NCBI RefSeq assembly: GCF_006345805.1
Contig: NC_043000.1
Coordinates: 123,690,001 to 123,754,000, forward strand
Direction of reading: 5' to 3'
Length of the DNA: 64,000 bases
Source of the DNA: Octopus sinensis
Lineage: Eukaryota
The notes beneath the pieces were generated by a model. The model ran no database searches. It worked only from the letters and a program-made list of their open reading frames with translations, and was not told where the DNA came from. Below are positions 1-64,000 of the stretch, one piece after another (position 1 is the first letter of the stretch; the number at the start of each line of letters is the position of its first letter). Position numbers and translations under genes: made by a program.

Positions 1-19
1 GTAGCCACAGGCCAACCAA

Positions 20-605
20 TCATTATCATCAACATCATCACTACCATCATCATTGTCATTACCACCACCACCACCACCGCCATCATCAACATCATCATCA
101 CCATCATTGTCATCATCACCACCACCACCACCATCATTGTCATTACTCCAACACCACTACCATCATCATTGTCATCACCACCACCACCACCATCATCATC
201 ACCATCATTGTCATCACCACCACCACCACCACCATCATCATTGTCATCACCACCACCACCACCACCACCATCATCATCATCACCATCATTGTCATGATCA
301 CCATCACCACCACCATCATCACCACCATTATCATTACTCCAACACCACTATCATCATCATTGTCACCACCACCATCATCACCACCACCACCACCACCATC
401 ATCACCACCATTATCATTACTCCAACACCACTACCATCATCATTGTCATCACCACCACCACCACTACCACCATCATCATCATCATCACCATCATTGTCAT
501 CATCATCACCACCACCACCATCATCACCACCACCGCCACCACCATCATCACCACCATTATCATTACTCCAACACCACTACCATCATCATTGTCATCATCA
601 CCACC

Positions 606-636
<31 letters not shown>

Positions 637-960
637 CCATCATTGTCATCATCACCACCACCACCACCATCATCACCACCATTATCATTACTCCAACACC
701 ACTACCATCATCATTGTCATCACCACCACCATCATCATCATCACCATCGTTGTCATCATCACCACCACCATCATCACCACCATTATCATTACACCAACAC
801 CACTACCATCATCATTGTCATCACCACCAATACCACCACCACCATCATCATCATCACCACCATTATCATTACTCCAACGCCACTACCATCATCATTGTCA
901 TCACCACCATCACCACTACTACCACCACCATCATCATCGTCATTATCATCGTTGTAGTAG
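20..960. repeat. compound (CAC/CAT)n trinucleotide repeat with a recurring higher-order block
   Basis: CAC/CAT triplets with a repeated marker accattatcattactccaacaccactaccatcatcattgtc; explains ORFs 53-979, 294-965, 143-334, 589-957 and 789-986. Confidence 0.95.
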
Positions 961-1318
961 CGTAGGAAAAAACAGATGAAGGACACTGTGTTGAGTGACT
1001 TGCAGCTGACACAAAAGTCACAGCTGAAATAAAAGTATAAAAAAAAAATTAAGCTGTTTATGAATTGAATACTCTTTTATGGTGTCATCTGGAATCCTGG
1101 AATGTGTGTATGAATGTATGTGTGTACGTGTGAATGTGTACATGTGTGCATGGTGTACAGAGTGATTTGGAAGAGTGAACAAGTCACAAATCTTTTCGCA
1201 AAAATTTTCATAAGTCTTTTCACAAATATGAAAGCAGTATTATGATTATAATACTAAATAGAGTGATTATAATCACTCTATTTGAACCTTGTAATTGTGT
1301 TGATAATATTTAATAAGG

Positions 1319-1915
1319 CAAAGGTAGTAAGCTGGCAGAAACGTTAGCACGCCAGGTGAAATGCTTAGCGGTATTTCATCTGTCGTTACGTTCTGAGTTG
1401 AAATTCCGCCGAGGTCGACTTTGCCTTTCATCTTCGGGGTCGATAAATTAAGTACCAGTTATGCACTGGGGTCGATGTAATCGACTTAATACCTATGTCT
1501 GTCCTTGTTTGTCCCCTTTGTCTTTAGCCCCTTGTGGGTAATACCGCTAAGCATTTCTCCTGCCGCTACGTTCTGAGTTCAAATTCCGCCAAGGTTGACT
1601 TTGCCTTTCATCCTTTCAGGGTCGATTAAATAAGTACCAGTTACGCACTGGGTTGGACATACTCGACTTAATCCGTTTGTCTGTCCTTGTTTCTCCTCTC
1701 TGTGTTTAACCCCTCGTGAGTAATAAAGAAATAGGTATTTCGTCTGTCTTAAGGTTCTGAGTTCAAATTCCACCAAGGTCAACTTTGCCTTTCATCCTTT
1801 CAGGGGTCGATTAAATAAGTACCAGTTATGCACTGGGGTCGATGTAATCAATTTTATGTCTGTCCTTGTTTGTACCCTCTATGTTTAGCCTCTTGTGGGT
1901 AATAAAGAAATAAAT
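1319..1915 (+). mobile_element. tandem array of ~3 partial copies of a SINE (head ggcggcgagctggcagaaacgttagc)
   Basis: Block gttctgagttcaaattccgccgaggtcgactttgcctttcatcc...ttagccccttgtgggtaataaagaaatag occurs three times. The same family recurs at ~12976-13180, 25123-25360, 34590-34822, 43295-43650(-), 50975-51105 and 56962-57375(-). Confidence 0.85.
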
Positions 1916-2397
1916 ATTTAATAAGGCAAAGGCAGCAAGTTGGCAGAAATGTTAGCATGCAAATGTTAGCATGCAAAATGTTAGCATGCAAAATGTTAGC
2001 ATGCAAAATGTTTAGCGGTATTTCATCTGATTCTTACTGTAGTCAGATGGACCCTCATAACCATTCAATGTTTTTAAAAATCCTGTTATATTTTTATGTT
2101 TAAATATTCTAAACTGTACTTAAAAAATGCCAAAATATTCTGTGTAAATTTTAACAACAGAATCTTTCATGGACTCCAGTTAAAAACCACTGGATTAGAC
2201 AAACGAGGAAGGATAGTACACATGACCCTTTTTTTTTTTTTAGCACCCTTAGACAAATAATAAGAAAGGATGAAGTTATCCTCAGATCAGAGATCAGAGT
2301 TGCTTTTACAGAATGAACTCTGCTAAAAGCACCCAAAGGCTCAGTGGCAGCTTTTAAACTGGGTAATAGAATAAATCTGTTACTGTTTAGCCCTATG

Positions 2398-2720
2398 TGA
2401 AGGTGTGTGGCTTAGCGGTTAGGGTATTCAGCTCCAAATCATTAGGTCATGAGTTCAATTCCCAGTGGCCTGTTGTGTCCTTGAGCAAGACACTTTATTT
2501 CACATTGCTCCTGTCCACTCAGCTGATAAAAATGAGTGGTACCTGTAATTCAAAAGGGCCAGCATTGTCACATTCTGTATCACACAGAGTCTATTTGAAA
2601 ACTACACCAAGGATAGGTGTGTCTGTGGAGTACTCAGCCACTTGCAAGTTAATTTCATGAGCAGGCTATTCTCTTGGTCTGATCAACTAGAACCTTCATC
2701 ATTTTAACTGATGGAGTCCC
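2398..2720 (+). mobile_element. tRNA-derived SINE (head ggcttagtggttaggg; body gtgtccttgagcaagacactttatttcac)
   Basis: A-box/B-box-like head (tggcttagcggttagg...gagttcaattccc) plus a body repeated at ~11145-11455, 44962-45452, 53570-53880 and 57440-57720. Confidence 0.8.
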
Positions 2721-2856
2721 AGGTGTTTAGCCCGAAATTAGCTCCGGTTGAGTATACCCATGATGAAAGACATTCCAGTTGTAGATATTCCACTTTTTTA
2801 GGTCTCTGTAGGACTACATAATCTATTGAAGGGACACATTTGGTAATGTAATTCTA

Positions 2857-3422
2857 TTGGGTTGTCCGGAAAGTTCGTGTCAATTTTTAAAGGAAAGAAA
2901 AAAGTCAATAAATACTTTCCATTACATTTTTAATCAACCAAATATGAACCATTTTGTTGCACAATGCGTCTCCATCTTTCCTTTAACTTGAAAATACCCT
3001 CTTCCCAGAACTGTGGTGGTTTCATGGCAAAGAATTCATCAAGGTATCTTTTTACGTCATCCAAGGAATTGAAATTTTTACCATTAAGACTATTCTGCAG
3101 AAACCTGAATAAGTGGAAATCTGAAGGAGTAATATCTGGTGAATATGGAGGGTGGGGTAACACATCCCAGCCGAGCTGCAGCAATTTTTGTCTGGTTCCC
3201 AAAGCATCAAGTGCCAAAAATGAACTTTCTTATCTTCCATTTTAAAGGGTTACAGAATTAACACAGGTTATAGGAACATAAATCTTCTTCCCTGAAAAGA
3301 TAGCTTAAACTGTGCTCTAAATGGAGGTGTAGTCAAATCCTATTTCATGGACTCAACCATGTTCTAAAATAAGTCAAAAGGTAAGCTACTATAAATCGGC
3401 ACAAACTTTCCGGACAGCCCAA
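2857..3422 (-). mobile_element. internally deleted mariner element
   Basis: TA at 2855-56 and 3423-24; ~30-bp imperfect TIRs (ttgggttgtccggaaagttcgtgtc / gcacaaactttccggacagcccaa). The minus ORF 2930-3217 encodes the transposase C-terminus LGWDVLPHPPYSPDITPSDFHLF...W. Confidence 0.93.
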
Positions 3423-3569
3423 TACATATGCTGAGTCTCTAATTGGCACAGTTATAATATCTATGTCCCAATTGATATGTAATAAATATGTAAAAATGGT
3501 TTAATGATCTGAAAGTCCAAATTGAATCATTAAAACTATTTTTAATTAGATTTATCTTTTGCTTTATAT

Positions 3570-3946
3570 CTTTTATTTGTCTTAGTCATCAAACTGCGGC
3601 CATGCTGGGGCACCATCTTGCAGAATTTTTAGTCGTTTAAATCAACCCCACCCCAGTACAAATTTTTTTAAGCCTGGTGCATATTCTGTCAGTCTCTTTT
3701 GCCAAACTGCTAAGTTACAAGGATGTAAGCAACACCAGTTATTGAGTGATTGTAGCTGAAAAACAGACACAAAGACACATACACACACACACACACACAT
3801 ATATATATAAAATATACAATGAGCTTCTTTCAGTTTCCATCCACCAAATCCACTCACAAATCCATGACCAAGGTGTCATGCTGTGGGACTGAACCTGGAA
3901 CTATGTGGTTCAGAAGCAAACTTCTTACCACACAGCCACGCCTGCA
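3570..3946 (-). mobile_element. tRNA-derived SINE, major family (head ggagtggctgtgtggtaag), degraded
   Basis: Reverse complement of the family seen full length at 22162-22552 and 42602-42995. Confidence 0.75.
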
Positions 3947-3989
3947 CCTATATGTATGTATATGCATATGTATGTTTATGTGTGTATGT

Positions 3990-4002
3990 CTGAGTGTGTG
4001 TG

Positions 4003-4048
<46 letters not shown>

Positions 4049-4201
4049 ATATATATTATATATATAGTGTGTGTGTGTGTGTATATGTATGTCTATATAT
4101 ATATGATATATATATATATATAGTGTGTGTGTGTGTGGTGTGTGCGTGTATATATGTATGTCTATATATATATGATATATATATATAATATATATATATA
4201 T

Positions 4202-4234
<33 letters not shown>

Positions 4235-4350
4235 ATATGTATGTCTATATATATATATATTATATATATATATATATAGTGTGTGTGTGTGTGTGTGCGT
4301 GTATATATGTATGTCTATATATATATGATATATATATATATATATATATT
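3990..4350. repeat. compound (TA)n/(TG)n microsatellite
   Basis: Direct inspection; source of ORFs 3905-4123, 3994-4188 and 4037-4411. Confidence 0.95.
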
Positions 4351-4620
4351 GATAAATATACATTTTGTTGAACTTTGGGAAGATTGCGAGGATAATGCAC
4401 CAATAAAACACATAAACTTCAGGTTAATTACCACTTGATTAAATAATCAGTCATTTAATTAATTAATCATTAATTGGTTTCTGAAAGTTATTATTAGCAA
4501 TGATGATGTACACTTGTTACATTTTCTTTTCTCTATTTATATAGATATTGATATATTGTATGTGTATATATCATCATCATCATCATACATATAATATTAA
4601 TAATAATAATAATAATAATA

Positions 4621-4848
4621 ATTGATATGACTGTCTGAATCGATATATACATATCTGTCAAGACCTACCAAAAACTGAGCAAGTATAAAGGTCTTGAAAT
4701 AGAAATTAGCAAAATGTGGAACCTGAAGACTAAAAGAATACCTGTTGTCATAGGTGCCCTGGGAATGATAGCAAAAGGGGCTGATTGCTACCTAGCTCAG
4801 ATACCAGGAAACCCCAAAATGGCAGAAATTCAAAAGGTAGTGCTATAA
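4621..4848 (+). mobile_element. fragment of a non-LTR retrotransposon with restriction-like endonuclease (REL) domain
   Basis: Translation IDMTV*IDIYISVKTYQKLSKYKGLEIEISKMWNLKTKRIPVVIGALGMIAKG...EIQKVVL resembles the ID..V..D....K..KY..L..EI..MW......P.V.GALG C-terminus of R2/R4/NeSL-type elements; one internal stop. Confidence 0.75.
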
Positions 4849-4989
4849 CTCTGTAAAGTGTCCATTCATTTCGAGCAGTGGTTTTCAGCCATTTATTAAC
4901 CTATGGACCCCTATCATACCTATTTTACTTGGGTGGATCCTCACCACAATTTGATGTCTGAAAAATCCTATAGTATTTTTATAATTAAC

Positions 4990-5375
4990 CTAGCAGTATC
5001 ACCCAGCATTGCTCGGGTTTGTTTCGACCCGCTGGAATTGGAATTTTTGAAAAGTAAAAATTTTGCATTATGTAGCTTATTATTAAAGTGAACATTTTTC
5101 TGGTTGAAATACACCGAAAAGTGGCGACACAGCAGTGAAAAAATGGTAAAAAATAGGGATTTTCATAGAAAAAAGCAGCTTTTTGATGTAAATAATTTTT
5201 GGTGTTAACATGGTCCGATTTGAATTTTATCTTCTACGGAAGGAAGAGCAAGCCTTCTTCTATCATACTCTCAATTTTGGTCAACTTGCGCCGCAGGGTC
5301 TCGGAGGAGATAGTGTTAGTTGAAGGCTACCAAACCTGCTGCACACAGACAACTTCAGCTTTATATAGAGAGAGA
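4990..5375 (-). mobile_element. non-autonomous Helitron-like element
   Basis: On the minus strand: A|TC 5' end (5376-5374), subterminal hairpin ACCCGAGC-AAT-GCTGGGT, CTAG 3' end (4993-4990). A piece of the same family is on the + strand at 29811-29878. Confidence 0.75.
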
Positions 5376-5580
5376 TAACACACACACATTAATACACATA
5401 CACACACACACACATGTATGTATGTATGTATATATGTACATCTGTCCACTTCTTGCCATATTTTGATCCTTCACTTCCTACACACACACACTCACACACA
5501 CATACAGACACACACACACACACACACACATACACACGCACCTTCTTAGCTTACAGTTTCTTTCTTTCAACAATTGACAA

Positions 5581-6661
5581 CTGAAGTACGCTCGCCAATT
5601 AATACTACCAAAATTTAGCAACAGAAAGTAAATAAAAAGCAATTTACCTTTTCTGTTGAGTTATGGCAATTCGACCGTCGGTGTGTGTTTGCAAATGTGT
5701 TCGAATGAGAAAGTGAATTGTGTTTGGCGCCTTTTTTACTAATAACAAACACACACATGTGTGTTTGAGTATTTGTATGTAGTTGTTTGAAACGTTTGTG
5801 CTTGTCACTGTCATATATGTATATGTTTGCGTGTGTATGTGTGTGTGTGAGGAATGGCAAACCAGATAGATAGAGTGCGAAGTTCTTTTGAAGTTCGCGC
5901 TCCGTTTGTGTGTGTGTGTGCGTGCTTTAGGTGTACGTAGGTATGTGTTTTTGTGTGTGTGTCACTGAAGCCATACACACACATATACATAACCTCTCTC
6001 TCTTCTTTTCTCTCTCAGTCACTCACTACAAAAAGTGAATAAAAAAAGTTCAGTTATCTCTGTCTTTCACACATACACACACAGCACAACATTACTCTCT
6101 CTGTCTCTTTACACACACTAACAAAAGCACTTCACTTACTCACCACACTTTCTGTGTCGCACACCCCATCAAACACACACACACACACACACACACACTC
6201 ACGCACGCACACATGTACATCAATGCTTCCGATGCACACCAACTTCAAAAGAACTTCCCGAAAAAAAATGCACGTGTATCTGTTTCCCCGCTTGCAAAGA
6301 GAAAGTAGGAGAAAGTGTGGTAATAGACGGAGGAAAGCATTTGAAATGAGAGAGGCAATCGTATATGTATATGTTTGCGTGTCTATGTGTGTGTACACTT
6401 GCAAAGAGAAAGTAGCAGAAAGTGTGGTAATAGAAAGAGTGAAGCATTTGAAGTGAGAGAGGCAAATCGTAAAATATTGAGTTTGATCTAATTTTTGCTT
6501 AATTGGGGGTCAACTTGAAAAAAATTTATATGCCATGACCCAATCGAATCTACTTCGAAAAATCATAGGTAAATTCCAATTGAAGAAATTGTATATTGTA
6601 CAATTGTGTTAAAAACGAACATGGTAACAGGCAGAGAAAATCTGCCTTTTATCATAAGAGA
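5581..6661 (-). mobile_element. Helitron-like repeat, second family (sibling at 28487-29345)
   Basis: Minus 5' end A|TCTCTTATGATAAAAGGCAGATTTTCTCTGCC with an aggcaga/tctgcct hairpin. Several hundred bp match 28870-29345 in inverted orientation. No clean 3' CTAG found. Confidence 0.55.
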
Positions 6662-6887
6662 TATTATTAGGAATTGCATTAAAAGATTGTAAAAATATTT
6701 TGTACCTTCTAGAAAAGCAATTTATTGCACATAAATTTTAATCTTATATGGAGTTAAAGAAATGAGACAGTGAAAGTGATGACTAGTAACAGACATGAAT
6801 AAGTGTTTGAAGTGAATGATGGATGTGAATACCAGGTGGTCTGGTAGGTGGGAGGAGTATAGGAGAGATAGTTGCAGATGTGTTTAA

Positions 6888-7973
6888 CCCTTTCGTTACC
6901 AAACCGCCCAAAGCCGCCCGAAAAAAATTTTGGTTTATGAGACCAAACCGCCCAAAGCCGCCCGAATTTACCTATTCATATTTAAATGAGAATATCAGAG
7001 CAAATCTCTTCAGTACATTCGTGAAAACACGTATTATACTTCGTAAACAGTTCAACTACAGTTTTGTACAATAATCGAAGTGTAATTTTCATTCCGTGAA
7101 TTTTGGGAGATTTTTTTCCGAAATTTGTTCCTATTGTGTTTTCAAAATTTGTAATTCTGACAAAAAATGGATACGAATTTCATTATATCAAGCAGCGAGT
7201 CAGAATTCGAAGGATTTTCTACTGAAGACCTTCATAAATCTAACTCTATGACTGAAAAAAAAAAGCACGTGGTATTTGATAATGAATCTGATGTTTCATT
7301 TTCCGAAAGTGAAAACAGTGAATCTGAGATCTCCGATAGCGATAAAGAAAACGAATTGGCACCTGAATGGAGTGAAAATTTAAAAACTGTTTCTTTCGGT
7401 GATTTTTCTGAAGAAACTGGACCAAGCCACAGACTTTCCCAGAAGGGTAAAGCCTTAGACTATATCTATTTACTTTTTCGAATGAGCCTATTTGAAATCA
7501 TTACGGCAGAAACGAACCGTTACGCTAAACGTAAACAAAGCGAAAGAAAGGATAGTTTGTGGTTTCCCACAACCTTAAATGAAATTAAGACTATTTTGCC
7601 ATAAATATTATTATGGGTATCAGAAAGTTACCCAGAATAACAAATTCTATCGTAAAATTTTCTTGTATACCCAATTGAATATTAGCTAATAACCCATTTT
7701 CTATAGCGATGTTTGAACAAAATTTTAATAATTTTATATTTTGTGGAATTTACCTGTATCTACCTGCAATTAGAGTCACTTTGTGACAAAAATTATAGTA
7801 TAGAATTGGTTGAGAATATTTCATTAAATTATCTTCCAAAAATCAGATTAATATATCGATAAATAAAAAAGTTATAGTTGTTTAATGAAACCAGACTAAA
7901 TTTATGATTACGTTAGAAATTAATTGAAACACATAAGGGGTGTAATTTGGTCAGAAATATAGTAACGAAAGGG
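6888..7973 (+). mobile_element. internally deleted piggyBac element with transposase N-terminal remnant
   Basis: TTAA at 6884-87 and 7974-77; 12-bp TIRs CCCTTTCGTTAC/GTAACGAAAGGG; subterminal direct repeat accaaaccgcccaaagccgcccgaa x2. ORF 7167-7604 has an acidic N-terminus then LF...EII.AETNRYA...W.PTT..EIK, continuing after a frameshift as FAINIIMGIRKLPR (piggyBac/PGBD4-like). Confidence 0.93.
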
Positions 7974-8074
7974 TTAAAGACAGGCAGGAGAGCTAGAGTG
8001 AATTGGCTGAAGTTTGATTTTTGCTGCTAATGTTATATCCTCAGTGAATCAGCTGCAAAGATAAATACTGTTTT

Positions 8075-8312
8075 AGCCTTCAAATGATGCCACCCCACTG
8101 GCTAAGTGAGCAGGCCAACAGAAGAAAGAGTGAGAGAAAGTTGTGGTGAAAGAGTACAGCAGGGATCGCCAGCCCCCCCCCCCCCTGCTGGAGCCTCGTG
8201 GAGCTTTAGGTGTTTTCGCTCAATAAACACTCACAACGCCCGGTCTGGGAATCAAAACTGCGATCCTACAACCGCAAGTCCGCTGCCCTAACCACTGGGC
8301 CATTGTGTCTCC

Positions 8313-8313
<1 letters not shown>
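8075..8313 (-). mobile_element. tRNA-derived SINE (head tggcccagtggttagggcagcggac)
   Basis: Pol III A/B-box-like head on the minus strand; a longer sibling is at ~19466-19968(-). Confidence 0.75.
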
Positions 8314-8362
<49 letters not shown>

Positions 8363-8539
8363 GGGCTTAGTAAAATAAATTACTTTGCCACATACTGAAC
8401 TTTCTAGAAATAGCAGCTAAAAAGTTTTTTAGCCATTTCCACTACTTTAAGAAAATTTCTCTCAGAAAATGTTTACTCATAAATAACTCACGAAGGTATG
8501 GAGGTAAAAACAGAAAAATATCACAAGTACAAAGATCAT

Positions 8540-8600
8540 TTGAGAACGTTAACGTTTCTAGATTAGCCAAATAAACTCAGCATTTCTTTCGTCAGCTCAA
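8540..8600 (-). ncRNA. type I hammerhead ribozyme motif (variant)
   Basis: Minus: TTGAG-CTGACGA-[30 nt]-GAAA-CG-TTAA-CG-T-T-CTCAA. 5-bp stem I, palindromic stem III (AACGTTAACGTT), GUU triplet; first stem II pair is A.A. Confidence 0.6.
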
Positions 8601-9276
8601 CATTTCTTAATTTGGATTTGGAAGCACTAAAAAGAAGAACATACCCTTCGGTGACATATCACCTCAGATGAACACGCTCAGACTGCCAGTACTAACAAAT
8701 TCAAAATGCGCAAGCGAAGATTCCTGCTCTCTCCCCTTCCACCCACGTGGGTTATCTAGTAAACATATATTTTAACGGTGAGAACCAAAGCAATAGAACA
8801 GAGAGAAATGAATTATAATATCAACAATTGAGGGTAAAATTAATTAGTTATTAATCAATTTCACCAAGTGGAAATGGCTAAAAAACTTTTTGGCTGCTAT
8901 TTCTAGAAAGTTCAGTATGTGGCAAAGTAATTTATTTTACTAAGCCCTAATTATATAATGTAATATTTTGAATTCGCCTTAAATGGTCCTTTTACATACT
9001 GAACACTACTTGGTGAAATTGATTAATAACTAATTAATTTTACCCTCAATTGTTGATATTATAATTCATTTCTCTCTGTTCTATTGCTTCGGTTCTCACC
9101 GTTAAAATATATGTTTACTAGATAACCCACGTGGGTGGAAGGGGAGAGAGCATGAATATTCGCTTGCGCATTTTGAATTTGTTAGTACTGGCAGTCTGAG
9201 CGTGTTCATCTGAGGTGATACGTCGCCGAAGGGTATGTTCTTCCTTTTAGTGCTTCCAAATCCAAATTAAGAAATG

Positions 9277-9337
9277 TTGAGCTGACGAAAGAAATGCTGA
9301 GTTTATTTGGCTAATCTAGAAACGTTAACGTTCTCAA
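9277..9337 (+). ncRNA. type I hammerhead ribozyme motif (variant)
   Basis: TTGAG 9277-81, CTGACGA 9282-88, GAAA 9319-22, CGTTAACGT-T, CTCAA 9333-37; predicted cleavage after 9332. Confidence 0.6.
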
Positions 9338-9865
9338 ATGATCTTTGTACTTGTGATATTTTTCTGTTTTTACCTCCATACCTTCGTGAGTTATTTATGA
9401 GTAAACATTTTCTGAGAGAAATTTTCTTAAAGTAGTGGAAATGGCTAAAAAACTTTTTGGCTGCTATTTCTAGAAAGTTCAGTATGTGGCAAAGTAATTT
9501 ATTTTACTAAGCCCTAATTATATAATGTAATATTTTGAATTCGCCTTAAATGGTCCTTTTACATACTGAACACTACTTGGTGAAATTGATTAATAACTAA
9601 TTAATTTTACCCTCAATTGTTGATATATATATATATAAAAAGGGGTTTGTATGATTGTGTATAGAGGGATATATATTATCCAAAGGAATTCCAACTCTGT
9701 CTGTTTTTTATGTTTTATTTATATTCTTTATAATATTAATGTAGAATATAGAATATATAGTATAAACAGTATATATATAGTGTAAAATGAAATGAAATAT
9801 TGAATATCAAATATTAAGGGACTAGTATACTTTCTTGCACTAAAGCAGTCTTCAAGGTCCCAGGT

Positions 9866-9921
<56 letters not shown>

Positions 9922-9929
9922 CATACATA

Positions 9930-10975
9930 TCAGGTCTATAAGTAAGTTGTTTTTTCTAGAAGGCTTTGAAGAAATAAAAAAAAAAAAAGCAAGTAATGTT
10001 CCAATTTAATCAACTATATATTCCTGATCTGAATCAATAACATTCTTCCAATGTTATAAAAGGCTTTTTTTATGCCATTCCTATAGAACTCAGCTGGTTT
10101 AGAAGACAAAAACTCTTCAAGGTCCATTTCAAGGGCCTCTAAGGAACTATATTCTTTTCCATTAATAAAATTCTACAAGCTTCAGAATAGATGATAATCT
10201 GAAGGGGCAAGGTCAGGAGAATATAGAGGATGTGGAAGCCTTTCCCCACCTAGCTCCTCAATCTTTGCACATGTGATTCTTGCACTAAGAATTCTGGCAT
10301 TGTCATGATGGAAAATAGCACCCTTTCGGTTGAGAGCACAACCTTTTTCCTGTAAGTTTTGTCATTCAGTTTATCAATTTGTTCACAGTACCCTTGAGTT
10401 GTAATTGTCTGGTTGTGTGGCAAGGTTTCAAAGTGTGTTACACCAAACATGTCCCACCAAATGCTTAACAAAACTTTTTGAGGATGAAAATCTTTTTTGG
10501 GATGGGGTCCTGTTTGTTCTCCTGGTTGAACCCATTGACATTGGTGTTTAACATTCTAAAAGAGTATCCACTTTTGTAACTGGTCACTAAGCAGTTCAAA
10601 AATGGAGATGTTTTTTCCCATATGAATAATAAAGAGCAGTGCAGATATTGACACATTCCCTTTGATTGTTTTCACTCAGTTCATGTGGAACCCACTTGTC
10701 AAACTTGGACATGATTCAAATTTCTTGCAAATGGTGACAGACAGTTGATGATGATAAATGAAACCCTTCAACAGTTACATATGGATTTCTTTCAGCAGTG
10801 GCTTTCAACACATCCTTATCCAAAGAGACAGAGCACCCAGAGCAGCGGACATCTTCTAGGCTAAAGTCACCTTGTTGAAATTTGTAGAACCATCATTGGC
10901 ACTTGCAAAAATTCAAAACACTTCTTGCGCACTTTTTACAGCATTTGTTACATTGCTGCCTTTTTTATACTCATA
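9930..10975 (-). mobile_element. degraded mariner transposase pseudogene
   Basis: Minus frames give WFYKFQQGDFSLED (HTH), MLSIWWDMFGVTHFETLPHNQTI...YC and LPHPLYSPDLAPSDYHLF, with stops and frameshifts. One TIR-like end after TA at 9928-29; other end not found. Confidence 0.88.
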
Positions 10976-11482
10976 AACTGTTTTGATCCATACATGTGAC
11001 TCCCAATAAATTGGTTGAGTGCTCTTCTTGCATTTGTCCACTCACTCGTGTCATCATCATCATCATCATCACCATCGGTTAATGATCATCTTCCATGCTA
11101 GCATGGGTATATATATATATATATATATATATACATACGTAGTGAGGGCACGTGGCTTAGTGGTTAGGGGCATTCGGCTCATGATCACAAGGTTGTGAGT
11201 TCGATTCCCAGTGACACATTGTGTCTTTGAGTAAGACACTTTATTTCACGTTGCTCCAGTCCACTTACCGAACAAAAATGAGTAGTACCTGTATTTCAAA
11301 AAAAGGGCCAGCCTTGTCACACTGAATCTCCCCAAGAACTACGTTAAGGGTACACATGTTTGAGGAGTGCTCAGCCACTTGCACGTTAATTTTATGAGCA
11401 AGCTGTTCTGTTGATTGTATCAGCTGGGACTTTCATCGTCGTAACCGATGGAGTGCTCTTATACATACATACACATATGTAT

Positions 11483-11515
<33 letters not shown>

Positions 11516-11945
11516 CTAGCAGTATCGCCCGGCGTTGCTCGGGTTTGTAAGGGAAATAACTATATAAGCATTTTTAGAGAGTTACTTCCCTTATAGATGC
11601 CAATTCGGGCTGGTCTCCTTGACAACGCTTTACGACGTTGATTTCCTTACACTCCCTTCCCCACAGCTTCACGAGGGAGGGAAGAAGGGGGAGAAGCAAA
11701 CAGGTGCAGGTGTGACCATGGACGCCAACTCCGCCGCCATCGACACACGAAAAATTATGCATTAAAATGGAATAAAAAATGATGTTAAATTATTTTTAAA
11801 ATCGTAGACTCATCGTAGACGCGCGCTAATACTCAGACGGGCTCGATATGAATTTGGTTAAACTGCACCGCAAAATGTGGGAGTAGTTAGGAATCTAAAT
11901 CGAAGGGGACAGACACTCACACAACTACAGTTTTATATATATAGA
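11516..11945 (-). mobile_element. non-autonomous Helitron with canonical termini
   Basis: Minus: A|TCTATATATATAAAA...CCCGAGC-AAC-GCCGGG hairpin-cgatactg-CTAG|T, i.e. inserted between A and T with no TSD. Confidence 0.85.
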
Positions 11946-11984
11946 TATACACACACACTCATGCATATATAAATATATCTTTTT

Positions 11985-12774
11985 TTACTTGTCAATCATT
12001 AGGCTTCAGTCACACTGGGGTGTCATCTTAAAGAATTTTTAGTTGAATGTATCAACCCAAGGACTTATTTAATTTTTTAAAGCCTGATATTTATTCTATC
12101 AGTCTCTTTTGCCAAACTGCTGAGTTACAGGGATGTAAACACATCACCAGTGGTAGTAGGGGACAAACACAGACACAAAAACACACACATAATTATATAC
12201 ATATATGACAGGCTTCTTTCAGTTTCTGTCTACTAAATCCACTCACAAGACTTTGATCAACCTGAGGCTATAGTAGAAGACACTTGCCCAGGGTGCCACA
12301 CAGTGAGACTGAACCTAGAACCATGTGATTGGGAAGCAATCTTCTTACCACACAGCCACACATAGATAGAAAGATAGATAGATACATACATACACGTGTG
12401 TGTGTACACACACACGCACGCACACATATATATAAGCATGGCTATGTGGTTAAGAAACTTGCTTTGCAACCAGATATTTTTGGGTTCAATCCCTCTGCAA
12501 ACCAACCAGTGTTTTGTAAGTAAATTTGGTAATGTGTGTGTCTTTGCAATTGTGCTTGTCCCCCTACCACCGTTTGACAACCAGTGCTGGTTTGTTTAAA
12601 CCTTACCACTAGTGGTTCAACAAAAGAAACCGCTAGAATAAGTACTAGATTTTGAAAAAAATAAGTAATGGGGTAAATTCGTTAGTCAAACAAATGGATC
12701 TTAATGGACAGTATCCGAGCATGGCCACAGGTCAGTGACTGAAACAAGTAAAAGATAACAAGATATATACCCAA

Positions 12775-12823
<49 letters not shown>

Positions 12824-13180
12824 GCTTCTTTCAGTTTCCATATACCAAATCCACTCACAAGGCTTTGGTTGGCTCAAGGCTATAGTAGAAGACACTTGCC
12901 CAAGGTGCCACACAGTAGGACTGAACCCGGAACCATGTGGTTGGGAAGCAAGCTCCTTACTACATAGCCACTCTAGCTCGCTGGGCGAAATGCGTAGCCG
13001 TATTTTGTCTGCCGTTACGTTCTGAGTTCAAATTCCGCCGAGGTCGACTTTGCCTTTCACTCTTTCGGGGTCGATAAATAAAGTGCCAGTTTCGCACTAG
13101 GGTCGATGTAAGTAACTTAATCCCTTTGTTTGTCCTTGTTTGTCCCTTCTATGTTTAGCCCCTTGTGGGCAATAAAGAAA
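11985..13180. mobile_element. cluster of SINE copies (major family in both orientations plus one ggcggcgag-family copy)
   Basis: Matches to family blocks at ~11985-12360(-), 12425-12770(+), 12820-12972(-) and 12976-13180(+). Confidence 0.7.
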
Positions 13181-13406
13181 TATATATATTAATAAATAAT
13201 TATATATATATATATATACTAAGCAATAAAGGGTTTAGCAACGAATTGCCTTACCACAGACCGAATTTAGAAATAGCAGTCAAAGAGTTATAGCTATTTC
13301 TTCTACTAAAAAGGGGGATCTCAGTAAAAGCACAGCAATTGGAAGGCAGACACAAACAGGTAAGAGAGAATGAATTGACGGCAATCTATCATACAATTTT
13401 AAGTTA

Positions 13407-13506
13407 TCTACGGACGCACGTTTCGAAATCAAGTTTTTAGGAAAGCATAAGAATTAAATATTAAATAATTCTACCTTACCCAAACTTCTTTTCTCTTCAG
13501 CGTAGA
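13407..13506 (-). ncRNA. type I hammerhead ribozyme with extended stem II
   Basis: Minus: TCTACG-CTGAAGA-GAAA...(69 nt imperfect hairpin)...TTTC-GAAA-C-GTGC-GT-C-CGTAGA. 6-bp stem I, G-C first stem II pair, GUC triplet. Confidence 0.8.
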
Positions 13507-14482
13507 ATACTATAATCATAAATGATTATATATTGAATTTTGAGATACCAGAAGGCACCAACTCAACTCAGTATCAGAGCGAGCTAGAATCCGCAACTGG
13601 TATCACCAAATTCAAAGTGTGAATGAAAAGATTGTGTCACCAGCCCCTTCCCACCCGCGTGTAGCCAAAACAACATGCTGTGGTCATCTACTGAGATAAA
13701 ATATGGTTATCCGTAATAATGAAGGGTGAAATTAATTTAATTTGGAATAATTATCAATTACACCAAGTAGTCTTCGGCATGTAAAAGCCTCATTCGAGGA
13801 AGATTTAAGTAATACTAAGCAATAAAGGGTTTAGCAACGAATTGCCTTACCACAGACCGAATTTAGAAATAGCAGTCAAAGAGTTATAGCTATTTCTTCT
13901 ACTAAAAAGGGTTTGGGTAAGGTAGAATTATTTAATATTTAATTCTTATGCTTTCCTAAAAACTTGATTTCGAAACGTGCATCCGTAGATAACTTAAAAT
14001 TGTATGATAGATTGCCGTCAATTCATTCTCTCTTACCTGTTTGTGTCTGCCTTCCAATGCTGGTGTGTTTTTACTGAGATCCCCCTTTTTAGTAGAAGAA
14101 TAGCTATAACTCTTTGACTGCTATTTCTAAATTCGGTCTGTGGTAAGGCAATTCGTTGCTAAACCCTTTATTGCTTATTATTACTTAATTTTCCTCGAAT
14201 GAGGCTTTTACATGCCGAAGACTACTTGGTGTAATTGATAATTATTCCAAATTAATAATTTCACCCTTCATTATACGGAAACCATATTTTATCTCGTAGA
14301 AGATACCACAGCATGTTGTTTTGGCTACGCTCGGGGTGGGAAGGGGCTGGTGACACAATCTTTTCATTCACACTTTGAATTTGGTGATACCAGTTGCGGA
14401 TTCTCGCTCGCTCTGATACTGAGTGAGTTGGTGCCTTCTGGTATCTCAAAATTCATATATAATCATTTATGATTATAGTATC

Positions 14483-14578
14483 CTACGCTGAAGAGAAAAG
14501 AAGTTTGGGTAAGGTAGAATTATTTATATTTATTCTTATGCTTTCCTAAAAACTTGATTTCGAAACGTGCGTCCGTAG
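14483..14578 (+). ncRNA. type I hammerhead ribozyme with extended stem II
   Basis: CTACG 14483-87, CTGAAGA 14488-94, GAAA 14562-65, C-GTGC-GT-C, CGTAG 14574-78; predicted cleavage after 14573. Confidence 0.8.
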
Positions 14579-15430
14579 ATAACTTAAAATTGTATGATAG
14601 ATTGCCGTCAATCATTCTCTCTTACCTGTTTTGTCTGTCGCCTTCCAATTGCTGTGCTTTTACTGAGATCCCCCGTTTTAGTAGAAGAAATAGCTATAAC
14701 TCTTTGACTGCTATTCTAAATTTGGTCTGTGGTAAGGCAATTCGTTACTAAACCCTTTATGCTTAGTATTACTTAAATTCCTCGAATGAGGCTTTTACAT
14801 GCCGAGATACTTGGTGTAATTGATAATATTCCAAATTAATTAATTTCACCCTTCATTATTACGGATATATATATATATATATATAATTATTCGTTAATAT
14901 TATATATATATATTTATCTATTTATTTATTTATGATATTGATTGATCGTTAAATCCACAAGTTTTTTTTATTCTCTCCCTGTTTATTTCATCATATTCCT
15001 TCTGCTGAAGAGCATAGGCTCGAAAAGTAAAAGACTTTCTCACTTTCCCACGCGTCAAACTAATAAACCTGCTTGGTGTTCATACACCTGTCTTCGTCTT
15101 TTGTTTTTCTGTAAATTTCAACTAATACATATATATATATATAATATATATATAATAATATATATAATATATATATATGATATAATATATATTAATATTA
15201 ATGAATATTATATTTATGTACATTTACACACCCATATATATACACACACTCCTCCCCAAGGCAGTGCTCTAGCATGACCCCAGTTTAATGACTAAAGCCA
15301 ATAAAAAAAGTTATGAATAGATTTAAATAAATAATGTATCTATATATTTTTATTAATACCGAGTAGAAGTAACGATATACATATATATATAGTGTGTGTG
15401 TGTGTGCGCGCATATATATATATATAATAT

Positions 15431-15487
<57 letters not shown>

Positions 15488-15661
15488 GTATGTATGTATG
15501 TGTGCGTGATGTAATGTGTGTATATCCACACACACACATACCTCCACAAAGTTGTGTTAAACATAAGCACCAAGTAAATAAAGGACCTCTTGCAGACACA
15601 AGCAACAGTAGTTGGTTTGTAAAAAGTCTTTTTTTGGAGGTGGTAGTTAGGGAATAACGCT

Positions 15662-15669
15662 CCGGAAGT
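15662..15669 (+). promoter_or_regulatory. ETS/GABP-type motif CCGGAAGT upstream of the putative start codon
   Basis: Exact CCGGAAGT about 70 bp upstream of ATG 15740, in a short repeat-free, locally CpG-containing segment. Function is inferred. Confidence 0.35.
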
Positions 15670-15739
15670 ACTTGCCAACAATGTCAAAAAACTAAACTTT
15701 TTTTTTCTCTCCTGCGGATCATTTAGTGGATTTGTAAAA

Positions 15740-15816
15740 ATGGACAGTCGTATATATTCTATCGAATCATCTCAGAGTGATATGGATATAGATTCGGTGG
15801 TTATTACGAATGATTT
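15740..15816 (+). CDS. SLC30A2: putative first coding exon of the zinc transporter ([25 protein letters not shown]-)
   Basis: aaaaATGG start context, 25 codons + 2 nt, then a perfect GTAAGT donor. Phase 2 matches the 41056 exon. The peptide is not conserved enough to confirm by homology; the link across a 25 kb intron is inferred. Confidence 0.6.
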
Positions 15817-18020
15817 GTAAGTTTGTTTTTATAAACATCTTGTTTCTTATCTTCTTTGTATATATATATATATATGCCCTCCTTGTTACCTATATTTTCT
15901 ATATTTACATAATAAACCCTGTAGTTTCAGTTAATGAACATACCTGTCTATCCACAGCTTGTTCCTTTTTAACATTTACACGAAATTTGAATGCTTTATT
16001 ATTCTTTTAAAAAATGTTTCTTTAATTACGAGGTGCCTCTAGTCTGTCGATAGTACTGCTTATTAATTACAGTAGAACAAAACGTAATTATTAACAAAAC
16101 ATTAGAGAAAATATTCAGTTTTGTTTTTAGTGAACAATAACGTAAAATAAATAACATATAACTTTCTCTTTCTTTAAATATAATTTATAATTATAATTAG
16201 TGTTTTTAATTGTATTTAGTTCTTTATTATTATTATTATTATCTGTTTTGTTCGGTTGTTCTGTTATGTTGTAAACATATGTTGAGTATAGCGGGCCAGA
16301 TGGTAGATTAATTAAAAGAAGTTTGTACTAACTCTTGTAAAATAATTTTCTCTATTTAATCCAGATATGTATGTAATCTACATAAATACCTCCGCTATGA
16401 TAGTGTCATGTTTACCGAAGAAATTATTGTTCACCGGCTCCTATTCATAATTTCTATGTTCATTCCTTTCGTTAATTATTTCTGCTGTTTAGCCCCGGTC
16501 AACTTTGACCAAAACTGCAAACAAAAGCATTCCACCAGCAATTTATCCTATCTCTATAGAATATCAAAGACTTTAGTATTTATTTGTTCTTCCCTGTTAA
16601 AGATAGTAAGGGGAGATTTGACTGCCATTTCTTGCAGTTTGACTAAACTTGTTGAAGCTTTTTCGTTAGTTTGTATATGTGTTTACTCACGATATCCCCA
16701 AATGAGCCTTGATTTAACAGATTTTTTATTAAAGGCGTTCCACAGCAGTGACCATCTCGTCGTATAGTGTTCTACATTGTTCAATGTATCCTTCCATTTT
16801 TAAGGTGGAAGCGTGTGACTGAAAGGAATTTGACTGCTATTTCTAGCAAGCTAAACCACAGCATAGAAGCTCCGTTTATAAAAATGTATACATGTATTCT
16901 TAAGAGGCTGACAGCGGGGTCTAAATGTACTTATAGCTGCCCCTGATATACAGTTGCAGAGTTTGTACGGGAAATGCTCCCCGAAGACTGCTGCGCGACT
17001 GAACAGCCATATCTGGGACCACGTTATTTACTCCTGCCCAGGAAGGGTCTACAAAAGGTGGTCTAAAAGACAATAAACTGCACCTGTCAGGACATTTCTC
17101 GTAGTGGTGGAAACAAGAATTAAACAAATACTAGTTAGGCTTCTCAGGGCTTGATATCCGACCCCAGGGTCAAACAGCTCGTCACTATACAGAGCTGTGT
17201 CCCTGTATTCTAGCTATCGTTTTACTTAGTATGACCAGGCTACTCGAAGCGGGGTTTTCTTTTAAAAACTTTGGCGGACTAAACTTTCTTCTGAAAGGTG
17301 GAAGGTCAACTCCGAAGGTAGTAATGACAAACTTGGGTCACTGGCTTTCCTGTGAGATAAGTCCGCTGTCTGAACTGTTTCTCATTAAGGTGTGGCTGTG
17401 GAGATTGAAAAGAGAGCGAGCAAATTGCTATCTTTGATAAAATTAAGATAATACACCATATCGAATACGATAGCAAAGTATCGAATGCACTGCAAAGAAA
17501 GAATATTTGTTGTATACTCATTGCATTAGAAGTATTTAGGCGGTTTCTGTTGCGCTCCTGCGACCGGGTGTTGAGGTTTATTGCTCGGATCCTCTACGGT
17601 TGATCGTGGGTATTTTCCGAGCCCCCTCCCCACCCCCTCCTTTGTCAGCGCGCTTTTTTTTCGTCATATTCCTTCAATATACGATGCCTTACACCTGTTA
17701 CGCATATTCTTTTCCATTTTCGTGGATCTATATATTAACCAACTTTATTTTGTTTTTTTTTTATTAACGTGGTTAATCGACGAAAAATTTTGCTATTTGG
17801 ACGTGAGGAAGAGATTAATTTCTTAATTTGAGAACCATTGCACTACTTGGTGTTATTCTCCTCTTAGAAAGTCCCTAAGTCACGTTGTTTCTGCACTACA
17901 CTGTCGTACTGTGTTGCATCTCTCCAAAATCGGTTTTTAAAAATTCTTGTGAGTGCTTTAGCCCATTGAAAGAGGAGTGAGGTTGGCATGTGATTTAAGT
18001 TGGTTGACTCAATAATAATT

Positions 18021-18075
<55 letters not shown>

Positions 18076-21000
18076 TGAAAGCAGAACTAAATGTAGGGCT
18101 TTAAAAGCTTGCTGTATTTCAGAAGCATTTACACTCATTTAAACTCCCTTGAAGATTTGAACCCTTATCTAAGCAAACTCTAGTCCATTATACAGCTGCC
18201 TTATTGATCAGTCATGCACTGTAGCTACTAATGGCACCTGTTTAGTCAGATTAACTGAACCAACAAGTGTTAACTTTCATCCTTAAACAGCAAGAAATGT
18301 GTGTACCAAGCAAACAAAGACAAATATCTCTTTCCTTAAGAGTAATTTTTATAATATGTACCAAAGCTATCATTGTTAGTCTCTTACACAGTAAAATTTA
18401 CAGTTTCATTATTGAAAAATGTCATAAACTTTCCTTTCTCGATGACTATAGCCATATAAAATTTTTGATGATATTTACTATTTAAGGGTTGGAGATCTTT
18501 ATAACTAATAAAATCTAAATCCTTTAGTATGTTGCCCAGTACACCATGAATTTCTCTGACTGCAATATCTGTACTGATAGCAAAGTATGTAAAACTGCTA
18601 AAGTAGGTAATGGTTTCGTCTACACCAAAGTTAAATGTCATCATTTATCTAACTGGGTTTTACAGTTTTATCCTAGCTCATAATTATGTACGTAATGCTC
18701 AGTGACTGTAACAGACTGGTTGACATTTGATGAGGCTGAATGTTTAAATACACACACATGTATATGTATATATATATATAAATAATAATATTAGGGCGTG
18801 TAACTCCAAACTTACAGGGAAAATTTCAATTTAGTATTAAATCAAATTTCACAATATAAATGTATGTATGTATATATATATATATATATATATATGTAAA
18901 TTAGAGAAAAACTACTATTATGTAATTCAAACAATGATAGGCATAAATCATACCATATAGAAAAAATAAAATATATGATAAAATTTTTACCTAGATCACA
19001 AAAAGTACATAATAATAAACAGTATATAATTAGTAAAAGGACTATGTACATTTTGTGGCTATATCTTCAATTCGAATTGCAATTAAATTTAAATTTAATC
19101 GATCCAAAAACATTTCAATTTAAAAGTATAGTCACTCCTCAGGTCAACAATAATATATATGTATATATATATCCTCATCATCGTTTTAACGTCTGTTTTC
19201 CATGCTAGCATGGGTTGGACAGTTCGATCGGGGCCTGGGAAGCCAAGAGGCTGCACCAGGCTCCAGTCTGATCTGGCAGTGTTTTTACAGCTGGATGCCC
19301 TTCCTAAAGCCAACCCCTCAGCTTACCAGCCCTGGTCAAACCGTCCAACCCATGCCATCATAGACAAATGGAAGCTAAATGATGATGATGATCTATATAG
19401 TCATACTTAAATATTCATCATCTGAAAATTTTCAGTTTTTGCTTTCTTTCTGTTTGTATGTGTGACCCCCTTCGGTCATGAATGACCATGGGATTGCACC
19501 TAGAAAGTTACCCTCCAAGGCACAAGTCTGGGCAAGGTTGTTTATGGAAGACCAGCAGTCGCCCACACATACCAGCCTCCCCTCTCCACACCACTGATGT
19601 TATCCAAGTGAAAGGCAAAGGCCGATACAGCTTGGCACCCGTGATGTCGCAGCTCATTTATTAAAGTGCAAGTGGCCGAGCATTTCGCATACACATGTAC
19701 CCTTAACATAGTTCTCGGGGAAATTCAGCGTGACACAGAGTGTGACAAGGCTGGCCCTTCGAAATACAGATACAACAGAAACAGGAAGAAAAAGTGAGAG
19801 AAAGTTGTGAAAGAGTACAGCTGAGTTCACCACCATCCTCTGCCAGAGCCTCATGGAGCTTTAGGTGTTTTCACTCAATAAACACTGACAATGTCCGGTC
19901 TGGGAATCGAAACCACGATCCTACGACCGCGAGTCTGCTGCCCTAACCACTGGGCCATTGCGCCTCCCTGTTTGTATGTAGACATATATTTTGTATATCA
20001 AACCCATGCTTGTTATATGTAATTTGTTTATCTGCATAATTGCCTCTGTCTATTAGGCATACATATATGAATGTGTGTGTGGAGAGAGAGAGAGATGTGT
20101 GTGTGTGAATGTATGTATGTTTTATTGGAAGTAAATTTTAATGGGTCATAGTTCAGAATTTTACATTGTGGATTATTCAAACGAATCACTTGAATAGTCA
20201 GCAACAAAAAATACAGGTTGAAGTTTCCAGAATATTCAACTTCTAATAAAATGTATGAAGTGTACTGAATGTACTGTGTAGTAGTATTTCATTGTAAATG
20301 AAAACATTTGTGTCTGTATAACTTCAGTCAGGAAGGAGCTTTTTGCCTTATCCAAGACATAAAATTCTGTTGTCTCTGGGGAGAGTCATTTTCTTTTTGT
20401 GCCTTATAATGTAACACACTCACCGGTAAAATTTCCACTCATTTCTTATTGTGTCTTGCAACAACTATTGAAAAGGTTGCAGGATGCAATGAAAATTTTA
20501 GAAAAATAAAATAAGAAATAAGTGGAAATTTTACCGGTGAGTGTGTTACATTATAAGGGACAAAAAGAAAATGATTCTCCCCAGACACAACAGAATATGC
20601 TTCAACACACGAACTCATATAAAGAAGCTTGCAAACCAAATACAAGACATAAAAGCTTTTCTGCTTTTCATGCCATGATAAAAGGAACTATAAAATGATT
20701 GGTTATAGGAAAGGCATCCAGCCATAGAAATCAAGCTAAAAATCACTCTCAATAAAAACTAACTTTGATCATAATGATCTGTCCAACATATGCCAGCACG
20801 GAAAAGAGGCATAAAATGTAGGTGATAGTAAATACAGATATTTACAAGTAGGTGTGTGTATGTGTATCTCTATCTCTTTACTCTTTTACTTGTTTCAGTC
20901 ATTTGACTGCAGCCATGGTGGAGCACCGCCTTTAGTCGAGCAAATCGACCCCAGAGCTTATTCTTTGTAAGCCTTGTAGTTATTCTATTGGTCTCTTTTG

Positions 21001-21092
21001 CCGAACAGCTAAGTTACGGGGACGTAAACACACCAGCATCAGTTGTCAAGCAATGCTAGGGGGACAAACACAGACACACAGACACACACACA

Positions 21093-21123
<31 letters not shown>

Positions 21124-21126
21124 CAC

Positions 21127-21158
<32 letters not shown>

Positions 21159-21612
21159 CATATATACGACAGGCTTCTTTGAGTTTCCGTCTATCAAATC
21201 CACTCACAAGGCTTTGGTCGGCTCGAGGCTATAGTAGAAGACACTTGCCCAAGGTACCATGCAGCGGGACTGAACCCGGAACCATATGGTTGGTAAGCAA
21301 GCTACTTACCACACAGCCACTTCTGCGCCTATACGTCTTGTTTTTATATATATATCAGTAATTTTACTGGAGATGGGTATAATAGATTGAATAGGAAGAT
21401 TTTAAAAATTATCAAGATGATCACATTGATAATGTGGTGAACAATTATCTCTCTGTTTCAGATGAAAACAAAAATAGAGACAAGCACAGATGTTCCATGT
21501 GAATGGCTTGATAGTCATTAAAGGGTTCCTAAGCATGAAACCAATGCTAGCCTTAATTCACAAATAATATGTATATGTTTGTGTGTATGTGTGTGTATAT
21601 ATATGCATGTAT

Positions 21613-21672
<60 letters not shown>

Positions 21673-24600
21673 TACCGTCAGAAATTAATTAGCACCCTTG
21701 ATTTGCTCTTCACTCAAGGTATGTGCTGTCACCTAGTGGCCATATCTCGAACTATTGCTTTGTTGCGAGTTCATTTGTTTGCAGAGCAGTTTGAGAGTCT
21801 ACAGCCTTATGATGTTGACATAGCAGTGCAACAACAACTTGGAGTGCGGATGCAGACAAATCTTCCTTTGTTTAATAGATATAGGTAGCGCCTCGCAAGG
21901 TCCGAAATCACACCATACTAAGTTTTCTCATCGCGTAAGATGTTTTGAACAGCTCATAGGTTAATTGATTTAACCTATTTAATGTAGAAATTTGAGAAGT
22001 GCTAATTACTTTCTGACACAAGTGTATATATATATATATGAGAGGGAGAGTGAGTATGTAGATAGGGATCTGATCTGAGCTGTGTTCTCATGAAGCACAT
22101 CTGCATATTCCAGTGCTCCAAAATTGTATGTACATGTTATAATTGTGTGAGACATTAATAAGCAGGAGTGGCTGTGTGGTAAGTAGCTTGCTTACCAACG
22201 ACATGGTCCCGGGTTCAGTTCCACTGCGTGGCACCTTGGGCAAGTGTCTTCTACTATAGCCTCGGGCTGACCAAAGCCTTGTGAGTGGATTTGATAGACA
22301 GAAACTGGAAGAATCTCATCATATATATGTATATGTATGTATGTGTGTGTGTGTCTGTGTTTGTCCCCGCAACATTGCTTGACAACCGATGCTGGTGTGT
22401 TTACATCACCATAACTTAGTGGTTCGGCAAAAGAGCCCGATAGAGTAAGTACTAGGCTTACAAAGAATAAGTCCTGGGGTCAATTTGCTCGACTATAAAG
22501 GCAATGATCCAGCATGGCCGCAGTCAAATGACTGAAACAAGTAAAAGAGTAAGTGTAAGCATTGAAAAATACTGGAAAATAGTTTTTGTAGAGTAACCTA
22601 CATATCAAACAGGAGATTGGAAAAAACTTAAATAAATATATAATCAGATAATACCAAATTTTTTTTCCAATCTACTGTTGTTATTATATAAGAGCTGGTA
22701 TCAATAGGTTCCTGGATTAGTTATGCTTAACAAAAAAATAACTTATTTACCTAAGTTTTAACATCATCTCCTTCAAAATAATCATATTATGCAGCATATC
22801 ACTGGTGCCAGTGTCCCTGCCACTTTTGGAATCCGACCTGGAAGTTGGTTTTCATAACCGAGTTGAGGACCTTCTGTGATACACTGTTGATCTCGACAAT
22901 GATGTTAAAAAGGCAACTTTTGAGCTGCATTTTCATCTCGGGGAAGAGAAGGAAGTCAGTAAATGCTAAACCTAGCAAACAGGGTTGATACATATGCAAT
23001 ACTATCTTGTTTTTGGTGAGAAACTCACAAGTAAGGAGAACTCGGTGACAGGGTGCATTGTCGTGAAAAATCCAATTCTTTATGCTCCAGTTGCTTTCAC
23101 TGAATGTCTTCCCTCACTTGCTTCAAAACATCACAGTTGAACTCTCAATTGATGGTCTGGCCCTGGGGCACAAATTCTCAATGCACAATACTACATCTCT
23201 GGGGTGACATTCTTGGCAGGTCTTCCAGATCACTCGTTGTCTTCCAGAGATGTTCTTCTATTTTTGAAGCACCTGTGCCACTCGAAACATTGCATATGAC
23301 CCATTACCTCATCATCTTAAGCTTGCTAAAGCATGCTTGATGTCTCTGTAGTAGACTTCCCAAGTTTAACACAAAATTTCACTCTGGTTCTTTATTCCTA
23401 TCCATGGCAAAATTGCAGACTACAGCATACATACAATCTCACAAAAATACAAATTTCACAACTTCCAAAGTAAACACAGCAATGTTACTTAGCACTCTGC
23501 CTCATGAAGGTCACTGCTAGCTCTCACTGGACATGCAACCCTATGCTCCAATCTATTGGCACACTACACAACTAGTCTGGGAACTTTTTGATACCACTTC
23601 ATGTCGGATAAACCAATGCCAATGAAAACATAACCTCCTTCCTTGGTAGAGGTAGTAAGATTGTAAATAAAACGTGAAAATCAAAGACCAAATATATACG
23701 TTTTATTTACTATTTTGCTCATTACTTAATCATTGTTATGTTTTATCTTATATTTAATCTTTCTATAATATGTAATTTTTCTAAATGGTATAATTTAATT
23801 TTTCATTATTGAATTGATAAAAGGTGGGGTTTTTTCTAATTTTTATATATATATACATACATATACAGGTGTGTATGATTGTGTATAGAAGAATATATTA
23901 CTCAAAGAAATTCCAACTTTGTCTGATTTCCACGTTTTATTTACAATCTTATTACCTCCTCCAAGGAAGGAGGTTATGTTTTCATTGGCGTTGGTTTGTC
24001 TGTCTGTCCATCAGTGTGCAAAATAACTCAAAAAGTTGTGAATGGTATTTGATGAAACTTGCCGAAAATGATGGTAATGACACAAGCAACAGATGATGAA
24101 ATTTTGGTAGTGATCCAGGAATTTTTATGGATTCTTGAAGGATATTTCATTTGTTATATTTACTTTACTTGAAGTATTACAATGTTATGTTCTTTGATTA
24201 TCTCCCTTGAAAACACATCGTTTCCACGTAACCTATGGTGGCATTGCTGTTTAGAGACAGTGTTGATGATGACGATGATCGAGATAATTATGTTAGGAGG
24301 ATAAAATAGTATCGGTGGTTATAATGGCAACAGGAGCGGTGTGATGTGTGATGTGTGATGCTGAGATGGTGGTATTGCAGTGGTTATACAGGTTGTGGTG
24401 ATGAAAGTGACTGGGGTTGATTTGCTCCACTAAAGGTAGTGCTCCAGCATGGCTGCAGGCAAATGACTGAAACAAATTAAAGAGTTAAAGAGTAATGCTA
24501 AGAGTAAAAGATGTTCTATATGACACATTCTACCAGTATGCAAAGTTTGAAAGTGTTTGAGAGTGTTTAGTTAAAGGGTTTAGGAAGAGCATCCAGCTGT

Positions 24601-27600
24601 AGAAACTCTGCCGGATCAGATTGGAGCCTGGTGCAGCCATCTGATTCGCTAAACCTCAGTCAAATCGTCCAACCCATGCCAGCATGGAAAGTGGATGTTA
24701 AACGATGATGATGATGATGATTCCTCATGGCTTTGATAATATAAAGGAAGCAGACAATTTATCAACAGAAGTACTAACAACATGGCCTGAATAGTGTGAT
24801 TTTCATTTAAGAAACCACAGTTGTAAACCACTAGACTTGTATGCACACACACACACACAAGGCGTAAATAATGGTCTTTACATATTTTTTTTTTTATTGT
24901 AGTAAATTTGATTTACAGCTTGCAAAGAACAGTGTGTAATGATATTATATATGCCTTGTCTTGTATATCACTCTGTAAAAAAAAAATCCAGTATAACAAG
25001 AGTACAACCATAGATTTACAACATAGAATGGTGATGAATTATAACCTTTGGCCCTGCTGCAAGAATCCTCAAAGTTCTTTACTAATCTAAATAATATTGT
25101 TAGCTTGGTATACTAATGGAAAAGGCAGCGAGCTGGCAGAAACGTTGGCACGCAGGACGAAATGCTTAGCGGTATTTCATCTGCTGTTACGTTCTGAGTT
25201 CAAATTCCGCCGAGGTCGACTTTGCCTTTCATCCTTTTGGGGTCGATTAAATAAGTACCAGTTATGCACTGGGGTCGATATAATTGACTTAATCCGTTTG
25301 TCTGTCCTTGTTTGTCCTCTCTGTGCTTAGCCCCTTGTGTGTAGTAAAGAAATAGGTATACTAATGGAAAGCTTATAACATATTTTACCTGGAATGATAA
25401 TTCCATCACTAATAACTCTGTTATATATAATACATACATACACACATGCATAAATATATATTATACATACACATATATATATATATTACATACATGCACA
25501 CACACACACACATATATTATACATACATACACATATATATAACACATACATGCACACACACATATACATACATACACATATATAATACACACACATATGT
25601 AGTTAATTCAAAAAATGGAGATAAAAAGACAAGAAAAAAACAATGTGAGGACATAGCACATGCAAAGCTCAGAGAAGGAAAAGAGTGGTTGTTTTACATT
25701 TTGAGCATAGCTTTTCATCAGAAACAGAAAACATAGGAAAGTCCAAAGGAGAAGGAAGGAGGAGGAAAAAAATCACCAACTGTCCACATGTAGTTATAAT
25801 ATGCACATACATCATCATTTAACATCTGCTTTCCATGTTGGCATGAGTTGGATAGTTTGACTGAGGACTGGCGAGCCGGGAAGCTGTACAAGCTCCAATC
25901 TGATGTGGCAAGGTTTCTACAGCTGGATGCCCTTCCTAATGCCAACCACTCCAAGAGTGTAATGGGTGCTTTTTATATGCCACCGGCACAAGAGCCAGTC
26001 AGGTAGCACTGGCATCAGTCATGCTCGAATAGTGCTTTTTCTGTACCACCAGCACAGGTGCCAGTCAGGCAGCACCGGCATTGGTCACGTTCGAATGGTG
26101 CTTTTTACATACACACACATGAGCTCGTTAATGGACACAATAAAAGACATGAGTGATTTTGTGGTGTGATCATGATTTGCCTTGGGTATATAAAGTTGAG
26201 ATAAGAATAAAGGACTTGCCACACTTTGTTTTTGTAGATTCAGATCATTCTTCATTCAGCAAAATTATCCTTAAAAGCATTCCAGCCAAGACTATCACTT
26301 CTTTTAAATGGATATGTCTAGGACTACATTATACCCATGTGTCCTTCCCTTTTTTGAAAACAGATGTGACTTTAATGAGATTTGGCCATTGTTTCTAGCA
26401 GATCGAGTAACCATATCATGAATGGTTTAAATGCCCATTGATTCAGGGATTTTTATGGATAATGACCTATGTATATGTGTGTGTGTATTTGTTTGTGTGT
26501 CTGTGTTTGTCCCCCCAACATCGCTTGACAACCGATGCAGGTGTGATTACATCACCGTAAGTCCTGGGGTCAATTTGCTCGACTAAAGGCAGTGCTCCAG
26601 CATGGCCCAGTCAAATTACTGAAACAAGTAAAGAGAGTAGTTTAAATCAGAGATGTAAAGTTTGGTTTATTTTTTAGTTCTGTTTATCTCAAATTTTTTT
26701 TTTGGCAATAAAACTAAAAAATTTCATAAACCAAAATTGAAAATTCAAATTTGAATTCCAGTTTTTTTTTTAAATTTTAACATTCCATCTGGGTATTCAT
26801 TGGCCTTTGGAAGATAATGGCAATGAGAAAGGAACTCAGAAAAGAGAGGTAGTAAACCTACTACATAGCATCTGCTGCAGCTCGCTGTTGTCCTATAGTA
26901 AATACTATCTATAACTGCTGTTATGTAATAAGAGGAATGAGGTGTGTGACAGTTAACATAGTACAACACATGCTGAAAGATGAGAGACGAATGCTACTTT
27001 GGTGAATCATCAGACACATGGTAATATGAGAAAAAAGATGTCAAACTCCTGATGAATATGTTGTGAATTGGGGGTTGATTTTGTTGGCAGCTGATGTGGA
27101 AGGATAGGTGAGGTAGTTTCTTTGAGATGAAAAAAAAACAGAAGCTTTATTGTAAGCTATCAATAAAGCAAGAAATAGAAAGGAATTATATTTAGAATAG
27201 TTGTTCTCAACTGGAGTCCACATGGCTGTGTGGTAATAAGCTTGCTTCTCAGCCACATGGTTCTGTGTTCAGTCCCACTGCATGGTATCTTAGGCAAGTG
27301 TTTTTTACTATAGCCTCAACAATTTTTTTTTAGGCAATTCTTAATAATATTTAATTATAAAAATATCTCTTCCTGTTTTTACTTGTTTCAGTCATTTGAC
27401 TGTGGCCATGCTGGAGCACCATCTTTAGTCGAACAAATTGACCTCAGAACTTATTCATTGTGAGCTTAGTACTTATTCTATCAGTCTCTTTTACCGAAAC
27501 ACTAATTTACGGGAACTTAAACATACCAACATCAGTTGTCAAGCTATGGTGGGGTGACAAACACAGATGCACAAATACATACACACTCACACACACACAC

Positions 27601-30600
27601 ACACATTCATACTTTTATAACATAGCTTTGTGTAATCACATCATCATACAGAAAATTGAAGTCATAGATCATCACTTTATTAAATTGGTCTTCAAACTAA
27701 ATATTCATTTTTTTTTTCATAGAATTGAAATGGAGAAAAAAAACATATTTAAGCACCAATATGAACGCAATATAAAAGAGCAACTGACCTGTTGGGAGAA
27801 ATCATACTACATGCTATAGTATACTATAGAACATGTTTATATTTTTTGGCCAACACTGTGTCATAGATATATGTAATCATCTTATGCACATACGGTGTCT
27901 TTATGGACAAAAAAAAAAAGAGGGATCAGCTGGGCTTAGTTTCAATCTTGTGTTGGCATTTCATCAGCATCTGAGTACCCTCTTTATCTATCCACAAAAT
28001 ATTGCTTATAAATTCGATGACTGGCATCTGTGCTAGTGGAGCGCTAAGAGTACCATATGAGCGTGATCATTGCCAGAACAACAAACTGGCCTCCGTGCCA
28101 GTGGCACGTAAAAGAAACCATTCCAGCATGATCAATACCTGCATCGCCTTACTGGCACTTGTGCTGATGGCACGTGAAAAAACATTCAAGCAAGGTTGTT
28201 GCCAGTGCCGCTGAACTGGCTCCTGTGCAGGTGGCACATAAAAAGCACCATTTGAGTGTAGCCGTTGCCAGTACCGCTTGACTGGCCCTTGTGCCAGTGG
28301 CATGTAAAAACACCCACTACACTCTCGGAGTGGTTGGCACTAGGAAGGGCATCCAGCTGTAGAAACTCTGCCAGATCAGATTGGAGTCTGGTGCAGTCAT
28401 CTGGCTCACCAGACCTCAGTCAAATCAGCCAACGCATGCTAGTATGGAAAGTAGACATTAAACGACGATGATGATGATGAAATTCATCTCTTATTATAAA
28501 AGGCAGATTTTATCTGCCTCCCTTTGTAACTTATAGAAATCTACAATATAGGATTTCTTCAATTACAATTTACCTAGCATTTTTAAGAGTAGAATGCATC
28601 GGGTCATGCCAGGTCCAGTTTTTAAAATTTAAACTCCAATTAAGCAAAATTTACAGAAAACTCACATTTTGGTGTGTATGTCAAATGCTTTTCTTAATGT
28701 GGTTTACACCACACGCACACGCACACACACAGTGTGCGACGAATAAAATGAAAGTAAATAGCGACAGTGATTTGAGGAAGACTAAACTGAAAGTATTTAA
28801 ACCACTACTCAAAAAATAAAAAAACACAGCAAACAGAAACAAATAAATACATAACGATTTACTCCTCACACAATTTCTTCAATTAGAGTTTACCTAAGAT
28901 TTTTCAAAGTACTCCATTCGGTCATGCCATAATATATTTCTTTCAATTTCACCCCCAATTAAGACAAAATTCGAGAAAACTCAATATTTTAACATTTCAC
29001 TCCGAAAGCATTGATGTACATGTGTGCGTGCGTGAGTGTGTGTGTGTGTGTTTGATGGGTTGTGCGACACAGAAAGTGTGGTGTGTAAGTGAAGTGCTTT
29101 TGTTAGTGTGTGTAAAGAGACAGACAGAGTGAAAGACAGAAATAACTGAACTTTTTTTATTCACTTTTTGTAGTGAGTGACTGAGAGAGAAAAGAGAGAG
29201 AGAGGTTATGTATGTATGGCTTCAGTGACACACACACACAAAAACACATACCTACGTACACCTAAAGCACGCACACACACACACACAAGCGGAGCGCGAA
29301 CTTCAAAATTTTGGTAGTATTAATTTGCGAGCGTACTTCTAAGCACGCGTAATTGAAAGTTTTCACTATGATATCATCACGTGCGAAAAAATTCGAAGGG
29401 TTTTGAACAATTGAGATACAGATGTCACGCCTGTATTGAAACCATTGCTAAGCTGCCGTAATTGCTTAATTAAGACTTTGTTTAAATTGAAAGGGGCAAA
29501 TATGTGACGAGGTTGAAAAAAAATACCCCAGAAAAAAAAATGTACTGCTGGTATTTATATAATTCACTACTATTTTGCTACAATGTCATGAAAAAGAAAA
29601 AATTTAGGTATGTAAATCGAATTCGCCACCCCCTTTTCCCCGTTCGCGTTTGTGTAAAAAAAATTATTATTTAAGTTTTAAAAATTATTTACTTTGTTCA
29701 AAAAATATTAATATTAATTAATTTTCAAGAATTATTTAATTTTATTCTGTAAAATAGTAATTAATTCATTTATTTGTAAATCCGCGAGGTTGTTACTCAG
29801 GCACCTAGAATGGTAACCTTCAACTAACACTATCTCCTCCGAGACCCTGCGGCGCAAGTTGACCAAAATTGAGAGTATAGCAGAATTTGCATTTATAACA
29901 TACCACATGCCAGATAAAATAGCAGAAACTGTTTATTGAACTTAATTTGATAGGAGGGAAAGTTAAGTGGAAAGGATTTCAAACAGATTCTCCAAATTGA
30001 ACCAACAACCAAGAGATCTAGCAGTTGACAAAGATCAAGTGGTTGAATGACATCCATAGTCTCATTTGCTCATGTTTGGAAATCCAGCAGGATAGTGTAA
30101 TGACAGTTGCTTTTGATAGGACCCTATGGAAGATGTGCCTACAGATTCTGCCCCCATGACCCTTTGAAGAATAATGGGTGGTGAAATGGATGGAGAGAGT
30201 TAAAATAGTTTGTAAAATAATCAGTAAAGCACTTTCCTGGTAGACAAGTTACAAGGATATGATTTTGTTATCTCAGGAAGCCTGTTGCTCTGTACTGTCT
30301 CATACTGGTATATATAATATCTAATAGCAAATATTTATTGATAAATTTATTTTCTTCCCTATTTAGTATAGTATATGTTTATATCACACACACACGTTAT
30401 ATTGTTAGGAGGTTTGCTTTGGGGCTAAATGACTTTTGTTTCAATCCCACAACACAGGGCAAGTATTTTCACACACACACACACACGGATACAGTTAGGA
30501 AGGGCATCCAGCCATAGAAACTGTGCCAAATCAGATTGGAACCTGGAGCAGCTCTCCAGCTTACCAGTTCCAGTTCACCCATGCCAACATGGACAGCAGA

Positions 30601-33446
30601 CATTAAATGATGATGATCATAACAAACCATTTAACATCTGTTTCTCTTGCTGGCTTGGCTTAAATTGTTCCACAGGAATTGGCTAGTCCATTTGACCGCA
30701 CTAATCCCTGCTGTCTTCTTTGGCTTGGTTTCTATGGCTGGATGCCCTACCTAACACTGACCACTTTTTGGAATGTACTGGGTACTTTCTATGTGGCACC
30801 AGCAGCAATGGGGTTACCAAGTTTGTTGCAAGACAAAACCCCTCAAGTGAGGAGTGGGAGTAGTATTGAGGGATAGAGAAAGGAGTTATGCACTCAAGAC
30901 GAAACATGGCTGCCTCAAGTGGAAGAAGGGGAGAGTGAGAGAGATAATGGTGGTGATGGCAAGTGGGCCAGAGGGTGGGGAGAATCAGTGAGGGTGATGT
31001 GTGTATGTGTGTGTATGTATGTGTTTGTGTGTATGTATGTGTTTGTGTGTATGTATGTGTTTGTGTGTATGTATGTGTGCGTATGTATGTATGTGTATGT
31101 ATATGTGTGTATGTATGTATATATGTGTGTATGTATGTATGTATATATGTGTGTATGTATGTATGTGTATGTATATGTGTGTGTGTATGTATGTGTGTGT
31201 GTATGTATGTATATATGTGTATGTATGTGTGTGTATATATGTGTATATGTATATAAATTTGTATGTAGAGGATGGGATTCCACACAGTTTTTATCTACCA
31301 AATTCACTCACAAGGCATTGGTCAGTCCAGTGCTATAGTAGCAGACACTTGCTCAAGATGCTGTACAGTGGGAGGGAATACAAAAACACATGATTGCAAA
31401 GTGACCTTCTTAAGCACACAACCATGTCTGAAAAATAAAAAAAAAATTTTTTTGTTACTTGCTTTGCAAACAAATCCTGAATCGGTAAACAAAATCGATG
31501 AGAATTTAACATTGTTGTTTTATTTGCCACTCTGTATTTGCTAGGTTTTTAAAAACTTTCCTCTAGCCTGTTTTATTTGTGTTCAGATTGTCATATTTAG
31601 ATTATAAAGGCTGGTTGCTTTATCAAGGTCTAAAAATACTTCAGCCTTCAATAGCTTGTTCTTTCTTTGTGGAGTAACACACGTCATTTAGCTACAATAA
31701 AACTACCACAGAAAACTGGATTGTTATTTTCAGTACTCCAGCATGGTCTCAACTACAAAAGTTTGCATTAAATATACCAGTTAGGTGGTGGGGAGCAACA
31801 CAAGTGGGTTAGTGCGTTCTTACTCACACCTTTACTTTCTCTCTCTTTCCCTTTCTTCTAAACAAGAAAATGGATTTATTTGTTACACTAGACATTTTTT
31901 TTCCTTTTTCTTGTTTCAGTCATTTGACTGTGGCCATGCTGGAGCACCGCCTTTAGTCGAACAAACCGGCCCCAGGACTTATTCCTTGTAAGCCTAGTAC
32001 TTATTCTATCGGTCTCTTTTTCCGAACTGCTAAGTTACGATGACGTAAACACACCAGCATCGGTTGTCAAGTGATGTTGGGGGGACAGAAACACACACAC
32101 ACACACATATATATATACATACATATATACAACAGGCTTCTTTCAGTTTACGTCTACCAAATCCACTCACAAGGCTTTAGTCGGACCGAGGATATAGTAG
32201 ACACATGCCCAAGGTGCCACGCAGTGAGACTGAATCCGGAACCATGTGGTTTATAAGCAAGCTACTTACCACACAGCCACAACTTCCCAATAAAAGTGAT
32301 CTTTTTCTTTCTTTTTCTTTTTACCCAATTGATTTACTTAAGCATCAGTTTTGAAGTATGCTTTAGAAGTTTATCTGAGGATAAAGAAATGAATTAGTAG
32401 GATCAATAATTCCCTAATGAAAACCTGGTGAAGGTAAAGAATATGCACACCCGGTGTTTAGGGTTAGTTTTAGGGTTAGGGTTATGCCGAAAACAGGTGG
32501 TGTACGTATTCTTTACCCCTGCCGAAAACATGGTACACATCCTAAATTTGCATTTATTTACTTCTCTTTGTATATTTGCGGGAAGAGTGTTCTTTATTCT
32601 GATTTTTGCTTTATTCATTTTGTTGTAAATTTATGCTTTTGACTTCAACAACACTGGAATTGCATAAGAATTTATCATCATCAATGTCATTCATCAACCA
32701 TACATTTAATTTTCTGTTGTTGGTATGAACTGAAAGACTTTTCTGTAGCTGGATGCCAACAGAAAAAAAGCAAACATAAAAAATCAATGACACTTTCGGC
32801 AAGTGTCTTCTTCTGTAACCTTTGGCCGACCAAAGCTTTGTGAGAGGATTTGATAGACAGAAACTGAAAGAAATCATATATAATCAGTGTGTGTGTGGTG
32901 TTTGTCCTCCACCACTGCTTGACAACTAGTGTTGATCTGTTTACATCTCCCGTAACTTAGCAGTTTGGCAAAAGGGAGATGGATAGAATAAGTACCTAGC
33001 CTTAAGCAAAAAATAAGTATTGGGGTCGATCCGTTCAACTAAAAACTTCAGCATGACCACAATCAAATAACTGAAACTAGTAAAAAATAGAAGATATATA
33101 TATACATGCATACATATATATATATATGAGTGGCTGTGTGGTAAGTAGCTTGCTTACCAACCACATGGTTCCAGGTTCGGTCCCACTGCATGGCACCTTG
33201 GGCAAGTGTCTTCTACTATAGCCTCCGGCCGACCAAAGTCTTGTAAGTGGATTTGCTAGACGGAAACTGAAAGAAGCCCATCGTACATATGTATATGTAT
33301 ATATATATATATGTGTGTATGTCTGTGTTTGTCCCCCCATCATCGCTTGACAACCGATGTTGGTGTGTTTACGTCCCTGTAACTTAGCAGTTCAGCAAAA
33401 GAGATCGATAGAATAAGTACTAGGCTTACAAAGAATAAGTTGTGTA

Positions 33447-33507
<61 letters not shown>

Positions 33508-33867
33508 GTTTTGTGTGTCTGTGTTTGTCCCCCCCCCCATCACTTGACAACTGATGTTGATGTTTTTACATCCCCATAACTTAGTGGTTCTGCAAAAGAG
33601 ACCAATAGAATAAGTACTAGGCTTTCAAAAATAAGTTCTGGGGTCGGTCGTTGCCAGTACCGCCTGACTGGCCCCATGCTGGTGGCACGTAAAAGCACCC
33701 ACTACACTGTCGGAGTGGTTGGCGTGAGGAAGGGCATCCAGCTGTAGAAACTCTGCCAGATCAAGATTGAAGCCTGGTGCAACCATCTGGTTCGACAGCC
33801 CTTAATCATACATCCAACCCATGCTGGCATGGAAAGCAGACGTTAAACGATGATGAGGATGATGATG

Positions 33868-33900
<33 letters not shown>

Positions 33901-36900
33901 AGAGTTACAGAATGGAGTATGGGAAATCTGGGCTACATATGTTTCTTAGTGAGTGGAAATCCAAGTGAGGTGCATACCACTGGCTACTCTTCAGGTCAAG
34001 GATATCTTGATTAGATTAAAGGCTACATTGTCACAAGGAGATACATGTTGATGCAATGTGTAGGAGGCACAGTATGTGAGGGATATATGAATGAGGGGAG
34101 AAATAAGTAAAAGAAGAAGGAAAGAAAGAAGAGAAAGAAAAATACATTCATGAAATGAAATAAAATATAGTGGAGTGAGAGAAAGGAAGAATTGGACTGG
34201 TGGTGGGGGGGGGTCCGTGACACAAAATAGTATTTTTAGCTTAATCATGGAATTCAATAGTGAGATTGACATTTGAAGAGATCATAAAATGGAGGGGGAG
34301 GGGGGAGAAATAGTTTTGGTCATGGGGGACAAAAGAAAATATATATGAATAAAGCAAGGTAGGGCAGGGAGTTTAAGCTAGTGATTTTTATGGTCAAAAG
34401 GCATAAATTGGTACAAGAAAAAAAAAAAAATTAATGTAGTGAAGGTGTATGTTGGCATATGTATTTGTATATTTACGGGTAGGAGGGGGGAGAGAAGAAT
34501 ATTTTAAGTAGTAAAAAAAAATATGGATAGAAAATTGTAATTGACAATTTAGGAATTAAAAGGGGAGAAAAAATATTGCTGGTTTAATACAGTGAGCTTG
34601 CAGAAACATTAGCATGCCGGGCGAAATGCATAGCCGTATGTTGTCTGCCATTACGTTCTGAGTTCAAATTCCGCCGAGGTCGACTTTGCCTGTCATCCTT
34701 TTGGGGTCGATTAAATAAGAACCAGTTACACATTGGAGTCGATATAATCGACTTAATCCATTTGTCTGTCCTTGTTTGTCCCCTCTGTGTTTAGCCCCTT
34801 GTGGGTAGTAAAGAAATAGGTATTGAGGGTGGATGAGTGGGAAAAAGAATATATGGGAGTTATAGGGAGACAAGAACAGGGTGGAGTTGTAATTATTTGT
34901 ATTTCGAGAATAGATTTAGTGCTCAATATTTGCAGGTGAATATTGTACTGCTGCATTCATTGACGGACAGCAAGCCAGGGAGCTGCACCAGATCCTATTG
35001 TCTGCTTTCACATGATTTCTATAACTGGATGCCCTTCCTAACACCAATCACTTTACAGAGTGCACTGGATGCTTTTTATGTGGCACTAGCACTGGTTTTG
35101 TTTACATGGCACCAGCTCATCGGTCTTCGATAAAAGTAAAGAAATCTGCAACCTTCCATCTCAACAAACCACTATTGTTCCTGAAAGTTGTTTTTTTTTA
35201 TATCCACTACAGATTGCCCGAAGCTAACTTTCTTCCTACAGATAATATTATCTGCTGTCAGTAGAGTAGCAAGCTGGCAGAATCATGAGCACACTGGGCA
35301 AGATGCTTTGCAGCATTTCATCCATCTTAACATTCTGAGTTCAAATTCTACTGATGTTGACTCAACATTTCATCCTTGGTGGGGTGGAGGGTTTCAATAA
35401 AATAAGTACCAGTTCAACACTGGGGTTCATGTATTTGACTTTCCCCCCAAATTGCCAGCCTCATGCTAAAATTTGAAATCAATATTATCTGCCGTCATTG
35501 AGTTTTCTTCTAAAAGCTCCAGGATTTGTCTAGGAAGACTGCGCGAAGGAGACAAATGAGAGTAAGAAAATATGTAGATCTGTTGGGGCTATGCCAAAGC
35601 AATGGGTGATAAGCAAGGTGTGATCTCATCAAGGTATGATCCTCTCAAGGCGTGATCCCATCTTGTCTTCTTGTCTTGAGACAGCATTCATCCAGGGCAG
35701 GTTGAGCTGGCTTCATTCATCCTCAATGTTGCATCACTCACAAATGCTGACCAGACCTGGCGATTTGAGGCTAACGGCCGCGTGATCTCCAAGCACTCCT
35801 TATTCCAGCAGTGAACATCGTAGATATGGGGGCCTAGGTTGGGTTCCAGATCAGCTTTGACTGTCATCAGCCAGGTTTTTTGTTGTCCACCACATCACTT
35901 TCGCCAACCCTGAAAGGGAGCTGGGGCAATTGCTTCGTAGATGAATCCTCCTGGTTGACGACGGAGGGCATGACTCAGCCAATGCAGACGTCTCGTTAGG
36001 ATGACTTGTCGGAGGGAGGTGACTTTGCACTAGTGTTGCACCGAATTGTTGGAGACAAAGTGATGCCATCGGACACAAAGGATGTGGCTTAGACAGAGGT
36101 GATTGATGGATTCTAGTTACTTAATATCTTCCACCCTCATCGGCCATGACTCGCTGCCGTAAAGGAGAATCGTTCAAACTAGTGCTTGGTAGATCCGTAC
36201 TATGGTGGTGCGTCGGATCTCAGATCCATCAGGAGGTTTTCAGGTCAGTCCCTCCGTAGTGCTTAAAATATGCTTGGCATTACATGGAAACAGTAAATGG
36301 AAGGCCATCAGATTGGCTGTGGAAGATGCAGAGGTTATTTTAAGGTGGCTCTGGATCTGGAGGCACAAACTCTATAAGGATCAGTACAAGCTGGACACAA
36401 GTTTGAGTTTAATCAACCCCAGACAGGTTGCCTGGGTGAGGGTGACTGATGCTGAAAACCTGAAATATTTAATGACCCCAGGAAATATAACCAATGATAT
36501 GTCCAGGTACATCACTGGATGATATATGACAAGCATAAAAGCTTATTTCATTGATTCACATGTGTATTAATATATGCATATGTTGTTGCTACTACTGTTG
36601 TCCTTGTTATTTTGACCTTGGTCAGCTCCAGTCAAGTAGGCCTACAATCAAAGATGTCTCAGCCATGACTATCGCCTCCTTCTAGATGGTATGATGGAAA
36701 TTGAGGAAGACATAGCTGCTGTTTCTAGCAAGGCATGTAAAAACATAGAAACTCCCTTGTTGCTTTATGTTTGTATGTGCATGTATATAAGCACGTGTGT
36801 GTGTGTGCCTGTGTCTGTCTGTGTATGTGCTTGTGTGTATATAGCAAGCATGCATGACTATGTAAAGCATTGACCTTTTCAGGGAGTGCACGCTACCGTC

Positions 36901-37673
36901 CGGTCTCTCATGACTTACATAACATGTGTCTTGTGACACCAGTATTTGTCATAGCATCCAAAGTACTTTGACACAGATTCCACCCCCACCTCACAATGTA
37001 TGTAGTTAAATAGGGGTGATGGTGCTGGAGAATTTCAATCAATTTTCTCTACTGGAATAGCAAATACAGCATAATAATAATAACAATAATAATAATATAA
37101 TAATAATAATAATAGTAGTAGTAGTAGAAGCAGATATCTCCCCTTAACAAGTCATCCATCATGTGATGTGTTGCATAAATAAAATGTGTCTATTCTGTAG
37201 TAAAACTGCTTCAAGAAAGAATAAAAACTTTTAATATTTCATTTAAATTTCCATTTTCAATTCCATTTCCGTCTTTTGTTGTTACACCAAGCATTTTTGA
37301 ATGTTTCCCTTTAATTTTAATCTTGTTTCTTTCACTTGTTTAAGTCACTGGACTGAAGTGAGGCTGGACCATAGCCTCAGAGGTGTCTTCGTTGAATAAA
37401 TCAACCTCTACTTATTTTTTTTATGCCTGGTACTTATTTTATCAGTCTCTTTTGCTGAACAGCTAAGTTACAGGGATGTAAACAAATTAGCACTGGTTGT
37501 CAAGTGGTGGTGGTGGAGGACAAACACAGACACACACACACCTATTAATGACTCGTAGGGACACCATATTTCGTTATGCAACTATAATATACTCCAGTAC
37601 TACAAAGTATATTAAATGCTTTTATAAGTGATGGCTATAATTTCTGTAGAAATAACCTTAACAAGTGATATAA

Positions 37674-37723
<50 letters not shown>

Positions 37724-40700
37724 GGCGCACACACTGTAGAGTAACTTGTAGTCTTGAACAGGACACAAGAAATTACCCAGCAAGAGAAGTTACTAGGGAC
37801 TAACAACTCATTGTTAGCTTGAGTACTACATATGGACTATTGTGGTTAGCTGGTATCTGAAACTGACTTGAGAAGAAATATGGTAACCACCAGGATAATA
37901 TATCCCTTTTAAACTCATTTTTTATATATATATATACTTTATTAATAAAACTGCAAAGACATCATAAAAACTGTAACTCAGAGTTTCATGTTCCTGTTCA
38001 TCAGACAGTTTTGGTTGAGCTGTCCAATGAATGGGAATGTCAAACTCTGAGTAACAGTTTTTGTGATGTCTTTGCAGCTTTATTAATAAAGCATATTACT
38101 CTACCTCTGGTATTTGAGTACTATTTTTTCCACCTTGTTTCACATCTATGTGGTTACTCTGGTATATATATATATATAAAGAGAGAGAGAGACTTACAGG
38201 TTTCCATACTTTCATCATCATCGTTTAATGTCCGTTTTCCGTGCTAGCACGGGTTGGACGGTTCGAAAGGGGTCTGGGAAGCCAGGAGGCTACACCAGTC
38301 TGATCTGGCAGTGTTTCTACAGCTGGATGCCCTTCCTAACGACAACCACTCCGTGAGTGTAGTGGGTGCTTTTTACGTGCCACCGGCACAGAAGCCAGTC
38401 AAGGCAGCACTGGCATCGGTCACGTTCGGATGGTGCTTTTTAACTAAATTCCTCAATTCACATACAAGTCAATTTGTTCAACTAAACCTTTCATGACAGT
38501 GCCCCAGCATGGCCACACTCCAGTGACTGAAACAAATGAAAGATAGGAAATATATTCCTAGAAGTCCTTTTTTCATTTTTTTTGGGGGGGGTATGTTTTC
38601 AAATCTTTCTACTTGACTATAATTATTTTTTTCTCTCATCAAGGAATTTATTCACCATACTGTTTTTAATATGTTCTTCATTCTTGATGAAAGAAACATT
38701 AGTTCTGTCTCATCAGTATTAAGGTTCACTATTTTGACATTTACCTTCAATCACAATAAACTGACTGGTTTGATATCTGCTGTGATTTACATTACAACTG
38801 ATTAACTGTTAGCGACTCAGCTGTACCTTTTGTGTATCTGTAGCGAGATCTTTGACAGGCTGACAAGAAAGAGAGCCATAACTTTAGATAAACTACTGTA
38901 ATCTGCAGCAGATGGAACCATAAATAAAGACCATCATTGAATTAGTTGACTCGATAGTAATATGGTAGGGGTTTGAGTTTTTTGCTTTTTGTTTTTTAAC
39001 ATCAGTGATATACAATGTTGGGGTGTTTCTAGTCTGAGTTATAGTATGTCAATAGGATATAATTATATGAAATTGAAGAGCCAGTGGTCATCAGAAGAAG
39101 ATTCGGATCTTTTTGGTTTGATTGGCAGTTTTTTCTAGCGGTGTCATATGAAATTGTCACCCATAATTATCACCCTAGTATCACTCTATTGCATTTCAAT
39201 CTGTTTTAGGGTTAGGGGTGGGGGGAAGGGTATCTTTTTTTTTTCAGAAATGTAAATAAACCCAATCTGTTTCTTAAACGAGGGACATATTCATACGACA
39301 CAATGTTTTCACCTCAATAGACGGTCATTGATTGGTTGAAATTGCAGAAATTGAAGAAAAAAACAACAAATATCTTACAAACTATAGAATGTTCTCAATA
39401 AAGCCAAGGGAAAAAGATGTTTTATAAACAAATTCTACCAGTATACGAAGTTTAAAATTTTTTAGTTACCTAGAAATTATGTTAAAAACTGCCGTTCAAA
39501 CCAAAAAGATCCGAAGATTCTAGATTAGTGGTTTTCAACTGGAGTCCATATGATCCTTGAGGGTCCATATAAGATTTTTGAGGGTCCATGCAAGCATGAT
39601 AGTAAATTGGGGATCCACAGTAGTATTTTAAAGGTCTGTAAAAAAAGTTTTGATTTACATGTATTTATTACAAGAAACAGCTCAGTTTCTTCCTCTAACA
39701 TTTTACATAGTTCAAAATATGCAAATGAATGCATGAAAAACAAAATAGGAATTTTGAAAGAAATATCTATAAAGCTAAATTTTAAACATCAAAATGGCTA
39801 TAAATAGTAATCAAGGGGGTCTCATCATCATCATCATCATCTTCGTTTAATGTTCGCTTTCCATGCTAGCATAGGTTGGACGATTTGACTGAGGACTGGT
39901 GAACCAGATGGCTGCACCAGGCCCCAATCTGATCTGGCAGAGTTTCTACAGCTGGCTGCCCTTCCTAATGCCAACCACTCTGAGAGTGTAGTGGGTGCTT
40001 TTAACGTGCCACCGGCACACTCGTTAAGCTGAGTAGAAAAAAGGAGTAATTTCATATGATGCAACCTGTCTTTTACTCTTTTACTTGTTTCAGTCATCTG
40101 ACTGTGGCCATGTTTAGTCAAGCAAATCAACCTCAGGACTTATTCTTTGTAAGCCTAGTACTTATTCTATCGGTCTCTTTTGCCAAACCGCTAAGTTACG
40201 GGGACGTAAACACACCACCATCGGTTGTCAGGCGAAGATTTTAATTGTTGTAATTCATTCTGAAAATAATGAAGAATTCAGTAAAATAACTAACATAATT
40301 AATTTTGTTGTATCTTGAGGGGAGGGTCATTATACCAATGATAAACACATGCACTGGTTCTATTTCACTTCTTTTATTATTATTTGTCGATTTGTTAATA
40401 TTTAACCAACTAACTAATTGATTGTTTGTTTAATCATTTTGTCAATGAATCAATCAGGTTTATGAAAGTCCTCTTGTCACCATCTCTGACTTCGTCAGTG
40501 ACATGCCCTCTCGACTCTAAGTCTGCTTCAGTAATGTCATTGCAACGTCTGTATAGTGTGGTTGTTTGTATGTTCACTTTTAGTAAAATATTTGTGGTTT
40601 GATTTCCACTCAAGAAAACTAAATAGACAGAGGGTAACCAAGTTAGTCTCTACTCCAGATCTAATTAAATGTCATAATTGAATTATGCCAATTATTATTG

Positions 40701-43700
40701 CCATAAATTAGCCTAAAATTTTGATGGAAGGTTTTAATTTTAATCATATTAAAACTGGAAGTTTGTATAATAGAACCAGAGGGCAGTCCTAGGAGGGTTT
40801 AGTGTCAAAAATGATAAATGAAGAAAATTTAGTTTGAGTATTTGTTGGCTGTCAAAGTTGATAATCCTCTCCAAAAACTGATTTCTTTAACAACATTTAT
40901 TCTCTATCTGTATTGATTCTTGTCTTCCTTTCAGAAAATCAGATTTGATACCATCTGATTTCTAAAAAGGAAGACAGGAATCTTCCTTTCTAGACTTGAG
41001 TATTTATTGAATAATAATTATTTTTATTTTGTTTCTCTTTTTCTTTTTGTTTCAGTTCTTTGAACAAAAGCCAGGATAGCACCGTGTGTAAGTAAATAAT
41101 TATTAATAATTATTATGTTGGTAGGAAAACAGCAAGCCAGAAAAATTATTGGCTTGCCAGACAAAACACTTATTGATATTTCTTCCTGCTCAGTTCAAAT
41201 TCTGCCGAGGTAAACTTTGCCTTTCATCCCTTTGGAGATCAATAAAATAGAGTATCAGTCAAGCCAATATCATCAATGTATCTCTTCTCAAAACTGTGGG
41301 CATTGACCCTGCAATGGACTAGTGTCCCATTTGGGAGGTATTTTGTGATCCTGACCGCTTATATGCACCATGGAAACCAGGCAACAGGTGTTATGAGTAG
41401 GGTCTAGGGTAAATGGTGCCCAGGGCCAGCATCAAAACTGCACCTCCACCCTCAACCAAAAAGTGGAAACTCGCATAAAAATGGCTTAATTAGAAAATGA
41501 TCTTGGCCAAAATTGCACCCCACCCTTTCAAAGTGATGCCCAGGGCATGTGCTCTGCTTTCCCCACCATAGCTGCTTATGAGTCCTGGTGCTCAAGAAAG
41601 AAAAATCAAAAACATCAGGTTGGTAGGGAAAGGTTGAAGTGATGAATATGTGATGGTGTAAGGAGAGGAGTGAATGAACAAACATGCAAGAGTTTAGCCC
41701 AAGTCAGCTCTGATTAAGAGAGATACAATAAAAAGCATTTCACATGTAACCATTCTCTTTTTTCTTTTTTTTTTTTTTTTTCCAAGGCAGCATTGTCTAG
41801 GATTACATTATACAAAACTATTGAAAAGGTTGCAAGACGCAATGAAAATTTTAGGAAAATAAGATAAGAAAAAAAGTGGAAATTTTTAATGGTGTGTGTG
41901 TTAAATTATAAGGCACCAAAAGAAAATGACTCTCCCCAGATACAACAGAATATGCTTCAACACACGAACTCATATAAAGAATCTTGCAAACCAAATCCAA
42001 AAACGAAATACATTATACAAAATTTCCTTTTTTTAAGAGAGAAGGCTGGGATTCAAAAATATTTGTCTGTTATTCCTAGCAAATCAAGTGATTAAACAGT
42101 TCCTTTTTCATTGAGAATGGTGTCTGAATATGTGAGAGGGTTTTTTTTCTTTTTCCACATCTTCTCTTTCTCTCTCTCTCTCTCTCTCTCGCATCCCCCC
42201 CCTGACAACTCTATCAGTCTCTTCTTTCTAATTTCACCTCTTTCATCTGCTTTTCTTTTTCCCTTTCTATTAAAACTGTTTCTGCATCAATACTACACAA
42301 TTATTTTTATATAACAACAATAATAATAACTAGCAGGACCCATGAGTATTTCACAGAATTAACGGTAAACCTATTGGTACATCTGAAAGCGTAGCCTGTG
42401 TTGTGTCTGTATGGAAAGATAGTCGCTCATCTACTATTCATTGAAAAGTGAAAGAAATTGGAATACGATGATTACTTAATACACTTTATATACTTTATAC
42501 ACAATTCTATAGACTTAAAACACAGCAGTCATAAAATAAATATTCACTTTTATTTCTCCATTTTTCTCATAAACAAAAAAAAAGTATCCCGTACATATAG
42601 GTGCAGGAGTGGCTGTGTGGTAAGTAGCTTGCTTTACCAACCACATGGTTCCGGGTTCAGTCCCACTGCATGACACCTTGGGCAAGTGTTTTCTGCTATA
42701 GCCTCGGGCTGACCAAAGCCTTGTGAGTGGATTTGGTAGACGGAAACTTAAAGAAGCCCACCAGATATATATATATATATGTTTGTGTGTGTGTCTGTGT
42801 TTGTCCCCCCCCTCCGCCCACCATTGCTTGACAACCGATGTTGGCATGTCTACATCCCCGTAACTTAGAGGTTCAGCAAAAGAGACCGACAGAATAAGTA
42901 CTAGGATTACAAAGAATAAGTCCTGGGGTTGATTTGGTCGACTAAAAACTGGTGCCCCAGAATGGCTGCAGTCAAATGACTGAAACAAATAAAAGAATAT
43001 AATACAACCTTTAGTTAAATTTCTTATATCTTTCACATAAATAAGTGTGAATATTTCACAGAATTGCACTAATGTGTTAAGTGATAGGTGATATAAAAAA
43101 CTTAGTTCAATTAAAAAGAAATACACTTTTCACTCTCCAATCACCACCTCCTCCTCCACCACCACCATCATCATCTCCCTCCCCTCTCTCTCTCTCTATC
43201 TCTCTCTCCGCTCTCCCCCTCTTTCTCTCTGTCTCTCTCCCATCTCTCTCTGCCTTTTTTTAACCTGACCATCAGAACATCACCCCTCTGCTAAAATTAT
43301 ACTTATTTAATCAACCCCGAAAGGATGAAAAGCAAAGTCGACCTCGGCAGAATTTGAACTCAGGACATAACAGCAGACAAAATACCGCTAGGCATTTCAC
43401 CCAATGTGCTAACGTTTCTTATTTCTTTACTGCCCACAAGGGGCTACACACAGAGGGGACAAACAAGGACAGACAAACGGATTAAGTCGATTATATCGAC
43501 CCCAGTGTGTAACTGGTACTTATTTAATCAACCCTGAAAGGATGAAAGGCAAAGTCAACCTCGGTGGAATTTGAACTCAGGACATAACAGCAGACAAAAT
43601 ACCACAAGGCATTTCACCCAGTGTGCTAACATTTCTACCAATTCGCTGCCTAAGTAAAATTGTTGTCATCAATACATGTGCCGGTGCCAGATAAAATGCA

Positions 43701-46700
43701 CTCATGCCGGCGCTGCATGAGCACACCCACAATGGTGGCCTGTAAAAAGCATCCAGCCATAGAAACTATGCCACAACAGACAATTGAAGCCTGGCCAGCT
43801 CCTGCCAAACCGTCCAGCCCATGCCAGCATGGAAAACGGACATTAAACAATGATGATGATCTATTACATGTTTGCATGTTGATTTCAGTAGTTTTAATTT
43901 CTTTTTCTTTTTTTTTTTCTCAGATAACCATTGTCATCGTATATCAATAAGCAAGACTGACACAGCAAAAACCAAGAAAACGCTTATTATAGCCAGCTGT
44001 CTATGTCTTTTCTTCATGATTATTGAAATTATTGGTAAGTAACTTTGGAATTTTATTGTTTAGTATCTTCTGGTTTAAAAAATATGAAGATAAGCCCTTA
44101 AATTTCTTGTGTTAGACTCTCCTTTAATTGTTTCAGTCATTGGACTTCGAACTAGTCGGGGCGGGACGACGTTTGGCGTTAGGAAGGGCATCCAGCCGTA
44201 GAAACACTGCCAGATCTGACTAGGCCTTCCGGCTTCACAGACCCCAGTTGAACCGTCCAACCCATGCTAGCATGGAAAACGGACGCTAAACGATGATGAT
44301 TGGACTGTGACTATGCTGGGACACTGCTTTGAAGGGTTTTGGTCAAACAAATTGACCTCAATACTTAGTTTTCTGAAATCTGGTATTTATTTTATCAGTC
44401 TCTTTTGCTAAACATCTAAGTTGTGGGAATGTAAACAAACTAATACCTGTTGCCAAGCTATGTGAAAGGGATGCACACACACGTGTGTGTGTGTGTGTGT
44501 GTGTGTGTATACCATAAATTTATAATCTGGAATCAACTTGTTTAACAATATGCCATAAAACCCTCATAATCAAGAGAATTTTCTAAGTAACCGTGTACCA
44601 TAAATCGAGAGGGATTCACCTGGTTAAAAGCGTATCATATATTTATGGTCAGTGTATTTCCTATTTAAATAAACTTGTATAAACAATTTTAACAACAACA
44701 ACAGCAGCATCAATGACAACATTTGCAGCTACAACCCCTCCCCCATCGCCAATGACCTCCTTATCAACAATTGATACACTTTTACTCTCACTATATTTTT
44801 CTTCTCCTTACTAAACTTTTTATCATTATTATTGCTGTTATTGTTATTCATATTATTAATACCATTATTGCTATTGTTATTCAAATTTATTTTCCTTTTA
44901 TATGGTGCAGAGGGTTTCCTTTCCTTGTTTTTTCTTCCTTTTTTTTTTTTGTATATGTTCGTGTAGCTTAGTGGTTAGGGTGCCAGCACCATGATCGTAA
45001 GATTGTGGTTTCAATTCCTGGACTGGGCTACGTGTTGTGTTCTTGAGCAAAACACTTCATTTCACGTTGCTCCAGTTCACTCAGCTGGCAAAAATGAGTA
45101 ACGCTGCGATGGACTGGCGTCTCGTCCAACTGGGGAACACATATGCCACTGAAACCAGGAAACTGGGCCCATGAGCCTGGCTAGGCTTTAAAAGGGCGCA
45201 GTGGAGGCATGTGGCTTAGTGGTTAGGGTGTCAGCATCATGATCGTAAGATTGTGGTTTCGATTCCTGGACTGGGCGACACGTTGTGTTCTTGAGCAAAA
45301 CACTTCATTTCACGTTGCTCCAGTCCACTCAGCTGGCAAAAATGAGTAATGCTGCAATAGACTGGCGTCACGTCCAGCTGGGGAACACATTTGCCATAGA
45401 AACCGGGAAACCGGGCCCATGAGCCTGGCTAGGCTTTAAAAGGGTGCATTTATTTTATTTATATGTTAAACATACCACACTGCCCAGTTAGACACCACCA
45501 TCTGGCCCAGAGATATCTTTAGCAGAGTTTGCTTCTTTGTTTCCTTTTTTCTTTTTTTCTTTTTCACCTGAACAGCTACAGTGTAGTTGTGAGGGAGCCA
45601 CTAAGTGGGTTTGAGACATTGATTTTTTGCTGTGTATGGGATGTGAAGAGACAGGCCTAAAAGGAGAGACTCAGTCACCTGTGTAGCTGTTTCTCATTGG
45701 TCAGGAGTGAACCACATTTTCTGCCAAGAATAACTGACATAGAACCGGTGAAGTTCTGACCAGTCAGCTGACTTACAGTGCCAAGAGAAAACCAAAGTGT
45801 TTTCCTTGTGGCTGCATTGCTGTTCAGGAATAAATAAATGAATTAAGCTTACAACACCTGGAAATTTTCACTCACTTTCAAAAACTGGGCAGTACCCAGC
45901 AGCACAATTCTTCCAAGGCTACTCTCCAGACTTTTTCATGTATCACACAGCTTTCAAGCTTTCCCACTTTCCAACCTACAGCTGGTCCTTCTGGCCTGTT
46001 ACCAAAAATACCTCCACTAAATTTGTGGAATCCTCTCTTTCTGTCTTCTCATCAACAATAGCTCAGTGGGTTGTACTCCTATGGAAAAAAAAAAAAAGAT
46101 TCCGCCTCTTCTGCCCATTTTCCATACACCTCCTCATTGCATATGTTTGGCCTATCTCCTGATGAGACATTGACTCCAGCATTTGGAGATGTAATACAGC
46201 AGCATCACCAACACATGAGTTGTCATCATCATCATCATTTAACATCTGTTTTCCATGCTAGCATGGGTTGGACGGTTTGAACAGGGTCTGGGAAGCCAGG
46301 AGGCTGCACAAGACTCCAGTCTGTATTTCTACAGCTGGATGCCCTTCCTAATGCCTACCACTCCATGAGTGTAGTGGGTGTGTTTAACGTGCCACCGGCA
46401 CAGGTGCCAGGGGAGGCTAGCAACAGCCACGATGGGTTGGTGCTTCCAGTCAAGCCAGGAAGTGTTTATCATAAATATAATCTCTAGATCTGGAACCAGA
46501 AAATGGAGATGAGATCCAAGTCCTGGTAAACAGCTACTTGTACTGTAAATTTCTCTCAGAACTTATCTCCAAATCTAATCTTACTATGGATGTTGTTGTA
46601 CATTAATGAAACATTCATCTATGCTTAGGTACTTTAAAACTAAAGAGAAAAGACTAAAGACTTCTTCCTGATTAATAAGCACAAGACAGTGATTTCTTAA

Positions 46701-49700
46701 ATGTGCAATATGGCATTTGTGATTCCATGACCTGATCAAATCTAAAGTACATCTTATTCAACTTAAATTTTTTTTTCACATGAATTAATTGCTCCAGTGA
46801 CAGCATTTGCATAGAAAAATAACAATAAAGTGAGTCTTAATATATTTAATACAGATAACATAAAACTATCTGATTAAAAATAATAATGCAGTGAGTAAAA
46901 GACACCCAATGATTAATATTTTCATAATTTTTGTAAGAGCAGGAGACAATTCTGGATATGTTTCAGTCTTATTAGACCACGTCAGCAAAGTATGATTTCA
47001 CTATGTTTATTGAAGTAATAATGGAAGAATTTCTGTACGGTATTGTAGGTGTGAAAATTTAACATTATTTTGTGAAATAAAATATGTTAACCCTATCTTG
47101 AAGCTAACTCTATCTCAAAATAACCTTTCTGAAACATTGATAGATCATATCCTGAAGGTGATGGAGAATTTGAAATAACTGCAATAGCCCCACTCCTTTG
47201 TATTTATTTCTCCTTTTTGTAGCCATTGACAACAGTAAAGCTCTTATACCGGTTATTGACAATAACACTTCATTGTTACAATACCTAATTAACAAACTCA
47301 CTAATTAGAACATGACTTGCATAACTTGTTGCTTTCAACAACCATTGAAGACCAGAAAGAAATGAATGAAGTAGAATATATGCACCCACCTGTTTATTTC
47401 TTTCTATTATTTCTATTTATTTAATTTATTCAATCTAAATTTGTCATTTAACATCTAGTCTTGCTGAATGTTGCCATTCACGATAAGTTTCTTCACAAAT
47501 ACTTCTAAGTAATGTGTTTTTACCTTTGCCTTTTTTACTTGCTTCGGTCTTTGGCCTTAACCCTTTCATTACCAACCCGGCTGAAACCAGCTCTGGTTCT
47601 GTAGTACAAGTGTCTTGTTTCCATAAGTTTTGAATTAAAATCTTCCACCAAACCTTAGTCACAATTTATGTTCCTAACACTAGCTGAATGATAACTTAGT
47701 TATTTTACTAAATTCTTTGTTATATTTAAACTAATTGAAAGAAACACAGAGCATCTCAAAATAAATACAGTAATGAAAGGGTTAAAGGGTTTCAGCCAAA
47801 CCAATTGACTCCTGTACATCTTTTGTCTTAAGTCTGGTACTTATTGTGCTAATCATTTGCCAGACTACTAAGATACAAGGTTGTAAACAAACAAACACCA
47901 GTTGTCAAGAAGTATAGGGCATCAAGCACAGGTGCGATCTTAGACACACACACAAACACAAACACATACATGTAAGACAGGCTTCCTCGCCGTTTCTGTT
48001 CACCAAATTCATTCTCAAGGTTCTCAAGGCATTGGTTGGACTGGGGCTACAGTAGGAGATGCTTACCCAAGGTGCTGCACAGTGGAACTGGCCTAAAACC
48101 ACATGGTTGCAAAGCGAGCTTCTTAACCACATTTTAAAAGTATTTCAGTCAAGTTTAAAAGTCTTAATGTATCACCACACCTGAATATACAATTTTCTGT
48201 TCAGTAACAAATCTTAATAATTTCCTTTTTTTTTTGTTGTTGTTGTTGCAATTTTCAACTTGCAGCAACAGAGAAACAATATGACAGGATAAAACCAATT
48301 TCCTTATCATACAGAGATTTTTAATAACTCTGTCACAGTGGTATATAATTTCATAAATATTAGTAAAACTAGAATATTAGCAAATACAGTTCAAACACAA
48401 CACAAAAGACACAAAAGCAAGTATAAATATGTTTCGTGGTGCAGCTGACAGCTCTGCTCAATTTCCTTTAGCTGTCATTTCGTTTTGTAAAGGCTTGGCT
48501 ATCAAGAGGTTTCCAATGAAAAATTGATGTCATGGTGGATCATAAGGATACTGTTGATGATAACGATGATGATGATGATGATGATTCCTATTATTCTAAA
48601 CAAAACTTTATTTGCACAGCCATTTCAAAATGACAAAGAAAGTGACAAAGAAATATAAAAAAAAAATTCCTTGCCATGTGCTGTGATAAAATATTATGTA
48701 TCTTCATCAGGATTCGTTTGGTTTAGTTTGAGTGTGGAAATTTTAGCTCATGATGATGACAATGATGATGTTGATTAAAAATTTTTTTTTTTCTTAATAT
48801 TGAATTCAACTTGTGGACAGAGATGCGGTCAAGGCAAGTTGGCAGAGTCGGTACAGCATCAGGTGAAATACCTAGTGATGTGTGTTGAAGCTCACTATAC
48901 TCTGAGTTCAAATTCTATGAAGGTCAATTTTATCTTTCATCTTTTGGGGGTTGATAAAAAAAAACATTCTTTTGGTGCAGGCACTTGTCTGGAAATATTC
49001 TACTCAACCGTGTGCTGGAGCAGCTGTGTGGTAAGGAGTTTGCTTCCCAATCCCATGGTTTTGAGTTCAATCCCACCACGTCACCTTGGGCAAGTGTCTT
49101 CTACTGTAGCCCTAGGCTATCCAAAACCTTGGAAGTGGATTTGGTAGGTGGAAATTGAACCAAGCATTTTGTGTGTGTGTATGCATATATATGTGTGTGT
49201 TTGTATGCACGTGTGTGTGTGTGTGTGTGTGTGTGTTTGTATGCATATATCTGCGTGTGTTTGTATGCATATATATGTGTGTGTTTGCATGCATATATGT
49301 GTGTGTGTATGCATGTGTGTGTGTGTGTGTGTATATACATGTGTGTATACATATATATGTGTGTATGTATACATATGTGTGTTTATACATGTATGTGTGT
49401 TTATACGTGTCTGTGTTCATACATGTGTGTGTGTGTGTTACTGCCTCCCAATCTTGACATTGTCTGACAGTTGTAAATTAGTGTCAGGATCATATAAACG
49501 GTGTCCTTCATTTCCAGTCTTTTATAAAAGCAAGTCTGGTCATGGGGGAAATGTTACCTTACATGGAAACAAGTGAGGGTTTGTGACAGGAAGGGCATCC
49601 AGCCATAGGAAATCCACCTCAACAATTTCCATCTGACCTATTCAAGCATGGAAAAGTGGACATTAAAGTACTGATAATGTGTGCATTGGCAAAACGACTC

Positions 49701-50568
49701 AACTTAGAATAAGTTAATCATCATCATCGTTTAATGTCTGCCTTCCATGCTAGCATGGGTTGGACGATTTTGACTGAGGGCTGGCGAACCAGATGGCTGC
49801 ACCAGGCTCCAATCTTGATCTGGCAGAGTTTCTACAGCTGGATGCCCTTCCTAATGCCAACCACTCTGAGAGTGTAGTGGGTGCTTTTTATGTGCCACCA
49901 GCACGGGGGCCAGTCAGGCAGTACTGGCAATGACCTCGCTCGAATCTTTTTACACATGCCACCGGCACAGGTGTCAATGAAGCAACGTTGGTAACGATCA
50001 CGCTCGAATGGTACCCTTTTACATGCCACAGCATGGGGACCAGTCAGGCGGTACTGGCAATGACCTCGCTCGAATCTTTTTACACATGTCACCGGCACAG
50101 GTGTCAGTGAAGCGACGTCGGTAACGATCACGCCCGAATGATGCCTTTTTAGGTGCTACGGGCACGGAAGCCAGTTGGTTGCTCAATCAACGATCATGCT
50201 CGGACAGTGCTCAGGCAACGATCATGCTCGGACAGTGCTCTTGGCACCCTACTAGCACAGGCATAAGTGCCAGTAAGGCGACGCTGGTAACGATCATACT
50301 CAAAAGTTGAATATACAATATTGAACAATGGGGGAAAAAAATATTAAAATGTTTAAAACACTGAAATATAGTGGATAAATATTACAAAGTATTTTACAAT
50401 CATCAAAAACAACATTCGGAACATTTCAGAAAGGTGACTAAGAGATAATGAAGAAATTAGTACTTAAAAATAGATTAGCCACATTTATGCTTCGTAGTTA
50501 CAAGGCCAAGATTATTTCTACTAGGTTCTATATAAGTTCAATTAGTTATCTCTTTTGCTTGTCACCAC

Positions 50569-50609
<41 letters not shown>

Positions 50610-53600
50610 CCCCTCCTCCACCCTCCCTATGTGAAAAGTGACATTTTGAAACCATTTGTTCTGATTTACTTATTTATCTATATCATAAATGGAAGTCTAA
50701 CACTCAGCAATTTTTGAAAATACTGTGTCTCACCTGATTGTTATAACAGGCATTCATTTTCATTCATGTCAATCAGTCTCAACTTAGCAATCATATCTAC
50801 TGTACTTACTCATGTATAAGTCACACTTGTGCATAAGTCTCACCCCTTATTTAGTGTTGTTGGTATAAAATTTTTTTCCTTTCATATTCAGACTTGCCCT
50901 ATGTATAAGCTGCCCCCCCCCACCACCACCACCACTGTATAAATTACACACTAGTTTTCAGTTAAAATCAAGTATAAACTTTACCTTTCATCCTTTCGGG
51001 GTCGATAAATTAAGTACCAGTTATGCACTGGGGTCGATATAATCGACTTTATCTGTTTGTTTGTCCCCTCTGTGTTTAGCCCCTTGTGGGTAGCAAAGAA
51101 ATAAGTATAAAACAAGAACACTCAGAGAGTGCAAACCTCCACCAGGGCAACACCAACGTTCTCTCAAAGATTAGCCAGAGATGATTTTTAAAATGAGAAT
51201 ATCTGAGATAAACTCAACTGCTCTCACAAATGAGAATACTAAAAATGAACCTGACTGCTCTTAAAAATTAAGTAAAAAAAAAAACAAGAAAAATAATCCA
51301 GAAACCTTATCTGGTACCAGATCGCTCCCAAAATCTAATCATTTCATGTGAGTCACGAGGCCTAACATCCTTGAAAGTTTCATCTGAATCCATCCAGTGG
51401 TTCTTGAGATATCTTGTCCACTGACAAACAAACACAACTGAAAACAATACCTCCGCCTTCACCAAGGCGGAGGTAATAATGTGACTTCTATATGAGTAAA
51501 TATGGTATATTGTTAACAGCTCTGAAAACAAATTTGTTATTATACTTAGCAAATTACTAAATTATATTTTGGTATAAAGGAGCCCAACATGAGTTTACTA
51601 TGAGAGGGAGAGAATTTGTGTGTGTGTTACTGAAGCTAAAATAATTTCATAGGCTGTTTACTACTTGAGTTTCACATAAATGATCATCAGACAGAAGTGA
51701 GCTTTTGAAGCAATATAATGATTTTAAGATATTGCAATGAAAATCAGTTGGCAGATAATCAAATAAACATTTAAAGCAGATTGAATCAAGAGCAAAGGTA
51801 TGAGCATACTTTGCATTTGATAAACCTCATGTAGGTTAAAATGACCATAGTGGTAAGTCTTAAATAAAAAAAAAAATCAACTTTACATTTTGATGGAGAC
51901 TTTTAATTTAGACCACAATTATACAGTAAGTTTGTATTATAGAACCAAGGGCAGATTCAGGCATTGCATTACATTATACATTTCCTCAGAGTCAATAGAA
52001 ATGTATTGGCTCTGACTCTAACAACCCAATAATTACTTCTGACTCCATGACTCCAATTCTGAATTTTCAGTCTTGTGCAGATCTTTTTAACATGTTAATG
52101 CAGATGTAAAAATTCTACCGAAACTAAAGGTTGTATTTTGTTTCATTTTAGGTGGTTATTTAGCTGACAGTCTTGCAATTATGACAGATGCTGCACACCT
52201 TCTCACAGACTTTGTCAGTTTTCTTATTAGTTTACTCTCAGTTTACTTGGCATCACGACCAGCTACAAAGAAATATAGTTTTGGATGGCACCGGGCAGGT
52301 TAGTATGTGCATTTTACTATTTTCCTTATTTTTTAAATAATTTTTCCAATTTTCTAATTGCCACGTATGACTTATTTCTTTAGGTCGTTAAGTTTATAAA
52401 TCCTTATTTTGAGTATTGAAGAATTAAAAAGGAACATACATGAACCTGAATTATCTAACCGGAAACCTATGTTGTCACATAATCTGCTAGAAATAGCAAC
52501 CAAAATTTCTTCAAATCACACTCAGCTGTCTTGATAAAAAGAGAACATTGAAAACGATGGGAGTGCACAATGGATAATGAACGAAAAAGACAGGATTGCA
52601 TCCAACTGGATCTAAACAACACCTGGAAAGTGTATGATGAAATGCAAGAAAATTTTTAAGATGGAACTATGAAAGTGAGATAGGACACCTCTGAAGGATG
52701 ACTGTGGCCATGCTGTGGCACCGCTTTTAGTTGAGCAAATCGACCCCAGGGCTTATTCTTTGTAAGCCTTGTACTTATTCTATTGGTCTCTTTTACCGAA
52801 CCACTAAGTTACAGGGATGTAAACACACCAGCATCAGTTGTCAAATGATGTTGGGGGACAAACACAGACACACATACATATATATATATGACAGGCTTCT
52901 TTCAGTTTCCGTCTACCAAATCTACTCACAAGGCTTTGGTCAGCCCAAGGCTATAGCAGAAGACACTTGCCCAAGGTGCCACGCAGTGGGACTGAACCCG
53001 GAACCATGTGGTTCATTGCTTTCTCATCGCAGATCTCTCTCCTTAATATATATTGCATGTGTGTGTATATGTGTATGTATGTATGTGTATATATGGATGT
53101 ATGTACCTACCTATCTATTTTAAGTACCCCTCCCCCTTTTACTGAGAATAGGGAGGTACTCCAGAGCCCTTAAAAGACTAAAATCGTCCTCTAAATACCC
53201 ACCTAGCAGTATATTCTTCTTACTATTCAATTTTCCAAATCACTAAAGTAAATCAAACAACTTTGAATTACTCTTCTCACAAATATTTTTATACATTCAT
53301 TCCATTGTTATTCTCTTTTAATGAATCAGTTTTAGCTATTTTGAGACAACACTGACATATTTTAAACATTTTGTTTTGTCTAGCTGTAATTAATCAGTTT
53401 ACTTTAAGACTAGAATCTAGTAACACTTCACCTGTCTAAGGAAACATAATATACTGCCATGTTTTAGTTTCTTGTTGATGTTGTTATTGCTATCAGTGTA
53501 TAATTATAATTGCTTTCTTTTCACCCTGTTTAATATTTGTTGTACAAGTATTGCAGACAGGTTGGAAGGCAGATGGTTAAGCGGTTAAAATATTCAGCTC

Positions 53601-56600
53601 ATGGTCGTAAGGTTGTGAGTTCAATATCCAGCAGCGTGTTGTGGCCTTGATCAAGACACTATATTTCACATTGCTCCAGTCCACTCAGCTGGCAAAAATG
53701 AATTGTACCTGTAATTCAAAGGTCAGCCTTGTCACATTTTGTGTCGGGCTAAATATCCCTGAAAACTACATTAAGAGTACGTGTGTCTGTGCTCAGCCTC
53801 TTGTACATTAATTCCACCTGCAGGCTGTTCCATTGATCAGGTGAACTGGAACCCTCATCGTCATAACCAATGGAGTACCAGTTGTTGCAGACAGGTCTCA
53901 AAGATTTCTCTAATGTCTCCCAAAGTAGGTGCTGAGGAAACCCAAAGTTCCATGAAAAAAATTCTGAGTTTCTGCAAGAGAAAATGTCTTTTGGCACAGC
54001 TGACTGGATATTGAATCTGTTTTGGTAACAGTACTTTTTGGCACTAGAGGCAAACACACACTCACTCACATCTATGCACATATAGAAATATGCACATACA
54101 GATAGAAAGAGAGGAGATATATATATGTGTGTGTGGTTTAATAATTGACATGACTCCCATCACTATCACACATAGATAGGAATAGATAAACATGAAACTC
54201 ATAGATCCAACTTCTCTGCTTTTTTTTTAAAGTTCCTACTATTATTTTTTTCTCTGCACTGATGAGTACGTTGATATATGCAAATTCTAAAATGAATTTA
54301 TATCTATGTGCGAAACAATTGTATGCATGAATAAACTTCTTACAACTTTTTAACATCTTATCTCCTCCATTTTTGACAAATATAATTGGATTTGTAGAAC
54401 TTCATTCCATAAATTAATGATACACTTTATATATATACATATATATATAACAATTTATTTATTGAACATTATTGACATAAACACTTACCCTCTCCTTGTA
54501 CACATAAAAAGGAATGTGCTCACACACAAAAAGGTAGGAAGAGTGAATGAATGAAGTATTAAAACATGTGATACCAAATAAGTTGGCATCAAATCAATGA
54601 TGTCAAATAGGCTAGACCAAAACGTCTCATACCCTTTTATCTATTTGTATTTCAGAAATTCTTGGTGCTCTTGTATCTGTACTCTTTATATGGGTGGTGA
54701 CAGGCATTCTGGTTTACCTAGCTATCTTAAGAGTTATCAGTGAAGATTACGAGATTAAAGCCACTATCATGATAATCACCTCAGCAGCAGGAATCTTCAT
54801 CAATTTACTGTAAGTCATTAGTGTTTCCTTTTCAATTTTTATCTGTTACTTGTTTCAGTCATTGAACTATGGCCATGCTAGGGCAATGCTTTGAAGGGTT
54901 TAATTGAACAAATCGACCCCAGTTATTACTTTTTAAGTCTGATACTTTTGTTGGTCTCTTTTGTGAAAGCTCTAAGTTACAGAGATGTAAATGAACCAGC
55001 TGTCAATGTTCCAGCAGTTAGAGCATTTGGGCTCACAATCATAAGGTAGTGAGTTCGATTCCTGGACTAGGCTGTGTTGTATTCTTGAGCAAGACACTTT
55101 ATGGGCTTCTTTCATTTTCCATCTATCAATCCATGCTCAAGGCCCAGGTCAGCCCAGGGCTATAGCAAAAGACACTTGTCCAAAGTACCTCACAGAGGGA
55201 CTGAACCTGAAACCAATGGTTGAGAAGCAAACTTCTTAACCACACAGCCAAGCCTGCACCAATATATAAACAAAAGGACCATAAAGCCTGGTTACTAATG
55301 ATGAAAACCCTGTTTAAAATGTTATTCATTAATGTGAGTTAGTTCACATTACTCTGTAAGGAGCAAAAAGTTGGTTTCTGGTTTCTCTAACATATATATT
55401 TTGCCCCTGGATGTGATGCTGAAGTCCATTGCAGGATTAGTCATTTCAACCAGCTGAGCAGACTGGAGCAGCATGAAATGAAGTGTTTTGCTCGAGAACA
55501 CACTGCATCACCAGGTCCAGGAACTGAAACCACAATCTTTCAATCATGAATCCAACACCTAAATATTAAAGCACATACCGCCACTATTTATTAATGTAAT
55601 TAAATAAAATTATTGCAAATATGCATTTTTGCTTATATTCTGGCCAAAATAAGTTTAAGGCTGATGATGACAGTTCTATTCCTTCATTAATATATAACAA
55701 TAAAATTATTTTACTTTTTACAGTTTATATAGAATCCTTTTTCTCTTTTGAATCATATAGGCATTATATATCTTTCTACAATTCGACTAATTTTAATGCG
55801 CAATTAATTCAAATGATTAGAAATTGTCGGCAAAATAAGTTAAAGACCATACCAAGATTATGGAAATTAATAAACCAGATGGGAGGTCATATGGTTGGTT
55901 GTACTGCACAGTGTTTTGTTTAATAATTGAGCAGTGTTACACATTAATTCGCTATGGGAAAGCATTGTGGTATCAGCCCAGTTACTAGATCAAAGATTGT
56001 GTTGCTTCATCAGCAAAATATGTCCTTCATGAACATTAATTAGGCTACAGCAAAACGGCTTGTGTTCAAGCATGGAAGCTTTTCCAAGCCACTGGCCAAT
56101 ACAAAGTTCAGCAAAGAATGGGTCCTTCAAAAAAAACAACAGTACAGATCATCATCATCATCATCATCGTCGTCATTTAACATCTGCTTTCCATACTAGC
56201 ATGGGTTGGACAGTTTGACTGTGGGCTGGCAAACCAGATGGCTGCACCAGGCTCCAGTCTTGATTTGGCAGAGTTTCTACAGCTGGATGCCCTTGCTAAT
56301 GCCAGCTGTATATCCAGATTTTACAGTTACCCTGTATATACCAGGCCTATGTCTTATCACTGTTATAACTGTTTAATTACTGTTTAGATACTTGAAAAAA
56401 CTTCTTTTTTTTTCACGTCTTTTTTCTGTTTCCTTGTAGGATTGCACTGGTTTTACACAAACACTCACATGGTCACAGTCATGGGTTAAACCATCACCAT
56501 AATGATGAAGAGAATCGATTACTTGTTGAAACCAGAAGTTATGGCTCCAGTAAAGACCTGTCTGTGGAAGAAGACTTAAATCAGAAAAAACATAAAAACA

Positions 56601-58966
56601 TCAATGTCAAAGCAGCATTTATTCATGTAATAGGAGACATTTTACAGAGTGTGGGAGTACTTATAGCTGCATACATTATATACTTTAAGGTTAGTCTTCC
56701 ACTTTACATTTTGTCAATTGAACTAAGTAGGGGAGGAAAGTAAAGTACTTGAGTTACAAATATAAGAAACAGTCATTCAGAAACAGATTTAGAGTAAAAA
56801 AATATCTAAAGAATATGGGGAAAACATTTTCTCCAACGTATTTGCTAATGTTGGGAACAGCTTTAGCTTTGAAAGTCTGAGACCACTCAGGGAAATTTCG
56901 AATACTTGGATATTTGAATGTCTGACTAAATAGTTTGTGTATGGATTTCTGTGTATGTGTTTCTTATTTCTTTATTGCTCACAAGGGGCTAAACATAGAG
57001 GGGACAAACAAGGACAGACAAACGGATTAAGTTGATTATAGCAACCCCAGTGTGTAACTGGTACTTATTTAATCGACTACGAAAGGATGAAAGGCAAAGT
57101 CAACCTCGGCGGAATTTGAACTCAGAACATAGTGGCAGACAAAATACCTATTTCTCTACTGCCCACAGGGGGCTACACACAGAGGGGACAAACAAGGACA
57201 GACAAACGGATTAAGTTGATTACATCGACCCCAGTGCGTAACTGGTGCTTATTTAATCGACCCCGAAAAGATGAAAGGCAAAGTCGACCTTAGTGGAATT
57301 TGAACTCAGAACATAGCAGCAGACGAAATACTACTAAGCATTTCGCCCAGCATGCTAACGTTTCTGCCAGCTCGCCACCTTAATGTATATGTTTCTGTAT
57401 ATGTATCTGTCTCTTGTGTGTATGAGTATGAAGATGAGTGGCTTAATGATCAAGGTATTCAGTCCATGATCATAAGGTTGTGAGTTCAATTCCCAGCCGT
57501 GCATTGGGTCCTTGAGCAAGACTCTTTATTTCATGTTGCTCCAGTCCACTCAGCTGGCAAAAATGAGTTGTACCAGTAATTCAAAGAACCATCATTGCCA
57601 CATTTTGTGTCGTACAGAAAATCCCTGAGAACTACACTGAGGGTAAACATGTCTGTGGAATGCTCAGCCACTTGTACATTAATTTTACAAACAGGTTGTT
57701 CCATTGATCGGATCAACTGGAATCCTTGTCATCATAACCAACAGAGGCCATTCAAGAATTTGAACCTGAAGATCTCCCCCAAGGTCTGGGGTCTCCCGCC
57801 CCTAAGCCCCAGACCATCACCTAATCAACCTTACTTGTTTTGTTGCTTAACAACAACAACAATAACCAACAGAGTGCCAGTGTATGAGTGTATTTATGCA
57901 TATAAATATTTTCTGTATAGATGTATTGGAGCTTGGTGCAGCCTCCTGGCTTGTCAGTCTTCAGTCAAACCGTCTAACCCATGCCAGCATGGAAAGTAGA
58001 CATTAAATGATGATGATGAATTTAATTACCCAGAATATTATCAGCTTGTTTCAGCTGAGTGAACTACCTTCAAAATTGCTGGATAATTTCTGTAACAATA
58101 ATGTATGAAGACTAGCCATTCCTCATTTATATAATTGAATAATTGGTGTTGCTGTAGCAAATTCACTCATGTTTGTAGTTGTGTGGTAAGAAGTTTGCTT
58201 CCTAACCACATGGTTGTAGGTTCAGTCCCACTGCATGGCACCTTGGACAAGTGTCTTCTACGATAGCCTCAGGCTGACCAAAGCCTAGTGAGCGGATTTG
58301 GTAGATAGAAACTGAAAGAAGCCCATCATGTGTGTGTGTGTTTGTCCCCTATCACTGCTTGACCACTGGTCGTGGTGTGTTTACATCCTCGTAACTTAAC
58401 AGTTTGGCAAAAAGAGACCAATACAACAAGCACCTGGCTTAATAAGAAAAATAAGTACTGGGGTTAATTCATTTGACCAAAATTCTTCAAGGCAGTGCCC
58501 CAGCATGGCCACTGTCTAATGACTGAAACAATTAAGAGGAAAAAGAATGACGTTGTACCTATATGACATGTATATGAGCATTTTAACACCCTCTTTCCCA
58601 TGCTTGCATGGGTCAGATGGAATTTATTGAGGCAGATTTTGCATACTGGATGCCTCTCCTGTTACCAATCCATACCTGTTTCCAAGAAGATAATATTTCT
58701 CCATGGGCAGGCATATTTTCACAGTATATTGGAAGTGAATGATTTTCCTTTATAACAATTACATGCAATGCCAAGACAAAGAGAGAAAGACACACACACA
58801 CACACACACACAAGGGGTTTGTTACAGTTTCCATCTATCAAATCCACTCACTATGTTTTGGTCAACTCTAGTCTATAGTAGAAGGCACTTGCTCAAGGTA
58901 CCCTACTGCAGGACTGAACCAGAGGGCATATGATTTGGAAGCAAACTTCTTAACCACACAGCTAAA

Positions 58967-59035
<69 letters not shown>

Positions 59036-62000
59036 TATTATTATTTTTATTGTATTTTTGTATTTATATTTGTGTAACATCATCTGTTTTTCCGTTCTTA
59101 TTTTCATATACATTCCATGCTTTTTTTCCAAGGAATCTAATGCTCTTAGCTTAGTTTTTCCTTGGGGCTGGCCAGATTGGAGCAATCTCAAGAATAATCA
59201 GCCGAAACTGCGAGGACGATCTGGTTCTTGACTGAAGATAAAAGGCTTCGAATAACCCATCCTTGTTTTCTTTGTATCGTCTATCTGGATGTTTTGTTGT
59301 CTCTTTTTGTATCACCTAGTTGTCCAAATGTTTTGCGTTCTTGTCCCATTTTGTATTTTATATATATATATATATAGTGTGTATTCAATATACTTTTTTC
59401 TCTATCTCTTTGCAGCCGGAATACAAGATAGCTGATCCCATTTGTACATTCATATTCTCAGTGTTTGTGTTTATTTCAACCATTACGATTTTACGTGACA
59501 TAATTAATGTATTAATGGAAGGTAAGTTTCTCTCATTCATTTTCTTCCACTTGTTTTCTGTTTATTTATTTATGGCTGGTCGAAGGAGGAGGAGCAGTGT
59601 CCTTTACAGGATCATCACAGGACCATCAAGACTGATAACTAGCTTAATCATTTTTATGTTGACATCTGCAGGAAAAAAACTCGAGTACGGAGGAAATTGC
59701 AGAGAGGAAATATCCATAAGTGGAAGGGTTGAGTAAGATTGGTTAGAACAGGTCCTAGAACCAAATTCGTAGTTGTTAGTGCATTGGACAAAATATTTTG
59801 TGGTAATTATTCCAACTTCTTGCATTCTAAGCTCAAATTCTGCCAAAGTCAACCTTGCCTTCCATCCTTCCAGGGTCAATAAATAAAGCACCAGTCTAGA
59901 ACATGGACTGATGGAATCATTAGAGGGTTGGATTCGATGTGTTTTGGTATTTATTTCTGCACTTTGCATCCTGAGTTCAAATCCTATCACTTAATCCTAC
60001 CTCTGGTTTCACACCACTGCTTGCATATAGGAAGCCTCTAGCAGAAGTCAATCTGTAAGCAATCAAGCCAGGTTACTAATTTGAGAATATTATCCTCGCG
60101 CCCTTCCACCAGCTTCAGAGACTCTACCAGGGACCATTGGCACTGCAAGCCCCTTCTGACTAAACAATAAACAAAATACGGTAAAAGTGCTTAAAGAAGG
60201 TTGTGGAGTATGACTTTTGGGTCTCAGTCAAGGTGGTTTGCGGCTACCTGATTCACTGGAACATGGTATGAATAATAGCAATGGAATAGACAGACAGAAG
60301 AGACAGTACATCTGTGAGTGAAAGGTTGTAGTGTATTGGTGAGATAAAGAACAAAAACACAATCTTGAAATGAGTAGGAGTATTATATATTAAAAGACCA
60401 AGATCATATATATGTCCTAAAATCCAGTATATCCCAGAAGAGAGACACCATTAAAACTCCAGCATGCTTTTCATTATGTATTTAAGAAGTATATATACTT
60501 CTGCACTGTTCAGATTTATATAATTGCTGGCATATATCATCTGAGATTGTTACAGGAGACAGACTGGATCCTTATAAAGGAAATAATTCATCTCTTATTC
60601 ACTTAATGCTATGAAATCTGAGCTAAGATCCTTAGGAGCACCAATGACTAAAATCCAGCCTTGCTGTTCCAAAGAATCATGACTAAAAAGTTGACAAATT
60701 ACTTAATTCATTAGTCAATTACGTTTGTTACATGGACATGAAGAGACTTGGTAAGGTTACCCAATAATAGGAGAACAGCTTGATGAAAGTGTAGAACTTT
60801 CTAGAATTTGATATACAGCTTGGTCGTTACATTGTCGTATGCTTTTTTACATACAAGGAGTTAGATGCTTGATCAATGAGACAGAAAGATTATAATATAT
60901 TTCTGTCTCATTGTGTCACTAGCACTGGTGACACAAATAAGTACCCAGTATACTCTGTAAAGTGGTTGGTGTTGGAAAGGGCGTCTAACTGTAGAAACCA
61001 TTCCAAAACATACACTGGAGACCAACTCAGTCCTCGGACCTGTCAGATTCTGTTTAACCATCCAGCATGGAAAAACGATTCCAAATGATAATGCCGATGT
61101 ATTCAATTCTCAAATACTATTGGGAAAAATTAAAAACGTAGCCTTTTGTTTGTTTTTCTTTTAATGCTTCCTGTGATTTCTTTGTGTATAATATATAATA
61201 CATGTTACTGTAATTTAAGGCAATTTATTCTTTTTATAATATCTTTTGTGATGTTAATTATGGATACTATAAATGTCTACATTTATTTCATAATTGGTTC
61301 CTACTTCATGGTTGGATGCATGAGTAATTAATAAATGAGAGGATATCCACAAATTACTACAATTAAACGAAAAAAAAACAAAAACACCCATACTGCAACT
61401 GAAAAATAACTGTAAAACAGAAATTCAAACACACACGTTTATATATATATATATCGTTCAGCGTCCGCCTTCCATGCTAGCATGGGTTGGACGGGTCAAC
61501 TGGGGTCTGTGAAGCTGGAAGGCTTCGTCAGGCCCAGTCAGATCTGGCAGTGTTTCTACGGCTGGATGCCCTTCCTAACGCCAACCACTCCACGAGTGTA
61601 GTGGGTGTTTTTTACGTGCCACCTGCACGTATGGATGGACTCATATTAAACTCTGTTGGACTTTTGGATTTTACTCAAAGGATATTGGAATATTACACAT
61701 ATATACCATTATGCCTATAAAACGGATTTAAGAACTCAATACATATCTTGCATCTGTTATCTTTCCTCCACCTCACTCTCTATTTTATATCACATCGAAA
61801 CTAACTGACTTAATTTTTCCTCTCACTCTGTCTCCGATGAAGGGATATTATTATTTAATATCCTAGAAACACCTGTAAGACCTTCTACCCATAAATGCTC
61901 TAATATCTATACAGCCTTGATTTTTTATCTCATTACGCAAAAAATTCATATATACACACACTGATATAGAGCCAACGTTGAACCCTTTATTCGCAATATT

Positions 62001-62086
62001 ACCGAATCTGGAACTTAACTATGGTCTGTCTATAGCACTTATTCAGCATTACCTGACACCTTTGGGTCTCAATGACACCATTATCT

Positions 62087-62137
<51 letters not shown>

Positions 62138-63951
62138 AAAAGGTGAGAGCTAGATATACTCAGTATAGAAAGCATGAAGTAATGCTCAAATGATCTGAAC
62201 TTAAACACTGATAATTTAAACTCTCAAGAAAATACATCATCTCTGAACAACTGCTAAAGTCTTAGAAGACATGAGAACAAGGTCTCATTTCATTACAGTA
62301 ACACAATTACAAATATGTGCTAACATACATATACACACATGCACAAACGTACACACACATGCACAAATGTACTCACACATGCACAAACATACACACATGC
62401 ACAAACGTGCAGACATATGCTCAAACGTGCATACACATACACAAACGTGCATACACATGCACAAACGTGCATACACATGCACAAACATACACACACATGC
62501 ACAACTGCTAGAAATAATAGTCAAGTTTTCATTAATTTTAGACTTTTTTTGTATCAACCTGCTTTTTTTCTTTGTTTTATTTTCTATGTGAGCTGAATAC
62601 ACTCCACTTTATTATGTATGCATGCATTTCTTTCGATTAGTAATTGCTTTCTTTGCAAAATTCAATCCAGTCACTCACAACGTGACAAGTTTCTGTTTTT
62701 AATAAAAATCAAGACAGCTCTCGGAGTCTCTGGCCATCTGGATTGTTTGATAAGTGCAGTTATGTATGTGTGTTTGGATGAAGTTGCTCTTGTATTGTGA
62801 TTGTACATATATTACTTTATTATGTAAGTGTGTATGTATGTGTGTGTGCTTCAATGATGTTTGTTTTTGTGTGTGTGTGTGTGTGCATGTGTGCTTCATT
62901 GATGTTTGTGTGTATGTATATGTCTGTGTGTGTGTATGTATATGTATGTATGTATGTATGTATGTGTATGTATGTATGTTTATGTATGTATGTGTATGTA
63001 TGTTTATGTATGTATGTGTATGTATGTTTATGTATGTATGTGTATGTATGTATGTTTATGTATGTATGTGTATGTATGTATATATATGTATATATATATT
63101 CTATATGTGATTGTATGCATGTGTTCAATTCTGGGGTCTCAAATGGAGAATCCCTAGAATGTTCTGCAGATTTTCACAGTACCTCTTACCAATTGCATTT
63201 GTGTGAATATGAATCAGCTTATTCTGTTCTTCTTTGGTGAACCCCAACATATCTAGGTTTGTGCGTGTGTGTGTGTGCTCACGTGCATGCCTGTGTATTT
63301 AAACCTAAGCATGTATATATATGTTCATATTTATATGTGTGTTTTGTATATATTGATGGACAGGTGTATGCATATTTGTACGAATGCATTGTTGATTGTA
63401 TATTGTGTATGCATTTCTGCTTGTAGGTTTGTATGAGTGTACATGAGAGAATATATATGTGAAATATTTTGTATTGCATACATCAGACAGCTGCAAAATA
63501 AAGTTCTCTTCCTCACAGACAGATCAGCTCTATTAATGATGTTTATAGAAATTTTCTAATGTTAACAGAAATGTACTTGTAAGGCAATTGATTTGATCTG
63601 AGACTGTGTGTCAAATCTCAAAACAATTACAGCATAGAAGACACACATCAGCCATTCAAAAGCACACAGGGATTGTTAAATGAGTTTTTGAATAGCTTAA
63701 TGTGTCTTCCACACTGTACTTGTCTCATGTTAGCTTCATAAATATATTCTATGAAAATAAGCTTTGAACTAAGGTATGAAATTGCAGACATTTTCTTTTC
63801 TTGTCTTCTCACCTAGGTGTTCCAAGAAGCCTCAAGTTTTCACAGGTGAAAGAGTTATTGAATAATGTTCCTGGTGTGAAAGCAATCCATAATTTGAGGA
63901 TGTGGTGTTTGACAACCAATAAAATTGCATTATCTGTCCATTTAGCTGTTG
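15740..63951 (+). CDS. SLC30A2: ZnT2/ZnT3/ZnT8-subfamily zinc transporter (SLC30/CDF), multi-exon, 3' end outside window; join(15740-15816,41056-41087,43924-44034,52152-52298,54656-54809,56440-56689,59416-59521,63817-63951)
   Basis: Hand-spliced exons give one open frame: [337 protein letters not shown]. All introns are GT-AG with matching phases. It has the N-terminal HCH motif, TM2 [10 protein letters not shown]5 HVIGD, the His-rich loop and the cytosolic HNL/SVHL histidines. The symbol marks the closest vertebrate subfamily, not one-to-one orthology. Confidence 0.9.
19174..19330 (-). mobile_element. RTE-tail-type short retroelement ending in (GAT)n
   Basis: Block ccatgctagcatgggttggac...ctacagctggatgcccttccta with a (CAT)n end. 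Siblings at ~24575-24720, 25810-26100, 28010-28480, 33640-33870, 38215-38440, 39825-40020, 43660-43860, 44165-44300, 46225-46445, 49717-50305, 56150-56305, 57925-58020 and 61455-61630. Confidence 0.7.
20365..20642. mobile_element. short retroelement with an inverted partial duplicate and a 12-bp TSD
   Basis: caagacataaaa at 20353-64 and 20643-54; ~20365-20450 is the reverse complement of ~20510-20597; sibling without the inversion at 41818-42008. Confidence 0.75.
20872..21328 (-). mobile_element. near full-length tRNA-derived SINE (major family)
   Basis: Reverse complement of head, body, internal (CA)n and tail seen at 22162-22552. Confidence 0.85.
21670..22024. mobile_element. Tc1-like MITE
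   Basis: TA flanks (21668-69, 22025-26); imperfect TIRs cactaccgtcagaaattaattagcac / gtgctaattactttctgacacaagtg; no coding capacity. Confidence 0.75.
22162..22552 (+). mobile_element. full-length tRNA-derived SINE (major family)
   Basis: Head gcaggagtggctgtgtggtaag...gggttcagttccac, body gcaccttgggcaagtgtcttc, internal (TA)/(TG), tail aaatgactgaaacaagtaaaagag. Further copies near 26470, 27220-27600, 31905-32280, 32790-33640, 37330, 40070, 42602, 44305, 47780, 49015, 52700, 54846, 55100, 58177 and 58800. Confidence 0.88.
22691..23601 (-). mobile_element. degraded, internally deleted mariner/Tc1-family element
   Basis: Imperfect TIRs gagctggtatcaataggttcctggattagtt / actagtctgggaactttttgataccacttc. 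The minus frame gives [13 protein letters not shown]...FQ..W..HW..*....DYFEGD, a mariner transposase C-terminus. Confidence 0.8.
23948..24240 (+). mobile_element. non-autonomous repeat beginning ttattacctcctccaaggaaggaggttatgttttc (Helentron/HINE-like)
   Basis: Terminal palindrome then gtttgtctgtctgtc; inverted partial copy at 23607-23659 and a related end at ~51180-51478(-) with hairpin tacctccgcc/ggcggaggta. The family name is inferred. Confidence 0.55.
28487..29345 (+). mobile_element. Helitron-like repeat (sibling of 5581-6661)
   Basis: A|TCTCTTATTATAAAAGGCAGATTTTATCTGCC 5' end; 28870-29345 matches 5581-6600 inverted, lacking ~5615-5895. Confidence 0.55.
29890..30200 (+). mobile_element. 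LINE ORF2 3'-end remnant (RTE/RTE-X-like)
   Basis: Translation [41 protein letters not shown] resembles the W.D.I.......L.I.....VA.DR..W...L..LPP.P terminus; stops present. Confidence 0.55.
30995..31265. repeat. (TGTA)/(TG) compound microsatellite
   Basis: Direct inspection; source of six overlapping C/V/Y/M or H/T/I/Y ORFs. Confidence 0.95.
35590..36500 (-). mobile_element. 5'-truncated RTE-clade LINE remnant
   Basis: Minus frames give [30 protein letters not shown]...CL.HIL.VRW..FVSN...[15 protein letters not shown]...[21 protein letters not shown]; 16-bp tail unit caaggYRtgatc x3. Confidence 0.82.
37967..38012 (-). ncRNA. minimal type I hammerhead ribozyme motif in a small inverted-repeat element
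   Basis: Minus: AAAACTGT-CTGATGA-ACAGGAACAT-GAAA-CTC-T-GAG-T-T-ACAGTTTT. 8-bp stem I, near-palindromic stem III, GUU triplet; stem II is eroded. Confidence 0.65.
39104..39513. mobile_element. MITE with 29-bp TIRs and a 6-bp TSD
   Basis: cggatctttttggtttgattggcagtttt / aaaactgccgttcaaaccaaaaagatccg; AAGATT at 39098-103 and 39514-19. Confidence 0.85.
41056..41087 (+). CDS. SLC30A2: 32-nt micro-exon of the zinc transporter ([10 protein letters not shown])
   Basis: Long polypyrimidine tract + TTTCAG acceptor and GTAAGT donor. Only one frame is open (phase 2 in, phase 1 out), and it joins the 43924 exon to give V-Y-N-H-C-H. Confidence 0.72.
41818..42008. mobile_element. 191-bp retroposed fragment with a 14-bp TSD
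   Basis: tacattatacaaaa at 41804-17 and 42009-22; body matches ~20463-20642. Confidence 0.8.
42602..42995 (+). mobile_element. full-length tRNA-derived SINE (major family)
   Basis: Same head, body and tail as 22162-22552. Confidence 0.88.
43924..44034 (+). CDS. SLC30A2: zinc transporter exon: HCH motif and TM1
   Basis: ttttttttctcag acceptor, GTAAGT donor; [36 protein letters not shown], the typical ZnT2-type HCH...LIIAS.LC..FM..E segment. Confidence 0.93.
44962..45452 (+). mobile_element. head-to-tail dimer of a tRNA-derived SINE
   Basis: gcttagtggttagggtg...gggcccatgagcctggctaggctttaaaagggYgca repeated with a ~235-bp period. Confidence 0.85.
47561..47781. mobile_element. piggyBac-type MITE
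   Basis: TTAA at 47557-60 and 47782-85; TIRs CCCTTTCATTAC/GTAATGAAAGGG. Confidence 0.9.
52152..52298 (+). CDS. SLC30A2: zinc transporter exon: TM2 with H-x3-D of zinc site A
   Basis: tttcattttag acceptor, GTTAGT donor; [50 protein letters not shown]. Confidence 0.96.
54255..54327 (+). ncRNA. type I hammerhead ribozyme, intact core, sense strand of a zinc-transporter intron
   Basis: TGCA-CTGATGA(54259-65)-46-nt stem II hairpin (~18 bp, G-C first pair)-GAAA(54312-15)-C-AATT-GT-A-TGCA; palindrome ACAATTGT; GUA triplet; predicted cleavage after 54323. Confidence 0.78.
54656..54809 (+). CDS. SLC30A2: zinc transporter exon: TM3-TM4
   Basis: tatttcag acceptor, GTAAGT donor; [52 protein letters not shown]. 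Confidence 0.96.
56440..56689 (+). CDS. SLC30A2: zinc transporter exon: His-rich loop and TM5 (HVIGD)
   Basis: ttccttgtag acceptor, GTTAGT donor; [20 protein letters not shown]...[31 protein letters not shown]. Confidence 0.96.
56962..57375 (-). mobile_element. tandem dimer of the ggcggcgag-family SINE
   Basis: Two head-to-tail copies of the 3' two-thirds with a single head at ~57345-57375. Confidence 0.85.
59416..59521 (+). CDS. SLC30A2: zinc transporter exon: TM6
   Basis: ctctttgcag acceptor, GTAAGT donor; [36 protein letters not shown] (inside ORF 59320-59736). Confidence 0.96.
61830..61881 (+). ncRNA. type I hammerhead-like motif with U4C substitution
   Basis: GTCT-CCGATGA-A-GGGATATTA-TTATT-TAATATCCT-A-GAAA-C-ACCT-GT-A-AGAC; 4-bp stem I, 9-bp stem II, GUA triplet. 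Confidence 0.55.
62320..63090. repeat. ACAC/TGCA-type minisatellite and (TGTA)n microsatellite
   Basis: Repeats of acacatgcacaaac at 62330-62505 and TATG-based repeats at 62870-63090; source of many spurious ORFs. Confidence 0.9.
63817..63951 (+). CDS. SLC30A2: zinc transporter exon: cytosolic C-terminal domain (part)
   Basis: cttctcacctag acceptor, GTAAGT donor; [45 protein letters not shown]. Confidence 0.95.
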
Positions 63952-64000
63952 GTAAGTGAAGCTGGCTTTTAAAATTACTGTTTTTATTTTTACTGTTGCC

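Follow-up and report, generated by a model that had tools for sequence, protein, structure and literature searches.

Metazoan genomes are known to contain very many minimal hammerhead motifs that are solitary and either decaying or fortuitous. In amniotes, the intronic hammerheads HH9 and HH10 were reportedly found by de la Pena with Garcia-Robles in 2010. They are ultraconserved across amniotes, with stable helices, loop–loop contacts and efficient cleavage as monomers. The hammerheads of metazoans and of Penelope-like elements (PLEs) display a short helix I, a larger helix II and a helix III of 1–2 bp with a palindromic loop (PMC4209133), and single motifs of such hammerheads gave no detectable cleavage in the work of Cervera and de la Pena (PMC4209133; PMC7229834). 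Contacts between loop 1 and loop 2 are needed for hammerhead activity at physiological Mg2+ (PMC4209133). Satellite 2 of newts and salamanders and the axolotl HHR_Amex are weak as monomers and cleave efficiently only as dimers; for HHR_Amex2, which has a 2-bp helix III and a tetraloop, monomer self-cleavage reached 22% in 1 h in vitro (PMC7229834).

The window analysed here is a stretch of 64,000 nucleotides from Octopus sinensis (contig NC_043000.1, positions 123,690,001 to 123,754,000). A hammerhead motif is present on its plus strand at positions 54255–54327, in the order UGCA-CUGAUGA-[46-nt helix II]-GAAA-C-AAUU-G-UA/UGCA, where the slash marks the predicted cleavage site. Direct reading confirmed the canonical core that a sequence-only reading had described at 54255–54335: all 13 core positions and the pairs A15.1–U16.1 and G10.1–C11.1 are canonical, GAAA is found at 54312–54315, and the strict descriptor given below is also matched. 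The motif has type I topology, in which helix I is the open one, and helices I, II and III can be drawn with 4, 17 and 2 bp, respectively. Helix II starts with two 6-bp segments separated by a U.U mismatch; a 4-nt bulge (UGCA) and a further 5 bp lead to the loop UAAAAU. Helix III and loop 3 together form a perfect palindrome, in line with the short helix III and palindromic loop of PLE and retrozyme hammerheads (PMC4209133).

The exons around the motif were placed by tblastn using the O. sinensis SLC30A2-like protein as query. This placement bore out the earlier claim of a sense-strand intronic position between the TM2 and TM3 exons: the motif lies on the sense strand of a 2.35-kb intron of this SLC30A2-like zinc-transporter gene, and the 3' splice site of the TM3/TM4 exon follows approximately 330 nt downstream. 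The candidate unit (54138–54424, 287 nt) has (TA)n-type microsatellites on its flanks, and no RT or GIY-YIG ORF was found adjoining it. The coordinates of all features are given in Table 1.

Table 1. Features of the candidate hammerhead, its host gene and the second hammerhead element of the window.
Feature	Position	Strand	Basis or remark
TM2 exon (upstream), SLC30A2-like gene	52145–52297	+	tblastn with P0124 aa 72–122; splice sites read
Helix I, 5' strand UGCA	54255–54258	+	pairs with 54324–54327
Core C3–A9, CUGAUGA	54259–54265	+	direct read; same in three Octopus species
Helix II, AU-rich imperfect hairpin, 46 nt	54266–54311	+	closed by G10.1–C11.1
Core G12 A13 A14	54312–54314	+	direct read; kept in three Octopus species
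Helix III and loop 3 (ACAAUUGU)	54315–54322	+	2 bp (A15.1–U16.1, C15.2–G16.2); tetraloop AAUU
Predicted cleavage site A17/U1.1	54323–54324	+	from hammerhead numbering
Helix I, 3' strand UGCA	54324–54327	+	O. sinensis and O. vulgaris only
180-nt segment absent from O. bimaculoides	54324–54504	+	TTGTA direct repeat at bounds; alignments
AATAAA hexamer	54330–54335	+	judged incidental
TM3/TM4 exon (downstream), SLC30A2-like gene	54652–54813	+	tblastn
Composite hammerhead element, 1.65 kb, tandem/inverted	13216–14870		inserted in (TA)n
Hammerheads of the composite element	14483–14578 and 13506–13407	+ and −	19–21 bits on RF00163

The candidate resembles the dimer-dependent type I hammerheads of PLEs and non-LTR retrozymes (PMC4209133; PMC7229834; bioRxiv 10.64898/2026.07.22.740005) in its type I topology, its short helix I (4–5 bp in this class), its enlarged helix II and the pairs G10.1–C11.1 and A15.1–U16.1. 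The AT-rich setting adjoining (TA)n microsatellites is likewise shared with PLE and retrozyme hammerheads. Unlike them, the candidate is single and lies outside any pseudo-LTR or 150–450-bp tandem repeat, its helix II has 17 bp in 46 nt compared to the 6–8 bp described, and its cleavage triplet is GUA instead of the usual GUC. PLE min-HHRs typically have an unpaired nucleotide separating A9 from G10.1, which is missing in the candidate. As in satellite 2 and HHR_Amex, helix III of the candidate is very weak and its tetraloop is palindromic. Those hammerheads, however, occur in tens of thousands of tandem copies, find a partner in cis and have kept the loop1–loop2 contacts, whereas the candidate lacks both a tandem partner and loop 1.

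Our best explanation, in which about even confidence is placed, is that the candidate is a solitary, dimer-dependent type I motif, the stranded relic of a retroelement, neutral and essentially inert. An origin in a PLE or non-LTR retrozyme lineage is most likely, and activity in vivo is most likely absent, as the folding models considered below suggest. A hammerhead-carrying retroelement would have inserted long ago into the (TA)n tract of the intron, and its remnant would now be evolving neutrally. The dimer-type architecture, the similar (TA)n setting and the presence of a young hammerhead element in the same window support a relic.

The young element, a composite, is very young and multi-copy. 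It is absent from O. vulgaris and O. bimaculoides, where the orthologous sites are empty, and the empty site in O. vulgaris indicates that hammerhead elements have been mobile since the split of O. sinensis and O. vulgaris. Like the candidate, the composite has (TA)n surroundings and hammerheads of type I topology, in which helix II is long and AU-rich and a helix III of 2 bp is capped by a tetraloop. Its hammerheads have a helix II of 63–65 nt, and helix III with the tetraloop reads ACGUGCGU; the predicted cleavage site of the sense-strand one is 14572/14573. The candidate differs in having no similarity to it outside the core and no Rfam match, and in being older. A diverged relative of the composite, devoid of the hammerhead part, is located at 8871–9637.

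Two results weigh against a relic. Comparison of the candidate with the composite and with its diverged relative revealed no similarity, and no paralogue of 54138–54424 was recovered: searches by blastn (word size 7) and nhmmer in approximately 290 kb of cephalopod DNA, consisting of the window and four further loci (L001–L004), returned orthologues only. In the same sequences, neither a second matching motif nor a repeated copy of the region was present. Metagenome contigs scanned for the exact pattern gave 0 matches, as expected from a collection which is no source of octopus DNA.

The finding of a single copy of the locus throughout the DNA searched also suits a reading by chance, in which CUGAUGAG, CGAAAC..GUA and a UGCA palindrome lie by accident around an ordinary AU-rich hairpin of the intron, with no ribozyme ancestry. 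This is a tentative possibility and on the whole an unlikely one. The strict descriptor (CTGANGAG..CGAAA, A15.1–U16.1, H17 and helices of at least 4/4/2 bp) produced about 0.002–0.003 chance matches per window, and a loose descriptor produced 0.13 matches per shuffled window. At the strict rate the motif is unexpected in a single window, which argues against coincidence, yet about 100 chance matches are expected per 2.7-Gb genome, and many windows were scanned. The palindromic loop 3, C15.2–G16.2 and the long helix II are features beyond the descriptor, and they lower the expectation to about one per genome according to a rough estimate of our own; moreover, the genome carries hammerhead-bearing repeats, and both points speak against chance. 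One more descriptor match in the window, at 35874–35789 on the minus strand, has GAAU for GAAA, fits the loose chance rate and was taken as chance.

The Rfam models gave a result compatible with an inert relic as well as with coincidence. When the whole window was analysed by cmscan at the gathering threshold (34 bits for RF00163), no Rfam hammerhead was reported at the candidate, which scores below that threshold. At E<=10, cmscan of 301 nt and of 87 nt around the candidate retrieved no hammerhead model, including HH9 and HH10; the region gave chance matches to snoRNA and lncRNA models only. As a control, the two other hammerheads of the window scored 21.2 and 19.1 bits on RF00163. The fold z-score of the candidate is only −1.6. 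Covariation is absent, and helix I is merely the self-complementary tetranucleotide UGCA, which may stem from a lineage-specific 180-nt indel; both of these also favour chance.

The folding of the candidate was predicted at 37 °C, and all thermodynamic figures are model predictions. The pair probability is about 0.99 for helix II, 0.2–0.5 for helix I and about 0.02 for helix III in the monomer. The hammerhead fold (−12.5 kcal/mol) lies 2.3 kcal/mol above the MFE (−14.8), and a rival fold of lower energy is predicted to tie up part of the core. In the RNA, helix II would be firm, helix I would form intermittently and helix III hardly ever, and a productive fold would need a second identical motif in order to build an intermolecular helix III of 8 bp. 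The cofold MFE of the homodimer is predicted to be a textbook double-hammerhead with this 8-bp helix. The earlier suggestion of slow or dimer-dependent cleavage on account of a helix III of 2 bp was correct and agrees with what has been published on metazoan type I hammerheads (PMC4209133). A heterodimer with the sense-strand hammerhead of the composite was rejected, its loop-3 palindrome ACGUGCGU being non-complementary to ACAAUUGU.

The self-dimer is predicted to be weak, with a dG of about −5.5 to −6 kcal/mol and a Kd of approximately 60–140 µM (about 1e-4 M), and at cellular concentrations two separate transcripts would pair far too weakly. With no nearby partner and such weak pairing in trans, we infer that cleavage of the pre-mRNA before splicing is negligible and that the zinc transporter is not regulated in this way. 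The proposal of a concentration-dependent brake on the gene found no support in view of the predicted Kd, the lack of a second copy and the incomplete motif in O. bimaculoides. A competent but neutral ribozyme, which would cleave a small fraction of the pre-mRNA or else act in vitro alone, given high Mg2+ or RNA concentrations, is improbable. It would be in keeping with the canonical core and its two adjoining pairs, with the predicted double-hammerhead and with the precedent of monomer cleavage by HHR_Amex2. Helix I, however, has only 4 bp and offers no loop for the loop1–loop2 contacts at physiological Mg2+, helix III is predicted hardly to form, and the competing fold would sequester part of the core.

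Comparison of O. sinensis, O. vulgaris and O. bimaculoides showed a complete motif in the first two alone, which are sister species. It is identical in both, but their introns are 98.6% identical anyway. The helices have no covariation support, and O. vulgaris is too close to inform on this point. The 5' strand of helix I is kept in O. vulgaris and O. bimaculoides. At the place of the 3' strand, however, O. bimaculoides has CACA; the 180 nt starting from the cleavage site are missing in this species, so that helix I cannot form there. It is this segment that provides the 3' strand of helix I and the AATAAA hexamer in O. sinensis, and its left edge coincides with the predicted cleavage site within 1 nt. 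The difference may be due either to an insertion or to a deletion. Positions 54496–54512 are a 17-nt exact match to positions 50286–50302 of locus L001.

The motif of O. bimaculoides differs by four substitutions; two of them disrupt pairs of helix II, and there is no compensatory change among the four. Three are located in helix II, where two lead to U.U mismatches and one turns a U–G into a U–A pair. At the position of helix III and loop 3, O. bimaculoides has ACGAUUGU, compared to ACAAUUGU in O. sinensis. The identity of the motif is 94.1% versus 89–92% in the neighbouring intron, a difference which is not significant. This slightly better conservation and the intact core in three species count against an inert motif. 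The candidate is older than the split of O. sinensis and O. bimaculoides, and in the orthologous intron of Argonauta hians (approximately 840 bp) nothing could be aligned to it. The TM3-exon peptide, searched against the protein collection with the aim of reaching a further octopod, returned nothing. Absence or decay in related species had been named beforehand as evidence that would refute a functional hammerhead; this was borne out in part, the motif being incomplete in O. bimaculoides and complete in O. vulgaris.

The model initially proposed, i.e. a functional intronic hammerhead which cuts the pre-mRNA in competition with splicing, perhaps in a dimer- or metal-dependent manner, and feeds a poly(A) signal, is very improbable. 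The intact core, its sense-strand place within an intron shortly before a 3' splice site and the identity between O. sinensis and O. vulgaris are in its favour, the last with the reservation made above. It is contradicted by the loss of the helix I 3' strand in O. bimaculoides with no compensation, by conservation at the neutral level, by the weak predicted dimer with no partner in cis and by the failure to match any Rfam hammerhead family. The introns of frogs are depleted of retrozymes (bioRxiv 10.64898/2026.07.22.740005). This also speaks against the model and fits a scenario in which active ribozymes are selected against within genes, rather than one in which they are recruited. The AATAAA is indeed present behind the motif, as had been stated, but it appears to be incidental: the plus strand of the window has 85 such hexamers, one in about 753 nt, and the one behind the motif is removed in O. 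vulgaris by an 11-nt deletion; a role as poly(A) signal was rejected on these grounds.

An even slighter chance is given to a lineage-specific ribozyme, completed in O. sinensis and O. vulgaris by the 180-nt indel that placed UGCA after the cleavage site, which would tune zinc-transporter output by co-transcriptional cleavage of the SLC30A2-like pre-mRNA. If true, molluscs would gain their first intronic hammerhead with a regulatory role, and the case would exemplify the completion of a ribozyme through an indel.

The candidate is like HH9 and HH10 (RF02275, RF02277) in its sense-strand position within an intron of a protein-coding gene. It differs from them in that it matches neither model, is unconserved within Octopus and has no stable helix III. 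The analogy with amniote intronic hammerheads drawn by the sequence-only reading consequently breaks down both on the match to the HH9/HH10 models and on deep conservation. Were the motif active and recruited by its host, gene-embedded hammerheads would reach from amniotes to cephalopods, and self-cleavage would be tied to the expression of a metal transporter. The evidence points away from a host-recruited ribozyme, and the motif looks like the known solitary ones that are decaying or fortuitous. The candidate is a caution that a perfect core is no proof of function. The more interesting neighbour is the very young hammerhead-carrying insertion at 13.2–14.9 kb, which lies together with the candidate inside the transcription unit of one gene.

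The 3,001 nt of window 52000-55000 were 100% identical to chromosome CM016862.1 of assembly GCA_006345805.1 (locus L003), confirming Octopus sinensis as the source. The candidate hammerhead is in sense orientation within the 2.35-kb intron that separates the TM2 and TM3 exons of the zinc-transporter gene, with the 3' splice site about 330 nt downstream. Its parts follow in the order TGCA / CTGATGA / G...46 nt...C / GAAA / C-AATT-G / TA / TGCA. On direct reading, the sequence-only reading's description of the motif and of the AATAAA behind it was correct in all details.

Candidate hammerhead, transporter exons and other hammerheads in the window (exons from six-frame reading and tblastn with P0124, the O. 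sinensis 'zinc transporter 2-like' protein)
Feature	Position	Strand	Detail
Coding exon 1	15740-15814	+
TM1 exon	43929-44036	+
TM2 exon	52145-52297	+
TM3/4 exon	54652-54813	+
Exon after TM3/4	56441-56689	+
Second exon after TM3/4	59413-59523	+
Third exon after TM3/4	63816-63956	+
Candidate motif	54255-54327	+
Candidate helix I		+	UGCA/UGCA, 4 bp, open-ended
Candidate core		+	C3-A9 = CUGAUGA, then G12-A14 = GAA
Candidate helix II		+	G10.1-C11.1 closing pair; 6 + 6 + 5 bp, one U.U mismatch, UGCA bulge, 6-nt loop
Candidate helix III		+	A15.1-U16.1 and C15.2-G16.2, AAUU cap
Predicted cleavage site	54323/54324	+	3' of A17 (hammerhead numbering)
AATAAA	54330-54335	+	downstream of candidate
Canonical type I hammerhead	14483-14578	+	RF00163, 19.1 bits
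Canonical type I hammerhead	13506-13407	-	RF00163, 21.2 bits

The anatomy of the candidate closely fits published metazoan type I hammerheads, in which a helix III of 1-2 bp capped by a small palindromic loop renders a single motif inactive and a tandem dimer active (PMC4209133; PMC7229834). Hammerheads of Penelope-like elements, of 'massive and widespread occurrence', combine a helix I of just 4-5 bp with an expanded helix II, and no cleavage by their single motifs was detected (PMC4209133; PMC7229834). None of the Rfam hammerhead models (type I, II, III, HH9, HH10) matched the candidate, either at gathering threshold or at E<=10 with 301 nt or 87 nt of sequence. This negative is meaningful, since the two other hammerheads in the window, whose helix II inserts are longer still (63-65 nt), were detected by RF00163 all the same (gathering threshold 34 bits). 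If real, the candidate is an atypical representative of a well-known hammerhead kind.

Folding of the 86-nt candidate RNA gave a z-score of -1.6 versus shuffles. Helix II pairs with a predicted probability of about 0.99, helix I with 0.2-0.5 and helix III with about 0.02, and the predicted minimum free energy structure (-14.8 kcal/mol versus -12.5 for the hammerhead fold) pairs part of the core elsewhere. It seems rather improbable that the motif cleaves at a low level without function. When two copies were cofolded, the predicted structure was the classic double hammerhead, in which helix III forms between the molecules over 8 bp. For dimerisation, the predicted ensemble energy is just -5.5 to -6.0 kcal/mol, which corresponds to a Kd of about 60-140 uM; any concentration that a single intron could plausibly reach in the nucleus would be orders of magnitude lower.

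Orthologous loci were retrieved via the encoded protein. Over window 52000-55000, identity was 98.6% in O. vulgaris and about 92% in O. bimaculoides (intron and flanking exons), while in Argonauta hians only the two flanking exons matched and the intron of about 840 bp did not align. The motif is identical in O. vulgaris, where an 11-nt deletion just 3' of it turns AATAAA into AATAAC. O. bimaculoides retains TGCA-CTGATGA-helix II-GAAAC-GATT-GTA with four substitutions: two replace helix II pairs by U.U mismatches, one changes a U-G pair to U-A and one affects loop 3. Motif identity to O. sinensis is 64/68 (94.1%) against 89-92% in the flanking intron; with five to seven substitutions expected, the excess of conservation is not significant. 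Immediately 3' of GUA, O. bimaculoides reads CACAUAAAAAGG. The 180 nt of window 54324-54504, bounded by a TTGTA direct repeat and present in O. sinensis and O. vulgaris, are missing there (L001:~50290), so that the 3' strand of helix I does not exist. The left edge of this indel is at most 1 nt away from the predicted cleavage site, and a 22-nt duplication-like insert (54513-54534) adjoins it. The difference is either an insertion with target-site duplication or a microhomology deletion; in both cases, O. bimaculoides, whose transporter gene is intact, does without the complete motif. Among the species compared, the complete motif occurs in O. sinensis and O. vulgaris only. The sequence-only reading's proposal of a concentration-dependent brake acting through pre-mRNA cleavage is not supported, given the dimer Kd and the incomplete O. 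bimaculoides motif, and a genuine regulatory role is considered very unlikely.

The chance expectation was estimated with a custom helix-and-core descriptor. In its loose form it found four matches in the window versus 0.13 per dinucleotide-shuffled window. In its strict form, demanding CUGANGAG, CGAAA, A15.1-U16.1 and H17, the candidate was the sole match, at a rate of about 0.002-0.003 per shuffled or simulated window, and is thus improbable in any single window. The chief alternative, that the motif arose purely by chance, is possible but doubtful: about 100 strict matches are expected by chance in a genome of this size, but further traits typical of hammerheads, which the descriptor did not demand (ACAAUUGU as a perfect palindrome, the C15.2-G16.2 pair and the length of helix II), lower this, by a rough estimate, to about one per genome. 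Chance origin is disfavoured. The AATAAA carries no weight, as the + strand of the window holds 85. A weak match at 35874-35789 (-), CUGG-CUGAUGA-...-GAAU..., identical in O. vulgaris, has GAAU in place of GAAA 3' of helix II and is consistent with the loose-descriptor chance rate.

The most likely account, with moderate confidence, is that a hammerhead-carrying retroelement left the candidate behind as a stranded remnant, which now evolves neutrally and is essentially inert as a monomer. Its 287-nt unit (54138-54424) is flanked on both sides by TA-type microsatellites, just as the element at 13216-14870 sits in a (TA)n tract. In sequence, the unit resembles neither that element nor anything else in about 290 kb of cephalopod DNA.

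The element at 13216-14870 spans 1.65 kb and is composed of partial copies, tandem and inverted, of a unit of about 0.6 kb; one inverted copy, at ~13905-14010, is 5'-truncated, and the element contains no ORF. Its hammerheads read CUACG-CUGAAGA-G..63-65 nt..C-GAAAC-GUGC-GUC-CGUAG. The arrangement matches that described by Craig et al. for PLE insertions (PMC8557442) and suggests a non-autonomous insertion of Penelope-like or retrozyme type. The O. bimaculoides locus lacks the element, and the orthologous site in O. vulgaris (L004:1-130) is empty, indicating a very recent, O. sinensis-specific insertion. Long-read assembly errors may account for the many single-base indels between the element's internal copies. 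Provided that the annotated gene range (L003:1001-69080) is correct, the element's + strand hammerhead is likewise in sense orientation within the zinc-transporter transcription unit, in the intron that precedes coding exon 1, and would be the stronger, better-scoring candidate for pre-mRNA self-cleavage.

The part of this element outside the hammerheads has a diverged relative (60-70% identity) at 8871-9637, which occurs in both orientations and in which no hammerhead segment was detectable. Directly adjoining the element's left flank is a copy of an interspersed repeat of about 190 nt, presumably a SINE-like family, found at 12974-13190 and at least eight other sites (e.g. 1371-1543, 25172-25383, 34636-34823, 43420-43602, 56965-57331) in both orientations, with 81-87% identity between copies. 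The long His/Pro/Ser/Thr-rich 'ORF' at 53-979 was rejected as a gene, being a low-complexity product of CAT/CAC/CCT-type microsatellite arrays. A 145-aa ORF at 7167-7604 (+) contains …LDYIYLLFRMSLFEIITAETNRYAKRKQ… in its C-terminal part, which may resemble the N-terminal region of piggyBac-type transposases.
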